Shown here: positions 1 through 51,663 of the stretch, in pieces
How the letters are laid out: every line of letters begins with the position of its first letter
Position numbering within the stretch: the first letter of the stretch is position 1
NCBI GenBank assembly: GCA_020425635.1
Contig: JAGQRJ010000710.1
Coordinates: forward strand, 1-51,663
Length of the DNA stretch: 51,663 nucleotides
Direction: 5' to 3'
Source: Planctomycetota bacterium
Lineage (GTDB): Bacteria; Planctomycetota; J058
The notes under the pieces: generated by a model
The model's database searches: none
What the model was told of the DNA's origin: nothing
Seen by the model: only the letters and a program-made list of their open reading frames with translations
Position numbers and translations under genes: made by a program

Positions 1-81
1 CGTCGCGCGGGAGCCCGTCGCGCGGGAGCCCGTCGCGCAGGACCCCGACGAGGATCCCGTCGAGGAGCCCGTCGCGGAGCC
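1..81 (+). repeat. Degenerate tandem repeat inside the truncated TPR gene, encoding an acidic Pro-rich linker (VAREP VAREP VAQDP DEDP VEEP VAEP)
   Basis: cgtcgcgcgggagcc occurs twice in tandem (1-15, 16-30). It is followed by cgtcgcgcaggaccc (31-45) and 12-nt variants at 46-57, 58-69 and 70-81. The repeat is in frame with the downstream TPR ORF. Confidence 0.8.
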
Positions 82-1084
82 CCCGCCGGGTCCCGCCGCG
101 ACCCCGGCGCCCACCGCGGTGCAGTGGCTGCAGCGGGGGCAGGCGAAGCTCGAGGCAGGGCGCTTCGCCGAGGCGCTCCGCGACCTCGACCGCGCGTTGG
201 AGCTCGACCCCGACTGGGCGGCCGCGCTCACCGACCGCGGGGTGTGCAAGATCCAGCTCGGGCGCTTCGAGGACGCGATCGCGGACTTCGACCGCAGCCT
301 GGCCCAGCGCCCCGACCAGGTCGTCGCGCTCTCGAGCCGCGGCTTCACGCACGCCAAGCTCGGGGGCCAGGCCCAGGCGCTGCGAGACTTCGACCGCGCC
401 CTCGAGCTCGACCCCGGCCACCTCCCCGCGCGCTTCAACCGGGGCATGCTCTACGCGAGCCTGGGCGACCACGAGGCCGCGATCGCCGACTTCAGCCGCG
501 TCACCGAGGACAACCCCCAGGACGCGTATGCCTGGGCCTACCTCGGGGAGCTGAAGCTCAAGCTCGGCCAGAACGAGGCCGCGCTCCCCGACCTCGACCG
601 CGCCCTCGCGCTGAACCCCGCCGAGGCGGGCGCCTGGGCCAACCGCGGCTGGGCCAAGGCGCGCCTGGGGCGCTCGGCGGAGGCCCTCGTCGACCTGAAC
701 CGCTCCCTCGAGCTGCTCCCGAACCAGGTCACGGCGTTGACCAACCGGGCGACGGTGTTCGCCCAGCTCGAGCGCAACCTCGACGCCCTCGCCGACTTCG
801 ACCGCGTGCTCGAGCTCGACCCCCAGCGACTCCTGGCCTGGCGGAACCGCGCCGCGCTCAACGTCAAGCTCGAGCGCTACCCCGAGGCGATCGCCGACTA
901 CGACCGCGCGCTCACGCTCGACCCCAAGGACGCGGTGGCCTTGGGAAACCGAGGTTGGCTCTTGTCCCGGCTCGGGCGCCACGACGCCGCGGTCCGCGAC
1001 TTCGACCGCGCGCTGGCGCTCGACCCCCAGGTCCCCGGCGTCGCGGAGTGGCGCGCCGCCGCGCTGCGCGAGCTCGAGAAGTAG
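2..1084 (+). CDS. TPR repeat protein, 5'-truncated by the window edge
   Basis: The frame is open from nt 2, and the tracked GTG at 119 is internal to it. About nine 34-aa units carry a recurring A-x-x-D-F/L-D/N-R-A/S-L-E/A-L-D/N-P signature. Stop TAG at 1082-1084. Confidence 0.85.
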   Translation, partial: VAREPVAREPVAQDPDEDPVEEPVAEPPPGPAATPAPTAVQWLQRGQAKLEAGRFAEALRDLDRALELDPDWAAALTDRGVCKIQLGRFEDAIADFDRSLAQRPDQVVALSSRGFTHAKLGGQAQALRDFDRALELDPGHLPARFNRGMLYASLGDHEAAIADFSRVTEDNPQDAYAWAYLGELKLKLGQNEAALPDLDRALALNPAEAGAWANRGWAKARLGRSAEALVDLNRSLELLPNQVTALTNRATVFAQLERNLDALADFDRVLELDPQRLLAWRNRAALNVKLERYPEAIADYDRALTLDPKDAVALGNRGWLLSRLGRHDAAVRDFDRALALDPQVPGVAEWRAAALRELEK

Positions 1085-1161
1085 GCCGCGCCCCGGCCCG
1101 GGTAGCCGACCGTCCCGGGGCCGCGCGCTCCGGAGCGCATGCTCGCCGGTTAAGCTGGCGC

Positions 1162-2634
1162 ATGGACGAGCTGAGCGAAAATGGCAAGCGACGGATCTAC
1201 TCCGTCCTCGTGCGCGTCGCCAACGCCGACGGGCACATTGACGTCACCGAGCGCGCGCTCTTGGAACGCGTCGCCGGAGCCTACGGGATCGCGCCCGACG
1301 AGGCTCAACGGCTCGAGCGCGAGGCACCCACCGCCGAGTGGCGGATCGGCAACGCCGACGTAGAACGGCGCGCCCTGGCCCGCGGTATGGTCCAAGTCGC
1401 TGCCGCCGACGGTGTGCTCGATCCGCGCGAGCTCGAGCTCTTGAAGCGGATCGCCGCCGCTGTGGGACTGCCTGCGGCAGCCCTAGAGCGAGCGATCGCG
1501 ACTGCCTTGGCCCACGCGCAGCCCACGGCTCAGGGGGACCCTCCGAAGTGGGGGCTCGACGTGTGCACCGAGGGGGAGTGGATTCCCTTGATCGATCAAG
1601 GGGAGTTCCTGGAGCGCGCGGTCGCGGTGCTGAGAGAGAAGGACCGCTGGTCGCAGGTGGAGGCCGTCGACCGCCGCCGCGAGGGTCGAATGTCGGTCGC
1701 CTTCGCCTTGCAGGTCATGGCGCACCCGCTGCTTGGCGAACAGCCGGCGCTGGTCGCGCGCTACCGGTCGCCGCACGGCGAGATGATCAGCGAGCGGAGC
1801 GTGGCCTTCCTGGTGCACCCGTTCGAGCTGATCCCTCAACTGGTCGAGGAGTTCGGCAGCGCCGAAATGCGCGGGGCGATCTTGGAGAAGCTCGGGTGGC
1901 TTCCTCTGCCTCGAGTCGAGCCGCACGCGCACGCGCGACTCCAGGCGCAGAGGGTAGCCGCCTGCCGCACTGGCGACCGCGCTGCCCTGGCAGCCACGGC
2001 CAAGGAACTCTATGCCCTGGCCGAGACGACCTGCGGCGCCCAGCTCTTGATCGACGCCAGCGAGCTGCTGCTCTTGGCGGGAGAGGAGCAGGCAGCGTTC
2101 TCGCTGATCTTGGCAGGCGCAGAGTCGTTTCCGGACAAGCCGCTCAGGATCCGCTCGTCGAGCCTCGGCGCGATCGGGCGCCTGGGCCAGGAGTTCGTGC
2201 TGCAGGTGGTCCTCTGGCTGGGGGCCGAGTGTCCAGGGGGCCGGGACCCCGGACGGGTCTACGCGGTGCTCTCCTTCCTCGGAGAGAGCATGAGCTACCC
2301 GCTGGTCCGTGGACCGAGCGACGTCGAACCCCTGGCTGATCCAGACCTGCTGAGCTCCCTCGTAGGGCAGGTTTTCGGCGCGGTCTCCTCGGCGCTCGTG
2401 TGGCAGGCTGCCGTATGGCAGTCGTATCTGGCGGGGCGCACCGTCTCCGCCGAGCGCCTGCAAGACGGACTGGGGCGCGTCCGCCCCTACGCGGAGCTCC
2501 TCCTCGGCTCCGACGACTGCGCGGCTCTAGGGCATGAGTTCGTGCAGCCCGAAGGAGGCAAGCGCCGGTTGACCGAGCTGCTCGACCGGGCGCGCGAAGC
2601 GGTCCAGCACCAGGTCTGGCCGTCCGAAACTTGA
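1162..2634 (+). CDS. TerB-like (tellurite-resistance/DjlA N-terminal type) domain protein with an uncharacterised ~350-aa C-terminal region
   Basis: ATG at 1162 lies inside the long shadow ORF 124..2634. The N-terminus has two helical half-repeats: RRIYSVLVRVANADGHIDVTERALLERVAGAYGI and ALARGMVQVAAADGVLDPRELELLKRIAAAVGL. I do not recognise any family in the C-terminal part. Confidence 0.6.
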   Translation: MDELSENGKRRIYSVLVRVANADGHIDVTERALLERVAGAYGIAPDEAQRLEREAPTAEWRIGNADVERRALARGMVQVAAADGVLDPRELELLKRIAAAVGLPAAALERAIATALAHAQPTAQGDPPKWGLDVCTEGEWIPLIDQGEFLERAVAVLREKDRWSQVEAVDRRREGRMSVAFALQVMAHPLLGEQPALVARYRSPHGEMISERSVAFLVHPFELIPQLVEEFGSAEMRGAILEKLGWLPLPRVEPHAHARLQAQRVAACRTGDRAALAATAKELYALAETTCGAQLLIDASELLLLAGEEQAAFSLILAGAESFPDKPLRIRSSSLGAIGRLGQEFVLQVVLWLGAECPGGRDPGRVYAVLSFLGESMSYPLVRGPSDVEPLADPDLLSSLVGQVFGAVSSALVWQAAVWQSYLAGRTVSAERLQDGLGRVRPYAELLLGSDDCAALGHEFVQPEGGKRRLTELLDRAREAVQHQVWPSET

Positions 2635-2728
2635 GCGCGGCAACTCCGCACCGCGCCCGCTCCCGAGTGGCCCGGCCTCGAGTCGACCGCTCGCGCGCCA
2701 GCGCATAGGATCGCGGCAGGAGGCGGCG

Positions 2729-4489
2729 GTGCCGGCGGAGGACTGGATCGAAGTCGCGCGCAGCGACGACCTCGTCGGCGCGGGGCCGCTGGCGGTGTCG
2801 GCCCGCGGGCTCGACCTGGTGCTCGTGCGGAGCGGCGCCGAGCTGCGCGCCTTCGACGGGGTGTGCCCGCACCAGGGCACGCTCCTGGGCGAGGGCGAGC
2901 TCTGTGACGGTCAGCTCGTGTGCCGCACGCACCGCTGGCGCTTCGACGCGACCCGCGGCCAGCGCGACGGCGGGCCCGAGTGCCTGGCGCGCTATCCGGT
3001 GCGCGCGCGGGACGGGCGGATCTTCGTGGACCTCGGGGCGCGGCGGGTCGCGCCGAGCGCCCAGGGGCGCCGCCGGTGGCACGACCTCCCGGGCCCCCGC
3101 GGCGTGCCCGGGTTCGGCAGCGCGCTCCAGCTCGGCCGCGGCCAGCTCCACGCCCGCATGGAGCAGTGGAGCGAGGCCTACGGTCCCTACTGCGGGTTCA
3201 AGCTGGGGAGCACCCCGGTGTTCTTGATCTCCGACGCCGAGCTCACGAGCCGGGCCCTGCGGGCGCGGCCCCAGGTCTTTCGCCGGCTGAGCAAGATCGA
3301 GGCGGTCTTCCGCGAGCTCGGCGTGGAGAGCGTGTTCACCGCCGAGGGCGACGGGTGGCGTCGACAGCGCCGCCTGACCATGGGCGCGCTCTCGGAGCCC
3401 AACCTGGCGGGCTTCTACCCGGTCTTGCGCAGGGTGCTCGCGCGCCTGCTGCGCCATTGGCAAGCGAAGGCCGCGCGCGGCGAGGCCTTCCTCATTCAAG
3501 AGGACCTGCTGCGCTTCTCGGCCGACGTGATCACGAGCCTCGCCTTCGGGCGCGACGTCAACACGATCGAGGGCGGGAACGACGTGTTCCAGGACAAGAT
3601 CGCCACGATCCTGGTGGCCCTCTCCCGGCGCATGGCGGCGGTGGTCCCCTACTGGCGCTTCGTCTCGCTGCCGCGCGACCGCGCGCTCTACCGCGCGCTC
3701 GGCGAGCTGCGCGAGTGGGCGGCGACGATCGTCGCCGAGACCCGAGCCTCCCTGGCCCAGGACCCCGGGCGGGCGCCCGAGAACTTCCTCGAGGCCATGC
3801 TCACCGCGACCGACGCGGAGGGGCGGCCCTTCGACGAGCCGGTGATCCTCGGCAACGCGCTGACCATGCTCCTGGCGGGAGAAGGGCTCACCGGCAACAG
3901 CCTGGCCTGGTCGGTGCACGAGCTCTGCGACGCGCCGGCGGCGGTGGCGGCGCTGCGCGCGGAGGTCGACGGCGTGCTGGGGGGCGAGGCCTTCCCCGCC
4001 GACTTCGCGGCGACGAAGGCGCTGCGCTACGCCGACGCCGTCACCCGCGAGACCCTGCGCCTGCGCCCGGTCGCGCCCTTCTCGCTCCTGGAGGCCACCC
4101 GCGACACCGCCCTCGGCGACCTCGACGTCCGCGCCGGCGAGGTCTTGATCTGCCTCTACCGCGGCCCCGCGACCCGCGACGAGGTCGGCCCCGACGCCGG
4201 GCGCTTCTCGCCCGAGCGCTGGCTCGACGAGGACCCCGAGGCGCTCGCCAAGCTCAACGCGGTGCACATGCCCTTCGGCTCCGGCCCGCGGATCTGCCCC
4301 GGGCGCTCGCTGGCCCTGCTCGAGCTGCGGGCGGTGCTCTCGCTGCTCTACCGGAACTTCGACGTGGAGCGGGTGGGCGCACCCGAGGAGGTCGGCGAGA
4401 CCTTCCGCTTCGCGGCGGTCGAGCCGGAGGGCTTGCGCGTGCGGCTGCGCGCGCGCGCAGCCGCGCCCGCGGCCCCGCGGCCGGCCTGA
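2729..4489 (+). CDS. Rieske [2Fe-2S] ferredoxin domain fused N-terminally to a cytochrome P450 (586 aa)
   Basis: GTG start is preceded by AGGAGG (2720-2725). Rieske motif: C-P-H-x16-C-x2-H (GVCPHQGTLLGEGELCDGQLVCRTHRW). P450 motifs: ETLRLRP (ExxR), FSPERW, and the heme loop FGSGPRICPGRSLA. Confidence 0.85.
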   Translation: MPAEDWIEVARSDDLVGAGPLAVSARGLDLVLVRSGAELRAFDGVCPHQGTLLGEGELCDGQLVCRTHRWRFDATRGQRDGGPECLARYPVRARDGRIFVDLGARRVAPSAQGRRRWHDLPGPRGVPGFGSALQLGRGQLHARMEQWSEAYGPYCGFKLGSTPVFLISDAELTSRALRARPQVFRRLSKIEAVFRELGVESVFTAEGDGWRRQRRLTMGALSEPNLAGFYPVLRRVLARLLRHWQAKAARGEAFLIQEDLLRFSADVITSLAFGRDVNTIEGGNDVFQDKIATILVALSRRMAAVVPYWRFVSLPRDRALYRALGELREWAATIVAETRASLAQDPGRAPENFLEAMLTATDAEGRPFDEPVILGNALTMLLAGEGLTGNSLAWSVHELCDAPAAVAALRAEVDGVLGGEAFPADFAATKALRYADAVTRETLRLRPVAPFSLLEATRDTALGDLDVRAGEVLICLYRGPATRDEVGPDAGRFSPERWLDEDPEALAKLNAVHMPFGSGPRICPGRSLALLELRAVLSLLYRNFDVERVGAPEEVGETFRFAAVEPEGLRVRLRARAAAPAAPRPA

Positions 4490-4569
4490 CGACCTCAAGT
4501 TCTTGTCGACAACGCGAGAGATCCCTCTAAGATCGATCACGCGACGCGAAGTATCGGCACCACAGGCAG

Positions 4570-7500
4570 TTGAGAGTGCCCGGCAGCAACGACGACGTCC
4601 TGATCCCCTTCTTGAGCTGGGCCGATCGCCACCCAGATCGGCGGCTGTTCTGCTTTCTCGACGCGCAGGGTCGCGAGGTCGAGCAGCACACCTACGGCGA
4701 GTTCGTCGTCCGCACCGGCGCCGTGGCCGAGTTCTTGCAGCGCTCGCTGCCGAAGCTGCGCGCCGGCGATCGGGTGCTCCTGGCCTACCCGCCGGGCCTG
4801 GACATGATCACCGCGTTCTTCGCCTGCGTGCGCCTGGGCTGGATCCCGGTGCCGGTCTACCCGCCCACCAGCCACGGCTACGACGGCGCCCTCGCGAAGA
4901 TGAACTTCATTGCGCAGGACTGCGGCGCGTCGGCGGTGCTCACCACCCGCGCCTTCTACTGGTCCATGCGCGTGAACCGGGTGCGGCACCGGATCCGCAC
5001 CCGCTCCCTGCGGCGCGACCCGGTGAGCGCCCTGCCCTGGGTGCGGACCAGCGACGCCCCGCGCGCCCAGCGCCCCGAGTTCGAGCCGGGCCACAGCGAG
5101 ACCTTGTTCCTGCAGTACACCTCCGGGTCGACCCGCAACCCGCGGGGCGTGATGGTTTCGCACCGCAACCTGCTGAGCAACTGCGAGGCGGTGGTCGACC
5201 ACCTGCCCGTCGGGGTCTCGTGGCTGCCGCAGTACCACGACATGGGGCTGATCGGCTACTACCTGTTCTTTGCCATGAAAGGCGGGACGACCTACGGCTT
5301 CAGCCCCGTGGACTTCATTCAGCGCCCGCTGCTGTGGCTCGAGACGATCACCAAGTACCGCGGCACCGCGGCCTCGGCCCCGGACTTCGCCTTCGCTTAC
5401 TGCCTGCGCGAAGACAAGGTCCCCACCGACGCGCTCGCCCGCCTGGACCTGAGCTCGCTGCGCTTCTTCATGAACGCCGCGGAGCCCGTGCGGGCGGCCA
5501 ACGTGCGGGCCTTCCTCCAGCGCTTCCGCCCCGCCGGGCTGCGCCCCGAGGTCTTCTTCTCCGCCTTCGGGCTGGCGGAGTACACCCTCGCGGCCACCAA
5601 CTACGGGCGCCGGATCCTGACCGTCGACGCCGCGGCCTTCGCCGGCGGGAGCGTGGTCCCCTCGGCGGCGCCCTTGGGGCCGGCCGGGAAGGAGCTCGTG
5701 AGCTGCGGCGCCCCGCTGCCCGGGGTCGAGCTGCGGATCGTCGACCCCGAGACCCGCGCCCCCTTGCCCGCCGAGCAGGTCGGCGAGATCTGGCTCGCGG
5801 GGCCGAGCCGCTGCGCCGGCTACTGGGGTCAGCCCCAGGCCACCCGCGAGGTGTTCGAGGCCCGCCTCGCCGGCGACCCGAGCACCCCCTGGCTGCGCAC
5901 CGGCGACCTGGGCTTCCTCCACGGGGAGGAGCTATTCCACTGCGGCCGGCTCAAGGACCTGGTGATCCTGCGCGGGCAGAACTACTACCCCCAGGACGTG
6001 GAGGCGATCGTCCAGCAAGACCCGCGCGTGCGCGCCGGCTGCACCGCCGCCTTCTCCGTCGTCGCCGACGAGGCCGCCGAGGAGGCGCTGGTGGTCGTGG
6101 CCGAGCTGCGCGACCCCGCCCGGCTGCCCGACGCCGCGGCGCTCAGCCGCCAGGTGCAGGCGGCGCTGGGGATCGCGGTCGACACCCTGGTGTTCATCCG
6201 CGCGCGGACCCTCGCCAAGACCAGCTCCGGCAAGGTCTCGCGGCACCGGGTCAAGCGCGCCTACCTCGAGGGCGAGCTCGAGGCGGTCGCGGTCGTCCGC
6301 CCGGGCCTGGGCGAGGCCAGCGGGTCCGCCGCCGCGGCGACGGACCCCGTGCACGAGGTCTTCGCCCGCTACGGGCTGCGCGGCACCGAGGAGTGGACCC
6401 TCGCGGAGTCGGGGATCGACTCCCTGCGCCTGGTCGAGCTCGCCCAGGACCTCAAGGGCGTGCTCGTCGAGGCCGGCCTCGAGGAGCTCAGCGAGGCGCT
6501 CACCGTCCAGAGCCTGCAGCAGCTCGCGATCGCCGAGCTCGGCGCGCTGCTGACCCAGGTGGCCGAGGGCCCGAGCGTGGCCCGGGTCCGCTTCCGGCGC
6601 GTGCTGACCCGGATCGCCAAGGAGCACCACGCCTTCGAGCAAGAGCTCATGGAGCGGGACGCCCGGCTCAACTTCGACCCGGCGTGCTTGCCCGTGTTCA
6701 GGGGCCTCTCCGAGGCCCCTCGCCCTCGGAGCGAAGCTCCTCGGGCTCAGCCCAAGGGGCCGCAGGCGCCGGGCTCCGAGGCGCCAGCGGCGGGCAGTGT
6801 CTTCCTCACCGGCGGGACCGGCTTCTTCGGGCCCTTCCTCCTGCTCGAGCTGCTGCGGCAGCTCCCCGAGCGCCCGGTGCTCGTGCTCGTGCGCGCCGAG
6901 ACCCCCGAGGCCGGCAAGCAGCGGCTACTCGAGGCCCTGGCCACGGTGCGTCCGCTGGCGGAGCTCCCCCCGGCCTGGCTCGAGCGGATCCAGCCCGTGT
7001 GCGGCGACCTGGCCCGCACCAACCTGGGGCTCACGACCGCCGCCTGGGAGGCCCTCGCCGAGCAGGTGGGCACGATCTACCACAACGGCGCCCTGGTGAA
7101 CTACCTCTACGACTACGCCACCATGCGCGCCACCAACGTGGCCGGCACGAACGAGGTCCTGCGCCTGGCCATGAGCCACCGGCCCAAGCAGCTCAACCAC
7201 GTCTCGAGCACGTTCATCTTCGGCTGGTCGACCAAGGAGGTGCTCTGGGAGACCGACCCCAACGAAGACCGCGAGCTGCTCGACTTCGGCTACAGCCAGT
7301 CGAAGTGGGTCGCCGAGCAGGTCGTGCGCGACGCCATGGCGCAGGGCCTGCAGGCGCGGATCTTCCGCCCCGCGCTGATCACGCCCTCGGTGGCCGGCGG
7401 CGGCGGGTCCTTCGACATCGCCGTGCGCCTGCTGGCCTTCATGGTCAAGCACCAGCTCACCACCACCGCCCAGAACCAGGTCAGCTTCTGCCCCGCCGAC

Positions 7501-7905
7501 CTGGTCGCGCGGAACATCGTCGCGATCGGCGAGCAGCCCGCCAGCGTCGGCCTGACCTTCCACGTGACTCGCGACGACTACGCCAACATGAGCGACGTCA
7601 CCGCGATCCTCGCCCAGCTCGGCGAGCTGAAGTTCACCGCCTACGACCTCGACCGCTTCGTGACCGAGGTCACCGAGCGCTGCGTCCCCGGGGACATTCT
7701 GTTTCCGCTGCTCGACTTCTTCCTGCGCTCCATGGACAACATCGCGGCCATGGAGTTCAAGCGCTACGACAACGCCGCCTACCGGCGCTTCCGCGCCAGC
7801 TCGCCCGAGGGCCTGGCCGACCCCCCGCTCCGCGACGTGGTCGGCGGACTGTGGCGCTTCATGAAGCGCCGCGGGCTGATCGCCGCGCCGGCCGGGGTCG
7901 TCTAA
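4570..7905 (+). CDS. Carboxylic-acid-reductase-like tridomain enzyme: fatty acyl-AMP ligase/adenylation domain, carrier protein and thioester reductase (1111 aa)
   Basis: Adenylation motifs: YTSGSTRNPRGVMVSH, TGDLGF, GRLKDLVILRGQNYYPQDVE, KTSSGKVSR. Carrier-protein Ser lies in LAESGIDSLRLVEL. Reductase domain has the Rossmann motif VFLTGGTGFFG and YSQSKWVAE (YxxxK). Start is TTG 4570, with GTG 4576 as an alternative. Confidence 0.85.
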   Translation: MRVPGSNDDVLIPFLSWADRHPDRRLFCFLDAQGREVEQHTYGEFVVRTGAVAEFLQRSLPKLRAGDRVLLAYPPGLDMITAFFACVRLGWIPVPVYPPTSHGYDGALAKMNFIAQDCGASAVLTTRAFYWSMRVNRVRHRIRTRSLRRDPVSALPWVRTSDAPRAQRPEFEPGHSETLFLQYTSGSTRNPRGVMVSHRNLLSNCEAVVDHLPVGVSWLPQYHDMGLIGYYLFFAMKGGTTYGFSPVDFIQRPLLWLETITKYRGTAASAPDFAFAYCLREDKVPTDALARLDLSSLRFFMNAAEPVRAANVRAFLQRFRPAGLRPEVFFSAFGLAEYTLAATNYGRRILTVDAAAFAGGSVVPSAAPLGPAGKELVSCGAPLPGVELRIVDPETRAPLPAEQVGEIWLAGPSRCAGYWGQPQATREVFEARLAGDPSTPWLRTGDLGFLHGEELFHCGRLKDLVILRGQNYYPQDVEAIVQQDPRVRAGCTAAFSVVADEAAEEALVVVAELRDPARLPDAAALSRQVQAALGIAVDTLVFIRARTLAKTSSGKVSRHRVKRAYLEGELEAVAVVRPGLGEASGSAAAATDPVHEVFARYGLRGTEEWTLAESGIDSLRLVELAQDLKGVLVEAGLEELSEALTVQSLQQLAIAELGALLTQVAEGPSVARVRFRRVLTRIAKEHHAFEQELMERDARLNFDPACLPVFRGLSEAPRPRSEAPRAQPKGPQAPGSEAPAAGSVFLTGGTGFFGPFLLLELLRQLPERPVLVLVRAETPEAGKQRLLEALATVRPLAELPPAWLERIQPVCGDLARTNLGLTTAAWEALAEQVGTIYHNGALVNYLYDYATMRATNVAGTNEVLRLAMSHRPKQLNHVSSTFIFGWSTKEVLWETDPNEDRELLDFGYSQSKWVAEQVVRDAMAQGLQARIFRPALITPSVAGGGGSFDIAVRLLAFMVKHQLTTTAQNQVSFCPADLVARNIVAIGEQPASVGLTFHVTRDDYANMSDVTAILAQLGELKFTAYDLDRFVTEVTERCVPGDILFPLLDFFLRSMDNIAAMEFKRYDNAAYRRFRASSPEGLADPPLRDVVGGLWRFMKRRGLIAAPAGVV

Positions 7906-9260
7906 TGGCGATCTCCAACGTGCCGCACGTGTCGCGGACCACGGCCTTTCTCGACGCCAAGCACATGGTGCAGAACCCGGTCGAGGTGTTCGAGCGCTAC
8001 CGGGCGAGCCTCGGGCCGACCTTCACCTTCCACTTCGGCGGGGCCAAGCGCGCGGTCGTCTCGACCGAGCCCGAGTTCTTGCAGCACGTGCTCAAGACCC
8101 ACCACGGCAACTACGTGAAGTCCCACATTCAGACCAAGCACATGGTCGAGTTCCAGGGGGTGGGCCTGGTCAACAGCCACGGCGAGGAGTGGCTGCGCCG
8201 GCGCAAGCTCGTGGCCCGGGGCTTCACGCCGAGCCGCATGGCGAGCATGCTCCCCCTGCAGATCGAGGTGCTCGACGGGCTCATGGCCCGCTTCGAGGCC
8301 GACGCGGCCGCGGGGCCGGTCGACGTCTACGAGCACATGGTGCGCTTCACCCTGGGCATGGTCGGGCGCTCGATCTTCGGGCGCGCCGCCACCGACGCCG
8401 AGCTGCAGCAGATCGCCGACGCGATCAGCGAGATCCAGGCCTACATCGTCGAAATGATCGTGCAGCCCTACCTGATCCCGTGGTTCCGGATCACGGGCAA
8501 GGCCCGGCGCTACCAACGGATCCGGCGCGAGGCCGACGCGGTGGTGCTGCGGCACATCGAGGCCCGGCGGGCCACGAGCTCGGTGGGCTACGACTTCCTC
8601 AAGCTGCTGCTCGAGGAGCCCTTCCACGACACCCAGAGCCCCATGGAGGAGGGCCAGGCGCTGGTCGAGGCCCTGCAGCTCATGGTCGCGGGCAACGAGA
8701 CCTCGTCGATCGCCGCCACCTGGTTGCTCTACCTGCTGGCGATCCACCCGGAGCACGCCGCGCGGATCCAGGCGGAGGTCGACGCCCACGTCGGCCAGGG
8801 GCCGATCACCGCCGCCTCGCTCAAGGAGCTCGAACACACGGTCCGCTGCCTGCACGAGGCGCTGCGGCTCTACCCGCCGTTTTGGATGATCGACCGGATC
8901 GCGCTCCAGGACGACGAGGCCGCCGGGGTGAAGATCCCCAAGGGCGCCATGGTGATCCCCTACATTTACGGCACGCACCGCAACACCGCGCTCTGGGACG
9001 ACCCCGAGCGCTTCGACCCCGACCGCTTCCTCAAGCCCGCGGTCCAGGCGCGGCACCCCTTCGCGCACGTGCCCTTCGGCGGCGGCCCCCGGCTGTGCGT
9101 GGGCAACAGCATGGCGATCTCCCAGATCACGCTGATCGTGGCCACGCTCTTGCGCCGCTACGACCTGCGCTACGAGCGCGACGAGCCGGTGCGGACCCGG
9201 CCCATGATGCTCCTGCGCCCCGACGGCGACGTGCCCGTGCGCTTCGTCCCGAGGGCGTAA
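7905..9260 (+). CDS. Cytochrome P450 (451 aa)
   Basis: ATG 7905 overlaps the upstream stop (TAATG). Motifs: I-helix MVAGNETSS, EALRLYPP (ExxR), FDPDRF, and the heme loop FGGGPRLCVGNSMA. This is the only real part of shadow ORF 4503..9260. Confidence 0.9.
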   Translation: MAISNVPHVSRTTAFLDAKHMVQNPVEVFERYRASLGPTFTFHFGGAKRAVVSTEPEFLQHVLKTHHGNYVKSHIQTKHMVEFQGVGLVNSHGEEWLRRRKLVARGFTPSRMASMLPLQIEVLDGLMARFEADAAAGPVDVYEHMVRFTLGMVGRSIFGRAATDAELQQIADAISEIQAYIVEMIVQPYLIPWFRITGKARRYQRIRREADAVVLRHIEARRATSSVGYDFLKLLLEEPFHDTQSPMEEGQALVEALQLMVAGNETSSIAATWLLYLLAIHPEHAARIQAEVDAHVGQGPITAASLKELEHTVRCLHEALRLYPPFWMIDRIALQDDEAAGVKIPKGAMVIPYIYGTHRNTALWDDPERFDPDRFLKPAVQARHPFAHVPFGGGPRLCVGNSMAISQITLIVATLLRRYDLRYERDEPVRTRPMMLLRPDGDVPVRFVPRA

Positions 9261-10327
9261 TGTCGCGCTGGGCCTGGCTCCGACTCGCCCGGATCGCGAG
9301 GCGCTGCGGAGGGGTCGACCTGAGCCGGCTCCCCCGCGCCCTGCGCCTGCTGCTGCGCTACGGGCTCCTCGCGCCGCTGCGCTGGGCCCAGCGCCGACGC
9401 CTGGCCCAGCACCCGAGCCCGGCCCTCGGCGAAGACCCGGTGTTCGTGCTCGGGCACTGGCGCTCGGGCACGACCTACCTGCAGCAGCTCTTGGGCGCCG
9501 ACCCGCGGCACACCACCTCGACCCTGTTCACCAGCCTGTTCGCCGACGTGTCGACCTTTCGCTGGCTCGAGGGGGCCATGAACGCGGTGGCCAAGGCCCT
9601 GGGCCTGCGCCACCCGATCCAGCGTCAGGCCTTGCAGCTCGGGCTGCCGGCCGAGGCCGACATTGGCCTCTGCCTGGGCCTCTTGAGCGAGCACGCCTAC
9701 ACCTGGGGGCACGTCTTCCCCCGCGCGTTCCCCGCCTGGCTCGAGACCCACGTGTTCCAGCTCACGCCGGGCGTCGCGGGCCGCTGGCTCGACGACTACG
9801 AGCGGCTCATGCGCCGGGTCTCGGCCCTCGCCGGCGGCAAGCGGGTGGTGGTCAAGAGCCCGGGCGACACGGCGCGGATCCCCTGGCTGCTCGAGCGCTA
9901 CCCCAGCGCGCGCTTCGTCTACCTGCACCGCGACCCGCTCGCCGTGTATCACTCCACCCGCTACCTGTGGAGCGTGATCCGGAGCGAATACGGCCTGCAG
10001 CGGGTCGACGACGCCACGGTCCACCGCTGGATCGTCGACACCTACGCCCGGCTGCTCAGGCGCTACCTGAGGGACCGCGCGCGGGTGCCCGCCGGTCAGC
10101 TGGTGGAGCTGCGCTTCGAGGCCCTGCGCCGCGACGGCCCCGGCGCGCTGGCCGGCGTCTACGACGCGCTGGGCCTGGGGCCCGTGCCCGAGGCCGTGCT
10201 GGCCGAGCTGCGCGCCAGCGCCAGCCACACCCCCACGCGCTACGACACCGCGCCCGCGCTCGAGCACGAGCTGCGCGACGCCTGGGCCTTCGCCTTCGCG
10301 GCCTGGCCCGAGGAGACGGCTGCCTGA
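9260..10327 (+). CDS. PAPS-dependent sulfotransferase family protein (355 aa)
   Basis: ATG 9260 overlaps the upstream stop (TAATG). The 5'-phosphosulfate-binding loop is GHWRSGTTYL. The 3'-phosphate region is VVVKSPGDTARIPWLLERYPSARFVYLHRDPLAVYHS. Confidence 0.8.
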   Translation: MSRWAWLRLARIARRCGGVDLSRLPRALRLLLRYGLLAPLRWAQRRRLAQHPSPALGEDPVFVLGHWRSGTTYLQQLLGADPRHTTSTLFTSLFADVSTFRWLEGAMNAVAKALGLRHPIQRQALQLGLPAEADIGLCLGLLSEHAYTWGHVFPRAFPAWLETHVFQLTPGVAGRWLDDYERLMRRVSALAGGKRVVVKSPGDTARIPWLLERYPSARFVYLHRDPLAVYHSTRYLWSVIRSEYGLQRVDDATVHRWIVDTYARLLRRYLRDRARVPAGQLVELRFEALRRDGPGALAGVYDALGLGPVPEAVLAELRASASHTPTRYDTAPALEHELRDAWAFAFAAWPEETAA

Positions 10328-11211
10328 TGAAGAAGGGCATTCCCAAGCTGGAGGGCACGACCTGGGTGATCACGGGCGCCGCGAGCGGGATCGGGCTCGA
10401 GCTCACGAAGCAGGCCCTGGCCCAGGGCGCCCGGGTGGCGCTGGTCGACGTCGACGCCGAGGGCCTCGAGCGCGCGCTGGCCGCCGGCGGCGCCCCCGAG
10501 CGCTGCTCCACCCACGCGGTGAACGTGGCCGACCGCGGCTCCATGCTCGCGCTCCCCGAGGCGGTGCTCGCCCGGCACCCGGCGGTGCACGTGCTCGTCA
10601 ACAACGCCGGGATCGGCTACGAGGCGGCCTTCCCCCAGACGAGCCTCGAGACCTGGGACCGCGTCATGGGCGTGAACTTCTGGGGCGTGGTCCACGGCCT
10701 GCACGCCTTCCTCCCGCACCTGGCCAAGGCCCCCAAGGCCCACGTCGTGAACCTCTCGAGCCTGTTCGGGATCGTGGGCATGCCCGGGCAGACCGCCTAC
10801 TGCGCGAGCAAGTACGCGGTGCGCGGGCTCAGCGAGTGCCTGTGGGAGGAGCTGCGCACGACCACCGTGGGCCTCACGGTGGTGCACCCCGGCGGCGTGG
10901 CCACGAACATCATGAAGACCTCAGAGGGCGACGACCCCGAGCTCATGGCCAAGCTCGCCGACTGGTACGAGGCCCACGCCATGGCGCCGGCGAAGGCGGC
11001 CAAGAAGATCCTGAAGGCGGTGCGCAAGGGCAAGCCCCGGCTGCGGATCACGCCCGAGGCCTACCTCGCCGACTACGTCAAGCGCCTGCTCCCCGTGAGC
11101 GGCAACCGGCTGATCAGCGCCCTCGTGATCCGGGGGCTGGGGCTCTCCTACATGCGCGAGGTCCGCAGCGAGCAGTGGGAGCGGACCATGGTCCGCGGAG
11201 AGGGGCCGTGA
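10327..11211 (+). CDS. Short-chain dehydrogenase/reductase (SDR, 294 aa)
   Basis: ATG 10327 overlaps the upstream stop (TGATG). Motifs: TGAASGIG cofactor loop, NNAG, and the catalytic S...YCASK (YxxxK). Confidence 0.9.
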   Translation: MKKGIPKLEGTTWVITGAASGIGLELTKQALAQGARVALVDVDAEGLERALAAGGAPERCSTHAVNVADRGSMLALPEAVLARHPAVHVLVNNAGIGYEAAFPQTSLETWDRVMGVNFWGVVHGLHAFLPHLAKAPKAHVVNLSSLFGIVGMPGQTAYCASKYAVRGLSECLWEELRTTTVGLTVVHPGGVATNIMKTSEGDDPELMAKLADWYEAHAMAPAKAAKKILKAVRKGKPRLRITPEAYLADYVKRLLPVSGNRLISALVIRGLGLSYMREVRSEQWERTMVRGEGP

Positions 11212-12683
11212 GCCCGACCTCCGTCGAGGTCTTGATCGTGGGCGCGGGGGTGAGCGGGATCGGCGCGGCGATCGAGCTCCTGCGCCGCGGGCGGCGCGAC
11301 CTCCTCGTGCTCGAGGGCGCCCAGGGGCTGGGCGGGACCTGGCGCGACAACACCTACCCCGGGATCGAGGTGGACATTCCGGTCAGCTCCTACTGTTACC
11401 GCTTCGAAATGGGCTTCCCCTGGTCGCGGCTCTACGCCCCGGGGCACGAGGTGCTCGCCTACCTGCGCCACTGCGCGACGAAGTACGGCGTCGACCCCTA
11501 CGTCCGCTACGGCTGCCGGGTGCGCTCGGCCGCCTTCGACGAGGGGACGAACCGCTGGAGCGTGGAGCTCGCCGACGGGCGCCGCTTCGAGAGCCGCTTC
11601 CTGATCGCGGCCACGGGGCTGTTCTCCACGCCCCGGGTGCCGCCCTTCCCGGGGCTCGAGCGCTTCGAGGGCACGACCCTGCACACCGCGCGCTGGGACC
11701 ACGCGGTGTCGCTCGCGGGCAAGCGGGTGGGCGTGGTCGGCACCGGCGCCTCGGCGGTCCAGGTCGTGCCCCACGTGGCCCGGGAGGCCAGCGCGCTCAC
11801 CGTGTTTCAGCGCACGCCGATCTGGATCTCCCCGCGCTTCAACCCCGCGCTCCGCCGCGCGGCGCCCAGCGCGCGCCCGACCCGCCGGCAGCGGCTGCGG
11901 CGCTGGGTGAGCGAGCTGGCCCTCGAGCTGCTGACCTACGCCGTGGTGCACTACGGCCGCATGCGGCTCTGGCTCGGGGGCTTCCAGCGCGTGGTCCGGG
12001 CCTGGATGCGCCGGCAGGTGCGCGACCCCGCCGTGGCCCGAAAGCTGCTCCCCGACTACGACCTCGGCTGCAAGCGCCCCACCTCCTCCTCCGACTACCT
12101 GGCGACCTTCAACCTCGAGCACGTGACCCTCGAGACCTCGCCGATCCGCGAGCTCGTCCCCGAGGGCGTGGCCGTCGAGGGCGGCGCGGTCCACGCGCTC
12201 GACGTGCTGGTGTTCGCCACCGGCTTCCAAACCACCGAGCAAGGCAACCAGCCCTCGTTCCAGGTGCGGGGCCGCGGCGGCGTCGAGCTGCACGACTTCT
12301 GGGAGCGAAATCGCTTCCAGAGCTACGCCGGGATCGCGGTGCGCGGCTTCCCCAACCTGTTCCTGACGCACGGCCCCTACAGCGGCGGCTTCAACTGGTT
12401 CGCCATGCTCGAGACCCACCTCGGCCAGATCCTGGGCTGCCTCGAGCACGCCTGGGCCACCGACCGGCGCCGGGTCGAGGTCAACGCCGAGGCCTACCGC
12501 CGCTACGTCGCCGCCACCGCGGAGCTGGCCGAGCGCACCGTGTTCAAGGCCGGCCACTGCGCCAGCGCCCGCAGCTACTACGTCGACCGCCACGGCGACG
12601 CCTCGCTCCCCTCCCCGCGCACGCCCTTTCAGCGCGACCGCTGGGCCAAGGCCCGCGGCGTCGCCGACTTCGACTTCGCCTGA
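11208..12683 (+). CDS. Type I Baeyer-Villiger (class B flavoprotein) monooxygenase (491 aa)
   Basis: GTG 11208 overlaps the upstream stop (GTGA). Motifs: FAD loop VGAGVSGIG; BVMO fingerprint FEGTTLHTARWD (FxGxxxHxxxW[P/D]); NADPH loop VGTGASAVQ. Confidence 0.85.
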   Translation: MSPTSVEVLIVGAGVSGIGAAIELLRRGRRDLLVLEGAQGLGGTWRDNTYPGIEVDIPVSSYCYRFEMGFPWSRLYAPGHEVLAYLRHCATKYGVDPYVRYGCRVRSAAFDEGTNRWSVELADGRRFESRFLIAATGLFSTPRVPPFPGLERFEGTTLHTARWDHAVSLAGKRVGVVGTGASAVQVVPHVAREASALTVFQRTPIWISPRFNPALRRAAPSARPTRRQRLRRWVSELALELLTYAVVHYGRMRLWLGGFQRVVRAWMRRQVRDPAVARKLLPDYDLGCKRPTSSSDYLATFNLEHVTLETSPIRELVPEGVAVEGGAVHALDVLVFATGFQTTEQGNQPSFQVRGRGGVELHDFWERNRFQSYAGIAVRGFPNLFLTHGPYSGGFNWFAMLETHLGQILGCLEHAWATDRRRVEVNAEAYRRYVAATAELAERTVFKAGHCASARSYYVDRHGDASLPSPRTPFQRDRWAKARGVADFDFA

Positions 12684-12700
12684 GCCGCGGGTCGCGGCGC

Positions 12701-12719
12701 GCGCGCGAGGCACGCGCGC
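12701..12719 (+). terminator. GC hairpin directly after the operon stop codon (possible terminator or attenuator)
   Basis: gcgcgcg-aggca-cgcgcgc forms a 7-bp perfect stem, followed by tt. It lies 18 nt after the stop at 12681-12683. A second small hairpin, ccgcg-ggt-cgcgg, is at 12685-12697. There is no real U-tract. Confidence 0.3.
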
Positions 12720-12787
12720 TTCGCAGCAGGATCCGGCTGGGGGTGCGCAGAGGGGGCTCGTCCTGCAGTATGGGTAGCGGAGGAAGC

Positions 12788-15727
12788 ATGTCGGGCGCCC
12801 CCAGCTCCGTGGAAGCAGCCGTGGTCGGCCACGCCCTGAACCGGGGCTGGCTGCGCCGTGAGCAGCTCCGCGAGGCGCTCTTGCTCCAGGGTCAGCTCGA
12901 GGCCTCGGGTCGGCCCACCCCCCTGCTCGCGATCCTGCTCGCGCGCTACCTGCGCGCGGAGCACGTGGAGGAGCTGAAGGCGGTCTACCACCGCGCCGCG
13001 CTGAGCGCGGGGGAGGCGGCGCACGCCGCGGCGGGGCCGACCCTGCCTCCGCCCGCCGCAGCCCTCCCGCACGACTGCCTCCGGCGCTCGGGCGAGGAGC
13101 TGAAGCGACCGCCCGAGCGAGACCCGGAGGCCGTGCGGCGCTTCATCGCGGCCTGCGAAGCGTCGACGCTGGAGTGCGAGCCCCCACAGCCGGCGCCCGG
13201 AGCCCCACCGGCGCCGGCTCCCGGCGAGGAGGCCGTGCGCGCGGCGCGCGCGCGCGGGCGGCGGGCCTACCGCGAGGCTCACCAGCTCGACCCGCACTTC
13301 GCGCCCCACGCCGACGACGCCCTGGAGCAGGTCGAGGTGCTGGGAGAAGGCGGCATGGGCGTCGTCTACCGCGTCCGCGACCGGCGCCTCGGTCGGGAGG
13401 CCGCGCTGAAGCTCGTGCGCAGCGACCAGGCCGACGAAGACGGCGTGCTCCGCTTCCGGCGCGAGGCAGAGATCACGGCCCGGCTGACCCACCCCTCGAT
13501 CCCGCCGGTCTACGAGGCCGGCACGAACGCCCAGGGCCTCCACTACATGCTCATGCGCGTCGTCGAGGGCCAGCCCCTGGCGCGGCACATCAAGGACCTG
13601 CACGAGGCGCCGGGCGACGGGTCGCGCGCGGGGACGAGCCAGCGCGAGCTCCTGGAGGCCCTGGTCAAGGTGGGCGAGGCGGTGGCCTACGCCCACGAGC
13701 GAGGGATCATTCACCGCGACCTGAAGCCGCAGAACGTGTTGATCGGGCAGTTCGGCGAGGTCATGGTCGTGGACTGGGGGCTGGCCCGAGACCTCTCGTT
13801 GGGCGCCGCCGACGAAGCGCTGCTCCGGCGTAGCCTCGACGGGGCCCTGCGGTCGCGGCCGGGAGTACCCGAGCTGACCCAGGAGGGGTCGGTGCTCGGC
13901 ACCCCGGGCTACATGCCCCCCGAGCAGGCCGAGGGCAAGCCCGTCGACACCCGCGCCGACGTCTTCGCGCTGGGCGCGCTGCTCTGCTGCGTCCTCACCG
14001 GTCGCCCACCGATCGTGGGCACCACGGTCTTCAACAAGCTCTACGCCACCCAGCAGGGGAAGATCGAGCTCCCCCGCGACCGCCGAGCGGACGTGCCGCC
14101 CGAGCTGAACTCCATCGCGGCCCGAGCCCTCGCCATGGCCGCGGAGGATCGCTACCCGAGCGCCGCGGGCTTCGTCGCGGACCTCCGGGCCTACCTGGCC
14201 GGCGAGGCCGTGTCCGCGCATCGCTACAGCCTGGGCGAGCGGGCGCAGCGCGCCGCGCGGCGACACGTGACGCTGCTGGTCGGTGCGTCCGTGGGGGCGC
14301 TCGCCCTCCTGGGGATCGGCCTGGCCCTGGCCTTCGCCGCGCGGCAGCAAGCCAAGGCGAAGCAGGAGGAGACCGAGCGGCGACTCGCCGAGGAGGCGCG
14401 AGCCGAGTCCGAGCGCAGCTCCCGCGCCCTGGCCGACGAGAAGGCGCGGACCCTGGTCTACACCGACGCGGGTCGCTTGAGGATCCTCGCGCGCCAGGCC
14501 GCCGAGCTGGGCGTGAGCTCGGAGGAGGTCGACGCGCTGCAGCGCTGGCTCAACGAGGCCCGGGCGCTGCTGGACGAGGCGCGCGTCGAGACCCACCGCG
14601 GTCGCCAGCGAGCGCTCCAGGCGACTCCGGCGCAGACCATGGCCCAGCAAGCCGAGCTCGAAGCGCTGGAGCAACTCCTCAGCGGCCTCGTGGTGCTGGC
14701 GCGCGTGCCCGCGCCCGGGCAGCCCCCGCTGGCGCAGACCGTGGCCGGGGTCGAGGCGCGCCTGGCGCTCGCGCGGACCGTCCGCGAGCAGACGGTCAGC
14801 GGCCCCGCGGCCTCGAGCGCGTGGGCGGAGGCGAGCCGCGCGATCCAAGAGAGCCCCCGCTACTCGGGCCTGCGGCTCAGCCCGGTGGAGGGGCTCGTGC
14901 CCCTCGGCGCCGACCCCGACTCGGGCCTGTGGGAGTTTTGGCACGTGGCCTCGGGCGAGCGCCCGGAGCGCGGCCCCGAAGGGCACCTCCGCCCCACGGA
15001 GCAGAGCGGGCTCGTGTTCGTGCTGGTGCCCGCGGGGAGCTTCCGCATGGGCTCCCTCGCCGCGAGCGACGAGCAGCCCGTGCACGAGGTGCGGCTGAAC
15101 GCCTTCCTGCTCTCCAAATACGAGGTGACCCAAGGCCAGTGGTTGCGCGCCACGGGGAGGAACCCCAGCAAGTTCTCCCCCGGCGGCTCCAAGGTCACGC
15201 TGCTGCACCCCGTCGAGCGGGTGAGCTGGCACCAATGCGCGAACGCCCTGAAACGGCTGGGCCTGACGCTGCCCAGCGAGGCCCAGTGGGAGTATGCCTG
15301 CCGCGGGGGCACGACGAGCCCGTGGTGGACGGGCGCCGAGCGCACCTCGCTCCAGGGCGCGGGCAACCTGGCCGACGGCCACTGCAAGCGCAACGGGGGC
15401 CCAGGGGGCTGGGCCTACGACGAGTGGCTCGACGACGGGTGGACGCCCCACGCGCCGGCCGGCAGCTTTCGCGCGAACCCGTTTGGGCTGCACGACATGG
15501 TGGGGAACGTCTGGGAGTGGGTGCAGGACAGCTACCACGACTCCTACGAAGGCGCGCCCCGAGACGGCTCCGCGTGGGTCGACGCCGACGAGGCCGAGCG
15601 CGTCCTCCGCGGCGGCAGCTACAGCACCGTCGCAGACGCGAGCCGCTCGGCCAGCCGCCGCAGGAACGCGCCGGCCGGTCGGAGCGACTTCCTCGGACTC
15701 CGGCCCGCGATCGTGATCCAGCGCTAG
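12788..15727 (+). CDS. Transmembrane Ser/Thr protein kinase with extracytoplasmic coiled coil and C-terminal FGE-sulfatase (SUMF1-like) domain (979 aa)
   Basis: ATG 12788 is preceded by GGAGGA. Kinase motifs: GEGGMGVVYRV, AALKLV, HRDLKPQNVL, VDWGLARD, GTPGYMPPEQ. TM helix: VTLLVGASVGALALLGIGLALAFAA. A charged coiled coil follows. FGE-like motifs: HPVERVSW, EAQWEYACRGG, NPFGLHDMVGNVWEWV, RVLRGGSY. Confidence 0.9.
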   Translation: MSGAPSSVEAAVVGHALNRGWLRREQLREALLLQGQLEASGRPTPLLAILLARYLRAEHVEELKAVYHRAALSAGEAAHAAAGPTLPPPAAALPHDCLRRSGEELKRPPERDPEAVRRFIAACEASTLECEPPQPAPGAPPAPAPGEEAVRAARARGRRAYREAHQLDPHFAPHADDALEQVEVLGEGGMGVVYRVRDRRLGREAALKLVRSDQADEDGVLRFRREAEITARLTHPSIPPVYEAGTNAQGLHYMLMRVVEGQPLARHIKDLHEAPGDGSRAGTSQRELLEALVKVGEAVAYAHERGIIHRDLKPQNVLIGQFGEVMVVDWGLARDLSLGAADEALLRRSLDGALRSRPGVPELTQEGSVLGTPGYMPPEQAEGKPVDTRADVFALGALLCCVLTGRPPIVGTTVFNKLYATQQGKIELPRDRRADVPPELNSIAARALAMAAEDRYPSAAGFVADLRAYLAGEAVSAHRYSLGERAQRAARRHVTLLVGASVGALALLGIGLALAFAARQQAKAKQEETERRLAEEARAESERSSRALADEKARTLVYTDAGRLRILARQAAELGVSSEEVDALQRWLNEARALLDEARVETHRGRQRALQATPAQTMAQQAELEALEQLLSGLVVLARVPAPGQPPLAQTVAGVEARLALARTVREQTVSGPAASSAWAEASRAIQESPRYSGLRLSPVEGLVPLGADPDSGLWEFWHVASGERPERGPEGHLRPTEQSGLVFVLVPAGSFRMGSLAASDEQPVHEVRLNAFLLSKYEVTQGQWLRATGRNPSKFSPGGSKVTLLHPVERVSWHQCANALKRLGLTLPSEAQWEYACRGGTTSPWWTGAERTSLQGAGNLADGHCKRNGGPGGWAYDEWLDDGWTPHAPAGSFRANPFGLHDMVGNVWEWVQDSYHDSYEGAPRDGSAWVDADEAERVLRGGSYSTVADASRSASRRRNAPAGRSDFLGLRPAIVIQR

Positions 15728-15886
15728 TCGGCCTCGTCGCGCAGGCGGGGTCGGGTGCGGGTCCGGGGACTGGCGCGGGAGGGCGTCGAGGTTGGACACG
15801 GCGAAGCGCACGACCGCAGCAGCGCGACTTAGGGCGCCCGGTCCCGGGCCCCGCGCTTGCTCCAGGACCCTCCACGGAGGGACTCC

Positions 15887-16855
15887 ATGAGACACACCAC
15901 GCTACGCCTGACGCTGTGCGCGATCGCCGCCTGCGCGGCCACCGGACTCGCCCAGGACGCACCCCACGCGAAGGCACCCCAGATCGAGATCGGCCTGGGC
16001 AACCCCCCGAACTCGGGCAAGACGCGCTCGCAGGCCTACCTCCGGGCGCTCAGGAGCGACCTCGAGGCCGCGCTCGGGACCCTCGACGTCGAGGAGCGCC
16101 GCCAGTTCGCCGGCTTCGAGGTCGCCGAAGGGCCCGACGTCCAGGCGCTCCTGAAGCAGCTGGCCGACCTCGAGGCCGACGTCGTGCTCGAGGCCGTGCG
16201 GGGCGCCTTCGCCACGACCCGGGCGAAGTACAAGGACGTCGACGTCAAGGCGCTGCAGGAGTCCGAGCGCTCGATCCTCTTCGTCGAGCTCCGGGCCGCC
16301 GCCAAGCGGCCCGCCGCGCGCGTGGTCGGGACCGAGCCGCTGGCGATCCACGCCTCGGGGCTGGACGGGCGACCGACCCACGTCCAGGGAGAGCTGGCGC
16401 CCGGCACCCAGCTGGCGGTGCTGAGGAACAGGCCCGAGGGCTTCCTCACCGTGCGCACGCCCAGCGGCGTCTTCGGGATCGTCGACGCCAGCCGCGTCTT
16501 GCTCGAGACCCCGATCGCCGAGGCGGGCCGGATCTACGCGGGCCCCAACGGCGGCTTGGCGTTCCTGCAGCCCAAGGGCCTGGCCGTCTTGCCCCTCGAA
16601 GGCCCCGGCCACAGCGACCCCGTGATCGAACGGATCCGCGAGGAGGTCGCCCGCGGCGACGGCATGAGCGACCCCTTCGGCTGGGTCGGAATCCAACGCC
16701 AGATCGGCAGCCGCAGCCCCTGGATCGCGGTGGTCGACCTCTACGAGCTCGAGCCCGACTTCCCCAGGCCCACCCACGCGACGGGCGACGCGGACGAGCC
16801 GGTCGTGGGGCTGAAGGACAAGCTCCAAGGCCAGACGCCGCAAAAGGATTGGTGA
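15887..16855 (+). CDS. Secreted hypothetical protein, possibly with SH3-like segments (322 aa)
   Basis: ATG 15887 is preceded by GGAGGG. Signal peptide: MRHTTLRLTLCAIAACAATGLA/QD. I recognise no catalytic motifs. Confidence 0.6.
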   Translation: MRHTTLRLTLCAIAACAATGLAQDAPHAKAPQIEIGLGNPPNSGKTRSQAYLRALRSDLEAALGTLDVEERRQFAGFEVAEGPDVQALLKQLADLEADVVLEAVRGAFATTRAKYKDVDVKALQESERSILFVELRAAAKRPAARVVGTEPLAIHASGLDGRPTHVQGELAPGTQLAVLRNRPEGFLTVRTPSGVFGIVDASRVLLETPIAEAGRIYAGPNGGLAFLQPKGLAVLPLEGPGHSDPVIERIREEVARGDGMSDPFGWVGIQRQIGSRSPWIAVVDLYELEPDFPRPTHATGDADEPVVGLKDKLQGQTPQKDW

Positions 16856-16935
16856 CGGGCTTCGAGGAGTCCGTCCGCGCGCAGGTCTAGGAGGCTCCGC
16901 GGGACTGACGGATCCCTGGTTGGGGGCCTCCGCGG

Positions 16936-19851
16936 CTACTGAGCTCCCGTGGTGGTCTTGTAGACGTCTCCCCGTCGGGTTCCTGCGTAGAGCGTGTTGG
17001 GAGACGCAGGGTCGATCGCGAGCGCTTGGATCCGAAGGTTCGTCATGCCGCTGCTCGCGCTGGCCCAGGAAGCTCCGGAGTTCGTGCTCTTGAACACGCC
17101 GCCGTCCGTGCCGGCGTAGAGCGTGGTCGGCGTGGTCTGATTGATCGCGAGGCAGCGAACCGACAAATCAGCGAGTCCAGTGCTGACAGCCGACCACGAG
17201 GCTCCCCCATTGGCAGACACGAACACACCGCCTGCGGTTCCGGCGAAGAGGGTCGAAGGGGTGTTCTGATCGATCGCCAAAGCGCGCACGTCGAGGTTGG
17301 TGAGGTTCGTGTTCGCGGTCACCCAGGTGGTTCCGCCGTCCGTCGACTTGAACACGCCTCCAGTGGCGGTGGCTGCGTAGAGCGTCGTCGTCGTGACAGG
17401 ATCGACTCCAAGGGCTCGGACTTGCAGGTCGGCTAGCCCGGAGTTCGCCGCAGCCCACGAGGTCGCTCCGTTGGTTGACTTGAAGATTCCGTGTTGGAAC
17501 GTGCCGGCATAGACGGTCGTGGGTGTGACCGGGTCGAGCGCGAGCGCGGTGATCGTGGCGTCGGGGTTCGGCAGGAACTGATCCGTGTACGTCGTCCCTC
17601 CGTTGACGGACTTGACTACGTCTCCGTTGTTGTTGGAGCCGGCATACAGGGTTGCGGGAGCCAATGGATTCACGGCCACGCTCAGGTAGTTCTCCCCTGG
17701 TGCCTGCGTATTGGCCCAGTTGGCGCCGGAGTTCACGGTCTTGAAGACCGATCCTCTGCCTGACGTCGCGGCGTAGAGGGTCGCCGGAGCGGCGGGGTCG
17801 ACCGCCAGGGCGTGGATCCCCAGGCTCGTGAGCCCCGTGCTCGCGAGTGCCCAGGTCGCCGCCGAATCGATCGACTTGTAGACCCCGCTGTCGAAGCAGC
17901 CGGCGAACAAGGTCATTGGGGCTGCGGGGTTGATCGCGAGGGCGTAGGTCGCGCGGCGGTGGCCGGTGAGCGCCCAAGTGGCTCCCCCGTCGGTCGTCTT
18001 GAACACGCCAGCCGTGTTCGTGCCTGCATAGACGATCAGCGGATTGGCTGGATCGATCGCGAGGGACCGCACGTCGAGGTCTGAAATGCCTGTCGACGCG
18101 GAGGCCCAAGACCCGGCTGCATTGGTCGTCTTGAAGACCCCACCGTCTTCTGTGGCGGCGAACAGCGTGGCAGGGGTCAGAGGATCGATCGCGAGCCGAG
18201 AGAGGCGCGTCGTGCTGAGCCCAGTGCTCGCGGCGAACCACGAGGATCCTCCGTCGGTGCTCTTGTAAACGCCGACGCCAATCCCTGCTGCGTAGAGGGT
18301 CGTGGGCGTCGCAGGGTCGATCACGACCGTCGCAATGGAAGGCGACCCTGCCATGCCCGTGCTCGAAGCGGCCCAGGTGGTTCCGCCGTTGGTCGACTTG
18401 AACACTCGCGCGTTCCAGGTCGCCGCGTAGAGCGTCGTGGGAGTGACGGGGTCAATGGCGACATGGTTGATTCGCGGGCTGGTTACGCCAGTCGACGACA
18501 GGCTCCAGGTTGCACCGCTGTCTACGGACTTGAAGACGCCTGCGCTGAACGTGCCCGCATAGATCGTCGAGGGGGTTGCCGGGTCGATCGCGAGCGCCCG
18601 CACGTCGAGACTCGTTAGGCCGGTGCTGCTCTCCGCCCACGTGGCTCCCGCGTCGACGGACTTGAAGACCCCACTTCCGTAGGTGCCCGCGTAGAGGGTG
18701 GTCGGGGTCACAGGGTCAACCGCGAGGGCCTCGATTCGGCCACCGAAGATCCCAGTGCTCGAGGGCGACCACGCGAGGTAGGAGAAGCCGCCAGGAAGCG
18801 TACCTGACCCATAGGACGTGGTGACGACGACATTCTGCGCGCCCGCAGCCCCGGGAGGGGTCGTCCCCGTAATCGTCGCGTTGTTGACGACTACGACATT
18901 CAGGAGGGGAGAGCCGCCCACGCTCACGCTCGAGTTGCCGTAGAAGTTGCTCCCGCTGACGGTGACGTTCGTTCCTCCGACCGTGGGGCCAGAAGGCGGC
19001 GACACCGAGCTGACGACGGGCGGGGGCGGAGTGACGAAGTCAACCGAGGTCTGGGCTAGGGGCGTCAACGCGTTCGGACCCAAGGCGTCCACCGTCGCAG
19101 AGACGACCGAGGTTCCGACAGCAGTGCTGATCACCTGGGCCTGAACTTGACCGCTGGAGTTGCTGGGGCTGGAGGGCTGAATCACCGACCCCAGGGTGGC
19201 AGACAGAGTCACTGTCCTGCCCGCTAGGGGGCTCCCTGCTGCGTCCAGCAGCGTGACGGTAAGTGTGGAGGAAGCCAGGCCGTCTGCATAGACAGAGCTC
19301 GGCGCGGCCGCGACGGTCGAAAGCGAACCGCTGACGGGCTCCGGGCGAAGTGCGCCCATGAACGTCGAGAACGAGCTGACGCTGACCGTGACGGTGTTGT
19401 TTGCTGCGTCGCGACCTATCGGGACGAGCTCCGTGACGACGTTCGTCGTGTCGTCCCTGTGGAGCACAACGATCTCGTTGATCGTCTTGCCTGCAGGCAC
19501 CACGACCGGAATCGTGACGGTGACTGGGATCGAGAACACGGTCCCGCTGGGACCAAACTGAACTGCTGGGCCGGCGGCCGTGTGGATCCCGTTGCTGATC
19601 GTGGAGCTCGCAGAGATCGTCACGTTCAGGGTCGTGCTCACGGCGTTCGCGGGGACCGTAACGGTCGACCCGCTCGCGCTTCCGCTCTGCAGGGTTACCG
19701 TGCCGCCTGCCGCGCCTACGAGTCCGCTTCCGTCTGCTGGCGGTGGGGCGCTGCCCCCACCAGAGCCACCTCCTCCACCGCAGCCCGCCGCGACGAGGCC
19801 GCACGCGGCAAGCACAGTTGCACCGAGCAGAAGGTGAACTCTGGTCTTCAT
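16936..19851 (-). CDS. Large lipoprotein with Ig-like (Big_1-type) and IPT/TIG domains plus 14 BNR/Asp-box-like propeller repeats (971 aa)
   Basis: Lipobox: MKTRVHLLLGATVLAACGLVAAG/C, followed by a Gly-rich linker. Big-type segment: ...STLTVTLLDAAGSPLAGRTVTLSA.... IPT/TIG segment: SVSPPSGPTVGGTNVTVSGSNF. Fourteen units of about 45 aa follow, of the form YAGT..GVFKS.DGGATW......L....V.ALAIDP..P.TLYAGT. Start is ATG 19851 (alternative 19872). The upstream 497 codons of the tracked ORF are an antisense shadow of the kinase gene. Confidence 0.85.
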   Translation of the reverse strand: MKTRVHLLLGATVLAACGLVAAGCGGGGGSGGGSAPPPADGSGLVGAAGGTVTLQSGSASGSTVTVPANAVSTTLNVTISASSTISNGIHTAAGPAVQFGPSGTVFSIPVTVTIPVVVPAGKTINEIVVLHRDDTTNVVTELVPIGRDAANNTVTVSVSSFSTFMGALRPEPVSGSLSTVAAAPSSVYADGLASSTLTVTLLDAAGSPLAGRTVTLSATLGSVIQPSSPSNSSGQVQAQVISTAVGTSVVSATVDALGPNALTPLAQTSVDFVTPPPPVVSSVSPPSGPTVGGTNVTVSGSNFYGNSSVSVGGSPLLNVVVVNNATITGTTPPGAAGAQNVVVTTSYGSGTLPGGFSYLAWSPSSTGIFGGRIEALAVDPVTPTTLYAGTYGSGVFKSVDAGATWAESSTGLTSLDVRALAIDPATPSTIYAGTFSAGVFKSVDSGATWSLSSTGVTSPRINHVAIDPVTPTTLYAATWNARVFKSTNGGTTWAASSTGMAGSPSIATVVIDPATPTTLYAAGIGVGVYKSTDGGSSWFAASTGLSTTRLSRLAIDPLTPATLFAATEDGGVFKTTNAAGSWASASTGISDLDVRSLAIDPANPLIVYAGTNTAGVFKTTDGGATWALTGHRRATYALAINPAAPMTLFAGCFDSGVYKSIDSAATWALASTGLTSLGIHALAVDPAAPATLYAATSGRGSVFKTVNSGANWANTQAPGENYLSVAVNPLAPATLYAGSNNNGDVVKSVNGGTTYTDQFLPNPDATITALALDPVTPTTVYAGTFQHGIFKSTNGATSWAAANSGLADLQVRALGVDPVTTTTLYAATATGGVFKSTDGGTTWVTANTNLTNLDVRALAIDQNTPSTLFAGTAGGVFVSANGGASWSAVSTGLADLSVRCLAINQTTPTTLYAGTDGGVFKSTNSGASWASASSGMTNLRIQALAIDPASPNTLYAGTRRGDVYKTTTGAQ

Positions 19852-20250
19852 GCGCTTGCCCCCGGCCAGCATGCTGGCACCGCCGATTGGGCCGCGCAAG
19901 CAGATCGCAGAGGCCCCTCCTGGAGCGCGACTGCGCCTGGAGCGCGACCTCGTGCGGTGGGGAAAGCGAACCTCCGCGGCGGACTCGGCCACCTTCTCCG
20001 ACCCGCGGGCTACGCTGAGCGTCGTCGAGGAGCGGTCCATGACCCCCCAGGAGCGAGCGACCCCGGAGCGCTGAAGCGGATCTTGCGCCGGCGAGCGCGG
20101 CCGAGTCCTCCACTCGGGGGGTCGACTGTATAGGTTTCCTGGCCCCGCGCAGCGTCGTAAGTCAAGGGGTAGCAGTTGGCCATGGGGCTCCTGGGCCAGG
20201 TCTCTCGATCTATACCTGGACAGTATGTAGACAGTCGCTACCCTCTCAGC

Positions 20251-21252
20251 ATGGCCCACCTCACCTGGACGACGCGAACTCGAGACGGCGACGACCCGAC
20301 CCTGCCCGTCTGCCTGCCGAGCGACGAGACCATTGACCTGCCGCCCCAGCCTGCGCCCTTCGTGGCCTTGCCGGCCCCGTCGGAGCGGCCCTGGCTGTCG
20401 GGCTTCAGGGTCGAGGCCGAGCTCGGTCGCGGCTCCATGGGCCGGGTGTATCGCGCCTACGACCTCATGCGCAAGCGCGCGGTGGCGCTCAAGGTCTCCT
20501 CCGAGGCGAGCGCCGACGCGCGGGCGCGGGTGCTCGCCGAGGCGGAGCTGCAGGCGCAGCTGCTGCACCCGGCGATCCCTCGGGTGCTCGGGCAGGGGGC
20601 GCTGCCCGACGGGCGCGGCTACCTCCTGCAAGACCTCGTCCACGGCGCGCGCTCGCTGAGCGACGCGGCGCGGGGCGCCCGCCAGGCCCACGTGGTCCTC
20701 TGGGCCGCGCGCGCGGCGGAGGCCCTGGCGGAAGCCCACGGCCGCTGCGTGGCGCACGGAGACGTCAAGCCGGAGAACCTGCTCGTCGACGCCCACGGGC
20801 GCGTGTTCGTGATCGACTGGGGCGTGGCGCGCCTGGGTCGCTGCGAGCGGCGCTCCTCCGCGCGGCTGAGCCCGAGCCTGGAGGAGTTCGCCGAGCGGCA
20901 AGGGAGCTGGGTGCAGGGCACCCTGGCCTACATGCCCCCGGAGACCCTGCAGGGCCACCCCGGTCCGGCCTCGGACGTCTACTCCCTCGCGCTGAGCATG
21001 GTCGAGGCCTTCGGCGGCGAGCACCCCTTCGTGCGGCTCATGGACGACGCGAACCGCGTCGTGAAGCGGGTCCTCTACGGCCCCGCGGTCTGCCCCCCCG
21101 CCGGACTGCAGCCCGCGCTGGGCGAGCTCCTGCGCCGCTGCCTGGACAAGGACCCCGCCGCGCGCCCCACGAGCCTCGAGCTCGCCGAGGGCCTGCGCGC
21201 CTTCGCCGGAGGCACGCGCCCCGGCCCGCTGCGCTCCCGCGCCGGCGCCTGA
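20251..21252 (+). CDS. Small soluble Ser/Thr protein kinase, non-RD type (333 aa)
   Basis: Motifs: GRGSMGRVYRAYD, AVALKV, HGDVKPENLL (HGD in place of HRD), IDWGVARL, GTLAYMPPE. The start is uncertain: ATG 20251, or an upstream in-frame start at 20176. Confidence 0.8.
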   Translation: MAHLTWTTRTRDGDDPTLPVCLPSDETIDLPPQPAPFVALPAPSERPWLSGFRVEAELGRGSMGRVYRAYDLMRKRAVALKVSSEASADARARVLAEAELQAQLLHPAIPRVLGQGALPDGRGYLLQDLVHGARSLSDAARGARQAHVVLWAARAAEALAEAHGRCVAHGDVKPENLLVDAHGRVFVIDWGVARLGRCERRSSARLSPSLEEFAERQGSWVQGTLAYMPPETLQGHPGPASDVYSLALSMVEAFGGEHPFVRLMDDANRVVKRVLYGPAVCPPAGLQPALGELLRRCLDKDPAARPTSLELAEGLRAFAGGTRPGPLRSRAGA

Positions 21253-21348
21253 GTCGCTCGACCCCCATTGGCCGCGCAGGGAGCGCTGGCGCCAGGCACC
21301 CAGCCGGCCCCGCCCCGGGCAACGCCGCGGGCGGCCCCCCACCTCGGC

Positions 21349-24300
21349 TTAAGAGCAGCCCATGCTGCTGCCGCAGTTGAGGCAGCGGTAGCAGGTGCCG
21401 TTGCGCACGGTGGTGTGCCCACAGGCAGAGCACAGTGGGCCGTCACCCAGGCTGCTCAAATGGGCCTCGCTGGCACTGGCTACCGCGGCGCTCTGGACAG
21501 CCTGTTGGTCGAGCTGCGCGGGCTTCACGTGCACCAGGTCGTCGCGATCGAGGTACTCGAAGGCGAGCAGGCGAAACAGGACGTCCATGACCGACGTGGC
21601 GACCTTGATGTTCGGGTGCCCCTCCACCAGTCCCTGCGGCTCGAAGCGAGTGAACGTAAACGCCGAGACGAACTCCTCGAGCGGCACCCCGTGTTGGAGC
21701 CCCATCGAGACCGAGATCGCGAAGCAGTTCATCAGGCTGCGGAGGGTCGCACCCTCCTTGTGCATGTCGATGAACACCTCGCCCAAGGTCCCGTCTTCGT
21801 ACTCCCCGGTCCGAATGTAGACCTTCTGCCCGCCGACCTTGATCTCCTGCAGGAAGCCGCCAGGACGCCGCTTCGGGAGCGGGCGCCGCGCGGGTGCACG
21901 CGGAGTCCGAGCGGCCCCCGCGGAGGCGCCTGCGGACTCCTTGGCTCGGGCCTTGGACTGGAGGACCTGACTGCCCTTGCTCCCGTCACGGTAGACCGCC
22001 ACGGCCTTGAGCCCCATCTTCCAGGCAGAGAGGTAGATCTCCTCGATCTCCTCGACCGTGGTCTCGTTGGGCAGGTTGCAGGTCTTGGAGATCGCGCCGC
22101 TGAGGAACGGCTGGACCGCAGCCATCAGCCGCACGTGGCCCATCGGAGGAATGAAGCGCACGCCCTGGGCACCGCAGCGGTTCGCGCAGTCGAAGACGGG
22201 CAAGTGCTCGTCTCGGAGGTACGGCGCCCCTTCGATGGTCATCCGGCCGCAGATCACCTCTTCGGCTGCCTGGATCTCTTCCTGGCCGAAGCCGACATGA
22301 GCCAGGAGGTCGAAGGTCGGGTCGCCGCTCCTTTCGGCGGCCTTCAGTCGGGAGAAGCAGGCCGCGCCCAAGACCCTTGGCGTGAAGGCGTGGCGTAGCT
22401 CGTAGGCTCCGGGCATCGCCGCCTCGGCGGCAGCGACCTCCTCGGGAAGGAAGCCCTTGGCCAGCAGCGAGCGACGGTTGACGCAGGGGGTCCCTTCGAA
22501 GGTCCACGACCCACGCACGTAGTCGACGATCGCCTGCACCTGACTTTGCGTGTACCCCAGCGTGGTCAAGGCGCGGGCGACCGACGTGTTGACGATCTTG
22601 AAGCTCCCGCCTCCAGCCAGCTTCTTGAACTTCACCAGGCTGAACTCGGGCTCGACGCCTGTGGTGTCGCAGTCCATGAGCAGCCCGATCGTCCCGGTCG
22701 GGGCGAGCACGGTCGCCTGCGCGTTGCGCAGCCCGTGCTCCATGACCTGCGCGAGCACGTCGTCCCACACCCGCTGCGCGACCCGGGTTAGCTCAGGGAG
22801 GCGAGTCGTGCCCAGCCGGTAGGCGGCGTCACGGTGTTTGTGCATGACCTTGAGCACCGAGCCCCGGTTGGGCTCGTAGGCGGGAAAGGGCCCCTTGGTG
22901 GCGGCCATGCGCGCGGAGGTCTCGTAGGCGGTCCCCGTCATGATCGCGGTCAGGACCGCGGCGACCTCACGAGCCTCGTTGCTGTCGTAGGGCAGGCCCA
23001 GGGTCATGAGCAGCGAGCCCAGGTTCGCGTATCCCAGCCCAAGCGGGCGCAGCTCGTGGGTGCGCTGGGCGATCTCCTTCGCCGGGTAGCTGGCGTAATC
23101 CACCAGGATCTCCTGCGCCATGAAGAACACGGAGCACGCGTGTCGGTAGCCCTCGACGTCGAAGCTCCCGTCATCGCCGAGGAACTTGAGCAGGTTGATC
23201 GAGGCCAGGTTGCAGGAGGTCTCGTCGAGGAAGCTGAACTCCGAGCAAGGATTGGTGGCGTTGATCCGGCCCGTCGCGCTGACTGTGTTCCACTCGTTGC
23301 AGGTCGTGTCGAACTGCATTCCCGGGTCGGCGCAGCGCCAGGCAGCCTGCGCGATCTCGCGCATCAGCTCGCGGGCCTTGTAGGTCTTGGCGACCTGGCC
23401 GTTGGTGCGCCACGTTGTGCTCCACTTCCCGTCGGTGGTCACCGCCTGCATGAAGGCGTCGCTGGCCCGGACGGAGTTGTTGGCGTTTTGCCCGCTGATC
23501 GTGCGGTAGGCCTCGCCGTTGAAGTCGGAGTCGTAGCCTGCCTCAATGAGCGCCAGGGCCTTGTCTTCCTCTTTGGCCTTCCAGCGGATGAACTCGACGA
23601 CGTCTGGGTGGTCCATGTCGACGCACACCATTTTCGCCGCCCGGCGGGTGGTTCCGCCGCTCTTGATCGCGCCCGCCGCGCGGTCGTAGACCTCGAGGAA
23701 CGAGATCAGGCCCGAGGAGTGCCCGCCGCCGGAGAGGAGCTCGTCCTTGGCGCGCAGCCGAGAGAAGTTGCCCCCGGTCCCCGAGCCGAACTTGAACAAG
23801 CGCATTTCGCGCTGAATGCCCGAGGCGATGTCCATCAGGTCGTCCTGCACCGACTGGATGAAGCAGGCCGAGACCTGGGGGCGTTCGTAGGAGCTCCGGG
23901 TCTCGCGGACGGTCTGACTGGCCTCGTCCCAAGCCCAGGAGCCCGTTGGATTGCCCTTGATTCCGTAGGCCTCGGCGAGGCCGGTGTTGAACCACACCGG
24001 GCTGTTGAACGCGCCCACCTGACGGATGAGCATCGCGCTCAGCTCGTCCTCGAAGGCCTGCGCGTCCTGTGCGGTGGCGAAGTAGCCGCCTTGCCGCTCC
24101 CCAGCCTGACGCACCGCGTGAGTGATCCGCCGCACCACCTGCTCGGCGGAGGTCTCGTGCCCCGTGCCTGGGACTCCTGCCTTGCGGAAGTATTTCGAGA
24201 CCATGATGTCGGTCGCCAACTGGCTGAAGCTCGCTGGAACCCGGACGTCTTGCATCTCGAACACCACCGACCCGTCAGGGTTCTGGATCACCGCCCGGCG

Positions 24301-24444
24301 GGTCTCGTACTCCACCCCCGCGAAGGGGCTCTCACCGGCCGCGCAGTAGCGTCGCCCGATCGTCAGGCCACCTTTCATCGGCAGGGCGAGTGGCTCGTCG
24401 GAGCGGGCGGTCTTGGTCGACGCGGTGTTTGCGATCGGGGTCAC
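21349..24444 (-). CDS. nrdJ: Class II (adenosylcobalamin-dependent) ribonucleotide reductase (1031 aa)
   Basis: Full-length match to my memory of NrdJ architecture (N-terminal ...VEYETRRAVIQNPDGSVVFEMQDVRVPASFSQLATDIMVSKYFRKAG...). C-terminal Cys-rich tail: CSACGHTTVRNGTCYRCLNCGSSMGCS. GTG 24444 is preceded by AAGGGAG. Confidence 0.9.
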   Translation of the reverse strand: MTPIANTASTKTARSDEPLALPMKGGLTIGRRYCAAGESPFAGVEYETRRAVIQNPDGSVVFEMQDVRVPASFSQLATDIMVSKYFRKAGVPGTGHETSAEQVVRRITHAVRQAGERQGGYFATAQDAQAFEDELSAMLIRQVGAFNSPVWFNTGLAEAYGIKGNPTGSWAWDEASQTVRETRSSYERPQVSACFIQSVQDDLMDIASGIQREMRLFKFGSGTGGNFSRLRAKDELLSGGGHSSGLISFLEVYDRAAGAIKSGGTTRRAAKMVCVDMDHPDVVEFIRWKAKEEDKALALIEAGYDSDFNGEAYRTISGQNANNSVRASDAFMQAVTTDGKWSTTWRTNGQVAKTYKARELMREIAQAAWRCADPGMQFDTTCNEWNTVSATGRINATNPCSEFSFLDETSCNLASINLLKFLGDDGSFDVEGYRHACSVFFMAQEILVDYASYPAKEIAQRTHELRPLGLGYANLGSLLMTLGLPYDSNEAREVAAVLTAIMTGTAYETSARMAATKGPFPAYEPNRGSVLKVMHKHRDAAYRLGTTRLPELTRVAQRVWDDVLAQVMEHGLRNAQATVLAPTGTIGLLMDCDTTGVEPEFSLVKFKKLAGGGSFKIVNTSVARALTTLGYTQSQVQAIVDYVRGSWTFEGTPCVNRRSLLAKGFLPEEVAAAEAAMPGAYELRHAFTPRVLGAACFSRLKAAERSGDPTFDLLAHVGFGQEEIQAAEEVICGRMTIEGAPYLRDEHLPVFDCANRCGAQGVRFIPPMGHVRLMAAVQPFLSGAISKTCNLPNETTVEEIEEIYLSAWKMGLKAVAVYRDGSKGSQVLQSKARAKESAGASAGAARTPRAPARRPLPKRRPGGFLQEIKVGGQKVYIRTGEYEDGTLGEVFIDMHKEGATLRSLMNCFAISVSMGLQHGVPLEEFVSAFTFTRFEPQGLVEGHPNIKVATSVMDVLFRLLAFEYLDRDDLVHVKPAQLDQQAVQSAAVASASEAHLSSLGDGPLCSACGHTTVRNGTCYRCLNCGSSMGCS

Positions 24445-24632
24445 TGGGGGCTCCCTTGGAGGGCGGGTGGGCAGCGCCCAAGGTAGCCATCCGGACCGAC
24501 ACTCCGCAGAAGCCTCCGCGGCGTCGGGTCCTCATGAAGGCGAGGAACCAAGCGGGTTTGCGGGCGGTCGCTGCGCGCCGCAGGAACTATTCTGCTGTCT
24601 CGAGGGAGGCCGGGTGGCCGCCGCTACGAGGC

Positions 24633-26564
24633 TTAGCGCAAGACGCGCTCGAGCGCGTAGCCCAGACGCTGGGGGAGGTGCTCGGGGCGCGTGAGGATCT
24701 CGAAGCCCGAGCGCCCAAACAGCTGAGGCAGATAGACCTTGGCCTCCGCTTCGATCGCGAGCGCGAAGGGGGTGATCTGGAGGCTGCGGGCCTCGCGCAC
24801 CGCCTGGCGCACGTCCGCTGTCCCATGACGACCCTCGTAGCGATCGAGGTCGGTGGCCTTGCCATCGCTGAGCAAGATCAGCAGCTTGCGCTTGGCCTTC
24901 TGGTGTTGAAGCAGCCTGGTGGCGTGCCGCAGCGCGGGGCCGATCCGCGTGTAGCCTTGGGGCTGGAGCGAGAACAGCCCCGGGAGGCAGGCCCGCCAGG
25001 GGGCCTTGAAGCCCTTGACCTGCACGTAGCGACAATCGCGCCGCGTGTGGCTGAAGAAGGCCCCGATCTCCAACGTGACGAGCCCCGCGCCGAGCGCCTC
25101 GCCAATCGTGAAGACGGCCTGGCGCTCGACCTCGAGCACGCGGCGTCCCGAGACCCACGCGTCGGCGGAGAGGCTCACGTCGATCAAGACCAAGACCGCT
25201 AGCTCGTGGTCCCGGCGGCGTCGGGCGATCCAGAGCCGATCGTCGGGTGTGCGCCCCGCTCTGCGTTGCGCGTGGGCGTCCACCAACGCGTCGAGGTCGA
25301 GGTCGCTCCCGTCTCGCTGGCGAGAGCGCAGGGCGCGCTCTTGTGAGATCGCGCTGAACGCCGAGCGCAGCTCGCGGATCTGGTGCCGCAGGCGGTGCCT
25401 CAGCTCGTTGACGTGCTCGGCGACCCGCGCCGGCTCGAGCCCGACCTCGGGCACCTCGGAGAACAGCGCACAGTGGCGCGGACGGTAGGCCCGGCGTCGC
25501 TCGTCCCACTCGTCGTAATAGATCGCCCTGCGCGCGCGGGTCCCGTCTTCGACCTCGCCTCCGCTGTGCTCGAGGACGAGGTCTGCGCGGTAGAGGGAGG
25601 CTGTCGGGCGGTTGCTGCGGATCACCTGGCGCAGGTCGAGCTCGTCGAGGGCCTCCCCTTGCTCCGCCATGTCGTCGCTCCCGTCGAGCTGCTTGCGGGT
25701 GCCCTGGTATTCCTCCGCCGTCTCCGTCTTCTCGAACAGGTGCAAGACGGGGTTCTCGTGCTGCTTCTCGGTTTCGTCCGCCAGGACCTCCACCTCCTCC
25801 TTGCTCTGGCCTTGCCGCTCGGTCCCGCTCGGGAGCGCGTCGGGCTGGGTCTGGAACTCCTCTCCGCCGGCAGGGGCGGACTCGCCCCGCATCGGGTTCT
25901 GCAGCACCCCCGAGAGCCAGAGGAGCCGAGGAGGCGCTGCGCCCCGTGTTCCCTTGAGCCGCTTCAGCTCCTTGGCGAGCCAGCGCGCTGCTGGGCTCAG
26001 CCCCTCGGCCCGTAGCCGCGAGAGCGCCTCGCACACCACCGGCTCACCTGGCTCCTCTCCCCGGGCCAGTGCGCGCGCCCAGCGCCAGAGCACGCGCTCG
26101 CGCGCCCGCGCTGGCTCGGGCTCCCCCTCCCCGCACAGCGCGAGCAGCGCGCGCCAGGGCTCGCTCGCACCCGGGAGGCGCTCCAGGAGCTGCGCCTCGA
26201 GCCGAGGCCAGACGAGCAGCGTCGCGACCCGACGTTCGGCTTCGTCCAGCGCAGCCGAGAGCCGCACGCTGCGCTGCAGCTCCAAGCCGCAGGCGAGCCG
26301 CAAGACATAGGCCTGCACGTTTTGCTCAGCGGTGGGTGCCAGCGAGCACTGCTTGGGCAGGTAGATCGCGTCGCCCCGGACGCCCCCCAGCCCCTCGGTC
26401 TCGTTCAGGGCATAGGGTCGCTCGCCCAGCGCCCACGCGAGCACGCGCAGGCGGTCGACCACCTCGCACAGCCCCACGCTGCGCTCGAGGAGCGCCGCGT
26501 CTTCGCCGCCAAAGACGCGCCTCCACGCCCTGCTGCCCAGGGAGAACAGGAGTTCGTCGAACAC
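24633..26564 (-). CDS. norD: NorD, a von Willebrand factor A-domain nitric-oxide reductase activation protein (643 aa)
   Basis: The C-terminal VWA domain has the MIDAS-type start LVLIDVSLSADAW and later LLILLSDGKATD. It sits directly downstream of norQ in a norCBQD arrangement. Confidence 0.85.
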   Translation of the reverse strand: MFDELLFSLGSRAWRRVFGGEDAALLERSVGLCEVVDRLRVLAWALGERPYALNETEGLGGVRGDAIYLPKQCSLAPTAEQNVQAYVLRLACGLELQRSVRLSAALDEAERRVATLLVWPRLEAQLLERLPGASEPWRALLALCGEGEPEPARARERVLWRWARALARGEEPGEPVVCEALSRLRAEGLSPAARWLAKELKRLKGTRGAAPPRLLWLSGVLQNPMRGESAPAGGEEFQTQPDALPSGTERQGQSKEEVEVLADETEKQHENPVLHLFEKTETAEEYQGTRKQLDGSDDMAEQGEALDELDLRQVIRSNRPTASLYRADLVLEHSGGEVEDGTRARRAIYYDEWDERRRAYRPRHCALFSEVPEVGLEPARVAEHVNELRHRLRHQIRELRSAFSAISQERALRSRQRDGSDLDLDALVDAHAQRRAGRTPDDRLWIARRRRDHELAVLVLIDVSLSADAWVSGRRVLEVERQAVFTIGEALGAGLVTLEIGAFFSHTRRDCRYVQVKGFKAPWRACLPGLFSLQPQGYTRIGPALRHATRLLQHQKAKRKLLILLSDGKATDLDRYEGRHGTADVRQAVREARSLQITPFALAIEAEAKVYLPQLFGRSGFEILTRPEHLPQRLGYALERVLR

Positions 26565-26573
26565 GGTCTTTCC

Positions 26574-27362
26574 CTACACCATGAGCGAGACGACGTCGTT
26601 GAGCGCAGCGACGACCTCGCGGTCGTCGCTGAGCGCTTCGACGGCGGCGATCGACAACGCGCGCCGCGGCGGAAGCCCCGCTACGGTCAGCTTGGCGGCG
26701 GACACGAGGAGCCGCGTCGACACGGTTTCGCTGAGGCCGACTTCGGTCATCTTGCGGACCTTCGTGGCAAATCCGACGAAACGCTCCGCGAGCTTGCGCT
26801 CGATTCCGCCCTCGGTCGCGACGATCTCGGCTTCGATCTTGGGCGGCGGATAGTCGAACGCGAGGGTCACGAAGCGCTGACGGGTGGAGGGCTTCATCTC
26901 CTTGAGCCCGCGCTGATAGCCCGGGTTGAAGCTGGCCACGAGCATGAAGCTCACGGGAGCATGCAGCACCTCGTCGTGTCGGTCGAGGAGCAGTTCGCGG
27001 CGGTGGTCCGTGAGCGGGTGCAGGACCACGATCACGTCCTCTCGGGCCTCGGCCACCTCGTCGAGGTAGAGGATCGCGCCCTGACGTAGGGCACGGGTCA
27101 CGGGCCCGTCCTGCCACACCGTGTCGCCTCCCTGCACCAGCCAGCGCCCGAGGAGGTCGGCAGACGTGGTCTCGTCGTGGCACGCCACGCTGATCAACGG
27201 CCGCTCGAGCTTGCGAGCCATGGCTTCCACGAAGCGCGACTTCCCGCAGCCGGTTGGGCCCTTGAGCAGCAGGGCCAGCCGTTGCTCCCAGGCGAGCTTG
27301 AACACCTCGACCTCGTTGGAGATCGGGCGGTAGTAGGGCTCGCTCGGCGCGGAGGCGTCCAC
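26574..27362 (-). CDS. norQ: NorQ/CbbQ-type MoxR AAA+ ATPase (262 aa)
   Basis: GTG 27362 lies 4 nt after the norB stop. N-terminus: PYYRPISNEVEVFKLAWEQRLALLLKGPTGCGKSRFVE (Walker A). Walker B: ILYLDEV. The upstream part of tracked ORF 26574..27665 overlaps norB and is not used. Confidence 0.9.
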   Translation of the reverse strand: MDASAPSEPYYRPISNEVEVFKLAWEQRLALLLKGPTGCGKSRFVEAMARKLERPLISVACHDETTSADLLGRWLVQGGDTVWQDGPVTRALRQGAILYLDEVAEAREDVIVVLHPLTDHRRELLLDRHDEVLHAPVSFMLVASFNPGYQRGLKEMKPSTRQRFVTLAFDYPPPKIEAEIVATEGGIERKLAERFVGFATKVRKMTEVGLSETVSTRLLVSAAKLTVAGLPPRRALSIAAVEALSDDREVVAALNDVVSLMV

Positions 27363-27366
27363 CGAA

Positions 27367-28803
27367 CTAGGCGCTCGCTGGCGCGGCGCCTGCGGGCCCA
27401 GCGTCTGCGGGTGGAGCGTTCTCCTGGGTCTCGGGCGTTGGAGCCGTGGGAGGAGCGGAGAGCTCGGCCTCGGCTGGGCTCTGGACCTCTCCGACGGGTC
27501 TTCCGTGGGCGACGAAGTGCACGATGAAGGCCACGATCCCCAAGGTAAACAGCGCAGCGGCGAGGACCAGACCCACGAAGTGGACCGCGATTTCGCGCTG
27601 GACGTCCATGAAGTCCAGACCCATTTTTCGCTCGAGGTAGACCTGGGCCACGCCGGCGACGGCAAAGGCCAAGGTCATGGCGATCATGCCGATGTTCGCG
27701 CACCAGAAGGCGACGACTGCCAGGCGCGACTGGTGCAGGCTCCGGCCAGTCAAGTGCGGCAGGGCGTAGGACATGATCGCGAGCACCAGCATGGCGTAGG
27801 CTCCCCAGAAGGCCATGTGGCCATGCATGGCGGTCACCAGCGTCCCGTGAGTCCAAATGTTTACCTGCGGGATCGTGTGCGCGATTCCCAGGAATCCCGC
27901 GCCGACGAAGGCCATGATCGCGCAGCCGATGGTCCAGGCCAATGCGCTCTTGTTGGGGTGCTCTCGCCCTCCCTTCCGCATCATGACGATCGCGTAGGCC
28001 GCCATGCCGAGGAAGGCCAGCGGCTCGAGCGCGCTGAAGATCCCTCCAATCATGAGCCAGTAGCGCGGGGTCCCAATCCAATAGTAATGGTGGCCCGTGC
28101 CGAGGATTCCGGAGAGGAAGGTCACCCCCACGATCACGTAGAGCCACTTCTCGATGATCTCGCGGTCCACGCCGGTGAGTTTGATCAACAAGTAGGCCAG
28201 GATCGCCCCCATGATCAACTCCCACACGCCCTCGACCCACAGGTGCACGACCCACCAGCGCCAGTAGGAGTCGATGGCCTGGTTGTCGGTAGGGATCATG
28301 CCAGGCAGGTAGAGCAGCGCGGCCATCAGCAGGCCGAAGAACAAGACCGAGCTCGTCGTCGTATAGCGCTGGCCCTTCAAGATCGTCCCGCCGATCAACC
28401 CAATGAAGAGCAGCACGTTGACGACGACGAGGAAATCCAGCGCGCGGGGGATCTCGAGGAACTTTCGGCCCTCCCACCAATTGAGATGAAAGCCAACGAT
28501 CGCGGTCACGCCGACGACGATTAGCGAGATCAGCTGGACGTAGGCGAGCTTGACGTTGAGCAACTCGTGGCCCACCTCTTCGGGAACGATGTAGTAGGCA
28601 GAGCCCATGAACCCACAGAGCAGCCACATCACGAGCAGGTTGTTGTGGGAGGCGCGCGCGGCATGGAAGGGGATGACGTCGTGCAGCGGGTCATAGCCGA
28701 TGTGCGCGAAGCCCATGATGAAGCCGAACACGATCTGCAGCGAGAGCAGCAGCAGCGAGGTCGCGAAGAACCAGTACGCGACCCTCTGACTTTCATACCT
28801 CAT
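27367..28803 (-). CDS. norB: Nitric oxide reductase large subunit NorB, cNOR type (478 aa)
   Basis: A 12-TM heme-copper oxidase-like sequence with conserved His clusters (WWVVHLWVEG, LGTGHHYYW, TAMHGHMAFWG). It carries an Ala/Pro-rich C-terminal tail. Confidence 0.95.
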   Translation of the reverse strand: MRYESQRVAYWFFATSLLLLSLQIVFGFIMGFAHIGYDPLHDVIPFHAARASHNNLLVMWLLCGFMGSAYYIVPEEVGHELLNVKLAYVQLISLIVVGVTAIVGFHLNWWEGRKFLEIPRALDFLVVVNVLLFIGLIGGTILKGQRYTTTSSVLFFGLLMAALLYLPGMIPTDNQAIDSYWRWWVVHLWVEGVWELIMGAILAYLLIKLTGVDREIIEKWLYVIVGVTFLSGILGTGHHYYWIGTPRYWLMIGGIFSALEPLAFLGMAAYAIVMMRKGGREHPNKSALAWTIGCAIMAFVGAGFLGIAHTIPQVNIWTHGTLVTAMHGHMAFWGAYAMLVLAIMSYALPHLTGRSLHQSRLAVVAFWCANIGMIAMTLAFAVAGVAQVYLERKMGLDFMDVQREIAVHFVGLVLAAALFTLGIVAFIVHFVAHGRPVGEVQSPAEAELSAPPTAPTPETQENAPPADAGPAGAAPASA

Positions 28804-28805
28804 GG

Positions 28806-29504
28806 CTAGTTTCCCTTTCCGAGGGTCGACAGGAACGTCGCGAGCTCACCGATTTGCGCTTCCGACAGGGGCAGCTTCGGCATCAGGGTGCCGGCCTTGA
28901 CGGTCTGTGGGTCTCGGAGCCACTGCTCCATGAAGTCCTTTTCGAGCCGCGCACCGACCCCGTCGAGGGCCGGTCCAACCAGACCCCCCTTGCCTCCGAG
29001 CTGGTGGCAGGCGAGGCACAGCTGGCTGAACACCGGAGGCGGGGTGGCCGTGACCCCCGTGGGGACCCCGGGCGCCGCGCCCCCGGGCCCCAAGTTCGGC
29101 TTCCTGGGGAAGCCGTTGAGGTCCATGTTGCCGATCCACTCGAGGAAGGCGACCAAGTCCTGGATCTGCTCATCCTCGAATCCGTAGCTCTGCATGCGCC
29201 GCTGGCCCGGGAACATGGCGTCGGGGTCCCGGATCACGGCCGCAATGAAGGCAGGCCCGCGGCGCTCGTAGACCTTCGTCAACTCCGGGCCGTAGTACGC
29301 TCCCTCACCGAGGATCGTGTGGCACCCCATGCAGTTGCTCGAGTCCCACAGGTGCTTTCCGCGCACGACCGCCTCGGTCATCGCGGCCTCGTTGGTTTGC
29401 TTGGGGATCTGCGAGAGGGTGTCGAGGGTTAGCAGAACGAACGCCCCGAAGCAGAGCCCCGTTCCCAGGACGAAGAAATTCCTCGCGGCGGATTTGGACA
29501 ACAT
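28806..29504 (-). CDS. norC: NorC small subunit fused to an additional C-terminal monoheme cytochrome c domain (232 aa)
   Basis: N-terminal anchor FFVLGTGLCFGAFVLLTL. The canonical NorC heme site is CMGCH. A Pro/Gly linker leads to a second site, CLACH, with Met ligand region GTLMPKL. Its stop lies 2 nt before the norB start. Confidence 0.9.
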   Translation of the reverse strand: MLSKSAARNFFVLGTGLCFGAFVLLTLDTLSQIPKQTNEAAMTEAVVRGKHLWDSSNCMGCHTILGEGAYYGPELTKVYERRGPAFIAAVIRDPDAMFPGQRRMQSYGFEDEQIQDLVAFLEWIGNMDLNGFPRKPNLGPGGAAPGVPTGVTATPPPVFSQLCLACHQLGGKGGLVGPALDGVGARLEKDFMEQWLRDPQTVKAGTLMPKLPLSEAQIGELATFLSTLGKGN

Positions 29505-29581
29505 TGAGGGACGCCTCCTGCTCGAGCCGGGCGAAGGTCACGCGACCGGCGAGTCCATTGAGAGCGCGAAGTATACGTCGA

Positions 29582-29595
29582 GTCAGGCGACTGAC
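29582..29595. promoter_or_regulatory. Perfect inverted repeat GTCAG-gcga-CTGAC in the norC/nirK divergent region
   Basis: Read directly from the sequence. It lies 78-91 bp upstream of the norC ATG. Confidence 0.35.
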
Positions 29596-29614
29596 AAGTC
29601 CGGTGAATAAATAC
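29595..29614 (+). promoter_or_regulatory. CAAGTCCG + AT-rich box (CAAGTCCGGTGAATAAATAC), shared with the nsrR/cytochrome c intergenic region
   Basis: The same 8-mer CAAGTCCG, followed by S-T-(G)-AATA and an AT-rich run, recurs on the minus strand at 33348-33367. It forms an AT-rich island in a very GC-rich background. Confidence 0.35.
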
Positions 29615-29764
29615 GGGACCGTGGAGTCCAGTGAGTCCGGTTGCTATACAAGCGCATGGCGGGGGAGCCGCGAGTCAGACGACGCACGGGCGAGCGGCGA
29701 CTTTCGGCCTGCTCGCGTCCGGCGGTGTCGACCCCGCTGAAGCCTGACACCTGCTTGCAGGCCA

Positions 29765-29780
29765 GGGATCCGTGGATCCC
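29765..29780. promoter_or_regulatory. 16-bp perfect palindrome GGGATCC-gt-GGATCCC upstream of nirK
   Basis: Read directly from the sequence. It lies 44-59 bp upstream of the nirK GTG and could be an operator or a 5'-UTR hairpin. Confidence 0.35.
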
Positions 29781-29823
29781 TTCGAGCCGGCAGACATTCA
29801 TCACACCCTTGGAGGAATGTTTC

Positions 29824-31287
29824 GTGAGACTTTTTGCCGTCAAGCCGCTGGTGGGAACGCTGCTCGGGTTCTCGACGCTCCTGTCCCTGGCTGGTTGTCC
29901 ACCTGGCGCGGACACCGCGTCCAAGGCGCCCGTGTACTCCCGCGTCCTCAAGGGAAGTGAGGTCGCCGTTCTGACGGCTCCTCCGCTGGTGCCGCCGCCG
30001 ATCAAGCGCAGCCAACCCACGAAGGTCGTCGTCAACCTCGAGGTCAAGGAGGAGAAGGGGCGACTGGCCGACGGCGTGGAATACGTGTTCTGGACCTACG
30101 GCGGCAGTGTGCCCGGATCGTTCATTCGCATTCGTCAGTACGACGAGGTGGAGTTCAACCTCCAGAACCACCCCGACAACAAGATGCCGCACAACATCGA
30201 CCTGCACGCGGTCACCGGCGCAGGCGGCGGTGCGGCGTCGTCGTTCACGGCCCCCGGACACGCCTCGAAGTTCTCGTTCAAGGCGCTCAACGCGGGCCTC
30301 TACGTCTACCACTGCGCCACCGCGCCGGTAGGCATGCACATCGCCAACGGCATGTATGGCCTGATCCTCGTCGAGCCGGAGGGGGGGCTGCCGCCGGTCG
30401 ACAAGGAGTACTACGTCATGCAGGGCGACTTCTACACCAAGGGCGCCTATGGCGAGGTGGGAGTTCAGCCCTTCGACATGGGGAAGGCCTTGCAGGAACG
30501 CCCTGACTACGTCCTGTTCAACGGGTCGGTGGGCGCGCTCGTGGGAGACAACGCGATCACCGCGGAGGTCGGTGAGACGGTGCGCCTGTTCGTCGGAAAC
30601 GGGGGGCCAAACCTCGTCTCTTCGTTTCACGTGATCGGTGAGATCTTCGACAAGGTCCACCAGGAGGGCTCTGCTTCCTTCGGTGAGAACATCCAGACCA
30701 CCTTGATCCCGGCGGGCGGGGCGGCCTGGGTCGAGTTCAAGGTCGACGTGCCAGGAACGTTCATCATCGTCGACCACTCGATCTTCCGCACCTTCAACAA
30801 GGGCGCTCTGGGCATGCTCAAGGTCACGGGTGAGGAGAACAAGACGATCTACTCCGGGAAGCAGGAGGACGGGATCTACCTGCCCGAGGGCGGTGCGATC
30901 CAGGAGCTCCCGGGCGAGCGCGCGAAGCCGGTCCCGGCGCAGCGGACGAAGGACGAGCGGATCGCCATGGGCGAACGCATCTACCAGACCATCTGCTTTG
31001 CCTGCCACCAGAGCAAGGGTCAGGGCGTCCCCGGGGCCTTTCCGCCTTTGGCCAACTCCGATTACCTCATGGCCGACAAGGAGCGCTCGATCCTCGGTGT
31101 GATCAACGGGCAGAGTGGACCCATCGAGGTGAACGGACAGAGGTTCGACGGGGTCATGCCCGCCGTCACCAACATCACCGACGACGACGTCGCGAACGTC
31201 TTGACCTACGTCCGCAACAGCTTCGGAAACTCCGGCGACATGGTGACCCTGGCTGAGGTTCAGGCCGCCCGCGCGAAGAAGAAGTAG
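29824..31287 (+). CDS. nirK: Copper-containing nitrite reductase NirK with C-terminal cytochrome c domain; lipoprotein (487 aa)
   Basis: GTG 29824 is preceded by GGAGGA (29811-29816). Lipobox: LLSLAG/C. The type-2 and type-1 Cu ligand contexts are HNIDLH and [18 protein letters not shown]. The C-terminal heme site is CFACH, with GVMPAV. Confidence 0.9.
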
Positions 31288-31297
31288 GGGAACCTCG

Positions 31298-32158
31298 GTG
31301 CGCTCAGCAGCCCTGCTGGGAGTCCTCGTGTTCGTCGGTTGCCCTGCGGAGCAGCCGCAGCGAGGGGATCCCTCCTGGGCTGCCGCGCGTCGAGCCTCCC
31401 CGCCCGCCCACGATCCGCCCGCGATCCATGCTGACCCCTTGCCCAGCCAGACGGTCGAAATCCCTGGCGGGAACTACCGCTCGTTCTTCCCCGGGAAGGA
31501 CGAGCCGGAGCGGTTCGAGGTTGGCCCGTTCGGGTTGGAGGTGCACGCGGTCACCAACGCGCAGTACTTGCGATTCGTGCTCGCCAACCCGAAGTGGCGG
31601 CGCTCCGCGGTGAGGCGGATCTTCGCCGACGAGAACTACCTGCGAGACTGGGCCAGCGACACCGAGCACGGGGAAGGCCTCGCAGACCGTCCCGCCGTGT
31701 ATGTGTCGTGGTTTGCCGCGCGCGCCTACGCGCGTTGGGTGGGGCGTCGGCTGCCGACCCTGCAGGAATGGGAGTACGTCGCGGCGGCCTCGGAGGCCGT
31801 GGCCGACGCGACCGGGGAAGCCGAGCACAACCAGCGGATCCTCGACTGGTATTCGGCCCCGAGCCCCGCGACTTTGCCTCCCGTCTGCTCGACGCCGAGG
31901 AATCACTTCGGCGTCTACGACATGCACGGGTTGATTTGGGAGTGGGTCGAGAACTTCAACACCGCGCTCGTGACCGGCGAGTCTCGAGGAGACACCGGGC
32001 TCGAGCGGAGCCTGTTCTGCGGGGCGGGCTCCATTGGGTCGGCGAACCCAGCCGACTACGCTGCGTTCATGCGTTTCGCGTTTCGCAGCAGCCTGCAGGC
32101 GTCGTACACCGTCAAGAACCTGGGCTTCCGCTGCGCCACGAACAGCGGGAATGAGTGA
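31298..32158 (+). CDS. nirV: NirV-type FGE-sulfatase-family lipoprotein encoded downstream of nirK (286 aa)
   Basis: GTG 31298 lies 10 nt after the nirK stop. Lipobox: VFVG/C. FGE-family motifs: PAVYVSWFAARAYARW, LQEWEYVAA, FGVYDMHGLIWEWV, NLGFRCA. The nirK-nirV pairing is established in alpha-proteobacterial denitrifiers. Confidence 0.8.
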   Translation: MRSAALLGVLVFVGCPAEQPQRGDPSWAAARRASPPAHDPPAIHADPLPSQTVEIPGGNYRSFFPGKDEPERFEVGPFGLEVHAVTNAQYLRFVLANPKWRRSAVRRIFADENYLRDWASDTEHGEGLADRPAVYVSWFAARAYARWVGRRLPTLQEWEYVAAASEAVADATGEAEHNQRILDWYSAPSPATLPPVCSTPRNHFGVYDMHGLIWEWVENFNTALVTGESRGDTGLERSLFCGAGSIGSANPADYAAFMRFAFRSSLQASYTVKNLGFRCATNSGNE

Positions 32159-32166
32159 GGACCCGT

Positions 32167-32835
32167 ATGCGCTTCCTTCGCACGATCCTGTTTGGCGCCG
32201 TGATGGCGTGCTGCGGCTGCGAGGAGCCGGTGGCCGCCACGGACCCGGCCGCAGCCGACCGGACCAGCGGAGCGCCAGCAGCGGGCGGTCCATCCGTCCC
32301 TGGCCTGAGCAACTGCTGCAGCAAGGAGGAAGCGGGCGCGACGGTCCCGGGGACCTCGGTCTACCAGCTCGAGTCGACCTGGCAGGACCAGAGCGGGGCG
32401 GAACGGCAACTTGTGAGCTTCCGCGGTCGCCCGGTCGTCATGGCGATGATCTTCACCACCTGCGAGTACGCCTGTCCGCGGATCATGTCGGACTTGAAGC
32501 GGATCGAGGAAGCGCTGGGCGAGGGACGAGAGAAGGTCCGGTTCGTGCTGGTCTCGTTCGACGCTGAACACGACCAGCCGCGCGTGCTGGCCGAGTACGC
32601 GAAGACCCAGGACCTCGACCTCGCGCGCTGGACCTTGCTGCATGGGGCCGAGGCCGACGTGCGCGAGCTGGCGGGGGCGCTGGGGATCAAGTTCAAGAAG
32701 TCGACCGCGGTTGGCTTCTCGCACTCCAACGCGATCTCGCTGCTCGACGTCGACGGTCGAATCACGCTGCAACTGCAGGGCCTCGGCGTGGAACCCGCAG
32801 AACTCCTCGCGGCGCTTCGTGAGCCAGGCCAGTGA
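32167..32835 (+). CDS. SCO1/SenC-family copper chaperone (222 aa)
   Basis: Thioredoxin-like CxxxCP motif (FTTCEYACP) and conserved His (FSHSNAISLLD). N-terminal lipobox-like segment AVMACCGC. Start is ATG 32167; an in-frame GTG at 32155 overlaps the nirV stop. Confidence 0.8.
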   Translation: MRFLRTILFGAVMACCGCEEPVAATDPAAADRTSGAPAAGGPSVPGLSNCCSKEEAGATVPGTSVYQLESTWQDQSGAERQLVSFRGRPVVMAMIFTTCEYACPRIMSDLKRIEEALGEGREKVRFVLVSFDAEHDQPRVLAEYAKTQDLDLARWTLLHGAEADVRELAGALGIKFKKSTAVGFSHSNAISLLDVDGRITLQLQGLGVEPAELLAALREPGQ

Positions 32836-32873
32836 CGCCGACCGCCCGGCGCTGGCGACCGCTCCATCCTCCG

Positions 32874-33293
32874 CTACTCCGAGATCGGGACCCAATCGTT
32901 GAGCACGTCGGCGAGGGTCGTGCCGCGGGCCCAGTGGAGCAAGCTCTCCATGAGGGAAGAGCGGGCAGGGTGCAACGGGCAGGGGTGCTTGGGGTCGCAC
33001 GACTTCCAGCCAAAGGCGCAGTGGTCTTCGTCCACGTCGACGTCGACCGCGTTGAGGATCTCGTCGAAGGAGATATCCGCCGGCTCGTAGGCGAGGGCGA
33101 AGCCACCCCCGTGGCCCTTTTGGGCCACCAGCAAGCCGGCCACGGTCAGTCGTCGCAGGAGCTTGGACAGATACGCGGCCGGCACTCCCGTTTGGTCAGC
33201 GACCTGCAACGCCGGCGCGCTCTCGTCACCGAGGGTCGCCAGGTAAGCCATGGCCCGCAGCGCGTACTCGCCTCTCGTAGGCATACCCAGCAT
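32874..33293 (-). CDS. nsrR: Rrf2-family transcriptional regulator, likely the NO-sensing NsrR type (139 aa)
   Basis: N-terminal wHTH: TRGEYALRAMAYLA...VPAAYLSKLLRRLTVAGLLVAQKGHGGGFAL. Three-Cys cluster: CAFGWKSCDPKHPC (C-x6-C-x5-C). Its genomic context is denitrification. The tracked ORF extends upstream, but the homologous part starts at ATG 33293 (alternative 33284). Confidence 0.7.
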   Translation of the reverse strand: MLGMPTRGEYALRAMAYLATLGDESAPALQVADQTGVPAAYLSKLLRRLTVAGLLVAQKGHGGGFALAYEPADISFDEILNAVDVDVDEDHCAFGWKSCDPKHPCPLHPARSSLMESLLHWARGTTLADVLNDWVPISE

Positions 33294-33347
33294 GCGGACT
33301 TTATAGCAGCTGCCCTGAACGGACGCCAAGGTGGGCCCTCGACGCCC

Positions 33348-33367
33348 AATGAATATTAGCGGACTTG
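33348..33367 (-). promoter_or_regulatory. Second copy of the CAAGTCCG + AT-rich box (minus strand CAAGTCCGCTAATATTCATT)
   Basis: The plus strand reads aatgaatattagcggacttg. The box lies 55-74 bp upstream of the nsrR ATG and 68-87 bp upstream of the cytochrome c ATG. Confidence 0.35.
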
Positions 33368-33434
33368 CGAGTCGCCTGAGGGCGGGGTATCTTTTTGCGC
33401 TCAATGGACGGTTTGGTCCTGTGAAGTGAGGCCC

Positions 33435-33854
33435 ATGAAGACCCGCATGAATCTCGTTGCGATCCTGATTGCCCTGGCTACTGTCTCGTTCTTGGGCGGC
33501 TGCCCGCAGAGCGGTGCGAGCAAGGACTCCGCCCCTGCGGCGTCTGGCGCCGCGGCGAGCAAACCCTCCGCCGCGAGCTTGGCCGCCGCGGAGAAGTTCT
33601 CGACCCTCTGCGCCAGCTGCCACGGGGCCAGCGGCCAGGGTGACGGCCCCGCGGCGGCAGCCCTCGACCCCAAACCTCGGAACTACAGCGACGCGGCCTG
33701 GCAGGCCTCGGTCAGCGACGAAGACCTCAGCAAGATCATCCTCGAAGGTGGCGCTGCGGTCGGGAAGAGCCCGATCATGCCGCCCAGCGCCGACCTCAAG
33801 GACAAGCCCGAGGTCGTCAAAGAACTCGTGAAGCTGATTCGTTCCTTCAAGTAG
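33435..33854 (+). CDS. Monoheme class I cytochrome c lipoprotein (139 aa)
   Basis: Lipobox: SFLGG/C. An Ala/Ser-rich linker follows. Heme site CASCH, with Met ligand region SPIMPP. Confidence 0.85.
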   Translation: MKTRMNLVAILIALATVSFLGGCPQSGASKDSAPAASGAAASKPSAASLAAAEKFSTLCASCHGASGQGDGPAAAALDPKPRNYSDAAWQASVSDEDLSKIILEGGAAVGKSPIMPPSADLKDKPEVVKELVKLIRSFK

Positions 33855-33963
33855 GCCAGCGCTCACCGCGCCGGGACGCCAAGCGCGCTCTCGGGTGTTC
33901 GCGGCTACCGCTCGAGCACCTCGCTCCTCCCCGGGTGTTCAAGCATGTGAAGGGTTTAGCAGC

Positions 33964-35505
33964 ATGTACAAGTCCACGAAGCCGTGTGCTGTCGTCTTCC
34001 TGTGCTCGGTCGCCTGTGCCACCACGGGCGCGCTCGCACAGGACGGATCCGAGCCCGCTCCAGACCCAGAGGTCGAAGCGCTCAGGCTAAAGGTCGACGA
34101 GCTCAACCATCGGCTCGAGGCCCTCGAGGGGGGCTCTCCGTCGGCGGGTCCCGTCGCGCCCGAGGGCGTCGCGTCCGCCGACGTCGCGCCTGAAGCCACA
34201 TCCGTGATCGTCCGGCGAGGGACGAAAGCGGAAGGTGGGGGCTTGATGATCGACCTCGGTGACGCGATGCGGCTGCGCTTCGACGCCCAGCTCCGCTGGC
34301 GCGGCGAGTTTCGTGGAGACAGCTACGCCCAGCCCAAGGTCGAGCAGAACACCGATTTCGTCCTGCAGCGCCTGCGGTTGACCCTCGACTTCGACTACAA
34401 CCAATACCTCGGGGCGCGCGTCACGGTTCAGGATAGTCGCCAATGGGGCGACAAACTCGACGGCTTCGCCGGCCCGCGCCTCGCGTCCGATCAGCCCGAA
34501 CTCATGCTCTACGAGGGCTACGCCGAGCTGCGCAACCCCTTCGACGCGCCCCTCGTGCTGAAGGTCGGTCGCATGGCCGTGCCGAACCTGGGCAACCAGC
34601 GGCTGATCTCGAACCTGGACTGGAGCAACGTCGCGCGCTCCTTCGACGGAGCGCAGATCACCTTCACCCCGAAGGGCTGGTGGATGACGGCCTTCGCCTC
34701 GAACCTGCGCGAGGCGTCGGCGCTGCCGATCCCCGGGGACGAGAACGACGACTCCTGGCTGGTGGGGGCCTACCTCAGCAACCGCATGCTGGCGGACCAC
34801 CAGTTCGACGCCTTCCTCTACTGGAGGCGGGTTGGAGATCGCACGCTGACCGCGCTCACGACCGGACCGTCGGGTGGGCGCGGAGCGCGCCAGGACTACA
34901 CCACCGGCCTGCGCATGCAGGGCGAGGCGGGGGTGCTGTTCTACAACGGCATGTTTGCCTATCAGTTCGGCGGCGTCGGCGGCGACACGATCGACGCTTG
35001 GGCCGCGGCCCTCGAGGCCGGCGCCAAGCTCGCGTTCGGGGATCAGTGGCTGAAGATCTCGAGCGAGTTCGCCTGGGCCAGCGGAGACAAGGACGCCACG
35101 GATTCCCGGATCCAGACCTTCGACCCGCTGCTGCCCTTCGCCCACTATTACAACGGCCACCAGGACCTGTTCGCCTGGCGCAACCTCCACTCGCTCAACC
35201 TCAAGCTCGCCTACTCGCCGCTGAAGACCCTTAGCCTGCACAGCGACCTGCACTTCTTCTGGCTGCAGCACCGGAGCGACAGCTGGTACGGGCTCGGGTT
35301 CACGCGAACCGACACGGCGGGCGCCGCAAACAGCAGGCACGTGGGGTCAGAACTCGACCTCTACGTGAAGTACCAGGTCCTGGACGGGCACCTCTCGTTC
35401 TGGGGTGGGTACTCCCACTTCTTCCCCGGTGAGTTCGTCCGGGACACGGGTCCCAAGACCTCGGATCAGTCCTTCGCGTTCCTCATGGGGACGGTGAACT
35501 TCTAG
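33964..35505 (+). CDS. Outer-membrane beta-barrel channel of the alginate-export (AlgE-like) family (513 aa)
   Basis: Signal peptide MYKSTKPCAVVFLCSVACATTGALA/QD. N-terminal coiled coil EALRLKVDELNHRLEALE. Alternating beta-strand pattern (LRFDAQLRWRGEF, RLRLTLDFDY, ...). C-terminal ...GTVNF with a terminal Phe. Confidence 0.7.
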   Translation: MYKSTKPCAVVFLCSVACATTGALAQDGSEPAPDPEVEALRLKVDELNHRLEALEGGSPSAGPVAPEGVASADVAPEATSVIVRRGTKAEGGGLMIDLGDAMRLRFDAQLRWRGEFRGDSYAQPKVEQNTDFVLQRLRLTLDFDYNQYLGARVTVQDSRQWGDKLDGFAGPRLASDQPELMLYEGYAELRNPFDAPLVLKVGRMAVPNLGNQRLISNLDWSNVARSFDGAQITFTPKGWWMTAFASNLREASALPIPGDENDDSWLVGAYLSNRMLADHQFDAFLYWRRVGDRTLTALTTGPSGGRGARQDYTTGLRMQGEAGVLFYNGMFAYQFGGVGGDTIDAWAAALEAGAKLAFGDQWLKISSEFAWASGDKDATDSRIQTFDPLLPFAHYYNGHQDLFAWRNLHSLNLKLAYSPLKTLSLHSDLHFFWLQHRSDSWYGLGFTRTDTAGAANSRHVGSELDLYVKYQVLDGHLSFWGGYSHFFPGEFVRDTGPKTSDQSFAFLMGTVNF

Positions 35506-35512
35506 GCGGGGC

Positions 35513-35833
35513 TCAGGTCTGGGTGTCGTTGATCCAGGTCCAGGCGGCGACGGCGCCCGGGAGCCCGATCGTCGTCGCCGCCAGGGCCACGACCTGATCC
35601 ATGTCTGCCTGAGTCACGCCGGCTGCGGGCGCTTTGCGCGCCGCGGAGTGAACCGCGCCTTCGCGCAGGGCGCCAATGCTGATCCCCAGCTTGACGAGCC
35701 GCTGCTCGCGAGTCGAGAGCGGACCGTTCGCGCTCCCCTTGCCGAGCAGGCTCCAGGCCTCGCCGATCTCGGGGAAGCGCTCCACGAAGCGGCGGAAGGT
35801 CTCAGGCGGCGGCGGCGTGTCGGACATGGTCAA
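35513..35833 (-). CDS. Carboxymuconolactone decarboxylase (CMD/AhpD-like) family protein without Cys residues (106 aa)
   Basis: Helical CMD-like sequence (LSTREQRLVKLGISIGALREGAVHSAARKA). It starts 45 nt after the napF-like stop, so it is probably the last gene of the nap operon. There is no CxxC motif. Confidence 0.6.
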   Translation of the reverse strand: MTMSDTPPPPETFRRFVERFPEIGEAWSLLGKGSANGPLSTREQRLVKLGISIGALREGAVHSAARKAPAAGVTQADMDQVVALAATTIGLPGAVAAWTWINDTQT

Positions 35834-35878
35834 GCTCCTTGAGTCAGGTGGATCGTCCAGGATACGGCCCGGCGAGGT

Positions 35879-36496
35879 CTATGCAGCAGGTGGCGCGCCG
35901 AGGGGCTCGATACGAAGCGCATCGGCCGGGCAGATCACGGCGCACTTCCCGCAGCCCGTGCAGGCCTCCGTGTCGATCAGCGGCAGCTCGCCTCGACCGG
36001 GGACGCGGATCGCCCGGGGGCGGGGCGGGCAAGGCCCTCGGCAGTAGTTGCAGTCTTGCTGGTGGGCGCTGCTGTAGCACAGCGCCGGGTCGACGACGGC
36101 TACGCCGATCTTGACCGCGCCCTCCGGCGGCTTAAGCGCCGAGGTCTCGCAGGCCGCGACGCAGGGCAGGTCCTCGCACATCAGGCAGGCCGTGATCGAG
36201 GGCAAGATCACGGGGGTCCCTGCGATTTTCGCGCCCAACTCGGGCCCCGCCTTGCGGATCACGTGGTGGGGGCAGGCAAGAATGCAGTCGTTGCACGACG
36301 TGCAGGCGGCGAGGAACTCGGCTTCGCTTCCCGCGCCGGGCGGGCGCACGAAGGCAGGGCGCGGCGGCGCCGCGGGCGGCGTGCTCAAGGGCGACATCGC
36401 GCGCTGGGCTTGCGTGTAGATCTCCGAGACCACCTCGAGCGTGGAGCGGAGGCTGACCCGAAAGAAGTCGGCGCGTGTGTAGTTGGGCTCCGTCAC
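35879..36496 (-). CDS. napF: NapF-like poly-[4Fe-4S] ferredoxin (205 aa)
   Basis: GTG 36496 overlaps the upstream stop (GTGA). It has a vestigial Tat-like N-terminus (TRADFFRV) and VRPPGAGSEAEFLAACTSCNDCILACP. Three further Cys clusters are present: CLMCEDLPCVAACE, CNYCRGPCP and CTGCGKCAVICP. Confidence 0.7.
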   Translation of the reverse strand: MTEPNYTRADFFRVSLRSTLEVVSEIYTQAQRAMSPLSTPPAAPPRPAFVRPPGAGSEAEFLAACTSCNDCILACPHHVIRKAGPELGAKIAGTPVILPSITACLMCEDLPCVAACETSALKPPEGAVKIGVAVVDPALCYSSAHQQDCNYCRGPCPPRPRAIRVPGRGELPLIDTEACTGCGKCAVICPADALRIEPLGAPPAA

Positions 36497-38427
36497 ATCG
36501 CCGAGACCCGCATTTCCATGGGTTGGTTCAACAGCCACAAACTGACCGTACTCGAGGCGAGCATGGCGAGCAGCATGGGGATCTGGGCCAGGATTCCGCG
36601 CAGGCGGTCGGGGACCAACCCGCGGGTCGTGCGCTCGGAGATCCAGAGCCCGTAGAGGTGGCCGATCACCACGAAGAACACCTGGAGGATCCACAGGCCT
36701 TCGAGGGTGATCATGGGAGGCACGGCCCACCCCGCCGTGCCAAACAGGTCCCAGCCCCAGCCGCAGGGGTCGGACGCCAAGGCCAGGAGCTTGGGCCCCT
36801 CCATGAGGAAGTGCTCTGCGTTGTGGGCCAGGTGATAGAACAGCGCGATCGGCAGCAGCGCATAGGCGTAGCGCAAGAACACGGTCCGGGTGCGGGCGAC
36901 GCGGCCGATCATGGCGGTCGCCTTCGACAACAGCGCGAACAGCAAGACCGGCAACACGAGCAGCCCAACCATCAGCAGGCTGAACGAGGCCTGCGCCGGG
37001 ATCGCCAGGCTGGACTGCACCGCGTCGCTCCACTCCCCCCAGCGCGGGGTCATGGTCAACCCGTGAAACCCCGTCATGGAGAGCAACACGATCGCGAGGA
37101 ACGCCTCGTCCGAACGCCCCTTGCCGCCTTGGGCCAGGTCCGACGCCCAGGGCCGCAGGCGCACGGTGGTGTTGCCGTGCGGGCAGGTCTTGAGGCACTC
37201 GCCGCACGAGATGCAGTAGGTGTTGCGCTGCATCGTGCGCGGGAACTCGAAGGTCGGGCATCCGTCCCCTTCGGCGTTGCCCTTGTAGCAGTCCATGGTC
37301 CTGCAGGTCGAGCACACGGCGTCGTCTTTGGAGCGAACCTCGATCGGGGAGAACAAGGCGTAGAGCCCGGAGACACGACCCACCAGGCAGCCATAGCGAC
37401 AGAACGCCTTGCGGTCGAAAACCAGCACGCTGGTCACGGCCATCCCGAGCATGCCCAGCGCGAGGTAGGCCGTGACCCGAGGGACCATCGTCACGCCGAG
37501 CCCGAGCTCGACCCAGGTCAGGAGGACGAACAGCCCGACGGCCGGCCAGATGTTGCGGAGCTTCCGCGGCCAGCGCAGCCCGAGGCCCATGCCGGACTGC
37601 CTCGGACCCCAGGGCTTCAGGCGCTCGATCCAGGTCGCGATCCCGTCCCAGGGACACACGAAGCACCACAGCTTGCCGAAGTAGAGGATCAGGAAGATCA
37701 GCCCCGCCCACCAGATCGTCCAGGTGAGCAAGGGAGCGACGTTCATGGAAGGGTTCTGATTGCCAAACAACCCCGCGTAGATGATCAAGCAGAAGAACGC
37801 CGCGCACACCGACTGGAAGCAGAAACGCAGCGGCTTCCAGGTGACCAGCCGGCGCACCCAGGCCGCGCCGAGCAGGTCCTGGCGGGCGTCGAGCGCGGGC
37901 TGGGTGAGCGGGGCGCCGCGCCGCTCTCGCAGCCAAGACAGGAGCTCGAACAGCCCAAACGACACGAGCAGCAGGATCAGGACTCCGTATTGGTACATCC
38001 AGGCCGGGATCCCGCGCATCAGGTGCTTGTCCGCGCCTGCGGTGAGGCTCGGGGGGTGGGCCTGAATCCAACGCGCAGGCTCGGCGACCACGGCGTCGCG
38101 GCAATAGGTGGAGCAGAAGAAATAGGTGCGCTCCGCGACCGTCACCTGGTAAGCCGTCGCGCGGCGCACCGTCATGTTGCACACGACGTCGCGGGCGACC
38201 GCCGCCTCCTGCTGATCCTCGTGGGTCTGGACCTCCAGCCCTGCAGCCGCCGCGACCTCGGTCAGGTCGACGCTGTCGCGGGCCGTGCGCTGATCCCACA
38301 CCACCAGCCCGCTGACGAGCACGAACACGAGCCAGGGAAAGGAGAGCCCCAGGCAGCCCCAGGCACCGCGGCGACTTCCTCGCGTGCTCGCGGGGGGGGC
38401 CTGAACGACGGGAAGCGGTCGGCTCAC
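36493..38427 (-). CDS. Integral-membrane polyferredoxin of the NapH/FixG/NosR-C-terminal type with an N-terminal YHS (TRASH-like) metal-binding domain (644 aa)
   Basis: GTG 38427 overlaps the upstream stop (GTGA). TM1 is followed by the YHS signature DVVCNMTV...ERTYFFCSTYCRDAV. NapH-like membrane Cys motifs: LWCFVCPWDG and FCRYGCLVG. Ferredoxin clusters: CSTCRTMDC...GCP and CISCGECLKTCP. Several additional C-terminal TM helices follow. Confidence 0.75.
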   Translation of the reverse strand: MSRPLPVVQAPPASTRGSRRGAWGCLGLSFPWLVFVLVSGLVVWDQRTARDSVDLTEVAAAAGLEVQTHEDQQEAAVARDVVCNMTVRRATAYQVTVAERTYFFCSTYCRDAVVAEPARWIQAHPPSLTAGADKHLMRGIPAWMYQYGVLILLLVSFGLFELLSWLRERRGAPLTQPALDARQDLLGAAWVRRLVTWKPLRFCFQSVCAAFFCLIIYAGLFGNQNPSMNVAPLLTWTIWWAGLIFLILYFGKLWCFVCPWDGIATWIERLKPWGPRQSGMGLGLRWPRKLRNIWPAVGLFVLLTWVELGLGVTMVPRVTAYLALGMLGMAVTSVLVFDRKAFCRYGCLVGRVSGLYALFSPIEVRSKDDAVCSTCRTMDCYKGNAEGDGCPTFEFPRTMQRNTYCISCGECLKTCPHGNTTVRLRPWASDLAQGGKGRSDEAFLAIVLLSMTGFHGLTMTPRWGEWSDAVQSSLAIPAQASFSLLMVGLLVLPVLLFALLSKATAMIGRVARTRTVFLRYAYALLPIALFYHLAHNAEHFLMEGPKLLALASDPCGWGWDLFGTAGWAVPPMITLEGLWILQVFFVVIGHLYGLWISERTTRGLVPDRLRGILAQIPMLLAMLASSTVSLWLLNQPMEMRVSAM

Positions 38428-39011
38428 GACGCGCGCCGCGCAGCGCGCCGGGCGCGCTTGATCTTCAGCGAGCGGACGGTGAGCAGGAGCAGCACGAACC
38501 CGCCCACGCAGCCTCCGAGGATCAGTGCCGGAGAACCGGGCTCCCCGACCACCATCGGGAAGGTCAGCGTCGAAGTAATTTCGCCGTCGGGAAACGAGAG
38601 CGTGATCTCGTAGTTCCCAACCGCGTCGTAGGTGGGATAGAACTTGTAGACGTTCTCGCTGAGGGTCACCTCCCTCGGCCCGAAGACCTCGTGGCGCGAA
38701 CCCAGCAGCGAGAGCCGCTCGACTTCGAGGGTCAGCGGTTGGCGATACAGGCTCCGGCTCTGCGCGTCGACCACGTAGACGTGGAGCTCGGTCGGCACAC
38801 CGGGCACGGGCTTGCCCGGGTAGGCGGTGAGTTGGAACTCCCACTGGCCGACGTTCTCGATCAGCTTGAGCACGGGCGCCTGCGGGTAGTTCTCGTCGTA
38901 GGAGTAGTGAGGGATCCCCATGATGTGGTGCGCCCAAGCGGGCGTGCTCGGCACGACCAGGAGCAGGAGCGCTCCGAGGAGGAGGCTCAACGCGACGCGC
39001 GTCCTGCTCAT
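38424..39011 (-). CDS. Exported, C-terminally membrane-anchored protein maturing to an N-terminal His-His (HHIMGIPHY...); putative metal (Cu)-binding Ig-like protein (195 aa)
   Basis: ATG 39011 overlaps the napH stop (ATGA). Signal peptide MSRTRVALSLLLGALLLLVVPSTPAWA/HH. The ~140-aa beta-rich body is followed by the TM anchor ALILGGCVGGFVLLLLTV and the basic tail RSLKIKRARRAARRAS. The family is not recognised. Confidence 0.6.
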   Translation of the reverse strand: MSRTRVALSLLLGALLLLVVPSTPAWAHHIMGIPHYSYDENYPQAPVLKLIENVGQWEFQLTAYPGKPVPGVPTELHVYVVDAQSRSLYRQPLTLEVERLSLLGSRHEVFGPREVTLSENVYKFYPTYDAVGNYEITLSFPDGEITSTLTFPMVVGEPGSPALILGGCVGGFVLLLLTVRSLKIKRARRAARRAS

Positions 39012-40156
39012 GAGGCGCCTCCCTCGGGCAGCTCCGCCGGCTCGGCGCCCGCCAGCGAGACCCCCTCCGGAGTCAGCGGGGCGACCGTCGCGACCGTCGC
39101 GCTGGTCGCAACGGGCAGCGGACGGCCCGTCATGGGCTTGGAGGTCACCGCAATGCGATAGCCCAGGGCCCGCACGGGGCAAGCGTCAATGCACTCTCCG
39201 CAGTTGTCGCACTCGCTGACCGTGCGGTCGGTCATGGGCAGCTCGCCCTGCGGGCAGACCTTGTCGCAGATCGTGCAATCGATGCACACGTCGCGCTTGC
39301 GCCGCACGCGCACGAGGCGCCAGCGCCCGAGCAGCGAATACAGCGCCCCGCCGGGACACACGGTGCGGCACCAGAAGCGCGGGGCGACTGCCACCTCGAG
39401 CCCCATGAGCAGGAGCAAGAACGCCGTGCCGCCGGTCACGCCGACCAGGGCCAACCCAGGCATGCCGTCTTCCGCGCGGTCGAACAGGGCGAACACGAAG
39501 GAGTGGGCCTCGCGGCCGAGGATCGCGGGTGGATAGAAGGTGTTCAGCACGGCGTCGCCCGTGAGCAGCGCCAGGGCGAGGCCGACGGCGAGCAGGAGGT
39601 ACTTCGTCCCGCGGCTGAACCTGAGATCGAGCGGCTTGATCTCGAGCAGCTTGGGCAGCAGCGAGCGCACCCAGGCCGAGAGGTCGAACAGCAGACCCAT
39701 GGGGCAGATCCAGCCGCAGAACACGCGCCCGAGGAGCACGGTCAGCGCCAACGGGAGCAGCAGGCCGGAGATCAGCACCCAGGGCGCAGCCCACGACGCG
39801 CAGGCGCTCTCCGTGGCGGCCAGCGGGTCGGTCAGGGAGACCCCGCCCACCTCCGCCGACCAGGGCGACCCGTGGAAGCCCCGGGAGCGCTCGAGGATCG
39901 CCCTCCGCGGGCGACGCGTCGGGACGCCGCTCTCGCCGTCTGGGATCCCAACCCGCAGGGCAGCGTCGGTGACCTGGAGCACGAGGCCCTGGGTCGATCC
40001 TTCCCAGCGCTCGATCTGCTTGTCGAGCTGGCGTGCGGCGAGGTAGTGGTTGTAGCGCGCGATCACCGGAAAGGCGAACAACGCCACGACCACCAGCAGC
40101 TGCACGCTGCGCCGGAAGGGCCACACCGGGAACCGACGCTTCGGCGCGAGCTTCAC
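39008..40156 (-). CDS. napH: NapH-type membrane quinol dehydrogenase subunit (about 382 aa)
   Basis: Membrane motifs CGWICPMG and CRTVCPGG. Two ferredoxin clusters: CIDCTICDKVCP and CDNCGECIDACP. The start is either GTG 40156 (GTGA overlap, preceded by CGGAGG) or GTG 40162. Confidence 0.8.
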   Translation of the reverse strand: MKLAPKRRFPVWPFRRSVQLLVVVALFAFPVIARYNHYLAARQLDKQIERWEGSTQGLVLQVTDAALRVGIPDGESGVPTRRPRRAILERSRGFHGSPWSAEVGGVSLTDPLAATESACASWAAPWVLISGLLLPLALTVLLGRVFCGWICPMGLLFDLSAWVRSLLPKLLEIKPLDLRFSRGTKYLLLAVGLALALLTGDAVLNTFYPPAILGREAHSFVFALFDRAEDGMPGLALVGVTGGTAFLLLLMGLEVAVAPRFWCRTVCPGGALYSLLGRWRLVRVRRKRDVCIDCTICDKVCPQGELPMTDRTVSECDNCGECIDACPVRALGYRIAVTSKPMTGRPLPVATSATVATVAPLTPEGVSLAGAEPAELPEGGAS

Positions 40157-40734
40157 AGCCACCTCCGCTCGGAGAACACGCGGATCGCCTTGTCGCGATC
40201 GACGATGCACACCTCTTCACAGAGACCACAGCCCACGCAGAACTCGTCGTGAACGGTGGGGGAGAGGTGCATGCCTTGGGTGATCGCCTTGCCTCGCAGC
40301 GGGCAGGCGGTGTAGCAGGCGCCGCAGATTCCGCTCCCGTTGGCGCTCACGCAGAGGTCGTTGTCGACCACCGCCGTACCCATGCGCGCTTCGCTCTTCG
40401 CGGTCAGCGCGACGATCGCGCCCGTGGGGCAGGCCTCGCCGCAGCGCATGCAGAGGTTGCAGGCGTGCTCCTCGGCCACGATCACGGGCGTGTCCGCGAG
40501 GTGGGACGAGCCGGGGAGCAACCGGATCGCCCGCGTGTCGCACACCTGCGCGCAGCGCTGGCAGCGAATGCAGCGGGTGAGGAACTCGGGCTCGGGCAGT
40601 GAGCCTGGGGGGCGCAGCAGCCCGCGCCGCTTGAGCTCGGGGGAGATCAGCGCCGGGAGGTGGAATCGCGAGCGCGCGTAGAACGCGAGCGCGCCCCCGA
40701 CGCCGAGCACGCTGCCCACCAGCCACTTGAGCAT
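40153..40734 (-). CDS. napG: NapG-like ferredoxin, N-terminally membrane-anchored paralogue (193 aa)
   Basis: N-terminal hydrophobic segment MLKWLVGSVLGVGGALAFYA. Then LRPPGSLPEPEFLTRCIRCQRCAQVCD and three more Cys clusters (CNLCMRCGEACP, CGACYTACP, CVGCGLCEEVC). Confidence 0.75.
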   Translation of the reverse strand: MLKWLVGSVLGVGGALAFYARSRFHLPALISPELKRRGLLRPPGSLPEPEFLTRCIRCQRCAQVCDTRAIRLLPGSSHLADTPVIVAEEHACNLCMRCGEACPTGAIVALTAKSEARMGTAVVDNDLCVSANGSGICGACYTACPLRGKAITQGMHLSPTVHDEFCVGCGLCEEVCIVDRDKAIRVFSERRWL

Positions 40735-40745
40735 TGCGCGGCGCT

Positions 40746-41375
40746 TCAGGTTGCCCTCGTCATGTCGGGCACGATCGTGATCGCTTGCGGGTAGCGAATG
40801 CAGGCGCGCTCGCAGAGTCCGCAGCCAATGCAGACCTCCGGGTCGACCTCCGGGCGCTCGAAGAGGCCCGCCTTGAGCGCCCGCCGTTCGAAGGGACAGG
40901 CCTGCACGCACACGCCGCAGGAGCTCCCCTGGAACGAGTAGCAGAGGTTTGGATCCACCTCTGCGCGACCCATGGAGACCTTCTCCTGGATCGCCTCGGG
41001 GGTCTTCTTGATCACCTGCAGGGCGCCCGTCGGGCACGCCGCCGTGCAGCGCAGCTCGTCGCCTTCGCTCCCCACGCACAAGCTGCAGGCTTGCCGACGC
41101 GGAAAGATCGCCGGCGTGCGCACCTGCCCCGCGCCCGGGGTCAACGAAAACGGACTCCCCGTCTCCTCGGTGAACGGGAGAATGCACTGGTTGGGGCAGG
41201 CATCTCCGCAGCGGGCGCAGCGGATGCAGCGCGCGAGGAACTCGTCCTCGGGGAGGGCGCCGGGCGGACGCATCACGTCCGCCCGGGCCCGGGTGCCTCC
41301 GTGGAAGCCGAACCCAGCCGCCAGCGACGCGCCGAGGAGCGTCCCTGCCTTCATGAACTCCTTGCGCGTGAGCAC
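40746..41375 (-). CDS. napG: NapG-like periplasmic ferredoxin with Tat-like leader (about 209 aa)
   Basis: VLTRKEFMKAGTLLGASLAAG is an RK-variant twin-Arg-like leader. Then MRPPGALPEDEFLARCIRCARCGDACP, CSLC...CTAACP, CGVCVQACP and CIGCGLCERAC. The start is uncertain: GTG 41375 or ATG 41354. Confidence 0.7.
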   Translation of the reverse strand: MLTRKEFMKAGTLLGASLAAGFGFHGGTRARADVMRPPGALPEDEFLARCIRCARCGDACPNQCILPFTEETGSPFSLTPGAGQVRTPAIFPRRQACSLCVGSEGDELRCTAACPTGALQVIKKTPEAIQEKVSMGRAEVDPNLCYSFQGSSCGVCVQACPFERRALKAGLFERPEVDPEVCIGCGLCERACIRYPQAITIVPDMTRAT

Positions 41376-41395
41376 GTTCCGCTCGCTCCTGCGGC

Positions 41396-44152
41396 TCAGA
41401 TCTTCTCGATCCGCGCGGCGAACTTCTTGAAGTCCGCCTGACCCGAGACGGGATCCCAAGCTCGGTGGCTGACGCCGTTGACCAACCAGCGGTTCTCCTT
41501 GGGGTCGGCGCTGTCGGCCACCGAGAGGTTCCAGGGGCTGAACATGTAGCCGGGGAGGACCTCGTTGCGCGCGGGGCGGATCATGGAGTCGGTGCCTACC
41601 GAGACCCGGGCCTCGTAGGACCCGCGACGCGTGACCAGGCGCACGTTCTCGCCGTCTTCGAGCCCGAAGCGCTTGGCGTCTTCCTCGTTGACCTCGACGT
41701 ATTGCTCGGGCACGAGCTTGCGAGTCGTCCCGCCGCGCACGGTCTTCGCGGTGTGGAAGTGCTCGTAGACGATCCCCAGGCCGAGGAAGAAGGGGTACTT
41801 GTCTTCCTTGGTGAAGTCCGCGAGGGTCTTGTCGGCGTCGTAGTAGTCGTCGAGGTCAGGCAGCTCGGGGACCAGCGCGTTGTCGCGCGCCTCGAACAGG
41901 GTCTCCATTTGGTCGATGAAGAACGGCTCCTTCTCGGCCGCGGCCAGGATCTCAGCGGGTGAGGCGCCCTTCTTGACGAGGTCGCCGGTCTTGCGCCCGA
42001 CCTCGGACATGCGACCGCAGATCTCCTTGATCTTGCTGTAGTCCTGCTCGCAGAGCTTCATCTTGGCCTTCCCGCCGGCTTGCGGGAAGTTCTCGTAGGG
42101 CCGGTTGGCCCAGTGCTCTTCTTGTCCGAAGTAACGGCGCTTGGTGCCGCCGGCCTTGGCGCTCTCGTAGCTCGGGGCGGGCCACTGAATGCCGCGGAGC
42201 TGGCGCAGCTGATCGTAGAGCCCGATCCCGTCCTTCTTCTCGACCTCGAGCATGCCGGTCAGGTCGGCGTCGGAGCCCTTGGACGCGATGACGATGTCGC
42301 GGAAGACGTCCTCTGGGTCGTAGAAGCTCTGGCCGTACTCGTTCTTGATCGTCTTCTTGTAGGGGACGATCTTCTCGGCGTCGAGGCCGAGCTTCTTGGC
42401 GAGCGAGATGCACTTGTCGATCGCGAGGTCCATGTCGGGGCGCGCCTCCTTGAGCACCTCGCCCTTCTCGTTGCGGCCCACGCTGACCCCGTCGTTGACG
42501 TAGAGCCGACGCTCGCTCTGAATGTAGACGCCGCCCGTCCACTCGCCCCAGGTGATCGCCGGGAAGATCACGTCGCCATACAGGTTGTTGGGCGCGTGCC
42601 GGTAGATCTCCTGCACGACGACGAACATCTTGCTCAAGCCAGGCCGGATCAAGGTCTTGACGTCGGGCATGTGCACGTGGGTCGTGTACATGAAGAACAT
42701 GGCGTGCAGATCGTCCTTCAGCGCGCGCTCGAGCATGCCGATCGCCATCGGGTTCTGCATCCCGGCGGTCACGTCCAGCTGGCCCTCCGGGAGCCGCCAG
42801 CAGGTGTTGATGTGCCTGCGCCACTCGACGTCGTCGATCCCCTTGTTGAAGGGCAGACGCCCGGTGAGGCCGCCCATCAGGCGCTCGCTCATGGCGTTGG
42901 GCTGGCCAGTCTGGGAGTGGGTGCCGCAGCCGGGGCGGCCGAGGTTGCCGGTCAGCAGATGCAGGTTGATCACGGAGATCGTGTTGTGCTGACCGTGCAG
43001 GTGCTGGTTGAAGCCGATGCCCCAGTAGCTGACCACGCCGCCCTTGCCCCGCTTGCGGCCCTTGATCGAGGCCTCGGCCCAGAGCTTGCCGATCGTCTCG
43101 ATGTCTTCGACGGTGATCCGTCCACGGTCGAGGAGGTGCAGGCGCTCGACGACTTGCTTCGGCGAGTAGCGCTCTTTGATTCCCTTGACGTACTCCTTCC
43201 AGCCGGCGCAGTGCTTGTCGAGCCACGCGTCGGGCATGATCGCCTCGGGGTACTTCGTGAGCACCACGTGCGCGATCGCGTTGAGGTAGGAGATGTCGCC
43301 GTTGATCGTGGGGAAGTGGTAGCTGTTGCGCGGGTTTATGTCCTCCAGGCCCGTCACGGTTCCGGTGCGGCGCGGGTCGCTGACCAGGGTCGGGATGTCG
43401 TTCTTCTTCTTGTGGTCGGCGACGCGCCAGAACAGCACCGGGTGGCCTTCGCGGGCGTTGTGGCCCCAGAAGGTGATCATGTCGGCCATCTCGGCGTCTT
43501 CGTAGCAGGTCGGAGGTGTGTCCGACCCCAAGGTGGCGAAGTAGCCGGTCACGGCTGAGGTCATGCACATGCGCGCGTTGGCCTCGATCGAGTTCGACTG
43601 CAGGATCCCCTTCATGAGCAGGTTCTCGATGTACTGGGCCTCCATGGTCAGCTGGCCAGATCCAGAGAGCCCGACCGAGTTGCCGCCCTTGGCCTTGACG
43701 ATCGCCGCGATCTTCTCGGCGACGAGCTCTTCGGCCTCCTCGTAGGGCATCTCGTGGAACACCTCCTTGTCGAAGCGGCCCTTGGTGGCCGAGACGTGTC
43801 CGGTCAGCGGGTCGGACATGTCCTTGCGCACGAGGACCCGCTCGATCCGATCCTTGTAGATCGGCTCGTTGGCGTTGAGCCCCTTGATGCACTGCAGGCC
43901 CTTGTTCGTCGGGTGCTCCTTGTCGGGGATCATGCCCACGATCCGGTCACCCTCGACCTGGATCAGCGTCCCGCAGCCGACGCCGCAGTAGGGGCAGGCA
44001 GACTGCAACTGACGGCTGCCTTTGGCCTTGGCGTCTTCGGCGGAGACCATCTCGGCCGAGAACATGGGCAGCGCAGTGAGGCCGGCAGCGGTCGCACCGG
44101 AGGCCTTGAGGAACGTCCGGCGAGAAGGGTCAAAGGACTCGTTGTGACTCAT
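41396..44152 (-). CDS. napA: Periplasmic nitrate reductase catalytic subunit NapA (Mo-bisMGD, 918 aa)
   Basis: Tat leader: SRRTFLKASGATAAG. [4Fe-4S] motif: CPYCGVGCG. Mo-ligand Cys context: NARMCMTSAVTGYFATLG. NapA-like blocks: YWGIGFNQHLHG...INLHLLTGNLGRPGCGTHSQTGQPNA, and the C-terminal DPVSGQADFKKFAARIEKI. Confidence 0.85.
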   Translation of the reverse strand: MSHNESFDPSRRTFLKASGATAAGLTALPMFSAEMVSAEDAKAKGSRQLQSACPYCGVGCGTLIQVEGDRIVGMIPDKEHPTNKGLQCIKGLNANEPIYKDRIERVLVRKDMSDPLTGHVSATKGRFDKEVFHEMPYEEAEELVAEKIAAIVKAKGGNSVGLSGSGQLTMEAQYIENLLMKGILQSNSIEANARMCMTSAVTGYFATLGSDTPPTCYEDAEMADMITFWGHNAREGHPVLFWRVADHKKKNDIPTLVSDPRRTGTVTGLEDINPRNSYHFPTINGDISYLNAIAHVVLTKYPEAIMPDAWLDKHCAGWKEYVKGIKERYSPKQVVERLHLLDRGRITVEDIETIGKLWAEASIKGRKRGKGGVVSYWGIGFNQHLHGQHNTISVINLHLLTGNLGRPGCGTHSQTGQPNAMSERLMGGLTGRLPFNKGIDDVEWRRHINTCWRLPEGQLDVTAGMQNPMAIGMLERALKDDLHAMFFMYTTHVHMPDVKTLIRPGLSKMFVVVQEIYRHAPNNLYGDVIFPAITWGEWTGGVYIQSERRLYVNDGVSVGRNEKGEVLKEARPDMDLAIDKCISLAKKLGLDAEKIVPYKKTIKNEYGQSFYDPEDVFRDIVIASKGSDADLTGMLEVEKKDGIGLYDQLRQLRGIQWPAPSYESAKAGGTKRRYFGQEEHWANRPYENFPQAGGKAKMKLCEQDYSKIKEICGRMSEVGRKTGDLVKKGASPAEILAAAEKEPFFIDQMETLFEARDNALVPELPDLDDYYDADKTLADFTKEDKYPFFLGLGIVYEHFHTAKTVRGGTTRKLVPEQYVEVNEEDAKRFGLEDGENVRLVTRRGSYEARVSVGTDSMIRPARNEVLPGYMFSPWNLSVADSADPKENRWLVNGVSHRAWDPVSGQADFKKFAARIEKI

Positions 44153-44164
44153 GAATAGTTGTTC

Positions 44165-46135
44165 CTAGCGTTTCCAAGTACGAATGTGGGCAACGATCTT
44201 CTGGATCTCGTCCGCGGTCAGGTCGGCGACGCCGCCCACGCCCCGACCGAACGCGCGCATGGGGGTCCCGGCCCGACCGAGGGCGATCGTCGCCAGCAAC
44301 ATGCTGTCGCTGGCTGCGGTGAGGAATTCCGGGTTGTTGATCGAGGGCGCATACCCCTGGATCTGTTGTCCTGGCTGGGGGCCTCGGCCGTCGCTGCCGT
44401 GGCAGCCAGCGCACATGACCCGGAACAGGTGCCCGCCTTCGGCCAGATCCGCGGGGGAGGGCTCTGGGGCGGGGCGGCGCTCGAAGGGCTTGTTCTCGAA
44501 GGCGCGCACGTAGGTGACCACGGCCTCGACCTCTTCCGGCGTGAGGCTCACGTTGCCGCCGCGGTCGAAGGAGAGCATGGCGGTGCCCTCGCGACCGAGG
44601 ATCACGGTGCCGATCAGGAAGCCGTCCGTGGCCACCTTGAGGAAGTCGGGGTTTCCGATCGCCGGCCCGCTCGCGCCCTCTCCGTTCCGTCCGTGGCACT
44701 TGGCGCAGGCGGCCTTCTCCTCGTAGACCTCCCGACCCAGGTCCATTTCGACGCGCGAGCGCGGCCGCTTGAGCGGCTCGAGCGTGGGCCTGGCTTGCAG
44801 CTCGCGGAGGTAGGCCACCAGGTCGTCGATCTGCGCGGGCTCGAGGCTGACCAACTCGCCGCCCGCGGAGCCCTTGAGGAAGCCCTTCATGGCGCTCCCC
44901 GACTTGCCGTAGGCGATCGTCTGGAAGAGGAACGCGTCGTCGGCGCACTCGAGGAAGACACGGTTGCCGATCTGTCCACCGACCCCGCCCCGGCCCTCGG
45001 CTCCGTGGCACTGCGTGCAGTACGAGGCGTAGAGCTGTGCGCCCGCCTTGGGGTCGCCCTGGGGGGGCCGGGGCTCAGGGACGACGGACTCGACCTCCTG
45101 CCAGGTGCGAATGTAGGTGATCAAGTCGGCGACGTCGGGGGCGCTGAGGAAGTGCCATTGCGGCATGGCGGTCCCGGGCCGTCCCCTGACGATCGAGTGG
45201 TAGAGGAACTCGTCCGACGCCAAGGAGAGGAACGACTGGCTGTTGAGGCGCGAACCGATCCCGCCCTCGCCCTGCTTTCCGTGACAGGCCACGCAGCGCG
45301 ACCCGAAGATCGTCTTGCCGACCTGGGCGCTGCGCTTGGTGGCGTGTTTGCGCAGGTCCGCGACGTCCGCGAAGGTATGGCCTGGCTCCCGCCAGCTGCG
45401 CAGGTAGGCGAGCAGGTCCGAGACCTCTCCCGCGTCGAAGCGAGTGCCCGCAGGCATGGCGGTGTGCCCCCGACCGAACGCGATCGTGTCGCGGAGGAAC
45501 TCGTCGGAGGCGACCGCCTGAAACGACCGTGAGCGCAGCGAGTTGCCGATCCCGCCTTGGCCGCTGGTCCCGTGGCAGGCGGCGCAGTTGCCGTGGAACA
45601 GCGCTTTGCCGCGGTCGACGTCGCCCAAGGCGACGTCGACCTTGCTGCGGTCTGGGCCCTCTGCTTGCCACGAGCGAATGTAGGCCACGAGGCTCTTGAT
45701 CGCGTTTGGCGTGAGGATCTGCTCCCAGCCGACCATGGCCGTCGAGGAGCGGCCGTGCTTGATGATCGCCTCGTAGTAGGCGTCGTCCACGACCGCCAAG
45801 ACCCGCTCGGAGTTGAGCGTGGGCATCCCCGGCAGCGGAGTCTTGCCGTCGGCGCCGTGGCAGCTGGCGCAGTAGGTCTTGAAGTGGACCGCGCCCGCTT
45901 CGATCGAGATCTCGTCCGACCCAGACTCCGAGGTCGGAGCAGGGGCGTCGGTCCCTGGACCCGCGGTCCGGGCTGGAGTGCCGACGACCGCCACGGCGAT
46001 CGAGATCCCGAGCACGGCGACGAACGCTCCTCCCAGGATCATTCCGTCGCGACGCAGCGCAGACAGACCTGCCGCCTCGGACGGGGTTGCTGCTGTGGAG
46101 GGAGTGGCGTGGGGGTGGTCGAGACCCTCGCTCAT
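44165..46135 (-). CDS. Membrane-anchored protein made of six tandem monoheme class I cytochrome c domains (656 aa)
   Basis: Signal-anchor: MILGGAFVAVLGISIAVAVVG. Six CxxCH sites are present (CASCH, CAACH, CVACH, CTQCH, CAKCH, CAGCH). Each is followed about 45-50 aa later by a G..GT.M Met-ligand region and an Y(I/L)R(S/T/E)W-type helix. ATG 46135 is preceded by AAGGAG. Confidence 0.9.
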   Translation of the reverse strand: MSEGLDHPHATPSTAATPSEAAGLSALRRDGMILGGAFVAVLGISIAVAVVGTPARTAGPGTDAPAPTSESGSDEISIEAGAVHFKTYCASCHGADGKTPLPGMPTLNSERVLAVVDDAYYEAIIKHGRSSTAMVGWEQILTPNAIKSLVAYIRSWQAEGPDRSKVDVALGDVDRGKALFHGNCAACHGTSGQGGIGNSLRSRSFQAVASDEFLRDTIAFGRGHTAMPAGTRFDAGEVSDLLAYLRSWREPGHTFADVADLRKHATKRSAQVGKTIFGSRCVACHGKQGEGGIGSRLNSQSFLSLASDEFLYHSIVRGRPGTAMPQWHFLSAPDVADLITYIRTWQEVESVVPEPRPPQGDPKAGAQLYASYCTQCHGAEGRGGVGGQIGNRVFLECADDAFLFQTIAYGKSGSAMKGFLKGSAGGELVSLEPAQIDDLVAYLRELQARPTLEPLKRPRSRVEMDLGREVYEEKAACAKCHGRNGEGASGPAIGNPDFLKVATDGFLIGTVILGREGTAMLSFDRGGNVSLTPEEVEAVVTYVRAFENKPFERRPAPEPSPADLAEGGHLFRVMCAGCHGSDGRGPQPGQQIQGYAPSINNPEFLTAASDSMLLATIALGRAGTPMRAFGRGVGGVADLTADEIQKIVAHIRTWKR

Positions 46136-46170
46136 GAATGAACTCCTTGGAGTGAACTGCCGCGCTCTCT

Positions 46171-46186
46171 AGCACGGACGGCTCCA
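46171..46186 (-). promoter_or_regulatory. Candidate sigma54 (-24/-12) promoter for the nap operon: TGGAGC-cgtcc-GTGCT
   Basis: The minus strand reads TGGAGCCGTCCGTGCT. GG and GC sit at exactly the consensus spacing of TGGCAC-N5-TTGCW. It lies 36-51 nt upstream of the cytochrome gene ATG, and a sigma54-dependent activator gene is 0.9 kb upstream. The match outside GG/GC is weak. Confidence 0.3.
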
Positions 46187-46366
46187 CTCGGAGGAGAGCA
46201 TAACCCGTTGACTCAGTGGACAAAATAGTCTACTGGTCACGTTGATGTGAACGCTGGGCGTGAGCCTTGGGATTCGGCTGGGCGGTGTCGCAGGTGTGTG
46301 ACTCCAGGCCCTGGCCCCCGGGGGGCGGGGGTCAGAGCCTGCCGACGAGTCGGTGCCGTGGCCAGC

Positions 46367-46401
46367 GGGGAGGCCTAGCCCGGGGCCTGGCAGGCCTCCC
46401 C
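46367..46401 (-). terminator. 10-bp perfect GC stem-loop immediately after the small membrane protein gene
   Basis: ggggaggcct (46367-46376) pairs with aggcctcccc (46392-46401) around a 15-nt loop. It starts 8 nt after the stop at 46409-46411. No U-tract follows. Confidence 0.35.
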
Positions 46402-46408
46402 GATCGGC

Positions 46409-46792
46409 CTACTCGGAGAGCTCGCAGGCCTTGGCATCCGTCGTCCCCACGGCGACGTGCCCGACCGAGCCTGCTTCTGCGGAGCGCGCCAGGATCGCGG
46501 ACTCGTGCCAGCGAGCCGCGGTGTCTCGCGCGTTGCTGATCGCGAGGCGGATCTTCTCGTGCTCCGCTGCGCGCGCCGCGAGTCGTTCGTTGACGGTCGC
46601 CACGCAGAAGACGGCCAAGCTCAGCGCAAACAACGCCAGCCAGCCGGCGCGGCGAATCATGTAGACGAGCCCCGGTTCCCAGCCGGTGGTCGTCGCCGTT
46701 TGCAGAGCGCGTGCGCCCTGCGGCCAAAGTTCGTGACGCGGGGCCTCGGTGAGGGGCGCGTCGGGCTTGGGCCCAAACAGGTCTTGTTCCAT
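46409..46792 (-). CDS. Small single-pass membrane protein, hypothetical (127 aa)
   Basis: ATG 46792 is preceded by GGAAGGA with an 8-nt spacer. One TM helix: AGWLALFALSLAVFCVATV. Codon usage looks coding. No family is recognised. The upstream part of the tracked ORF is Arg-rich and was discarded. Confidence 0.45.
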   Translation of the reverse strand: MEQDLFGPKPDAPLTEAPRHELWPQGARALQTATTTGWEPGLVYMIRRAGWLALFALSLAVFCVATVNERLAARAAEHEKIRLAISNARDTAARWHESAILARSAEAGSVGHVAVGTTDAKACELSE

Positions 46793-47051
46793 TGGATTCG
46801 TCCTTCCGTGGAGGGCTCGCCTCTCGGCCGTCCACGAAGAGCGAGAGTGCACGCGGCGCTCCCGAGGGCGCGGCTTGACTCTGCGAGACTTACGGCAGAT
46901 TGGAGCTCGCGTGCGACGATGCTTTTTGCCACATGGGGGGTCTCGGGTCACACCGTCCGCGAGGACGCCCCGGACGGGCCAGCCGAACCATGAACGGACC
47001 GCACCACCGGCGGTGCGCGCGCGGCTTCGCGCCGTTGCCGGGCAGGTTGGT

Positions 47052-48508
<1,457 letters not shown>

Positions 48509-48512
<4 letters not shown>

Positions 48513-49729
48513 TCCTGTCCGCCGGGCAAGAACACCGTGAAGCAGGCTCCTCCGCCTTTGGGGTTGCTCGCCACGATCCAGCCGGCGTGCTCGGTCACGA
48601 TCGCCTGCGCAACGGGGAGCCCCAGCCCCGTGCCCTCGCCCACGGGCTTGGTCGTGAAGAAGGGCTCGAACAGGCGCTCCAGACTCTCGGGCGGGATCCC
48701 GGGGCCGCTGTCGCGAATCGCGACGCGCAGGACACGCCCGGGCGGGTGCCCGGTCGTCTCCGCCGCGGTCGCCTCGCGCACCTCGACCCACACCTCACCG
48801 CCCGCTGGAGTCGCCTGCGCCGCGTTGACGAGCAGGTTGGTCAGCACCTGCTGCATGGCCAAGGGGTCCACGTGAACCGGAAACGGACCGGCCATGGGCA
48901 GTCGTTTGACGCGGACGCGGCGCTCCGTGAACACGGAGTCCACCAACCTCAGGGAGCGCTCGGTGAGCTCGAGCAGGTCCGCGGGGACCCTCTCGCTCGG
49001 CTTGCGAGCCAGGCCGAGCAGGCCACGAACGGTGCTGGCCATGTGCTGGGAGAGCTCGTGAATGATCCGCGCGTTGTCGTCGATCGACGCCGGCAGCCGC
49101 CCGGAGTCGCTGGCCCCGGCGCCGATCCGCGCAGGGGTCGCGCGCTCCACCGCGGTCCGAATCAGCTTGGCCCGACCCATGATCACGTTGAGGGGGGTCC
49201 CGAGTTGGTGCGCAACGCCGCTGGCCAGTTGGCCAACCGTGGCCAGCCGTTCGGCGTGCTGCAGCTGCGCGCTGAGCGCTCGGCGCTCGTGCACCGCGCG
49301 TGACCAGCGGTCCTGGGACGCGAGGAGCACGACGCATTTCGCCGGGTTGCAGACCCGGGCGTCCTCCGCCGCGTCTCGCCGACGAGCGACGGCCTGCTCG
49401 AGCACGTCGGCCAACACCTCCAAGGAGTACGGCTTGACCAAGAACTCGACCGCGCGCGAGCGCAGCGCGACCCGCGCGGCGAACTCCAGCGCTCTGGGGT
49501 CGCTGCTGCCGCAGGTTACGACCAGGGGGACGTCCGCGGGCCGATCGTCGAGGGCGCTCCACTCCTCCGGCGAGTCTGCCGGGACGTCCAGCACCCAGGC
49601 CTCGAATCCACCCGTGGGGAGGAGGTCGGACTGCCCCGCTGCCTGGAACCCCGCCAAGCGGAGGCCCTCGAGCGCGAAGGCGCTCCAACTCGGGTCGTCG
49701 TCGACCACGAGCACTCGGCCCTTGTCCAT
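48509..49729 (-). CDS. Hybrid-type histidine kinase with N-terminal receiver domain and no obvious sensor or TM domain (406 aa)
   Basis: ATG 49729 is preceded by AAGGAG. REC-like: VLVVDDD...WVLDV...VVTCG...VKPY. H-box: LASGVAHQLGTPLN. N-box: LTNLLVNAAQA. G-boxes: DSGPGI and GTGLGL. Confidence 0.85.
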
Positions 49730-49805
49730 GACGCGCTCCTTCTCGTCGCGGAGGAGCCCCTTCACAGGTTTTCGCTGCGAACCCCCGATCCCTGCCAGCA
49801 AAGTG

Positions 49806-49924
49806 GGGACCGCGCACAAAGCGTTCTCGTGGGACGCGCGCATTGGCCGCGGATGTCCCCAAACGCCCCATGCCGGGCGGCCAGCAAGACGCAACCACTG
49901 GCCCAAGAACGCTTTGCGGGTCCC
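49806..49924. other. Nested long-range helices in an intergenic region; candidate structured RNA or DNA element
   Basis: Three pairings are read directly. gggacc (49806-49811) pairs with ggtccc (49919-49924). caaagcgttc (49817-49826) pairs with gaacgctttg (49907-49916). tggccgc (49844-49850) pairs with gcggcca (49877-49883). Confidence 0.4.
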
Positions 49925-49941
49925 AATGAAAAGCGAGTCAA

Positions 49942-49961
49942 GCGTCACGCAGACGTGACGC
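49942..49961 (-). terminator. 20-bp palindrome GCGTCACG-caga-CGTGACGC; possible terminator of the NmrA-like gene, or an operator
   Basis: An 8-bp perfect stem with a 4-nt loop, 96 nt after the stop at 50057. On the minus strand it is followed by ttgactcgcttttcatt, which is moderately T-rich. Confidence 0.4.
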
Positions 49962-50056
49962 CTCTGGGTCTGCGCGCGCAGCACCGGAGCCACGGGTCGG
50001 TGGACGGCCGCTGCGCGACCTGGTCGACCGACCGCGCAGGCCCCGCGGCCCGGGGT

Positions 50057-51046
50057 TCACGCTCGAGGCCGCGAGCGCTCCGCCAGGCGCGCGCCCAGGG
50101 CCTCGAGCTTCTCGACGTGCTCGACGGTGGGGTAGAAGCGCCGGTCCTCCTCGTCGAGGGCCTCGCGGATCGTGGCGTCGAGGCCCTGGAGCGTGTGGTC
50201 GGGGGCGAGCTCCCAGATCGAGGGGCCGCTGGGGTCGAGGTCGAAGCGCAGGCCCTCCACCAGCTCGCGCGCCAGCTTGAGGTCGGTGCGGGTGACCAAG
50301 CCGATCCAGTAGCTCGAGAGCCGGGGCGAGAGCACGGGCACGCTGATCATGCGGGGCGACTTCCCCATGTGGCGCGCGACGCGGACCATGAGGTCGCGGT
50401 GCGTGATCCGCTCGGGGCCCGGGACGTCGTACCAGTCGCTGGACTCGCCGGGGCGGGCCAGCGCGATCAACAGCGCCGCGACGACGTCGTCGATCGAGAC
50501 GGGCCAGGAGTGGTTGCGCAGCCAGCGGGGGAGGAGCATGGCGGGCAGGCGCCGCGCGAGGTCGCGGACCATTTGCCAGCTCGAGCTCCCGACGCCCACG
50601 ATCATGGCCGCGCGCAGCTCGATCGTGGAGACGGCCCCTTCGCGCAGCGCGGCCCCGGTGTCGAGGCGGCTCTGGAGGTGCTTGCTCGGGCGGCCCTGGG
50701 GCGCGACGCCGCCCAGGTAGACGACCCGGCGTAGCCCGGCGGCCGCGGCCGCCTCGCGGAAGGCGAGGGCCGACGCGCGCTCGCGCTCGGGGTAGTCCTG
50801 CGCGTCGTCGCCCATGCCGTGCACGAGGAACAGCGCCGCCCCGCACCCGTCGAGGGCCGGGCCGATCGTCGCCGGGTCCTCCGCGTCGAACGCGACCCAC
50901 TCCTTCTTGGGGAAGTCCAGCTGCGCCCGCTCGGGCCGGCGCGACGCGCAGCGCACGCGGTAGCCGGCCGCGTGCAGCGCGGGGTAGACGTAGCGCCCCA
51001 CGAAGCCGGTCGCGCCGGTCAACAGGATCGTCTCTGGGTCGGTCAT
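50057..51046 (-). CDS. NAD(P)-binding NmrA/atypical-SDR family protein (329 aa)
   Basis: N-terminal Rossmann motif ILLTGATGFVGRYV. The overall layout resembles NmrA or epimerase-like proteins. Confidence 0.75.
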   Translation of the reverse strand: MTDPETILLTGATGFVGRYVYPALHAAGYRVRCASRRPERAQLDFPKKEWVAFDAEDPATIGPALDGCGAALFLVHGMGDDAQDYPERERASALAFREAAAAAGLRRVVYLGGVAPQGRPSKHLQSRLDTGAALREGAVSTIELRAAMIVGVGSSSWQMVRDLARRLPAMLLPRWLRNHSWPVSIDDVVAALLIALARPGESSDWYDVPGPERITHRDLMVRVARHMGKSPRMISVPVLSPRLSSYWIGLVTRTDLKLARELVEGLRFDLDPSGPSIWELAPDHTLQGLDATIREALDEEDRRFYPTVEHVEKLEALGARLAERSRPRA

Positions 51047-51185
51047 GGCTTCGGCCCCTCGCGCTGGATTGCACCACGGCCGGGCCGCGGGCGCTGGAGC
51101 GCGCTCGCTCCTCGCTTCGCTTTCGCTGGCCTCGCAGGAGGCGACGACGCGGCCAGACCCACGCCGCGCTCCCCCGCGCGGGGGG

Positions 51186-51663
51186 TCAGCGCGCGCGCGA
51201 CTTCGCGTACTTCAGCAGGTAGCCGCCGCCGTTGAGAACGTAGACCGCGTCCGCGGTCACCGCAGGCTTGCCGTAGAGCCCCGTCCGCGAGGGGATCGCG
51301 CCGAGGAGCTCGCCGCGCTGGGGGTCGATCACGCGCAGGTCGTCGCCCAGGTTGTGGACCACGTAGAGCCCGTCGCTCGCGAGGACCGGCGGGATCTCCC
51401 ACTGGAAGTCGTTGTGGAGCGCCCACGCGAGCGCGGGGGCCGGGCTCGTGTCGACGCGCAGCACCTGGCCGTCGCGGCCCTCCTTGCAGACGAAGAGCGC
51501 GCCCGCCGCCCACTGCAGCGCGTGGTAGCGCTCCTGGGCGGGATACTCCGGGTTCGCTCCCGAGACCAGGTGCCGGCGCAGCTCGCCCGTCTCGAGCTCG
51601 AGGCCCAAGACCCTCCACGCGCCTTCTTCGTAGCTCGAGAGGTAGAGCAGCTCGTCGTCGAGC
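51186..51663 (-). CDS. Beta-propeller (PQQ/BamB-like repeat) protein, C-terminal part only (gene runs off the window)
   Basis: The frame is open to the window end. It contains repeated beta-strand units (DGLYVVHNLGDDLRVIDPQRGELL, DAVYVLNGGGYLLKY). Stop at 51186-51188. Confidence 0.5.
   Translation of the reverse strand, partial: LDDELLYLSSYEEGAWRVLGLELETGELRRHLVSGANPEYPAQERYHALQWAAGALFVCKEGRDGQVLRVDTSPAPALAWALHNDFQWEIPPVLASDGLYVVHNLGDDLRVIDPQRGELLGAIPSRTGLYGKPAVTADAVYVLNGGGYLLKYAKSRAR

Follow-up and report, generated by a model that had tools for sequence, protein, structure and literature searches.

A six-gene Planctomycetota block with a conserved FAAL-carrier-reductase, cytochrome P450 and sulfotransferase core, most likely for a sulfated fatty-alcohol lipid

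What would a compact run of genes make that encodes two cytochrome P450s, an acid-activating reductase, a sulfotransferase, an SDR and a BVMO? The question is raised by positions 2729-12683 of a stretch of 51,663 nucleotides from a Planctomycetota MAG contig, referred to here as the window. Most likely the block starts from a fatty acid and yields a fatty-alcohol lipid that is both oxygenated and sulfated, and the unit under long-range selection is the trio g2-g3-g4 and not all six genes.

Six intact open reading frames (g1 to g6), with one terminal stop apiece, were found on the + strand within 2729-12683, as an earlier note on this DNA had claimed; their GC3 of 0.96-0.99 is a strong coding signal. 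The note had further described a six-gene translationally coupled operon, the last five genes being joined by 1- or 4-nt overlaps. These four junctions are exact: the start of g3 overlaps the stop of g2 in TAATG at 7903-7907, that of g4 the stop of g3 in TAATG at 9258-9262, that of g5 the stop of g4 in TGATG at 10325-10329 and that of g6 the stop of g5 in GTGA at 11208-11211. Coupling thus holds for g2-g6 and does not extend to g1, which is separated from g2 by 80-86 nt. Pfam matches agree with the domain calls made earlier for all six products, diagnostic catalytic motifs are intact in each, and KS, AT, C and TE domains were not found by Pfam in the block, which bears out its description as neither PKS nor NRPS. 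In the window, no genes were found for PAPS synthesis, a P450 reductase, a PPTase, an exporter or an esterase.

The first core gene, g2 (4576-7905, alternative start TTG at 4570; + strand), encodes a FAAL-type adenylation domain (~4615-6288; Pfam AMP-binding 3.7e-62; motifs YTSGST and SGK), a divergent carrier domain (~6328-6555; phosphopantetheine serine codon at 6421-6423, motif GIDSL) and a thioester reductase domain (~6799-7767; Pfam NAD_binding_4 7.9e-57; motifs GGTGFFG and YSQSK). The PP-binding match to the carrier domain is weak (E=0.008) and under the Pfam threshold. Across eight orthologues the catalytic motifs are unchanged, and the GxDSL carrier serine is invariant in these proteins from three phyla. 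The reductase scored 233.6 bits against TIGR01746, exceeding the cut-off of 213.35, and its nearest solved structure is the MxaA reductase. Of the earlier label "CAR-like A-ACP-R", the A-T-R architecture stands, but the likeness to CAR does not: the cut-off of the CAR model is 1300 bits, of which g2 reaches only 123, and the adenylation domain is FAAL-type. FAAL NCBIfam models scored 300-334 bits versus ~147 for long-chain FACL models, and its ten best solved relatives are FAAL-type adenylation enzymes (including 3kxw, FadD32, 3pbk and 7r7e, the last being the best structural relative).

The second core gene, g3 (7905-9260, + strand; 451 aa), encodes an E-class P450 of the CYP3/4/97/102-like clan (Pfam p450 5.6e-85; motifs AGNETS, EALR and FGGGPRLCVG), orthologues of which (47-59% identity) adjoin a sulfotransferase in about 15 loci. 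The third, g4 (9260-10327, + strand; 355 aa), encodes a PAPS-dependent sulfotransferase of the Sulfotransfer_3 family (Pfam 7.3e-30) with a mycobacterial Stf1/Stf9-like fold. Its RSGTT (5'-PSB) and RDP (3'-PB) motifs are invariant across 34 homologues, its sole PDB sequence matches are 2zq5 and 2z6v, and its AlphaFold model (pLDDT 94.5) gave a TM score of 0.68 to STF9/STF1 versus 0.38-0.40 to the CurM/OLS sulfotransferase domains.

The remaining genes are additions specific to one Planctomycetota clade and come from very large generic families. The product of g1 (2729-4489, + strand; 586 aa) is a fusion of an N-terminal Rieske [2Fe-2S] ferredoxin domain (residues 6-85; Pfam Rieske 1.4e-14; CPHQG...CRTH, i.e. 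CxH...CxxH) and a cytochrome P450 domain (residues 121-552; Pfam p450 5.9e-70; heme loop FGSGPRICPG). The same fusion occurs in all of the best 120 of 1152 homologues (E<=1e-20), which are ~50% identical. A classical SDR is encoded by g5 (10327-11211, + strand; 294 aa; Pfam adh_short 3.5e-46; motifs TGAASGIG, NNAG and YCASK), with orthologues of 86-89% identity in L001-L004; its position is taken by an SDR gene in L092 and a partial ORF in L093. The product of g6 (11208-12683, + strand; 491 aa) is a type I BVMO from the COG2072 group whose members are short (about 490-510 aa), and it carries the full type I fingerprint (FEGTTLHTARWD, GGTWRDNTYPGIEVD and GAGVSG). PAMO and CHMO are its best solved relatives (E about 1e-73), its orthologues in L001-L004 are 78-81% identical, and homologues of ~55% identity number in the thousands, under generic names only. 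An SDR and an FMO in L009 were considered as counterparts of g5 and g6 and turned out not to be orthologues. The nearest relatives of both P450s and of the BVMO are generic, and their substrate classes are not readable from sequence.

The six-gene order recurs in four other independent loci (L001, L002-L004, L092 and L093), in accord with the synteny in relatives whose absence, by the earlier note, would have refuted its reading, and the -1/-4 overlaps are kept there at most g2-g6 junctions. DNA homology to the sister loci starts at 2692-2718 of the window, 11-37 nt before the g1 start, and ceases at 12697-12704, past the g6 stop; both edges lie within about 40 nt of the outer genes. The flanks are unrelated, with non-orthologous genes in the different loci, apart from one upstream neighbour that L002 and L093 have in common. 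With such sharp homology boundaries, the block appears to be a discrete unit.

Conservation over longer range is limited to g2-g3-g4, a core without SDR and BVMO. Where a sulfotransferase at least 37% identical to g4 was found on a long enough contig, a g3-like P450 and/or a FAAL-carrier-reductase adjoined it (about 15 loci: L005, L006, L008, L009, L011-L015, L094, L095, L097-L101), mostly in Bacteroidota MAGs and unbinned metagenome contigs. There were two exceptions, L124 and L007, the latter with a sulfotransferase 46% identical to g4 and without partners; below about 36% sulfotransferase identity, no linkage to g2 or g3 was found. Accessory genes of the Bacteroidota-type clusters encode a HetI/Sfp-type PPTase (its gene immediately precedes the g2 orthologue and is coupled to it), fatty-acid desaturases, and, in every such cluster, an uncharacterised membrane protein of ~255 aa. 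In Rhodoblastus acidophilus DSM 142, a minimal pair of FAAL-carrier-reductase and sulfotransferase lies beside HlyD plus an ABC-2 exporter, which fits a scheme in which the reductase product would be the sulfation substrate and the final product would be exported.

The place of g1 requires separate consideration. The g1-g2 spacer contains a sigma-70-like promoter match (TCGACA-16-TAAGAT, 4506-4533, + strand), the sole promoter-like match in 2400-13000 (0.2 expected), from which g2-g6 may be transcribed internally. L002 and L093 have the same two hexamers unchanged, which adds little weight because these loci are ~85% identical throughout. Since g1 is uncoupled and the spacer holds this site, the "six-gene operon" may in fact consist of g1 alone followed by an operon of five genes. 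If so, g1 would be transcribed separately and its function might even be unrelated, e.g. that of a general hydroxylase, an alternative also favoured by the two genes (one DUF6036; about 1.6 kb) that part g1 from g2 in L001 and by the two loci of ~50%-identical g1 homologues examined, L090 and L091, both outside this gene context. However, a g1 orthologue (70-75% identical) lies immediately upstream in all four of the loci that reach that far, with L001, L002 and L093 holding it at the same position, and homology begins just before g1 while the upstream neighbours differ. Exclusion of g1 from the operon is considered unlikely, though it is the strongest of the rival readings.

With somewhat better than even confidence, the block is proposed to be a self-contained biosynthetic cassette for a fatty-acid-derived sulfated lipid, operating as follows. 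The FAAL domain of g2 would adenylate a free long-chain fatty acid, and the acyl chain would be loaded onto the enzyme's own phosphopantetheinylated carrier domain. The C-terminal thioester reductase would yield the aldehyde and most likely proceed to the primary alcohol, because its closest solved relative, MxaA, is a four-electron reducing domain. The alkyl chain would be hydroxylated by g3 at the omega end or in-chain, and g4 would move sulfate from PAPS onto one of the hydroxyls, so that the core trio would deliver a hydroxy-alkyl sulfate or an alkanediol (di)sulfate. In this Planctomycetota clade, g1, with its own ferredoxin-like domain, would in addition introduce a second, secondary hydroxyl, to be converted to a ketone by g5, and g6 would insert oxygen beside this ketone to form an ester, either subterminally or within the chain. 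Alternatively, g5 could reduce the aldehyde, and g6 could oxidise an aldehyde instead of a ketone. Also telling against the scheme are the sub-threshold carrier match, the genes missing from the window (PAPS synthesis, P450 reductase, PPTase, exporter and esterase), the generic relatives of the P450s and the BVMO, the uncoupled g1 with its two examined homologues in other contexts, and the partnerless sulfotransferase of L007. The product would be a hydroxylated fatty-alcohol sulfate, perhaps converted further to a keto or ester form, and might act as surfactant, envelope lipid or signal. We infer the substrate, the number of reduction steps, the regiochemistry and the step order, including that of P450, SDR and BVMO, as well as the ester and the hydroxyl sulfated. 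A sulfated, oxygenated fatty-alcohol-type lipid, the class suggested in the earlier note, remains the most economical product. The same note had recognised no characterised pathway; likewise, no described pathway matching the block or its g2-g3-g4 core was found in a literature search, and the core recurs in uncultured Planctomycetota and Bacteroidota without a described match.

The sulfate added by g4 could instead be a transient activating group, lost when the chain undergoes elimination, closes to a ring or forms an ether, so that the final lipid would be unsulfated. Enzymes that use sulfate as a leaving group in this way are among the structural neighbours of g4 (CurM, olefin-synthase sulfotransferase domains, retinol dehydratase and LGS1), and the ~255 aa membrane protein is a candidate user of an activated alkyl sulfate. 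That protein is, however, missing from the window and close relatives, the g4 model is much closer to STF1/STF9 than to CurM/OLS, whose sulfotransferase domains were not among the sequence-search matches of g4, and the thioesterase, KS and KR for building a beta-hydroxyacyl-ACP are lacking, making this route improbable. Slightly more doubtful again is a non-ordinary acid as substrate of g2 (isoprenoid, quinone-side-chain, hopanoid, steroid-type or aromatic), which would make the product a sulfated terpenoid or quinone, as with cyp128-stf3. The P450 gene beside a sulfotransferase gene reproduces that layout, the g1 and g3 P450s also resemble carotenoid-/terpenoid-oxidising P450s such as CYP97 and CYP170, and several g4 homologues carry the JGI name "omega-hydroxy-beta-dihydromenaquinone-9 sulfotransferase"; yet this name was assigned automatically to proteins ~42-43% identical to g4 (34% for a third) and does not demonstrate orthology, the g2 adenylation domain is FAAL-like by every comparison, and one of the desaturases in the Bacteroidota-type clusters is DesA-like (5e-60). 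Finally, a catabolic or detoxifying role towards alkanes, alkyl compounds or xenobiotics is very improbable: hydroxylase, alcohol dehydrogenase and BVMO do form the classical subterminal alkane oxidation route, and g6 falls in the broad COG2072 group, but the FAAL-carrier-reductase and the PAPS sulfotransferase are anabolic enzymes whose reactions cost energy, genes for an esterase, a sulfatase, beta-oxidation or regulation are missing from the block, and neither SDR nor BVMO is in the conserved core.

Subterminal oxidation also occurs in wax-ester mycolate formation, and its three activities are exactly those supplied by g1 or g3, g5 and g6, which would act in sequence; here they are placed in a proposed anabolic cassette, with a sulfotransferase and without an esterase. 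Like CAR, myxalamid MxaA and Myxococcus ElbD, g2 combines adenylation, carrier and NAD(P)H-dependent thioester reductase functions for release as aldehyde or alcohol, but it differs from CAR in its FAAL-type adenylation domain, from ElbD in having no AGPAT domain and from MxaA in having no upstream PKS/NRPS modules. A FAAL loading domain and a Sulfotransfer_3-type sulfotransferase acting on a lipid chain are shared with the ST-TE off-loading of CurM and olefin synthase, whereas KS, AT, KR and TE are absent here, the sulfotransferase is free-standing with an Stf fold, and release would be reductive rather than decarboxylative. To make its fatty alcohol disulfates, Entamoeba must reduce a fatty acid, hydroxylate the chain at the omega position (a step usually catalysed by a P450) and employ sulfotransferases (PMC6801973). 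This is the chemistry proposed for the core trio and a precedent for it, but Entamoeba histolytica is a eukaryote that encodes no P450 and for which neither the reductase nor the hydroxylase has been named (PMC6801973). The Mycobacterium tuberculosis cyp128-stf3 pair (sulfomenaquinone S881) likewise encodes a P450 beside an Stf-family PAPS sulfotransferase and follows the logic of hydroxylating and then sulfating a lipid; the only solved relatives of g4, STF1 and STF9, are also mycobacterial, as is the Stf3 name on some homologues. The mycobacterial pair acts on preformed menaquinone without a FAAL-carrier-reductase; in the block, by contrast, the sulfotransferase gene is linked to one for an enzyme that would activate and reduce fatty acids, and the P450 encoded by g3 is of the E-class CYP3/4/102-like type.

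Because mechanical open reading frame (ORF) lists are crowded at the 72% G+C of the window, genes were called by third-position G+C (GC3), and the calls were combined with Pfam matches. Six prominent ORFs on the + strand, each with a GC3 of 0.96-0.99, make up the block: g1, a Rieske-P450 (2729-4489; Pfam Rieske and p450), g2, a FAAL-carrier-reductase (4570/4576-7905; AMP-binding and NAD_binding_4), g3, a P450 (7905-9260; p450), g4, a sulfotransferase (9260-10327; Sulfotransfer_3), g5, an SDR (10327-11211; adh_short) and g6, a BVMO (11208-12683; FMO-like/Pyr_redox_3). The overlaps quoted in the earlier note were recovered exactly, with TAATG at 7903-7907, TAATG at 9258-9262, TGATG at 10325-10329 and GTGA at 11208-11211. 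A spacer of 80-86 nt separates g1 from g2. By motif scan, every diagnostic motif in the block is intact, and the description of the block in the same note as neither PKS nor NRPS agrees with Pfam, which detected neither KS or AT nor C or TE domains in the six genes.

The claim of a six-gene coupled operon had been made dependent on synteny, and an identical order of the six genes was found in four further independent sources: another Planctomycetota MAG (locus L001, GCA_041402045.1), JGI metagenomes (L002-L004) and the loci L092 and L093. Most g2-g6 junctions keep -1/-4 overlaps across related loci. Compared with these loci, the window is homologous at the DNA level from 2692-2718 through to 12697-12704, limits that lie at most ~40 nt from the g1 start and ~20 nt from the g6 stop, and the genes flanking the block in the relatives are non-orthologous. 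Given these sharp limits, the same gene order and the non-orthologous flanks, the six-gene block is, as judged by sequence comparison, a discrete conserved unit. In L001, the g3/g4 junction is broken by 468 nt (~9640-9990) holding about three tandem G+C-rich copies of a unit of ~110 nt.

Separate transcription of g1, leaving an operon of five genes, is a plausible alternative to a single six-gene transcript. The g1-g2 spacer carries a promoter-like site, a sigma-70-like match (TCGACA-16-TAAGAT, 4506-4533) that contains the palindrome TGTCGACA and is shared unchanged by L002 and L093, and in L001 two extra genes (3555-4082), one of them DUF6036 nucleotidyltransferase-like, split g1 from g2; against this, g1 is co-conserved inside the block boundaries. 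The spacer is conserved no better than coding DNA (85% identity vs 84-87%), and special constraint on it was dropped as an explanation.

The adenylation (A) domain of g2 contains the A3 (YTSGST) and A8 (GRxKD) motifs and the A10 Lys, invariant in an alignment of eight orthologues, and matches Pfam AMP-binding at 3.7e-62. NCBIfam FAAL models scored 300-334 bits on g2 vs ~147 for FACL models, and the ten best PDB matches of the domain are FAAL-type adenylation enzymes. Residues 22-571 align contiguously to FAAL structures, which is suggestive only, g2 scoring below every curated FAAL cut-off. By these comparisons the A domain is predicted to be FAAL-type, nearer to FAALs than to acyl-CoA ligases. 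The putative carrier domain fused directly downstream is divergent (PF00550 PP-binding, 16.8 bits, E=0.008, under the cut-off of 20.8), and its GxDSL serine is invariant in eight g2 orthologues from three phyla. The reductase domain passes TIGR01746 (233.6 bits, cut-off 213.35) and has the motifs GGTGFFG (GxxGxxG, NAD(P)H) and YSQSK (YxxxK), both invariant in orthologues; its nearest solved relative is MxaA. Identity of g2 as a CAR was rejected following a score of 123.2 bits on NF041592 vs a cut-off of 1300, with the reductase domain alone matched.

For g4, PF13469 gave 105 bits vs a cut-off of 27, and the PAPS motifs RSGTT (5'-PSB) and RDP (3'-PB) are invariant in homologues. The AlphaFold model (pLDDT 94.5) superposes on mycobacterial STF1 and STF9 (2z6v and 2zq5) with a TM of 0.68, and these two proteins were also the sole solved relatives retrieved by sequence search. 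Motifs and model together identify g4 as a predicted PAPS-dependent sulfotransferase of the mycobacterial Stf type (Sulfotransfer_3). In principle the sulfate could be a temporary leaving group, because the fold of g4 is also that of several leaving-group sulfotransferases; speaking against this are the Stf-like character of the g4 fold and the absence of TE, KS and KR. CurM-like olefin formation was rejected as the main reading on the same absence and on fold distance, the g4 model reaching a TM of 0.38-0.40 to the CurM and olefin-synthase sulfotransferase domains. In a PDB sequence search, no sequence-level match of these domains to g4 was obtained.

Among the oxidising enzymes, g6 carries the BVMO fingerprint FxGxxxHxxxW[P/D] as FEGTTLHTARWD, the long motif [A/G]GxWxxxx[F/Y]P[G/M]xxxD as GGTWRDNTYPGIEVD and a first Rossmann motif GAGVSG, all located by motif scan; inspection of the translation added GTGASA as the second Rossmann motif. 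The solved relatives PAMO and CHMO match at E about 1e-73, and g6 is accordingly annotated as a predicted type I Baeyer-Villiger monooxygenase. Both P450s, g1 and g3, have the heme Cys loop (FxxGxRxCxG) and ExxR. The I-helix reads AGNETS in g3 and an atypical AGEGLT in g1, the latter without the canonical D/E-T acid-alcohol pair. The N-terminus of g1 matches PF00355 (54 bits vs a cut-off of 20.3), with the Rieske ligands (CxH...CxxH) in CPHQG...CRTH at residues 46-68. Homologues of g1 numbered 1152 at E<=1e-20; all of the best 120 (P0089-P0208) are Rieske-P450 fusions with ~50% identity. Hosts of such fusions among the matches listed were Gemmatimonadota, Myxococcota, Acidobacteriota and Methylocella MAGs, and the two g1 homologue loci inspected (L090 and L091) have unrelated gene contexts. 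A search of the open-access literature returned no paper describing a natural Rieske-ferredoxin/P450 fusion. Relatives of g6 comprise thousands of BVMO-like proteins of ~500 aa with ~55% identity, and their names, solely generic 'CzcO' or oxidoreductase labels, gave no substrate clue. Both g1 and g6 belong to very large families.

The g4 family was traced in two scans, the first covering species-representative genomes and the second metagenomes, followed by tblastn with the six proteins. At nearly every locus with a g4 homologue of at least 37% identity and enough contig, the gene adjoins a g3-type P450 and/or a g2-type enzyme, and most of these loci hold both partners (P450 47-59% identical to g3, FAAL-carrier-reductase 43-51% identical to g2). 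The linked loci (L005, L006, L008, L009, L011-L015, L094, L095 and L097-L101) are, where they have a recorded taxon, Bacteroidia, Flavobacteriia, Chitinophaga-labelled or Bacteroidota MAGs; L007 and L124 depart from the pattern, each with a lone sulfotransferase, and L096 was left out of the judgement as too short. Under about 36% sulfotransferase identity the linkage is lost, save in the weak variants L125 and L158. The distant, Bacteroidota-type clusters are without g1, g5 and g6 and instead hold a HetI/Sfp-type PPTase coupled upstream of the g2 orthologue, together with a DesA-like desaturase and a second desaturase-family protein. An SDR and an FMO in L009 were rejected as orthologues of g5 and g6, since identity between the FMO and g6 is ~22% and tblastn matched the SDR significantly neither to g5 nor to the window. 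Since the trio is linked in distant loci, g1 and g6 come from very large families and the two g1 homologue loci have unrelated contexts, the comparison identifies g2-g3-g4 as the putative selected unit, with g1, g5 and g6 apparently recruited within one Planctomycetota lineage.

A hydrophobic protein of ~252-256 aa (MYSVR.TTK.HGNT...), with copies 44-65% identical, lies beside the trio in Bacteroidota-type clusters (L005 11111-11881(-), L006 6467-7237(-), L008 8984-9742(-), L009 11994-12764(+), L015 ~11052-11792(-) and L098 17433-18188). It had no significant Pfam match and no NCBIfam match, and neither the window nor its close relatives encode it. In the cultured alphaproteobacterium Rhodoblastus acidophilus DSM 142 (L021, NZ_WNKS01000039.1, 305-8111), divergent g2-type and g4-type genes (FAAL-carrier-reductase 45% identical to g2, sulfotransferase 36% to g4) are followed by HlyD and an ABC-2 exporter, and the contig stops where a P450 might be. 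This strain offers a tractable organism for the alkyl-sulfate hypothesis.

From the chemistry of the families, the FAAL domain of g2 would adenylate a fatty acid and load it onto the fused carrier domain, from which the reductase would free an aldehyde or, more likely, an alcohol. The alcohol is favored because trio-only clusters encode no other reductase and because MxaA is a four-electron reductase. The chain would then be hydroxylated by the g3 P450, and the Stf-type g4 would transfer sulfate from PAPS to a hydroxyl. A primary alcohol as sulfation substrate and a secreted product would fit the Rhodoblastus gene pair and its exporter. In the clade of the window, the Rieske-P450, SDR and BVMO could together turn a second hydroxyl into a ketone and finally an ester, as the earlier note suggested, with precedents in subterminal alkane oxidation and in wax-ester mycolates; possible alternatives are reduction of the aldehyde by the SDR and action of the BVMO on an aldehyde. 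The case for a non-fatty substrate, as with cyp128-stf3, is an automatically assigned name of g4 homologues, and the FAAL identity of g2 and the desaturases in sister clusters argue for a fatty one. A catabolic role of the block is unlikely with a core of FAAL-reductase and PAPS-sulfotransferase.

In the remainder of the window, a Ser/Thr kinase-FGE-sulfatase-like fusion (12821-15727) immediately follows the block, and an FGE-like protein standing alone is encoded further on, at 31439-32158. The fusion was rejected as a cluster member, being conserved beside the block in none of the related loci, and neither is the stand-alone gene conserved beside the cluster in relatives; the sulfur theme around the block is therefore probably coincidental. 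Respiratory and housekeeping genes occupy 21349-29504 and 36493-46042, including a class II ribonucleotide reductase, a NorQ/VWA/heme-copper oxidase subunit I/cytochrome c block and a molybdopterin oxidoreductase/4Fe-4S/multi-heme cytochrome c block. PAPS-synthesis, exporter and PPTase genes were not found in the window; redox partners, PPTase and PAPS supply must be encoded elsewhere in the genome. G+C content is 71-75% across the first 16 kb (1-16000, operon and immediate flanks) vs 63-72% over 16001-51663, a shift that does not coincide with the operon boundaries.

The trio may encode a hitherto undescribed pathway by which bacteria across Planctomycetota and Bacteroidota, with a reduced version in an alphaproteobacterium, make lipids of the alkyl sulfate or alkanediol sulfate type. 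It would give bacteria an equivalent of the Entamoeba disulfates and be a possible microbial source of environmental alkyl sulfates, and the six-gene form would add a Baeyer-Villiger step leading to an ester-containing sulfated lipid, a type that no organism is known to make. We give this reading as a whole somewhat less than even weight. The gene combination was not found in searches of open-access papers, an absence that is no proof of novelty. All six enzymes come from well-known families, with no new protein kind or mechanism, and the block would represent an orphan 'NRPS-like' lipid cluster family whose carriers are nearly all uncultured. If the reading is true, a compact, conserved cassette for fatty-alcohol sulfates is present in widespread aquatic members of Planctomycetota and Bacteroidota that are uncultured, a function is found for the recurring 'NRPS-like' cluster family, and bacterial envelope and exometabolite chemistry gains a new lipid or surfactant class. 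The small, portable enzyme set (FAAL-reductase, P450 and sulfotransferase, with optional SDR and BVMO) would in that case give biological access to functionalised alkyl sulfates. The gain would be one of chemistry and annotation, with no new biological principle.

Compared with known systems, the ST-TE of CurM and the olefin synthases is a PKS-embedded sulfotransferase with a downstream thioesterase and a beta-hydroxyacyl-ACP substrate, whereas the block has no KS, AT, KR or TE. A possible likeness to the sulfomenaquinone system Cyp128/Stf3 of M. tuberculosis consists of an automated JGI name (Stf3-type) on g4 homologues ~42-43% identical and on a third at 34%, together with an analogous P450/sulfotransferase adjacency. 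Few sulfate-ester lipids are known from bacteria, and these are mostly mycobacterial (PMC6801973). The fatty alcohol disulfates of Entamoeba, which need the same three activities as those of the trio, provide a chemical precedent (PMC6801973), and the trio would, if the proposed route is true, suggest which types of enzyme could catalyse reduction and hydroxylation in that pathway.

What the first reader, a model, noticed from the sequence alone, without database searches (positions are those of the whole stretch)
2729..4489. Natural fusion of a Rieske-type [2Fe-2S] domain to the N-terminus of a cytochrome P450
Seen: the first ~105 aa carry a complete Rieske ligand set (CPH-x16-CRTH) and the typical EDWIEV...DDL opening of Rieske ferredoxins. 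The rest is a complete P450 (ExxR, PERW, FGSGPRICPG).

The known self-sufficient P450 fusions that I can name use FMN/FAD reductase, phthalate-dioxygenase-reductase-like or plant/3Fe-4S-type ferredoxin partners. A high-potential Rieske centre as the built-in partner would be mechanistically odd. It could mean an electron-sink or regulatory role rather than a donor role.

The I-helix is also atypical: LLAGEGLTGNS instead of the acid-alcohol pair A/GGxD/ETT.
Basis: partly seen in the sequence, partly recalled or inferred. Interest (0 to 1): 0.6.

Follow-up and report, generated by a model that had tools for sequence, protein, structure and literature searches.

The report
Rieske ferredoxin fused to cytochrome P450
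One gene really does join a small Rieske iron-sulfur electron-carrier domain to a complete cytochrome P450; this fusion is widespread in uncultured soil and sediment bacteria, I found no study of it, and this copy belongs to a rare branch that lost the usual oxygen-activating residues and always heads a lipid-tailoring operon.

Summary
ORF 2729-4489 (+) encodes 586 aa: a Rieske domain with all four ligands (C46, H48, C65, H68), a roughly 16-residue linker, and a full P450 (ExxR, PERW, FGSGPRICPG).

The fusion is not an artefact. All 120 best database relatives (48-75% identity) carry both domains, and 80 species-level genomes carry it at full length (Myxococcota, Gemmatimonadota, Acidobacteriota, Beijerinckiaceae).

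The reading "high-potential Rieske, electron sink" is not supported. The domain is nearest to low-potential Rieske ferredoxins (T4moC, naphthalene-dioxygenase ferredoxin, BphF) and lacks the disulfide and Ser/Tyr features of high-potential centres. A free-standing Rieske ferredoxin was shown in 2026 to serve the P450 DoxA (PMC12979805). The likeliest role is therefore a built-in one-electron donor fed by an unlinked reductase.

The odd I-helix is real but not a family trait. The family consensus is canonical AGEDTT. Only this protein and three relatives (70-75% identity) have AGEGLT, and all four head the same operon: acyl-AMP ligase-ACP-reductase, P450, sulfotransferase, and SDR and BVMO where the contig reaches that far.

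I found no paper on the fusion. The scan has seen it before on other DNA. The cluster-to-heme distance could not be measured.

The parts
2718..2723 (+). Shine-Dalgarno-like AGGAGG, 5 nt upstream of the GTG start
   Evidence: Read directly from the sequence
2729..4489 (+). Rieske-P450 fusion gene, 586 aa plus stop
   Evidence: ORF list; Pfam Rieske plus p450; AlphaFold2 mean pLDDT 91.8, pTM 0.91
2729..3034 (+). Rieske-type [2Fe-2S] ferredoxin domain, residues 1-102, pI 5.3
   Evidence: Pfam residues 6-85; nearest PDB sequences are T4moC, naphthalene-dioxygenase ferredoxin and BphF; beta-strand-rich in the model; pI
2864..2932 (+). Cluster ligand motif C46-P-H48-x16-C65-R-T-H68
   Evidence: Motif position; the motif is kept in 119 of 120 relatives; C46, H48, C65 and H68 are invariant in alignment A1
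3035..3082 (+). Inter-domain linker, residues 103-118. It varies in sequence but is constrained in length
   Evidence: pLDDT 66 for residues 101-110; the spacing from the last His ligand to LPGP is 52-54 residues in 90 of 109 relatives
3083..4486 (+). Cytochrome P450 domain, residues 119-586, opening with a eukaryote-like LPGPRGxPxxG hinge
   Evidence: Pfam residues 121-552; PDB sequence hits CYP97A3, CYP102L1, CYP170A1, CYP3A4 and BM3; Foldseek match to the BM3 haem domain, target-normalised TM-score 0.89
3875..3892 (+). I-helix AGEGLT. The family's Asp386-Thr387 acid-alcohol pair is replaced by Gly-Leu
   Evidence: AGEGLT occurs only in this protein and P0002-P0004, among the 120 relatives and the 150 representatives examined
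4049..4060 (+). K-helix ExxR (ETLR, residues 441-444)
   Evidence: E441 and R444 invariant
4211..4222 (+). PERW motif, residues 495-498
   Evidence: P495 and R497 invariant
4274..4303 (+). Haem-binding loop FGSGPRICPG, with Cys523 as the thiolate ligand
   Evidence: present in the relatives; C523 invariant
4506..4533 (+). Promoter-like site (TCGACA-16-TAAGAT) in the 80-nt gap before the next gene. A consensus match only
   Evidence: 1 found, 0.0 expected in shuffles
4570..7905 (+). Fatty acyl-AMP ligase - carrier domain - thioester reductase, 1111 aa. It is the conserved downstream neighbour of this branch of the fusion
   Evidence: Pfam AMP-binding, PP-binding (weak) and NAD_binding_4; NCBIfam fatty acyl-AMP ligase and thioester-reductase models; same neighbour in L008-L011 and L179
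7905..9260 (+). Second, unfused P450 (451 aa) with a canonical I-helix (AGNETS)
   Evidence: Pfam p450, E 5.6e-85; translation; ATG at 7905
9260..10327 (+). Sulfotransferase (Sulfotransfer_3), 355 aa
   Evidence: At high identity it was found only in the window's own genus among 401 genomes of the phylum
10327..11211 (+). Short-chain dehydrogenase/reductase, 294 aa
11208..12683 (+). Flavin monooxygenase of Baeyer-Villiger/FMO type, 491 aa
   Evidence: Pfam Pyr_redox_3 and FMO-like; best NCBIfam similarity is PtlE, below its cut-off

Best explanation
The gene encodes a soluble two-domain enzyme. An N-terminal, low-potential Rieske-type [2Fe-2S] ferredoxin domain acts as the built-in, immediate one-electron donor to the haem of a BM3/CYP97-like P450 domain.

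The protein is not self-sufficient. It has no flavin or NAD(P)H domain, so the Rieske cluster must be reduced by a separately encoded ferredoxin reductase that is not genetically linked.

The fusion is old and widespread. The window's copy belongs to a rare, derived branch in which the P450 was re-tooled. The I-helix Asp-Thr became Gly-Leu, and about 25 other family-conserved positions changed, many of which appear to lie in substrate-recognition regions (a judgement by position, not by a model). This branch was recruited as the lead gene of a lipid-tailoring operon: fatty acyl-AMP ligase-ACP-reductase, a second P450, a sulfotransferase, an SDR and a BVMO. There it most likely oxidises a fatty-acyl-derived intermediate. 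Proton delivery to bound O2 would be supplied by the substrate, or by the retained Glu385/Thr388, rather than by the classical pair.

Shown here: the architecture, its conservation, the ferredoxin-type affinity of the Rieske domain, the branch-specific I-helix change and the operon linkage.

Inferred: the direction of electron flow, the reductase, the substrate and the chemistry.
For: Architecture and intact cofactor motifs.

Conservation: every one of the 120 best relatives has both domains. The four ligands are invariant.

Ferredoxin-type Rieske domain:
- The nearest solved relatives are T4moC (E 1.3e-11), naphthalene-dioxygenase ferredoxin and BphF.
- It has the same CPHQ...C-R-x-H-x-W-x-F pattern as T4moC, with no disulfide cysteines.
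- The domain is acidic, pI 5.3.

Fold and constraint:
- AlphaFold2 gives a confident two-domain model: pLDDT 91.8, pTM 0.91, with only the linker lower.
- Linker length is tightly constrained.
- Within the branch the Rieske domain evolves under the same constraint as the P450 domain (dN 0.157 versus 0.152, and 0.209 versus 0.221). It is therefore not decaying.

No flavin or NAD domain is present.

The Rieske module behaves as a detachable accessory:
- The same P450 family has many unfused members, up to 53% identical.
- Fused and unfused forms are intermixed on the tree, which needs at least 14 changes of state.
- This is what one expects of a redox-partner module rather than a structural part of the catalyst.

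Precedents:
- The Rieske-type ferredoxin SpFdx4 with SpFdR3 supports DoxA turnover in vitro and is proposed as its native partner (PMC12979805).
- The ferredoxin-P450 fusion CYP51fx needs an external reductase (PMC7947880).

Branch-specific features:
- AGEGLT occurs only in P0001-P0004.
- Replacements at family-invariant sites are listed.
- The same operon follows the gene in all four lineages.
Against:
- The N-terminus of a P450 lies away from the proximal redox-partner face, and the linker is only about 16 residues. Intramolecular docking is therefore not guaranteed.
- No reductase is linked in any of more than 80 loci.
- The window's genome (89% complete) has no BphA4/PdR-type reductase with a Reductase_C domain. 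Its only FNR-type NAD_binding_1 match sits in a hydrogenase-like cluster.
- By my recollection, Rieske ferredoxins at about -150 to -170 mV are somewhat more positive than classical P450 donors.
- In the two unfused relatives whose contigs I examined there is no separate Rieske gene beside the P450. No fission-type support was found there.
- The lost acid-alcohol pair could mean that this branch no longer activates O2 in the usual way.
Confidence: 0.6

Rival explanations
1. The Rieske domain works in trans. Its electrons go to the haem of a second subunit in a homo-oligomer, as in BM3 dimers or the head-to-tail alpha3 Rieske oxygenases. In this operon they might also go to the unfused second P450 (7905-9260). 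The fusion protein would then double as the operon's ferredoxin.
For: - The linker is short, about 16 residues, and joins the P450 N-terminus, which is distant from the proximal face (P450 topology from established knowledge).
- CYP51fx showed concentration-dependent activity, interpreted as both inter- and intramolecular reduction (PMC7947880).
- The operon has a second P450 and no other ferredoxin.
- The domain order, Rieske at the N-terminus and catalytic domain at the C-terminus, is the same as in Rieske oxygenase alpha subunits, whose Rieske domains also match weakly.
Against: - pTM 0.91 indicates a defined intramolecular packing of the two domains.
- Most family members are orphan genes with no second P450 nearby. 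Serving another P450 therefore cannot be the family's general role.
Confidence: 0.2
2. In this branch the P450 no longer acts as a classical O2-activating monooxygenase. Having lost Asp386 and Thr387, it performs atypical chemistry on a lipid intermediate that already carries oxygen or sulfate: rearrangement, elimination, desaturation, reductive or peroxide-type reactions. The Rieske cluster would supply single electrons for that chemistry.
For: - Both residues of the acid-alcohol pair are replaced, and only in this branch, out of about 270 relatives examined.
- Further invariant positions are replaced as well.
- The gene always sits with a sulfotransferase, which can make a leaving group, and with other oxidoreductases.
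- From established knowledge: P450s that do not activate O2 (CYP74, CYP8A, CYP5A, CYP152) typically lack the conserved Thr.
Against: - P450s without the Thr can still be monooxygenases through substrate-assisted proton delivery (EryF and P450cin, from established knowledge).
- Glu385 and Thr388 flanking the change are retained and invariant.
- The Rieske domain is kept under the same constraint as in O2-activating relatives, which fits a continued need for two sequential electrons.
Confidence: 0.12
3. The Rieske centre is a high-potential cluster that serves as an electron sink, redox sensor or regulator of the P450, not as its donor.
For: - The acid-alcohol pair is absent in this copy.
- No reductase is linked.
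- The potential of the centre has not been measured.
Against: - The nearest relatives are low-potential Rieske ferredoxins.
- The cysteines that would form the extra disulfide, and the Ser and Tyr hydrogen-bond donors of bc1/b6f-type proteins, are absent. The positions two and four residues after the last His ligand are Trp70 and Phe72, both invariant.
- The main family has a fully canonical O2-activating I-helix yet keeps the same Rieske domain.
- A Rieske ferredoxin is a proven P450 donor for DoxA.
Confidence: 0.06
4. The single ORF is an assembly or sequencing artefact that wrongly joins two adjacent genes.
For: The genome is a fragmented metagenome-assembled genome (966 contigs), and reads could not be inspected.
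Against: - The same in-frame junction, with conserved linker length, is seen in hundreds of independent assemblies.
- These include isolate genomes of Paraliomyxa miuraensis and Rhodoblastus acidophilus.
Confidence: 0.01

Closest known systems
T4moC, NahAb/naphthalene-dioxygenase ferredoxin and BphF: free-standing low-potential Rieske-type ferredoxins of multicomponent oxygenases (PDB 1SJG/1VM9, 2QPZ, 1FQT)
   Same: They are the best sequence matches of residues 1-102. They share the Cys2His2 ligand spacing and the CPHQ...C-R-x-H-x-W-x-F signature. Like this domain they lack the disulfide, are about 100 aa long and are acidic.
   Different: They are separate proteins that deliver electrons to di-iron or Rieske non-haem-iron oxygenases and are encoded next to their reductases. 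Here the domain is covalently joined to a P450, has no linked reductase, and has no close free-standing relative.
SpFdx4/SpFdR3-DoxA of Streptomyces peucetius (PMC12979805, 2026)
   Same: A Rieske-type Cys2His2 ferredoxin acts as electron donor to a cytochrome P450. The system was reconstituted in vitro with a putidaredoxin-reductase-type or spinach reductase. It is the functional precedent for the proposed mechanism.
   Different: It is a three-component system with a free ferredoxin encoded in the suf cluster. DoxA is an unrelated class I P450. There is no fusion.
CYP51fx of Methylococcus capsulatus (class V ferredoxin-P450 fusion; Jackson et al. 2002; PMC7947880)
   Same: It is a single chain of P450 plus a small iron-sulfur ferredoxin joined by a linker of about 20 residues. 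It has no reductase domain and needs an external ferredoxin reductase.
   Different: The domain order is opposite (P450 at the N-terminus, ferredoxin at the C-terminus). The ferredoxin is an all-Cys 3-Cys cluster type, not Rieske. The P450 family is CYP51. It was reported in more than 50 bacteria, whereas a relative of this fusion was found in 235 species genomes, at least 80 of them full-length fusions.
XplA of Rhodococcus rhodochrous (flavodoxin-P450 fusion), and CYP102A1 (BM3) / CYP116B self-sufficient P450s (from established knowledge)
   Same: XplA also carries its redox partner at the N-terminus and needs a separate reductase. The BM3 haem domain is the best structural match of the P450 domain (target-normalised TM-score 0.89).
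   Different: Their partner domains are flavodoxin/FMN, diflavin reductase, or FMN plus plant-type [2Fe-2S]. None is a Rieske centre. BM3 and CYP116B contain the NAD(P)H-binding reductase, which is missing here.

Membership tests
Rieske [2Fe-2S] domain, low-potential ferredoxin class | Cys-X-His ... Cys-X-X-His ligand set with a spacer of 15-17 residues | tested here: met
   C46-P-H48-x16-C65-R-T-H68. The set is invariant across the family. Pfam PF00355 scores 54 bits against a cut-off of 20.3.
Rieske [2Fe-2S] domain, low-potential ferredoxin class | Absence of the extra disulfide cysteines and of the Ser/Tyr hydrogen-bond donors that raise the potential in bc1/b6f proteins | tested here: met
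   Read from the sequence: CPHQGT rather than CTHLGC, CRTH rather than CPCH, and W70 and F72 two and four residues after the last His. The pattern is the same as in the aligned T4moC. What these residues mean for the potential is established knowledge, not measured here.
Rieske [2Fe-2S] domain, low-potential ferredoxin class | Midpoint potential around -150 mV and a g of about 1.9 in the EPR signal | not testable with these tools
   Needs purified protein.
Rieske [2Fe-2S] domain, low-potential ferredoxin class | Free-standing soluble carrier encoded with a cognate reductase and oxygenase | tested here: not met
   The domain is fused to the P450. No reductase is nearby, and no Reductase_C-type reductase is found in the genome.
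Cytochrome P450 (PF00067) | Cys-ligand loop FxxGxRxCxG, ExxR, PERF/W, and the P450 fold | tested here: met
   FGSGPRICPG at 516-525, ETLR at 441-444, PERW at 495-498. Pfam 236.8 bits. Foldseek target-normalised TM-score 0.89 to the BM3 haem domain.
Cytochrome P450 (PF00067) | I-helix (A/G)Gx(D/E)T(T/S) acid-alcohol pair for O2 activation | tested here: not met
   The window has AGEGLT. The family consensus AGEDTT is present in 116 of 120 relatives, and in most fused and unfused representatives. This feature is typical of P450s rather than obligatory.
Self-sufficient P450s (CYP102, CYP116B classes) | An NAD(P)H-binding flavin reductase domain in the same chain | tested here: not met
   Only the Rieske and p450 domains are detected. 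The chain ends about 10 residues after the P450 fold.
Class V ferredoxin-P450 fusion (CYP51fx) | P450 at the N-terminus, all-Cys ferredoxin at the C-terminus, CYP51 family | tested here: not met
   The order is reversed, the cluster is Cys2His2, and the P450 is nearest to CYP97, CYP102 and CYP170. CYP51fx features are taken from PMC7947880.
Rieske non-haem iron oxygenase alpha subunit | N-terminal Rieske domain plus a C-terminal 2-His-1-carboxylate mononuclear iron domain | tested here: not met
   The C-terminal domain is a P450. Oxygenase Rieske domains match more weakly (E 1e-5 to 1e-3) than the ferredoxins do.

The most novel reading that the evidence does not exclude
The AGEGLT branch is a new kind of P450 catalyst. 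It would use its fused Rieske cluster and a substrate-borne group (sulfate, hydroxyl or an ACP thioester) in place of the Asp-Thr proton relay. It would carry out a non-canonical step in the biosynthesis of an undescribed sulfated, oxygenated long-chain lipid made by the six-gene operon. More broadly, Rieske-to-haem wiring would be a distinct, unrecognised P450 redox class, found in more species genomes here than the >50 bacteria reported for CYP51fx.
Probability: 0.25. Interest if true: 0.7.

Novelty: new variant of a known kind. Interest (0 to 1): 0.5.

Why it matters
P450 redox-partner fusions are prized as models of electron transfer and as biocatalyst scaffolds. The textbook classes contain flavodoxin, diflavin, FMN plus plant-type [2Fe-2S], or all-Cys ferredoxin partners.

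A Rieske-ferredoxin-P450 fusion found in relatives across 235 species genomes, with at least 80 full-length fusions, would add a further class. It would also show that the Rieske-to-P450 route, demonstrated only in 2026 for DoxA, is used widely in nature. Cultured carriers are available for experiments (Paraliomyxa miuraensis SMH-27-4, Rhodoblastus acidophilus MO).

The window's branch offers a natural experiment: the same scaffold with the acid-alcohol pair removed, embedded in a conserved and uncharacterised operon that probably makes a sulfated lipid.

Tried and rejected
1. Cluster-to-haem distance. The AlphaFold2 model was confident, but its coordinates are not exposed to the Python box, so no distance could be measured. 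I did not try direct-coupling analysis. About 250 fused sequences for 586 columns are too few to trust inter-domain couplings.

3. A linked reductase.
   - No conserved neighbour appears in 80 genome loci. After clustering all flanking ORFs, only the gene itself, its antisense shadow ORFs and generic Ser/Thr kinases recur.
   - None appears in three long contigs.
   - In the window's own genome, PF14759 is absent and the single PF00175 match belongs to a hydrogenase-like cluster.

4. Fission evidence. Two unfused relatives with upstream DNA (L156, L159) have no Rieske gene on the contig.

5. Free-standing relatives of the Rieske domain. None scored with the 112-aa query.

6. More members of the AGEGLT branch. 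The metagenome scan returned only the two JGI contigs already known. Within the window's order and phylum, only the window's own genus has the gene or the operon's sulfotransferase.

7. Rooting of the branch with outgroups. The result is unreliable because of a long-branch warning. I rely instead on the representative tree, where the unfused P0122 is sister to the branch with 100% SH-aLRT support.

8. Literature. Seven searches for Rieske/P450 fusion terms found no paper on this architecture. One search for the operon's gene combination found nothing. NCBIfam has no model for the family above its cut-off.

9. dN/dS. The absolute values (0.3-0.5) are inflated by the extreme GC3 bias. I use only the comparison between domains.
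Full report
**1. Observation**

The window has about 72% G+C. A single ORF runs from GTG 2729 to the stop ending at 4489 on the + strand and encodes 586 aa. AGGAGG lies 5 nt upstream of the start.

Pfam finds a Rieske domain (residues 6-85, E 1.4e-14, 54 bits against a cut-off of 20.3) and a P450 domain (residues 121-552, E 5.9e-70).

- CPH-x16-CRTH, residues 46-68
- ETLR, residues 441-444
- PERW, residues 495-498
- FGSGPRICPG, residues 516-525
- the I-helix reads AGEGLT, residues 383-388

**2. The fusion is not an artefact and not rare**

Relatives:
- A word-indexed search of 5.8 billion proteins returned 120 listed relatives at 48-75% identity. Every one carries both PF00355 and PF00067.
- 119 of the 120 keep the ligand motif, in a strikingly conserved form: CPHQGALLGEGE...LVCRNH.
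- In a 101-sequence alignment C46, H48, C65, H68 and C523 are invariant.

Spread:
- A scan of one genome per GTDB species found 235 relatives.
- The best 80 all match from the Rieske domain through the P450 domain.
- They come from Myxococcota (Nannocystaceae, Kofleriaceae, Polyangiaceae, Haliangium, Labilithrix), Gemmatimonadota, Acidobacteriota (Vicinamibacteria, Thermoanaerobaculia) and Beijerinckiaceae (Methylocella, Methylocystis, Roseiarcus).
- They include the isolates Paraliomyxa miuraensis SMH-27-4 and Rhodoblastus acidophilus MO.

Depth of the family:
- An exhaustive HMMER search of 1.84 billion representatives clustered at 50% identity gave 599 hits at E <= 1e-30.
- About 35 of the best 150 are fused, some only 31-32% identical to the query.
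- JGI's automatic product name ([quoted passage not shown]) shows that pipelines see both halves.
- NCBIfam has no model for the family.

The scan has met the same fusion on other DNA (e1-3826651, e1-2980566).

**3. What kind of Rieske centre**

- Residues 1-115 match free-standing Rieske ferredoxins best: T4moC (E 1.3e-11), naphthalene-dioxygenase ferredoxin (6e-10) and BphF. Rieske domains of oxygenase alpha subunits and the b6f protein match much more weakly.
- The aligned T4moC shares the pattern CPHQ...C-R-x-H-x-W-x-F.
- The two extra cysteines that form the disulfide of bc1/b6f-type proteins are absent. The positions that carry the Ser and Tyr hydrogen-bond donors in those proteins are Trp70 and Phe72, both invariant.
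- The extra Cys59 is unique to this protein.
- By established knowledge these features go with potentials around -150 to -170 mV. [quoted passage not shown]
- The domain is acidic, pI 5.3.

**4. What kind of P450**

- By sequence the nearest solved P450s are CYP97A3, CYP102L1, CYP170A1, CYP3A4 and BM3.
- The AlphaFold2 model (pLDDT 91.8, pTM 0.91) superposes on the BM3 haem domain with a target-normalised TM-score of 0.89. No PDB entry covers both domains; the best query-normalised TM-score is 0.70.
- The P450 part opens with a eukaryote-like hinge, DLPGPRGxPxxG, whose L120, P123, P127 and G130 are invariant.
- There is no flavin or NAD(P)H domain. The protein is not self-sufficient.

**5. Geometry**

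- Only residues 101-110 drop in confidence (pLDDT 66), and pTM 0.91 implies a defined mutual orientation of the two domains.
- The spacing from the last His ligand to LPGP is 52-54 residues in 90 of 109 relatives, although the linker sequence varies.
The cluster-to-haem distance, which is the key number, is unmeasured.

**6. The Rieske module is an accessory**

- Many close relatives of the P450 domain are unfused: 460-495 aa, up to 53% identity, starting a few residues before LPGP.
- Two such loci have no Rieske coding sequence upstream or elsewhere on the contig.
- On a tree of the P450 domain alone, fused and unfused forms are intermixed. Well-supported branches force at least 14 changes of state.
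- No close free-standing relative of the Rieske domain was found.
- This behaviour fits a detachable redox-partner module.

**7. Genomic context of the main family**

- In three long contigs the neighbours are unrelated.
- Clustering all ORFs in the flanks (up to 8 kb each side) of 80 loci found no recurrent neighbour other than generic Ser/Thr kinases.
- No reductase is linked.
- The window's genome (89% complete) lacks a Reductase_C-type ferredoxin reductase. Its one FNR-type match lies in a hydrogenase-like cluster.
- The reductase is therefore unknown and presumably a general cellular one.

**8. What is special about this copy**

I-helix:
- The family I-helix is canonical, AGEDTT: 116 of 120 relatives, and most fused and unfused representatives.
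- Only this protein and P0002, P0003 and P0004 (70-75% identity) read AGEGLT.

Other changes:
- The four form a 100%-supported clade on a long stem.
- They differ from the rest at about 27 positions that are at least 85% conserved elsewhere. These include G201S, T268I, L291I, P296V/Q, D386G, T387L and A389G.
- Their sister, P0122, is unfused and keeps AGEDTT. The I-helix change therefore arose on the stem of this branch.

Constraint:
- Within the branch the Rieske domain is as constrained as the P450 domain: dN 0.157 versus 0.152, and 0.209 versus 0.221.

Operon:
- All four lineages sit directly upstream of the same genes: acyl-AMP ligase-carrier-thioester reductase, a second P450, a sulfotransferase, and an SDR and a BVMO-type flavoprotein where the contig reaches that far. 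The flanks outside this block differ between lineages.
- In one lineage a DUF6036 gene is inserted after the fusion gene.
- In the window an 80-nt gap with a promoter-like match separates the fusion gene from the rest of the operon.

Distribution:
- Inside the window's order (15 genomes), and in a 401-genome sample of its phylum, only the window's own genus has the fusion or the operon's sulfotransferase at high identity.
- The congeneric MAG is labelled "Planctomycetota bacterium" by NCBI.
- This distribution suggests that the block moves horizontally.

**9. Literature**

- Seven full-text searches found no paper describing a Rieske-P450 fusion.
- A 2025 review of Rieske oxygenases discusses natural self-sufficient P450s without mentioning it.
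- One relevant precedent did turn up. In Streptomyces peucetius the Rieske-type ferredoxin SpFdx4, with SpFdR3 (or with spinach reductase), supports DoxA turnover and is proposed as its natural partner (PMC12979805). This corrects the earlier scan note that no Rieske ferredoxin had been shown to serve a P450.
- CYP51fx is the closest described architecture. It is a P450 with a C-terminal all-Cys ferredoxin, a linker of 20-30 residues and a need for an external reductase. It was reported in more than 50 bacteria, which its authors called unprecedented (PMC7947880).

**10. Verdict**

- The mechanistic reading is corrected from "high-potential sink" to "low-potential built-in donor".
- The fusion is a widespread variant of ferredoxin-P450 fusions on which I found no published work.
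- The window's copy is a rare, re-tooled member tied to an uncharacterised lipid operon.
- Electron flow, reductase, substrate and chemistry remain inferred.

Noticed in passing
window 4570-12683 (+): A five-gene block follows the fusion gene in all four known lineages, though it is complete only where the contig reaches that far: acyl-AMP ligase-ACP-thioester reductase, P450, sulfotransferase, SDR and BVMO-type flavoprotein. The genes are joined by 1- or 4-nt overlaps. The flanks outside the block differ between lineages. It has no KS, AT, C or TE domains and matches no pathway in the literature searched. A sulfated, oxygenated fatty alcohol or ester is my guess.
   Followed up: partly
window 4506-4533 (+): A sigma-70-like promoter match (TCGACA-16-TAAGAT) lies in the AT-richer 80-nt gap between the fusion gene and the acyl-AMP ligase gene. 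The fusion gene may be transcribed separately from the other five.
   Followed up: no
L011 11307-11834: In the congeneric MAG (GCA_041402045.1) a DUF6036 gene and about 800 nt of spacer are inserted between the Rieske-P450 gene and the rest of the operon. The link between the fusion gene and the block is therefore looser than the links within the block.
   Followed up: no
P0122 (representative protein, 477 aa; no locus): The nearest relative of the AGEGLT branch is an unfused P450, 53% identical over the P450 domain. It keeps AGEDTT and starts just before the RRW-x-DLPGP linker end. Across the family, fused and unfused forms are intermixed on the tree, with at least 14 changes of state.
   Followed up: partly
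P0148 and P0129 (representative proteins): P0148 has a Rieske-like N-terminus in which the third ligand Cys is replaced by Gly (…ILTGRAH), a possibly degenerate cluster site. P0129 has an insertion of about 10 residues between the two ligand pairs.
   Followed up: no
window 12743-15727 (+): A 994-aa protein joins a Ser/Thr protein kinase domain to a C-terminal FGE-sulfatase (formylglycine-generating-enzyme-like) domain. It lies immediately downstream of the sulfotransferase operon.
   Followed up: no
window 1222-2634 (+) and 119-1084 (+): Upstream neighbours: a roughly 470-aa protein with an N-terminal TerB-like domain, and a 321-aa protein made of TPR repeats. Neither is conserved next to the fusion gene in relatives.
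   Followed up: no
L096 (G000:C828:1-3065): The genome's only FNR-type NAD_binding_1 protein sits between a cyclic-nucleotide-binding-like ORF and NiFe-hydrogenase-like small and large subunit genes. This looks like a sulfhydrogenase-type cluster, not a P450 reductase.
   Followed up: partly

What the first reader, a model, noticed from the sequence alone, without database searches (positions are those of the whole stretch)
35513..46135. Non-canonical nine-gene nap operon: napA without recognisable napB/napC/napD, but with a hexa-domain cytochrome c, two napG genes, napH, a His-N-terminal exported protein, a YHS-polyferredoxin, a napF-like gene and a CMD protein
Seen: the transcription order on the minus strand is as follows.
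- cytochrome c x6 (46135-44165)
- napA (44152-41396)
- napG with a Tat-like leader (41375-40746)
- napG' with a TM anchor (40734-40153)
- napH (40156-39008)
- 195-aa exported protein (39011-38424)
- YHS membrane polyferredoxin (38427-36493)
- napF-like gene (36496-35879)
- CMD protein (35833-35513)

Four junctions are 4-nt overlaps: GTGA at 40153-40156 (if napH starts at GTG 40156), ATGA at 39008-39011, GTGA at 38424-38427 and GTGA at 36493-36496.

Established: characterised nap loci contain the diheme NapB and/or the tetraheme NapC or NapM, together with the NapD chaperone. None of these signatures is present anywhere in the window. That means no diheme ~150-aa protein, no NapC/NirT tetraheme and no ~90-aa NapD.

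Inference: this is a distinct Nap electron-transfer architecture. NapGH (duplicated G) and a membrane-tethered six-heme wire replace NapB/C, and a metal-handling pair is embedded in the operon.
Basis: partly seen in the sequence, partly recalled or inferred. Interest (0 to 1): 0.8.

Follow-up and report, generated by a model that had tools for sequence, protein, structure and literature searches.

The report
Uncharacterised cytochrome-c-linked Nap-like reductase operon

Summary
No NapB, NapC or NapD is detectable in the window, which is a complete 51.6-kb contig of a Planctomycetes MAG.

The "napA" is not a canonical NapA. It scores 307 bits against a NapA cut-off of 904, is 31% identical to E. 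coli NapA and falls outside the NapA clade. It belongs to an unnamed family of about 900-925 aa that is 53-91% identical across more than ten phyla and cultured Photobacterium. It keeps the Tat signal, the Fe-S motif and the Nap/Nas-type active-site motifs.

The core operon is conserved across these lineages:
- class-I cytochrome c (2, 6, 8 or 10 haems)
- the Mo enzyme
- two Tat-type NapG-like ferredoxins
- a NapH-like protein
- a family-less Ig-like protein
- a second NapH-like polyferredoxin
- a NapF-like protein

Quinol-oxidising modules vary: a genuine NapC, Rieske/cytochrome b, or alternative complex III. CMD occurs only in close relatives.

In the window the operon abuts nirK and a nor-like cluster. 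The best reading is a cytochrome-c-dependent respiratory nitrate reductase of a new Nap-like type (confidence about 0.6). The substrate is untested and the "metal-handling" role is only weakly supported.

The parts
46171..46186 (-). Candidate sigma-54 promoter, TGGAGCCGTCCGTGCT. The GG and GC elements have the consensus spacing. It ends 36 nt upstream of the first ATG.
   Evidence: It is conserved in the close relative L090 (TGGAGTGGTCCGTGCT). Near-consensus sites lie upstream of the operon in L085 and L088. A sigma-54 activator gene is adjacent. This is inference only; the site differs from the consensus at four positions.
46235..46252 (-). Conserved inverted repeat GTTCAC-N6-GTGACC, a possible regulator site. 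It overlaps the only sigma-70-like match in the region (46251-46222).
   Evidence: Alignment with L090 shows a perfect GTTCAC-N6-GTGAAC there. The promoter scan found one match against 0.7 expected, so it is not significant by itself.
44165..46135 (-). Membrane-tethered hexahaem cytochrome c. It has six tandem class-I (CcoP/QcrC-like) monohaem domains of about 95 aa, each with CXXCH and a conserved distal Met. It is the probable direct electron donor to the Mo enzyme.
   Evidence: Six PF13442 stretches. Six CXXCH motifs. The domains are 28-42% identical to each other. PDB sequence matches are to CcoP and QcrC. One TM helix at residues 33-51. Orthologues upstream of the Mo enzyme carry 2, 6, 8 or 10 haems.
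41396..44152 (-). Tat-exported Mo-bisPGD catalytic subunit of 918 aa. It belongs to an unnamed family sister to NapA/Nas and is a probable nitrate reductase.
   Evidence: Pfam Molybdop_Fe4S4, Molybdopterin, Molydop_binding and TAT_signal. NapA models score 307 and 285 bits against cut-offs of 904 and 930. The best PDB match is NapA at 235 bits. More than 120 homologues are 68-91% identical. The NARMCMTSA and TGQPNAMSERLMGG motifs are invariant. The family forms a separate clade in the NJ tree.
40746..41375 (-). NapG-like periplasmic poly-[4Fe-4S] ferredoxin (G1). Its Tat motif has an RK variant (TRKEFMK).
   Evidence: NapG and MauM/NapG models score 98 and 88 bits, below their cut-offs. Homologues carry RRxF(L/V) motifs. 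The RK form is conserved in L090.
40153..40749 (-). Second NapG-like ferredoxin (G2). It most likely starts at CTG 40749, in a CTGA overlap with the G1 stop, which gives the Tat signal MKRRAMLKW.... The annotated ATG is at 40734.
   Evidence: The L090 orthologue starts with ATG in an ATGA overlap at the same place and reads MKRRELLKW.
39008..40156 (-). NapH-like integral membrane protein with Fer4_5 (CxxCP) motifs and two cytoplasmic [4Fe-4S] sites. It is a putative quinol dehydrogenase or membrane partner of the G proteins.
   Evidence: NapH/MauN models score 130 and 125 bits against cut-offs of 213 and 234. Hydropathy analysis gives five peaks, two of which overlap. It is fused in frame to the next gene's product in L084 and L086.
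38424..39011 (-). 195-aa protein of no known family (X195). It has a signal peptide, an Ig-like beta-sandwich and a C-terminal TM anchor. The mature N-terminus HHI(M/L)GxPHY is invariant. It is a probable periplasmic subunit of the NapH-like protein.
   Evidence: No Pfam or NCBIfam match. Its 27 homologues are all 'hypothetical'. H28, H29, H35, Y36 and Y38 are invariant. The AF2 model has pLDDT 84. Foldseek gives weak matches to the Cu proteins FetP/P19, CrdA and PmoD.
36493..38427 (-). 644-aa membrane polyferredoxin (H'). After TM1 it has a YHS/TRASH-like Cys motif. It then has a NapH-like core with two CxxC(P) motifs and two [4Fe-4S] motifs. A C-terminal extension of about 200 aa carries five invariant His residues in or near TM helices.
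   Evidence: YHS scores 18.5 bits, below its cut-off. NapH scores about 31 bits. Conservation map. There are 811 homologues, named only 'YHS domain-containing' or 'polyferredoxin'. The AF2 model has pTM 0.86 and no PDB fold match with TM-score above 0.15. The YHS part is absent in proteobacterial orthologues.
35879..36496 (-). NapF-like cytoplasmic poly-[4Fe-4S] protein. Homologues have a vestigial RR motif but no hydrophobic signal region.
   Evidence: NapG, MauM and NapF models score 82, 75 and 57.5 bits, all below their cut-offs. N-terminal comparison.
35513..35833 (-). CMD (AhpD-like) family protein of 106 aa with no Cys. It is a lineage-specific appendage and not part of the conserved core. 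Its probable start is ATG 35827.
   Evidence: PF02627 scores 37.8 bits. It has no counterpart in the 15 family loci from genome contigs or in the gene lists of L081 and L083-L088. It is present after the NapF-like gene in L089 and L090.
47052..49726 (-). Sigma-54-dependent response regulator (47052-48467) and histidine kinase (48509-49726), upstream and co-directional. They are the likely regulators of the operon.
   Evidence: Pfam. Similar pairs lie next to the operon in L085 and L086.
32874..35505 (.). Flanking genes that recur next to the family: an Rrf2 regulator (32874-33311, minus), a monohaem cytochrome c (33426-33854, plus) and an Alginate_exp-family outer-membrane channel (33895-35505, plus, convergent with the operon).
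   Evidence: Rrf2 lies next to the operon in L001, L002, L013, L081 and L087. The channel gene lies directly upstream of the Mo enzyme in L084, and a homologue is in L015.
24633..32835 (.). Adjacent denitrification genes. These are NorD-like VWA, NorQ-like, a haem-copper oxidase family protein (NO-reductase candidate) and a dihaem cytochrome c, all on the minus strand. On the plus strand are NirK fused to cytochrome c, a NirV-like FGE-domain protein and SCO1/SenC.
   Evidence: Pfam. NirK passes the TIGR02376 cut-off, 349.9 against 296.3.

Best explanation
The operon encodes a respiratory, periplasmic molybdenum oxyanion reductase of a previously unnamed type. It is most probably a nitrate reductase that works like Nap but is not a NapA-family member.

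**Shown**
- The 918-aa subunit is Tat-targeted.
- It keeps the N-terminal [4Fe-4S] motif, the Cys-Met molybdenum-ligand motif and the TGQPNAM..R..GG motif of Nap/Nas nitrate reductases.
- In most loci it is encoded directly behind a class-I (His/Met) multihaem cytochrome c.
- It is always followed by NapG-, NapH- and NapF-like iron-sulfur proteins.
- The whole set is conserved across phyla.

**Inferred**
- Electrons leave the quinol pool through a lineage-dependent module: NapC in Gammaproteobacteria and Alphaproteobacteria, Rieske/cytochrome b or alternative complex III in other phyla, and the NapGH-like pair everywhere.
- They pass through the cytochrome c wire, which is membrane-tethered and hexahaem here, and/or the two Tat-exported NapG-like ferredoxins. 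They then reach the [4Fe-4S] cluster and the Mo centre, where nitrate is reduced to nitrite.
- In this genome nitrite then goes to the neighbouring NirK and the NO to the neighbouring Nor-like oxidase.
- Routing through Rieske/cytochrome b or ACIII and class-I cytochromes would make the pathway electrogenic, unlike NapC-dependent Nap.
- The NapF-like protein probably acts in the cytoplasm, in maturation or electron input.
- X195 is a periplasmic subunit of the NapH-like protein. Together they mimic the CcoG architecture. With the second polyferredoxin they form an accessory redox or metal-handling module whose role is unknown.
- Expression is probably sigma-54-dependent, through the adjacent two-component system.
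For: **Active site and targeting.** The motifs C53-x2-C56-x3-C60...C88-I-K, N-A-R-M-C196-M-T-S-A and T-G-Q-P-N-A-M-S-E-R424 are invariant in 25 sequences. They align with the NapA Cys ligand and catalytic Arg regions. Fdh-type U/C-H and GQNNVQG motifs are absent. The Tat motif is SRRTFLK.

**Closest relatives.** The closest solved structures are all NapA.

**Conserved operon.** The gene set recurs in about 25 loci.

**Direction of electron flow.**
- A genuine NapC, 48-56% identical to E. coli NapC, lies in five loci.
- Rieske/cytochrome b lies directly upstream of the cytochrome-Mo gene pair in L081, L085 and L087.
- ACIII lies directly downstream in L084 and L086.
- All of these are quinol-oxidising modules, which points to a reductase.

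**N-oxide context.**
- nirK, a nirV-like gene, senC and a nor-like cluster lie within 10 kb in the window.
- The nosZ cluster is adjacent in L084.
- Rrf2 regulators and hemerythrins recur.
- MobA-like and TatA genes lie directly upstream in L086, and MoaA is adjacent in L089 and in the P0002 contig.

**Periplasmic ferredoxins.** G1 and G2 carry Tat motifs.

**H-X195 coupling.** In-frame fusions occur in L084 and L086.
Against: - No activity, expression or genetic data exist for any member.
- The catalytic subunit scores as well against the Fdh-alpha model (271 bits) as against NapA (307 bits), and far below every curated cut-off. Homology alone does not fix the substrate.
- Most family loci are not next to N-oxide genes.
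- No NapD-type or other dedicated Tat chaperone is seen.
- The window contig contains no quinol:cytochrome c module other than the NapH-like proteins, so the electron entry point in this organism is unknown.
- Three conserved proteins (X195, the H' polyferredoxin and the second NapG-like protein) have no role in any known Nap system. This could mean a different chemistry.
- The tree is a simple NJ tree without bootstrap.
Confidence: 0.6

Rival explanations
1. The architecture and electron-flow direction are the same, but the physiological substrate is another high-potential oxyanion or oxide, such as chlorate/perchlorate, selenate, iodate or a metal(loid) oxyanion. The conserved His-rich X195 and the YHS/TRASH polyferredoxin would then take part in handling that substrate or its product.
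For: - The family lies outside the NapA clade and below all curated cut-offs.
- Three conserved partners are unknown in Nap systems.
- X195 resembles periplasmic Cu/metal-binding beta-sandwich proteins.
- Most loci have no N-oxide genes within 10 kb.
- C. jejuni NapA itself reduces chlorate and perchlorate (PMC12769810).
Against: - The active-site motifs are those of Nap/Nas nitrate reductases and are invariant.
- The only respiratory enzymes that recur next to the operon belong to denitrification: NirK, Nor-like and NosZ.
- No chlorite dismutase or selenium- or iodine-related gene was seen in any flank.
Confidence: 0.2
2. The enzyme runs as a dehydrogenase, for example a nitrite or arsenite oxidase. 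It would pass electrons from the substrate to the high-potential class-I cytochrome c chain and on to an oxidase, or in reverse through the Rieske/cytochrome b-NAD(P) module.
For: - The partner cytochromes are class-I His/Met domains of the CcoP/QcrC type, typical of high-potential chains.
- In three loci a GltD-like NAD(P)-binding protein is co-transcribed with Rieske/cytochrome b. From my own knowledge, this resembles the Rieske/cytochrome b complexes proposed for anammox bacteria.
- AioA arose within the same Nas-related radiation (PMC7331816).
Against: - NapC-type quinol dehydrogenases and NapGH-like proteins accompany reductases.
- The hosts are heterotrophic Photobacterium and Colwellia and mostly anaerobic or facultative uncultured phyla, not nitrifiers.
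- The Cys ligand is retained, unlike in AioA.
Confidence: 0.08
3. It is an ordinary Nap system whose napB, napC and napD lie elsewhere in the genome, and the extra genes are incidental neighbours.
For: The window is a whole 51.6-kb contig of a fragmented MAG, so the rest of the genome is unseen.
Against: - The catalytic subunit fails both NapA equivalog models by about 600 bits and is 31% identical to E. coli NapA. Canonical NapAs are 41-72% identical to E. coli NapA.
- The 'extra' genes are syntenic in about 25 loci from many phyla, with overlapping stop and start codons.
- None of these loci carries napB or napD.
Confidence: 0.04
4. It is a periplasmic, cytochrome-c-linked formate dehydrogenase.
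For: The Fdh-alpha model scores 271 bits, close to the NapA score. For the family representative P0292 the two scores are equal.
Against: - There is no Sec/Cys-His pair and no Fdh-type GQNNVQG motif. The motifs present are Nap/Nas-type.
- No FdhD/FdhE-like genes were seen.
- The partners are NapG/H/F/C-like.
Confidence: 0.03

Closest known systems
Epsilonproteobacterial Nap (napAGHBFLD; Wolinella succinogenes, Campylobacter jejuni)
   Same: - NapC-independent.
- Has a Tat-exported catalytic subunit of about 920 aa, followed by NapG, NapH and NapF.
- In C. jejuni, electrons reach Nap via the menaquinol:cytochrome c reductase Qcr (PMC6195509). This parallels the Rieske/cytochrome b and ACIII modules found next to this family.
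   Different: - CjNapA is a true NapA. This protein matches it at only 210 bits and falls outside the NapA clade.
- There is no NapB, NapL or NapD here.
- The donor is a class-I multihaem cytochrome, not the NapB dihaem fold.
- There is a second NapG-like protein, a second NapH-like polyferredoxin and X195.
Desulfovibrio desulfuricans / Caldithrix abyssi type Nap (napCMADGH; napM-A-G...H plus Rieske/cytochrome b)
   Same: - Lacks NapB.
- A multihaem cytochrome gene (NapM) lies directly upstream of napA.
- NapGH is present.
- In Caldithrix a Rieske/cytochrome b pair lies inside the nap locus (PMC5317091).
   Different: - NapM is a tetrahaem c3-type cytochrome, not tandem class-I domains.
- NapD is present in Desulfovibrio.
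- The catalytic subunits are small (about 750 aa) NapA-clade proteins.
- There are no X195 or H' homologues.
Canonical NapAB-NapC (E. coli napFDAGHBC)
   Same: - NapF-, NapG- and NapH-like genes, at 29-39% identity.
- Proteobacterial members of the family also carry a real NapC.
- Same cofactor set and Tat export.
   Different: - 31% identity to EcNapA.
- No NapB or NapD.
- Different cytochrome partner.
- Extra conserved genes.
- The 2026 review lists only four nap operon types, none of which is this one (PMC13223375).
CcoG / FixG cupric reductase
   Same: H plus X195 are fused in L084 and L086. Together they reproduce the CcoG layout: NapH-like TM core with CxxCP motifs, two cytoplasmic [4Fe-4S] sites, then a TM helix and a periplasmic Ig-like domain.
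   Different: The sequence match to the CcoG model is 27.7 bits against a cut-off of 316.7. X195 has no FixG_C match. There is no link to cbb3 oxidase genes.
Clade II nos cluster electron module (NosG, NosH, NosC1/C2, NosB)
   Same: It uses NapG/NapH-like proteins together with c-type cytochromes to feed a periplasmic N-oxide reductase. One family locus lies directly beside a clade-II-type nosZ cluster.
   Different: The terminal enzyme is a copper enzyme, not a molybdoenzyme. No orthology was tested.

Membership tests
NapA (periplasmic nitrate reductase catalytic subunit) | Scores above the curated NapA equivalog models (NF010055, TIGR01706) | tested here: not met
   307.1 bits against a cut-off of 904, and 285.4 against 930.55. 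The family representative P0292 scores 286 and 262.
NapA (periplasmic nitrate reductase catalytic subunit) | Falls inside the monophyletic NapA clade | tested here: not met
   In the NJ tree the family, together with P0292, P0293 and P0297, forms a clade apart from EcNapA and NapA-like representatives. Identity to these is 30-34%, against 41-72% between them and E. coli NapA. There is no bootstrap, so the result is indicative only.
NapA (periplasmic nitrate reductase catalytic subunit) | Twin-arginine signal, N-terminal CX2CX3C...C [4Fe-4S] motif and Mo-bisPGD domains | tested here: met
   SRRTFLK; C53, C56, C60 and C88; PF04879, PF00384 and PF01568.
NapA (periplasmic nitrate reductase catalytic subunit) | Cys molybdenum ligand followed by Met, and the conserved Arg in the TGQP(S/N)A...R motif | tested here: met
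   NARMC196MTSA aligns with NARHCMASA of EcNapA. TGQPNAMSER424 aligns with TGQPSACGTAR. Both are invariant in the family.
NapA (periplasmic nitrate reductase catalytic subunit) | Associated NapD chaperone and NapB (or NapM) partner | tested here: not met
   There is no NapB or NapD match in the window or in 19 family loci. The rest of the genome is unseen.
NapA (periplasmic nitrate reductase catalytic subunit) | Nitrate reductase activity | not testable with these tools
   This needs an enzyme assay or genetics.
NapG/NapH quinol dehydrogenase | NapG: Tat-exported poly-[4Fe-4S] ferredoxin. NapH: polytopic membrane protein with two CxxCP motifs and two cytoplasmic [4Fe-4S] sites. | tested here: inconclusive
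   The features are present. All scores are below cut-off: G1 97.9/269, G2 107.5/269 and H 124.7/234. Identity to the E. coli proteins is 29-39%.
NapF | Cytoplasmic poly-[4Fe-4S] protein with a vestigial RR motif and no export signal | tested here: inconclusive
   Homologues show RRxFF without a hydrophobic region. The TIGR00402 score is 57.5 against a cut-off of 102.2, and the NapG model scores higher, at 82.
NapC/NirT tetrahaem quinol dehydrogenase | Four CXXCH motifs and PF03264 | tested here: not met
   Absent from the window. Present beside the operon in L004, L006, L007, L008 and L014.
Formate dehydrogenase alpha (Fdh) | Sec/Cys-His ligand pair and a score above the TIGR01591 cut-off | tested here: not met
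   271 bits against 666. The motif is C-M, not U/C-H.
CcoG/FixG cupric reductase | Match to TIGR02745 / FixG_C. Architecture of TM-CxxCP core, two [4Fe-4S] sites and a periplasmic Ig-like domain. | tested here: not met
   The architecture is mimicked by H plus X195, which are fused in L084 and L086. The sequence score is 27.7 against 316.7, and there is no FixG_C match.
YHS/TRASH metal-binding domain | PF04945 above the gathering score | tested here: inconclusive
   The window protein scores 18.5 against 30.3. Most homologues carry a precomputed PF04945 assignment, and C83, C105 and C109 are nearly invariant.
Class-I cytochrome c (CcoP-like) | CXXCH plus a distal Met in a domain of about 90 aa (PF13442/PF00034) | tested here: met
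   Six stretches, 203 and 168 bits. The aligned G-T-A/P-M motif is present in all six.

The most novel reading that the evidence does not exclude
The family is not a nitrate reductase. It would be the terminal enzyme of an undescribed periplasmic respiration, or oxidation, of another high-potential substrate. The invariant His-rich Ig-like protein and the TRASH/His-studded polyferredoxin would be mechanistically essential, for example as a metal(loid)-handling or transmembrane electron module. This would define a new respiratory pathway present in more than ten phyla and in culturable Photobacterium. A related variant is that, in lineages where it is co-transcribed with GltD-like, Rieske and cytochrome b genes, it acts as the high-potential arm of a quinol-bifurcating complex that makes NAD(P)H.
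Probability: 0.2. Interest if true: 0.9.

Novelty: new variant of a known kind. Interest (0 to 1): 0.62.

Why it matters
**Missed nitrate-reducing capacity.** If this family reduces nitrate, it is a fifth and widespread type of dissimilatory nitrate-reducing system. Curated NapA models do not recognise it, and records call it only 'molybdopterin-dependent oxidoreductase' or 'anaerobic selenocysteine-containing dehydrogenase'. Metagenome surveys of groundwater, sediment and marine samples would then be undercounting nitrate-reducing capacity. The affected groups include Planctomycetota, Elusimicrobiota, Hydrogenedentes, Latescibacterota, Verrucomicrobiota, Binatia and Gemmatimonadota.

**Bioenergetics.** The wiring through class-I cytochromes and Rieske/cytochrome b or ACIII would make periplasmic nitrate reduction energy-conserving. 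This has been debated since the C. jejuni Qcr result.

**Unknown proteins.** The system contains two conserved proteins with no characterised relatives.

**Testability.** Photobacterium profundum SS9, which as far as I know is genetically tractable, carries the operon, so the questions are directly testable.

Tried and rejected
1. **Sigma-54 consensus scan.** A scan with up to two mismatches found nothing upstream of the operon. The candidate promoter emerged only from conservation with L090.
2. **Structure-based identification of H'.** The AF2 model is confident, but Foldseek found no PDB counterpart, with TM-scores of at most 0.15. A PDB sequence search gave only a ferredoxin fragment at E = 0.1.
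3. **Plasmids.** No family member was found; all matches were below 30% identity.
4. **Literature.** Nine full-text searches were run, including accession numbers, NapGH combined with molybdopterin, Elusimicrobia, Photobacterium profundum and DMSO-reductase phylogenies. None found a description of this family or operon. One search was wasted on word-start matches to 'naphtho...'.
5. **Apparent stop-interrupted ORF fragments.** Fragments at 8-15.4 kb on the minus strand had GC3 of about 1.0. They are antisense frames of ordinary plus-strand genes and are not a feature.
6. **Concatenated small-ORF scan for NapD.** I considered running it and dropped it. The leftover ORFs are Arg/Ala/Pro-rich off-frame translations, and the operon has no unassigned coding space.
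7. **Rrf2 as NsrR.** The Rrf2 regulator is not an NsrR equivalog: it scores 36.9 against a cut-off of 182. NO-sensing is therefore not claimed.

Full report
**1. The observation**

The nine minus-strand ORFs are present at the stated coordinates.
- 46135-44165: a 656-aa protein with six PF13442/PF00034 cytochrome c domains.
- 44152-41396: a 918-aa molybdopterin oxidoreductase with a Tat signal.
- Two NapG-like ferredoxins.
- A NapH-like membrane protein.
- A 195-aa protein with no family match.
- A 644-aa protein with a weak YHS match and a NapH-like core.
- A NapF/G-like ferredoxin.
- A CMD-family protein.

The four 4-nt overlaps (GTGA 40153-40156, ATGA 39008-39011, GTGA 38424-38427, GTGA 36493-36496) are exact.

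tblastn with E. coli NapB, NapC and NapD finds nothing in the window. The haem-binding motif CXXCH occurs only in the hexahaem protein, NirK, a dihaem protein next to a haem-copper oxidase, and a 142-aa cytochrome. All other sizeable genes of the contig received unrelated Pfam assignments.

The window is a complete 51,663-bp contig of an NCBI MAG labelled 'Planctomycetes bacterium'. Genes outside it cannot be checked.

**2. Corrections to the gene models**

In homologous loci both NapG-like proteins carry twin-arginine motifs. The NapF-like protein carries an RR motif without a hydrophobic region, as NapF does.

In the window, the motif KRRAMLKW lies immediately upstream of the annotated ATG 40734 of the second NapG-like gene. 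The only in-frame start there is CTG 40749, which overlaps the stop of the first NapG-like gene as CTGA.

A close relative, whose Mo enzyme is 91% identical, has ATG at exactly this place in an ATGA overlap, and its protein starts MKRRELLKW. The 'TM anchor' is therefore a truncated Tat signal, and this junction is a fifth overlap.

The first NapG-like protein has an RK variant (TRKEFMK) that the relative shares as SRKEFL.

CMD more likely starts at ATG 35827, behind an AAGGAG sequence.

**3. The catalytic subunit is not a NapA**

It scores 307 and 285 bits on the two curated NapA models, whose cut-offs are 904 and 930. It scores nearly as well (271 bits) on the formate dehydrogenase alpha model.

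Its best solved relatives are all NapA, but at only 210-235 bits. Identity to E. coli NapA is 31%.

It belongs to a large family:
- At least 120 cluster representatives are 68-91% identical. They come from Planctomycetota, Elusimicrobia, Hydrogenedentes, Latescibacteria, Verrucomicrobia, Binatia and 'Deltaproteobacteria'. Sources call them only 'molybdopterin-dependent oxidoreductase', 'hypothetical protein' or 'anaerobic selenocysteine-containing dehydrogenase'.
- More distant members are 53-60% identical in tblastn segments. They occur in Gallionellaceae, Hyphomicrobiaceae, Rhodospirillaceae, Motiliproteus, Sericytochromatia, Calditrichaceae, other Gammaproteobacteria MAGs and cultured Photobacterium frigidiphilum.
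- The same 90% cluster holds proteins of P. profundum SS9 and 3TCK, P. indicum and Candidatus Colwellia aromaticivorans.

Mean column identity in a 25-sequence alignment spanning phyla is 80%.

In an exhaustive search of 1.8 billion representatives, the scores fall in steps. The family representative scores 924 bits. A few intermediates follow: P0293 (49%, 705 bits), P0297 (40%) and P0300 (37%). Below them is a continuum at about 250 bits. The NapA-like representatives in that continuum score 650-765 bits on the NapA model, while the family scores about 290.

A neighbour-joining tree puts the family, with P0292, P0293 and P0297, in a clade separate from E. coli NapA and the NapA-like representatives. 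The tree has no bootstrap.

**4. The active site is nitrate-reductase-like**

These motifs are invariant in the family:
- the Fe-S motif C53-x2-C56-x3-C60...C88-I-K90
- N-A-R-M-C196-M-T-S-A
- T-G-Q-P-N-A-M-S-E-R424-L-M-G-G

They align with NARHCMASA and TGQPSACGTAREVG of E. coli NapA and with the same motifs of NapA-like and intermediate relatives. From my own knowledge, the second motif also resembles the GQPNAMGGRE motif of assimilatory nitrate reductases. The Sec/Cys-His pair of formate dehydrogenases is absent.

**5. The operon is conserved**

tblastn and ORF maps show the same set of genes around the Mo enzyme in nearly every locus with enough flank.

| Type | Gene order | Where found |
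|---|---|---|
| PVC type | cytochrome c - Mo enzyme - G1 - G2 - H - X195 - H' (YHS) - F | window, L002, L013, L081, L088, L090. The P0002 contig is similar, but its gene calls show a single G and a longer H in place of separate G2 and X195. |
| Proteobacterial type | [NapC] - dihaem cytochrome c - Mo enzyme - G1 - H - G2 - X195 - H' - F - [NapC] | L003-L009 and L014; in part L010 and L012 |

- The cytochrome directly upstream of the Mo enzyme carries 2, 6, 8 or 10 haem motifs depending on lineage.
- The window's six domains are 28-42% identical to each other. Each keeps a distal Met, and they resemble CcoP and QcrC.
- CMD is found only in the window and its two closest relatives.
- No locus contains NapB or NapD.

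**6. Where the electrons come from**

- Five proteobacterial loci encode a bona fide NapC/NirT cytochrome, 48-56% identical to E. coli NapC (PF03264, 243 bits), at one end of the operon.
- In L081, L085 and L087 the cytochrome-Mo pair is preceded, on the same strand and almost without gaps, by a GltD-like Fe-S/FAD protein, a Rieske protein and a cytochrome b.
- In L084 and L086 the operon is followed by a hexahaem cytochrome and ActB/ActC/ActD-like genes of alternative complex III.

All of these oxidise quinol and reduce cytochrome c. This argues that the Mo enzyme is a terminal reductase of a high-potential acceptor.

Coupling of Nap to a quinol:cytochrome c reductase has a precedent in C. 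jejuni (PMC6195509). A Rieske/cytochrome b pair inside a nap locus has been described in Caldithrix (PMC5317091).

The window itself has none of these modules. It has only the two NapH-like proteins.

**7. Context in the window and elsewhere**

Within 10 kb of the operon lie:
- NirK fused to cytochrome c, which passes the TIGR02376 cut-off
- a NirV-like FGE-domain protein and SCO1/SenC
- an Rrf2 regulator
- a monohaem cytochrome c
- an Alginate_exp-family outer-membrane channel
- a haem-copper-oxidase family protein with a dihaem cytochrome c and NorQ/NorD-like genes

Elsewhere:
- L084 places the operon directly after a nosZ-nosDFY cluster, a hemerythrin and the same kind of outer-membrane channel.
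- Rrf2 regulators flank the operon in L001, L002, L013, L081 and L087.
- Hemerythrins and radical-SAM genes recur.
- L086 has MobA-like and TatA genes directly upstream.
- MoaA is adjacent in two relatives.
- Most loci have no N-oxide gene within 10 kb.

**8. Regulation**

A sigma-54 activator and a histidine kinase lie upstream, as in L085 and L086.

Thirty-six nucleotides before the first ATG lies TGGAGCCGTCCGTGCT, with GG and GC at the consensus spacing. It is conserved in L090. L085 and L088 have near-consensus sites (TGGCATGACGCTTGCT and TGGCATGGTTAATGCA) upstream of their operons.

A conserved inverted repeat, GTTCAC-N6-GTGA(A/C)C, lies about 50 nt further upstream. These sites are inferences.

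**9. The unexplained conserved proteins**

*X195.* It has no Pfam or NCBIfam family, and only 'hypothetical' homologues. After a signal peptide ending A-x-A comes the invariant sequence HHI(M/L)G(I/V)PHY(A/S)Y. A beta-sandwich follows, then a C-terminal TM helix with an RxKIKRARR tail. The AF2 model (pLDDT 84) is an Ig-like sandwich. Its best Foldseek matches include the periplasmic copper proteins FetP/P19/FtrA, CrdA and PmoD, but with modest scores, and generic Ig-like domains rank alongside them.

In L084 and L086 the NapH-like gene and X195 form one open reading frame. This points to a physical complex. It reproduces the layout of CcoG: a NapH-like core, cytoplasmic Fe-S clusters and a periplasmic Ig-like domain. 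There is no significant sequence match to CcoG.

*H'.* It has about 11 TM helices. A YHS/TRASH Cys motif follows TM1 and is absent in Proteobacteria. There are two CxxC(P) motifs, two [4Fe-4S] motifs predicted on the cytoplasmic side, and a C-terminal four-to-five-helix extension. That extension carries the invariant residues H455, H532, H535, H539 and H590. No solved structure resembles it.

Its function is open. It could be a second quinol-linked or NapF-linked electron input, a transmembrane haem or metal site, or a metal reductase.

**10. Comparison with the literature**

A 2026 review recognises four nap operon types: napEDABC, napDAGHB, napCMADGH and napAGHBFLD (PMC13223375). A 2025 phylogeny of 251 NapA homologues describes long NapAs only in Campylobacterota, Thermus/Deinococcus and Hydrogenothermaceae (PMC12769810). 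A DMSO-reductase-family phylogeny covers NapA, Nas, Aio and Fdh without this lineage (PMC7331816).

Nine full-text searches found no description of the family. The library lacks most subscription journals, so this is absence of evidence only.

**11. Verdict**

The architecture is real, conserved and undescribed as far as I could find.

The enzyme is a Nap-like cousin rather than a NapA. NapC is not universally absent. The CMD gene is peripheral, and the metal-handling idea is weakly founded.

| Reading | Confidence |
|---|---|
| Cytochrome-c-dependent periplasmic nitrate reductase | about 0.6 |
| Different oxyanion substrate | about 0.2 |
| Oxidase (dehydrogenase) direction | about 0.08 |

Noticed in passing
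window 24633-32835: A compact denitrification island lies next to the operon. NirK is fused to a C-terminal cytochrome c. It is followed by a NirV-like FGE-domain gene and SCO1/SenC. A haem-copper-oxidase family protein matches no NCBIfam NorB model but sits with a dihaem cytochrome c and NorQ/NorD-like genes, so it may be an atypical NO reductase.
   Followed up: partly
L084 13385-14929; L086 13991-15580: The NapH-like protein and the X195 protein are encoded as a single open reading frame. The A-x-A / HH junction is retained inside the fusion.
   Followed up: yes
L081 3264-10004; L085 3390-9997; L087 3383-10004: A GltD-like Fe-S/FAD NAD(P)-type protein, a Rieske protein, a cytochrome b and a decahaem cytochrome c are co-linear with the Mo enzyme. 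From my own knowledge, this layout resembles the Rieske/cytochrome b complexes proposed to bifurcate quinol electrons in anammox bacteria.
   Followed up: partly
L083 10001-12724: One family member (P0104, 70% identical) stands alone, without any of the partner genes. It is next to a radical-SAM gene and near a second, unrelated molybdopterin enzyme with a cytochrome b.
   Followed up: no
L081 21970-22467: A free-standing 165-aa ORF is 61% identical to the last 117 residues of the H' polyferredoxin (the His-bearing C-terminal helices). It lies about 4 kb downstream of the operon.
   Followed up: no
window 2729-12683: A plus-strand cluster encodes a Rieske-cytochrome P450 fusion (586 aa), a carboxylic-acid-reductase-like protein (AMP-binding plus NAD_binding_4, 1111 aa), a second P450, a sulfotransferase, an SDR and a flavin monooxygenase. 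It looks like a lipid or secondary-metabolite modification cluster.
   Followed up: no
window 12743-15727: A 994-aa protein combines a Ser/Thr kinase domain with a C-terminal FGE-sulfatase (formylglycine-generating-enzyme-like) domain.
   Followed up: no
window 33895-35505; L084 8702-9985; L015 about 5062-5874: An Alginate_exp-family outer-membrane beta-barrel recurs next to the operon. In L084 it lies directly upstream of the Mo enzyme on the same strand. It may be an outer-membrane channel for the anionic substrate.
   Followed up: partly
window 41354-41375; L090 5722-5745: The first NapG-like protein has an Arg-Lys (RK) pair instead of Arg-Arg in its Tat motif in this lineage. All more distant homologues have RR.
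   Followed up: partly

Follow-up and report, generated by a model that had tools for sequence, protein, structure and literature searches.

INTRODUCTION

NosR, NirI and RdhC (PceC) are membrane Fe-S proteins of the NapH superfamily that carry an extra periplasmic cofactor module, and NosR serves N2O reductase via its periplasmic flavin domain. Another NapH-like polyferredoxin, FtrD, is part of the FtrA/P19 system. NapH attaches NapF to the membrane, according to Kern and Simon (2009) as cited in PMC6195509, and the role of NapGH is acknowledged to be unclear, with reductive maturation as one possibility (PMC6195509). The polyferredoxin CcoG/FixG is found with the small membrane-anchored Ig-like protein FixH, and a review (PMC7558416) presents CcoG as a reductase of Cu(II). 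YcnI, CopC and Ang-1/Ang-2 combine a signal peptide followed by His with a β-sandwich, a membrane tether and a His-lined membrane partner. The binding of Cu(II) was demonstrated for YcnI and Ang-1/2 (PMC8424229, PMC12362106, PMC12537917), and N-terminal-His β-sandwiches tethered to His-lined membrane domains, such as Ang-1/Ang-2, are metal binders by experiment (PMC12537917). Since DUF4198 proteins use an N-terminal His for Ni (PMC12537917), such a residue does not specify copper.

Here we describe two adjacent genes, A and B, of a 51,663-nucleotide stretch of DNA (the window). The pair is previously undescribed and travels with Nap genes rather than with copper enzymes. A sequence-only reading had taken it for a FixG/FixH-like module that may supply Cu(I) to NirK and possibly to an unlinked NosZ.

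RESULTS

A and B are part of a chain of overlapping genes

The genes of the operon and the segments of A and B are as follows.

35879..36496, minus strand: NapF/NapG-like cytoplasmic ferredoxin; likely start GTG at 36496, overlapping the stop of B (GTGA)
36493..38427, minus strand: gene B, 644 aa, 11-helix NapH-superfamily polyferredoxin; GTG at 38427 overlaps the stop of A (GTGA)
36496..37107, minus strand: C-terminal five-helix module of B, aa 441-644
37168..37836, minus strand: NapH-like core of B, aa 198-420, with four helices, two CxxCP-type motifs and cytoplasmic 2x[4Fe-4S]
38062..38190, minus strand: YHS/TRASH domain of B, aa 80-122 (C83, C105, C109), predicted periplasmic
38424..39011, minus strand: gene A, 195 aa, exported and C-terminally anchored β-sandwich protein; ATG at 39011, stop at 38424-38426
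38427..38531, minus strand: C-terminal membrane helix of A and basic cytoplasmic tail RSLKIKRARR
38547..38870, minus strand: Ig-like β-sandwich body of A, aa 48-155
38871..38930, minus strand: predicted mature N-terminal arm of A, aa 28-47, HHIMGIPHYSYDENYPQAPV; low AlphaFold2 confidence
38931..39011, minus strand: signal peptide of A, aa 1-27, ending P-A-W-A
39008..40210, minus strand: NapH-like membrane ferredoxin; stop overlaps the ATG of A; fused to A in many relatives
40153..40734, minus strand: second NapG-like ferredoxin; start uncertain
40746..41459, minus strand: first NapG-like ferredoxin; start uncertain
41396..44152, minus strand: NapA-like molybdoenzyme, Tat signal present; nearest solved structures belong to NapA
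44165..46135, minus strand: membrane-anchored cytochrome c with six class-I haem domains

Four of these genes overlap in series (NapH-ATGA-A-GTGA-B-GTGA-NapF). The ATG of A, preceded by GGAGG 8 nt upstream, overlaps the TGA of the NapH-like gene, and the GTGA overlap of A and B reported in the sequence-only reading is present at 38427 (GTG of B, TGA of A). The NapH-like neighbour scored 129.8 and 123.8 bits with the NapH/MauN models, under the cutoffs of 213 and 234. A twin-arginine-like motif, KRRAMLK, lies just upstream of the ATG at 40734 of the second NapG-like gene, and no hydrophobic signal sequence was found in the NapF/NapG-like ferredoxin (35879..36496). A nirK gene (TIGR02376, 350 bits) located 5 kb away in the window is adjoined by its own NirV and SCO1/SenC genes.

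Protein A carries a conserved His-His motif behind its signal peptide

The N-terminus of A reads MSRTR, VALSLLLGALLLLVV and PSTPAWA, followed by the arm that begins HHIMGIPHYSY; the cleavage site was placed by the -3/-1 rule, and mature A would thus start at His1. The AlphaFold2 model (mean pLDDT 84.4) showed a helix at residues 3-22 corresponding to the signal peptide, eight strands at 48-155 forming the β-sandwich, and a helix at 161-194 comprising the membrane anchor and the KIKRARR tail. The anatomy first proposed for A was borne out: a signal peptide ending AWA, a predicted N-terminal His-His, a β-rich body and a C-terminal anchor. The His-His arm (residues 25-35) was modelled with pLDDT below 50.

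Among diverse relatives, His occupies position +1 in 113/117 sequences, with Ala, Gly or Ser at -1 in 115/117 (Ala in about 90-95%) and a small residue at -3; His-His behind an Ala-x-Ala site is universal in the family. The highest conservation in A was found in the arm (aa 28-47), where H28, H29 and H35 are the sole conserved potential metal ligands. Besides His2, the His at position 8 of the arm is kept in 81% of the relatives; a large subfamily with the arm HHVLGRP[AS]Y lacks it. In the β-sandwich body the relatives conserve none of the residue types His, Asp, Glu, Cys and Met, which points to the arm as the functional element. That the most conserved segment of A is nevertheless modelled with low confidence is expected of a segment that becomes ordered on a partner or a metal. 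The conservation strengthens the metal-binding role proposed earlier for the N-terminal His. For the histidine brace that had been part of the same proposal, the folded body offers no conserved His, Asp or Glu as a second ligand, and profile searches did not place A in CopC, DUF1775 or LPMO_10.

A had no family match in Pfam, NCBIfam or the PDB. The comparison of its sandwich by Foldseek placed it nearest to generic Ig/MG domains and to the periplasmic Cu-binding sandwiches FetP/P19/FtrA, CrdA and PmoD (E about 1e-3 to 1e-4). For FtrA/P19/FetP (E about 1e-3) the TM-scores were low (0.36-0.48) and the rmsd was 5-8 Å. The identification of A as FixH was not upheld: FixH (PF05751) matched 0/26 members and YtkA (PF13115) 1/26 (E=0.15), with no match in ten divergent members. 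Being a membrane-anchored periplasmic Ig-like domain, A resembles FixH in outline, but the fold is generic and the anchor C-terminal, not N-terminal. A few relatives of A are called YtkA-like in UniRef.

Protein B combines a NapH-like core with a periplasm-facing His/Met module

The anatomy described earlier for B, with one transmembrane helix (TM1, 22-47), a periplasm-facing YHS domain, NapH-like CxxCP motifs, two [4Fe-4S] motifs and extra helices, agrees with its motifs and charge bias. The 644-aa sequence of B is the same as that of a protein already deposited for a Planctomycetes MAG. The cysteines of the core form CxxCP-type motifs at C255/C258-P259 and C343/C347 and [4Fe-4S] motifs at C372, C375, C380, C390 and at C405, C408, C411, C415; they were invariant in 40 sequences and are features common to the whole NapH superfamily. 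Counting K+R within 15 residues of the membrane gave 28 on the proposed cytoplasmic side vs 7 on the periplasmic side, which by the positive-inside rule makes the Fe-S domain cytoplasmic and the YHS domain, the His cluster and the C-terminus periplasmic. Fer4_5 was matched in 31/39 relatives, and the NapH/MauN models TIGR02163 and NF007013 gave B 30.9 and 30.3 bits (cutoffs 213 and 234). The assignment of B to FixG/CcoG fell on this low NapH score and on the CcoG/FixG/RdxA model (TIGR02745; threshold 316.7 bits), which was not matched at E<=0.01. The FixG_C Ig-like C-terminal domain is absent from B, and five TM helices occupy its place.

The YHS/TRASH cysteines of B (C83-x21-C105-x3-C109) fit the motif C-x19-22-C-x3-C. 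The window copy scored 18.5 bits with Pfam YHS (PF04945), below the gathering cutoff of 30.3; the aligned relatives matched at E<=0.01 in 39/39 cases (best 3.7e-22), with the three Cys invariant among them. The lone PDB profile match for this region was the YHS domain of phenol hydroxylase, which is a structural Zn site. About 20 orthologues in the GTDB set, and the entire marine set, have no YHS domain. Such YHS-less orthologues start M-[T/V]-H-P-G-L-P, a start that could provide a second NH2-X-His terminus on the membrane side where the arm of A lies.

The C-terminal module carries H455, Y531-H532-x2-H535-x3-H539, E543 and a terminal QPMEMRVSAM. H455, Y531, H532, H535, H539, E543 and Q635-P636-M637 were invariant over 40 sequences, one YHS-less orthologue included, and the His/Met motifs were seen again in 58 marine orthologues; H590 and E538 are not universal. 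The invariant residues all lie on the periplasmic side by the positive-inside rule, and the periplasm-facing set H455, YH532xxH535xxxH539, E543 and C-terminal QPMxMR is universal in the family. Nothing comparable to the module was found in Pfam or the PDB: at E<=5 the sole Pfam match was Sdh_cyt (15 bits, E 0.022), HupE/UreJ-2 (PF13795) was not matched, and a Foldseek search gave no structural counterpart (lowest E 0.06, TM no higher than 0.12). Counting against a metal, the conserved His/Glu/Tyr cluster at the periplasmic membrane surface could instead be a metal-free site that binds quinol and releases protons.

The pair is linked to Nap genes in diverse phyla

We compared 145 related loci from two deeply divergent subfamilies and more than 10 phyla, counting neighbours per locus within about 10 kb on contigs. 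The 65 species-level carriers of the pair are all uncultured MAGs. The order of the cluster is fixed: NapA-like, NapG-like (one or two copies), NapH-like, A, B and often NapF-like. NapA-like genes were found upstream in 102/102 informative loci (54/54 and 48/48 in the two subfamilies) and NapH upstream in 63/63, while B directly followed A in 128/132 (55/59 and 73/73); three loci had A without an adjoining B. At least 21/61 loci encode an in-frame NapH-A fusion that keeps the Ala-x-Ala|His-His junction. The cleavage after an internal helix needed in these fusions is unusual.

NirK, NirV and SCO1 were found near the pair in 0/145 loci within about 10 kb, and no copper-trafficking gene recurred among the neighbours. 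A always lay in nap-type clusters; a fixGHIS/ccoGHIS or oxidase context was not seen. The linkage to Nap genes, and the NapH-A fusion seen in a third of loci or more, speak against the proposed supply of Cu(I) to NirK and other enzymes. In view of the 0/145 count within about 10 kb and of the NirV and SCO1/SenC genes beside the nirK of the window, the pair is unlikely to be a copper supply line for NirK. Genes for Rieske/cytochrome b or ACIII and for a multi-domain cytochrome c recur beside the clusters, which indicates that the main electron supply to NapA can bypass NapGH.

DISCUSSION

B resembles NapH/NapGH(F) in its core of four helices, two CxxCP-type motifs and cytoplasmic 2x[4Fe-4S], and in its company of NapA-, NapG- and NapF-like genes. 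It differs from NapH in scoring just 31 bits (cutoff 213), in having an N-terminal helix followed by one to three TRASH domains in the periplasm, in a C-terminal module of five helices with a His/Met face, and in occurring alongside a regular NapH-like protein. With NosR, NirI and RdhC the pair shares a NapH-superfamily membrane Fe-S protein whose extra periplasmic cofactor module would serve a specific periplasmic respiratory enzyme; here, however, the module would consist of TRASH, a His cluster and a separate His-His protein instead of a flavinylated FMN_bind domain, and the enzyme served would contain Mo, unlike NosZ or a dehalogenase. Like CcoG/FixG with FixH, B is a polyferredoxin accompanied by a small Ig-like protein anchored in the membrane, but the pair has no model match and no FixG_C and is not found in ccoNOQP/fixGHIS, and A has a C-terminal anchor and, as its key feature, a predicted processed N-terminus. 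By prediction A is laid out like YcnI, CopC and Ang-1/2 but is unrelated to them in sequence; its His-His stands on a conserved 20-residue arm beside a sandwich without a conserved ligand, and it is paired with an Fe-S protein of a respiratory operon where the others have CopD or HupE/UreJ. DUF4198 proteins share with A the His after the signal peptide, the nearby second His and the β-sandwich (PMC12537917), but A has no Pfam match and DUF4198 is tied to Ni/Co transporters and TonB receptors. FtrA (P19) and FtrD of the FtrABCD iron uptake system, a periplasmic Cu-binding β-sandwich and a NapH-like polyferredoxin, form a pair of similar make-up, but A and B lack an Ftr1 permease or cupredoxin partner, and the ligands of P19 lie in the body of the fold.

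The reading that we favour, at somewhat less than an even chance, is that A and B are co-translated membrane subunits dedicated to Nap, with a periplasm-facing metal centre wired to Fe-S clusters. B would be a second, enlarged polyferredoxin of the NapH/NosR superfamily in a distinct, widespread Nap-type periplasmic nitrate reductase system. Its two [4Fe-4S] clusters would face the cytoplasm and offer a docking site there for the NapF-like ferredoxin encoded by the overlapping gene, and towards the periplasm it would present four His, one Glu and Met residues as a conserved cluster, along with TRASH domains in those orthologues that have them. A would be a periplasmic Ig-like domain tethered by its C-terminal helix, in many organisms as a C-terminal extension of NapH, and its cleavage by signal peptidase would expose NH2-His-His on an arm that is flexible and strongly conserved. 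The arm and the His/Met face of B could then form a metal centre at the membrane surface, linked electronically through the Fe-S clusters of B to the NapF- and NapG-like proteins. Such a centre may serve Nap in electron transfer or in the reductive activation and maintenance of the enzyme, analogous to NosR serving N2O reductase via a flavin domain. Copper is the most likely metal and our leading guess; we know of no need of NapA for Cu, Ni or any periplasmically inserted metal.

Three other explanations were weighed. The ligand sets that the pair would present to the periplasm, namely His/Met clusters, a TRASH triad of Cys and a His at the N-terminus, are usual for copper. A cupric reductase and chaperone of the CcoG/FixH kind (PMC7558416) would capture Cu(II), reduce it and pass Cu(I) on to NirK, NosZ or oxidases, its place among nap genes reflecting co-regulation. 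The nearby nirK, the YtkA-like label of some A relatives and the position of B in the same broad NapH/CcoG/NosR superfamily (Fer4_5 in 31/39 relatives; NapH match) agree with this. The strict linkage to NapA, NapG and NapH, the fusion of A to NapH and the 145 loci free, within about 10 kb, of NirK, NirV, SCO1 and any recurrent copper-trafficking neighbour speak against it, as do the missing CcoG and FixH matches and FixG C-terminal Ig domain, the optional YHS domain and the separate NirV and SCO1/SenC of the window nirK, and we consider it improbable. No functional metal centre is needed if B is another quinol dehydrogenase of the NapH type that partners the second NapG, its periplasmic His/Glu/Tyr forming a site of quinol oxidation and proton exit, with A as a platform holding NapG or NapA at the membrane and TRASH, where present, as structural zinc. 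The two NapG-like and two NapH-like proteins per cluster, the phenol hydroxylase match of the YHS region, the weak Sdh_cyt match on the His-bearing helices and the generic Ig-like fold of A are in line with such an arrangement, to which we assign a minor share of the probability, since it leaves unaccounted the near-absolute conservation of His-His exactly at the signal-peptidase site of free and fused A, the M-T-H-P-G-L-P start of YHS-less B and the invariant QPMxMR.

The capture and uptake of metal, in which A as an 'anglerase' would fish for Cu, Ni, Fe or Zn with its His-His arm and feed a permease or sequestering module formed by the five helices of B, could supply the Fe-S/Mo-rich Nap machinery or shield the periplasmic Fe-S protein NapG from toxic metal. 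The layout parallels Ang-1/Ang-2 with HupE/UreJ-2 and YcnI with YcnJ, the arm is flexible and conserved, B places His on successive helical turns and a Met-rich C-terminus at its outer face, and the Foldseek matches of A include FtrA/P19, whose system also has the NapH-like FtrD. This explanation seems quite unlikely to us: the C-terminal module has no transporter match in Pfam and no Foldseek counterpart, we know of no permease built as a bundle of five helices joined to an Fe-S protein, and Nap acquires its cofactors in the cytoplasm, prior to Tat export.

In its boldest form, the reading of A and B as Nap-dedicated subunits would make them a membrane-surface metal redox centre of a new kind, in which the processed NH2-His-His of A and the His4/Met face of B couple NapF to NapG and NapA. 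We regard this as a long shot. If true, the A/B redox centre would be the missing element that explains NapGH-type modules in Nap systems fed by bc-type complexes.

Genes A and B lie within a nap block

Gene A, encoding a 195-aa exported protein, and gene B, encoding a 644-aa membrane polyferredoxin, are located in an operon-like block of nap genes that adjoins a denitrification island. The genes of the two regions are listed below.

Genes of the nap block and the adjoining denitrification island in the window
46135..35879, minus strand: operon-like block (cytochrome c, NapA-like, two NapG-like, NapH-like, A, B, NapF/NapG-like)
44165-46135, minus strand: membrane-anchored cytochrome c with six class-I haem domains
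41396-44152, minus strand: NapA-like molybdoenzyme with Tat signal
Between the NapA-like and NapH-like genes, minus strand: two NapG-like ferredoxins
39008-40210, minus strand: NapH-like membrane ferredoxin
38424-39011, minus strand: gene A
36493-38427, minus strand: gene B
35879-36496, minus strand: NapF/NapG-like ferredoxin, most likely start GTG 36496
27367-35833: denitrification island, next to the nap block
27367-28803, minus strand: NorB/COX1-like protein
28806-29504, minus strand: NorC-like cytochrome c
29641-31287, plus strand: NirK-cytochrome c fusion (NirK TIGR02376, 350 bits)
31298-32158: NirV/FGE-like protein (FGE-sulfatase fold)
32155-32835: SCO1/SenC (PF02630, 72 bits)
~32874-33350, minus strand: Rrf2-family regulator
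33426-33854: cytochrome c
33895-35505: Alginate_exp-type porin
35513-35833, minus strand: CMD-family protein

The stop codon of the NapH-like gene overlaps the ATG of A (ATGA), the stop of A overlaps the GTG of B (GTGA), and the NapF-like gene most probably starts at a GTG that overlaps the TGA of B (GTGA), so that the four genes NapH-A-B-NapF are serially overlapped. The best solved relatives of the NapA-like protein were periplasmic nitrate reductases (210-235 bits), and its NCBIfam NapA score of 307 bits was below the cutoff of 904.

Several further features of the region were observed. The N-terminus of the NapF/NapG-like protein, TRADFFR, resembles a vestigial twin-arginine motif without a hydrophobic core. 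The second NapG-like gene has a twin-arginine-like motif, KRRAMLK, 5' of its first ATG (40734; 40734-40765, minus strand), so this gene probably initiates at a non-ATG codon within the end of the first NapG-like gene. Upstream of the block lies a gene for a sigma-54-dependent response regulator with receiver, AAA+ and Fis-type HTH domains (47052-48791, minus strand), and a sigma-54 factor-like gene flanks the related cluster in locus L004. A class II (B12-dependent) ribonucleotide reductase with a TSCPD domain (21349-24444, minus strand) is encoded near the nap cluster, as it is in an unrelated marine gammaproteobacterial locus (L008/L009; L008:12023-14949), which may reflect coincidence or a shared anaerobic regulon.

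The pair accompanies Nap in many phyla

We scanned one genome per GTDB species and obtained 65 loci, all from uncultured MAGs, the content of which was scored by tblastn with the proteins of the window. The carriers belonged to Planctomycetota, Elusimicrobiota, Myxococcota, Binatia, Latescibacterota, Krumholzibacteriia, Hydrogenedentota, Gemmatimonadales, Acidobacteriota, Verrucomicrobia and other groups. A NapA-like gene was located upstream in 54/54 informative loci and a NapH-like gene in 63/63. B directly followed A in 55/59 informative loci; it was displaced by 3.7 kb in one locus and absent from three. In 80 metagenomic loci of the marine subfamily, the divergent A relatives with HHVLGRP[AS]Y, B was adjacent to A in 73/73 cases and NapA was upstream in 48/48. 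Individual locus look-ups agreed with this picture. The NapH-like protein was extended at its C-terminus by an in-frame fusion with A in at least 21 of 61 loci. The 'signal peptide' of such fusion proteins is an internal helix that keeps the Ala-x-Ala|His-His junction. Loci L040, L042 and L051 carried A or NapH-A without B downstream (over 10 kb in L040 and L051, ~4.6 kb in L042), and in L040 the gene after A encodes another protein, of 715 aa, with a ferredoxin-like motif at its end.

Recurrent neighbours were found by clustering all flanking ORFs. A Rieske protein, cytochrome b and multi-domain cytochrome c flanked the loci of 21-29 of the 65 species, directly upstream of the NapA-like gene (e.g. 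L041:1287-2831, L071:19-531), and genes of alternative complex III (ACIII) were found downstream in 11 loci (e.g. L004). These neighbours suggest that this Nap clade receives electrons from bc-type or ACIII-type complexes. MoaA was recurrent (11 loci), the marine loci contained NapC and a NarXL-like two-component system, and no copper-trafficking genes recurred among the clustered ORFs. We conclude that A and B very probably constitute a Nap-specific module.

The sequence-only reading had suggested that the pair may supply copper to NirK and possibly NosZ. The distribution does not fit this role: NirK, NirV or SCO1 was found within ~10 kb in 0/65 GTDB loci (991 kb), where the only two NirK matches (45 bits) were to the NirK cytochrome c domain, and in none of the 80 marine loci. 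In the window itself, nirK already has its own NirV and SCO1/SenC genes directly downstream.

Protein A carries a conserved His-His arm

Every feature of A and B described in the sequence-only reading was present. The N-terminus of A consists of MSRTR, a 15-residue hydrophobic core and PSTPAWA, followed by HHIMGIPHYSYDENYPQAPV. In the AlphaFold2 model (26-sequence alignment, pLDDT 84.4), residues 48-155 are predicted to form a beta-sandwich of eight strands and residues 161-194 a C-terminal helix; confidence was lowest in the His-His arm. A had no Pfam, NCBIfam or PDB match by sequence or profile. Membership in FixH, YtkA, CopC, YcnI or DUF4198 was rejected. The FixH and YtkA tests of A and the CcoG test of B failed, which speaks against the FixG/FixH-like module proposed for the pair.

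Relatives of A numbered only 27 in a word-indexed search of 5.8 billion proteins, and a profile search of 1.84 billion cluster representatives gave 363 matches at E<=1e-3 and 167 at E<=1e-10, some of which were partial, to Ig-like repeats of giant proteins. In the latter (P0173, P0193, P0199 and others; 1,000-6,400 aa), profile positions 109-155 (~45 residues) matched 6-16 repeats, probably as a generic Ig-like repeat similarity. The marine subfamily comprised at least 1,718 members, mostly from marine and hydrothermal Gammaproteobacteria MAGs.

Among 117 diverse representatives with an intact N-terminus, the first residue after the hydrophobic segment was His in 113, the second His being fixed in this sample by the search motif itself, and the residue before the putative cut (-1) was Ala in 105, Gly in 8 and Ser in 2. 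Patterns containing His-His had been used to choose the GTDB loci, and the unbiased frequencies are those of the profile search. Position -3 was always small or aliphatic in two locus sets. The rare N-terminal variants, Asp-His and Gly-His, both keep the second His, which is therefore the most constant residue. His8 (H35, in PHY) was present in 81% of relatives and missing in the marine subfamily. The sandwich body contained no conserved His, Asp, Glu, Cys or Met; conserved chemical groups of A are therefore concentrated in the N-terminal arm of ~20 residues.

Foldseek comparison of the A model retrieved generic Ig/macroglobulin (MG) domains and, weakly (E ~1e-3), the periplasmic copper-binding sandwiches FetP/P19/FtrA, CrdA and PmoD. 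This likeness of the predicted structure is one of fold class and a lead, from which homology does not follow. An Ftr-like iron uptake system was rejected, as neither Ftr1 nor a cupredoxin partner was present.

Protein B has invariant residues on its predicted periplasmic face

B was modelled as an 11-helix membrane protein (pLDDT 84.6, pTM 0.86) with a YHS/TRASH domain (C83-x21-C105-x3-C109), two CxxCP-type motifs, two [4Fe-4S] motifs and five additional C-terminal helices. The window protein scored 18.5 bits on Pfam YHS, below the threshold of 30.3, and YHS was matched by 39/39 aligned relatives (best E 3.7e-22). Membrane-proximal Lys and Arg numbered 28 on the cytoplasmic side versus 7 on the periplasmic side; by this bias the Fe-S domain is cytoplasmic, and the periplasm contains the YHS domain, the C-terminal His cluster and the C-terminus.

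At least 812 relatives of B were found. Invariant in 40 sequences, one YHS-less orthologue included, were the Fe-S and CxxCP cysteines, H455 (helix 7), Y531-H532-x2-H535-x3-H539 with E543 at the periplasmic end of helix 9, and the C-terminal Q635-P636-M637; YH[LIM]AHNxxH and QPMxMR were present in 58 unique marine orthologues. YHS is an optional domain, missing in ~20 GTDB-set orthologues and the whole marine set, and some relatives have two or three tandem TRASH/zf-FCS-like repeats between helices 1 and 2 (P0097, P0098, P0126, P0138 and others; columns 60-220 of the alignment of B relatives, A2). Periplasmic Cys-triad domains thus number from 0 to 3 within one orthologous family. A correlation of YHS presence with His8 of A was unsupported, as many YHS-less B proteins pair with HHILGIPHY-type A.

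The YHS-less proteins (58 unique, marine metagenome loci L075-L154) start M-[T/V]-H-P-G-L-P directly before the first helix, the equivalent in the window being H135-x-M-x-G-I-P (H135 codon ~38023-38025, minus strand). This start may add another potential NH2-X-His terminus at the periplasmic face. It is loosely like H-H-I-M-G-I-P of A.

The C-terminal module of B matched no Pfam family, the sole match being Sdh_cyt at 15 bits, and Foldseek of the whole model gave no meaningful PDB neighbour (best E 0.06, TM <=0.12). Haem b in these helices, for which the Sdh_cyt match was the only support, was not adopted because three His on successive turns of one helix, near its periplasmic end, are badly placed to bind two bis-His haems. 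Reading HNAEH as an inverted zincin (HxxEH) protease motif was rejected since E538 varies (HNAGH, HNLNH).

A putative metal centre that may serve Nap

We propose that A and B would be membrane subunits dedicated to Nap. B is a polyferredoxin of the NapH/NosR superfamily, whose cytoplasmic clusters could exchange electrons with the NapF-like ferredoxin of the overlapping gene; NapF needs NapH for membrane attachment, according to the passage of PMC6195509 that cites Kern and Simon (2009). A, tethered beside B and in many species part of NapH, would give the processed NH2-His-His arm, which together with the four conserved His, one Glu and Met residues on the periplasmic face of B could form a periplasm-facing metal centre. 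Such a centre would serve electron transfer to the Nap enzyme or its reductive activation and maintenance, by analogy with the periplasmic flavin domain of NosR. We lean slightly towards the pair binding a metal; redox activity of the centre in the service of Nap is a tentative proposal.

The Rieske/cytochrome b or ACIII genes with cytochrome c beside many clusters suggest that respiratory electrons reach NapA by that route, as was shown in Campylobacter and Wolinella, where NapGH is essential and its role unclear (PMC6195509). If bulk electrons take this route, there is room for an accessory, non-bulk electron function of A and B.

Copper is the favoured metal because of the His/Met ligand set, joined by a Cys triad where TRASH is present; such sets and triads are ligands of periplasmic copper sites. 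As an assignment it is nevertheless doubtful. The metal site of the sequence-only reading was a reasonable idea, but its copper cannot be read off the sequence, since the metal of N-terminal-His proteins depends on geometry: experiments found Ni for DUF4198 and Cu for Ang-1/2 (PMC12537917), and YcnI binds Cu (PMC8424229). Copper supply by a FixG/FixH-like cupric reductase and chaperone, as in the sequence-only reading, is quite improbable given the Nap-bound distribution. We give an equally low probability to a metal capture system of anglerase plus permease, with A as the N-terminal-His protein and B as its membrane partner. A metal-free quinol-site or docking function is improbable, if a little less so.

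Significance of the pair

Periplasmic nitrate reductases hold a central place in denitrification and nitrate ammonification; whether their NapGH(F) iron-sulfur module acts as a quinol dehydrogenase or in reductive maturation is still debated. The pair had no description in the literature searched on NapH with YHS, YtkA with NapH, and nap genes in Planctomycetes. It combines known kinds of protein, an N-terminal-His periplasmic sandwich and a NapH-type polyferredoxin; the undescribed elements are the A family and the C-terminal module of B. YHS or FixG-like motifs alone can suggest the wrong partner enzyme, a lesson for annotation. Environmental sequences of this two-protein addition to Nap number in the hundreds to thousands, come from more than 10 mostly uncultured phyla and always lie inside nap-type clusters. 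If the NH2-His-His arm and the His/Met face of B do bind a metal, a major enzyme of the nitrogen cycle would gain a new metallo-subunit, and the theme of N-terminal-histidine metalloproteins would reach respiratory complexes.
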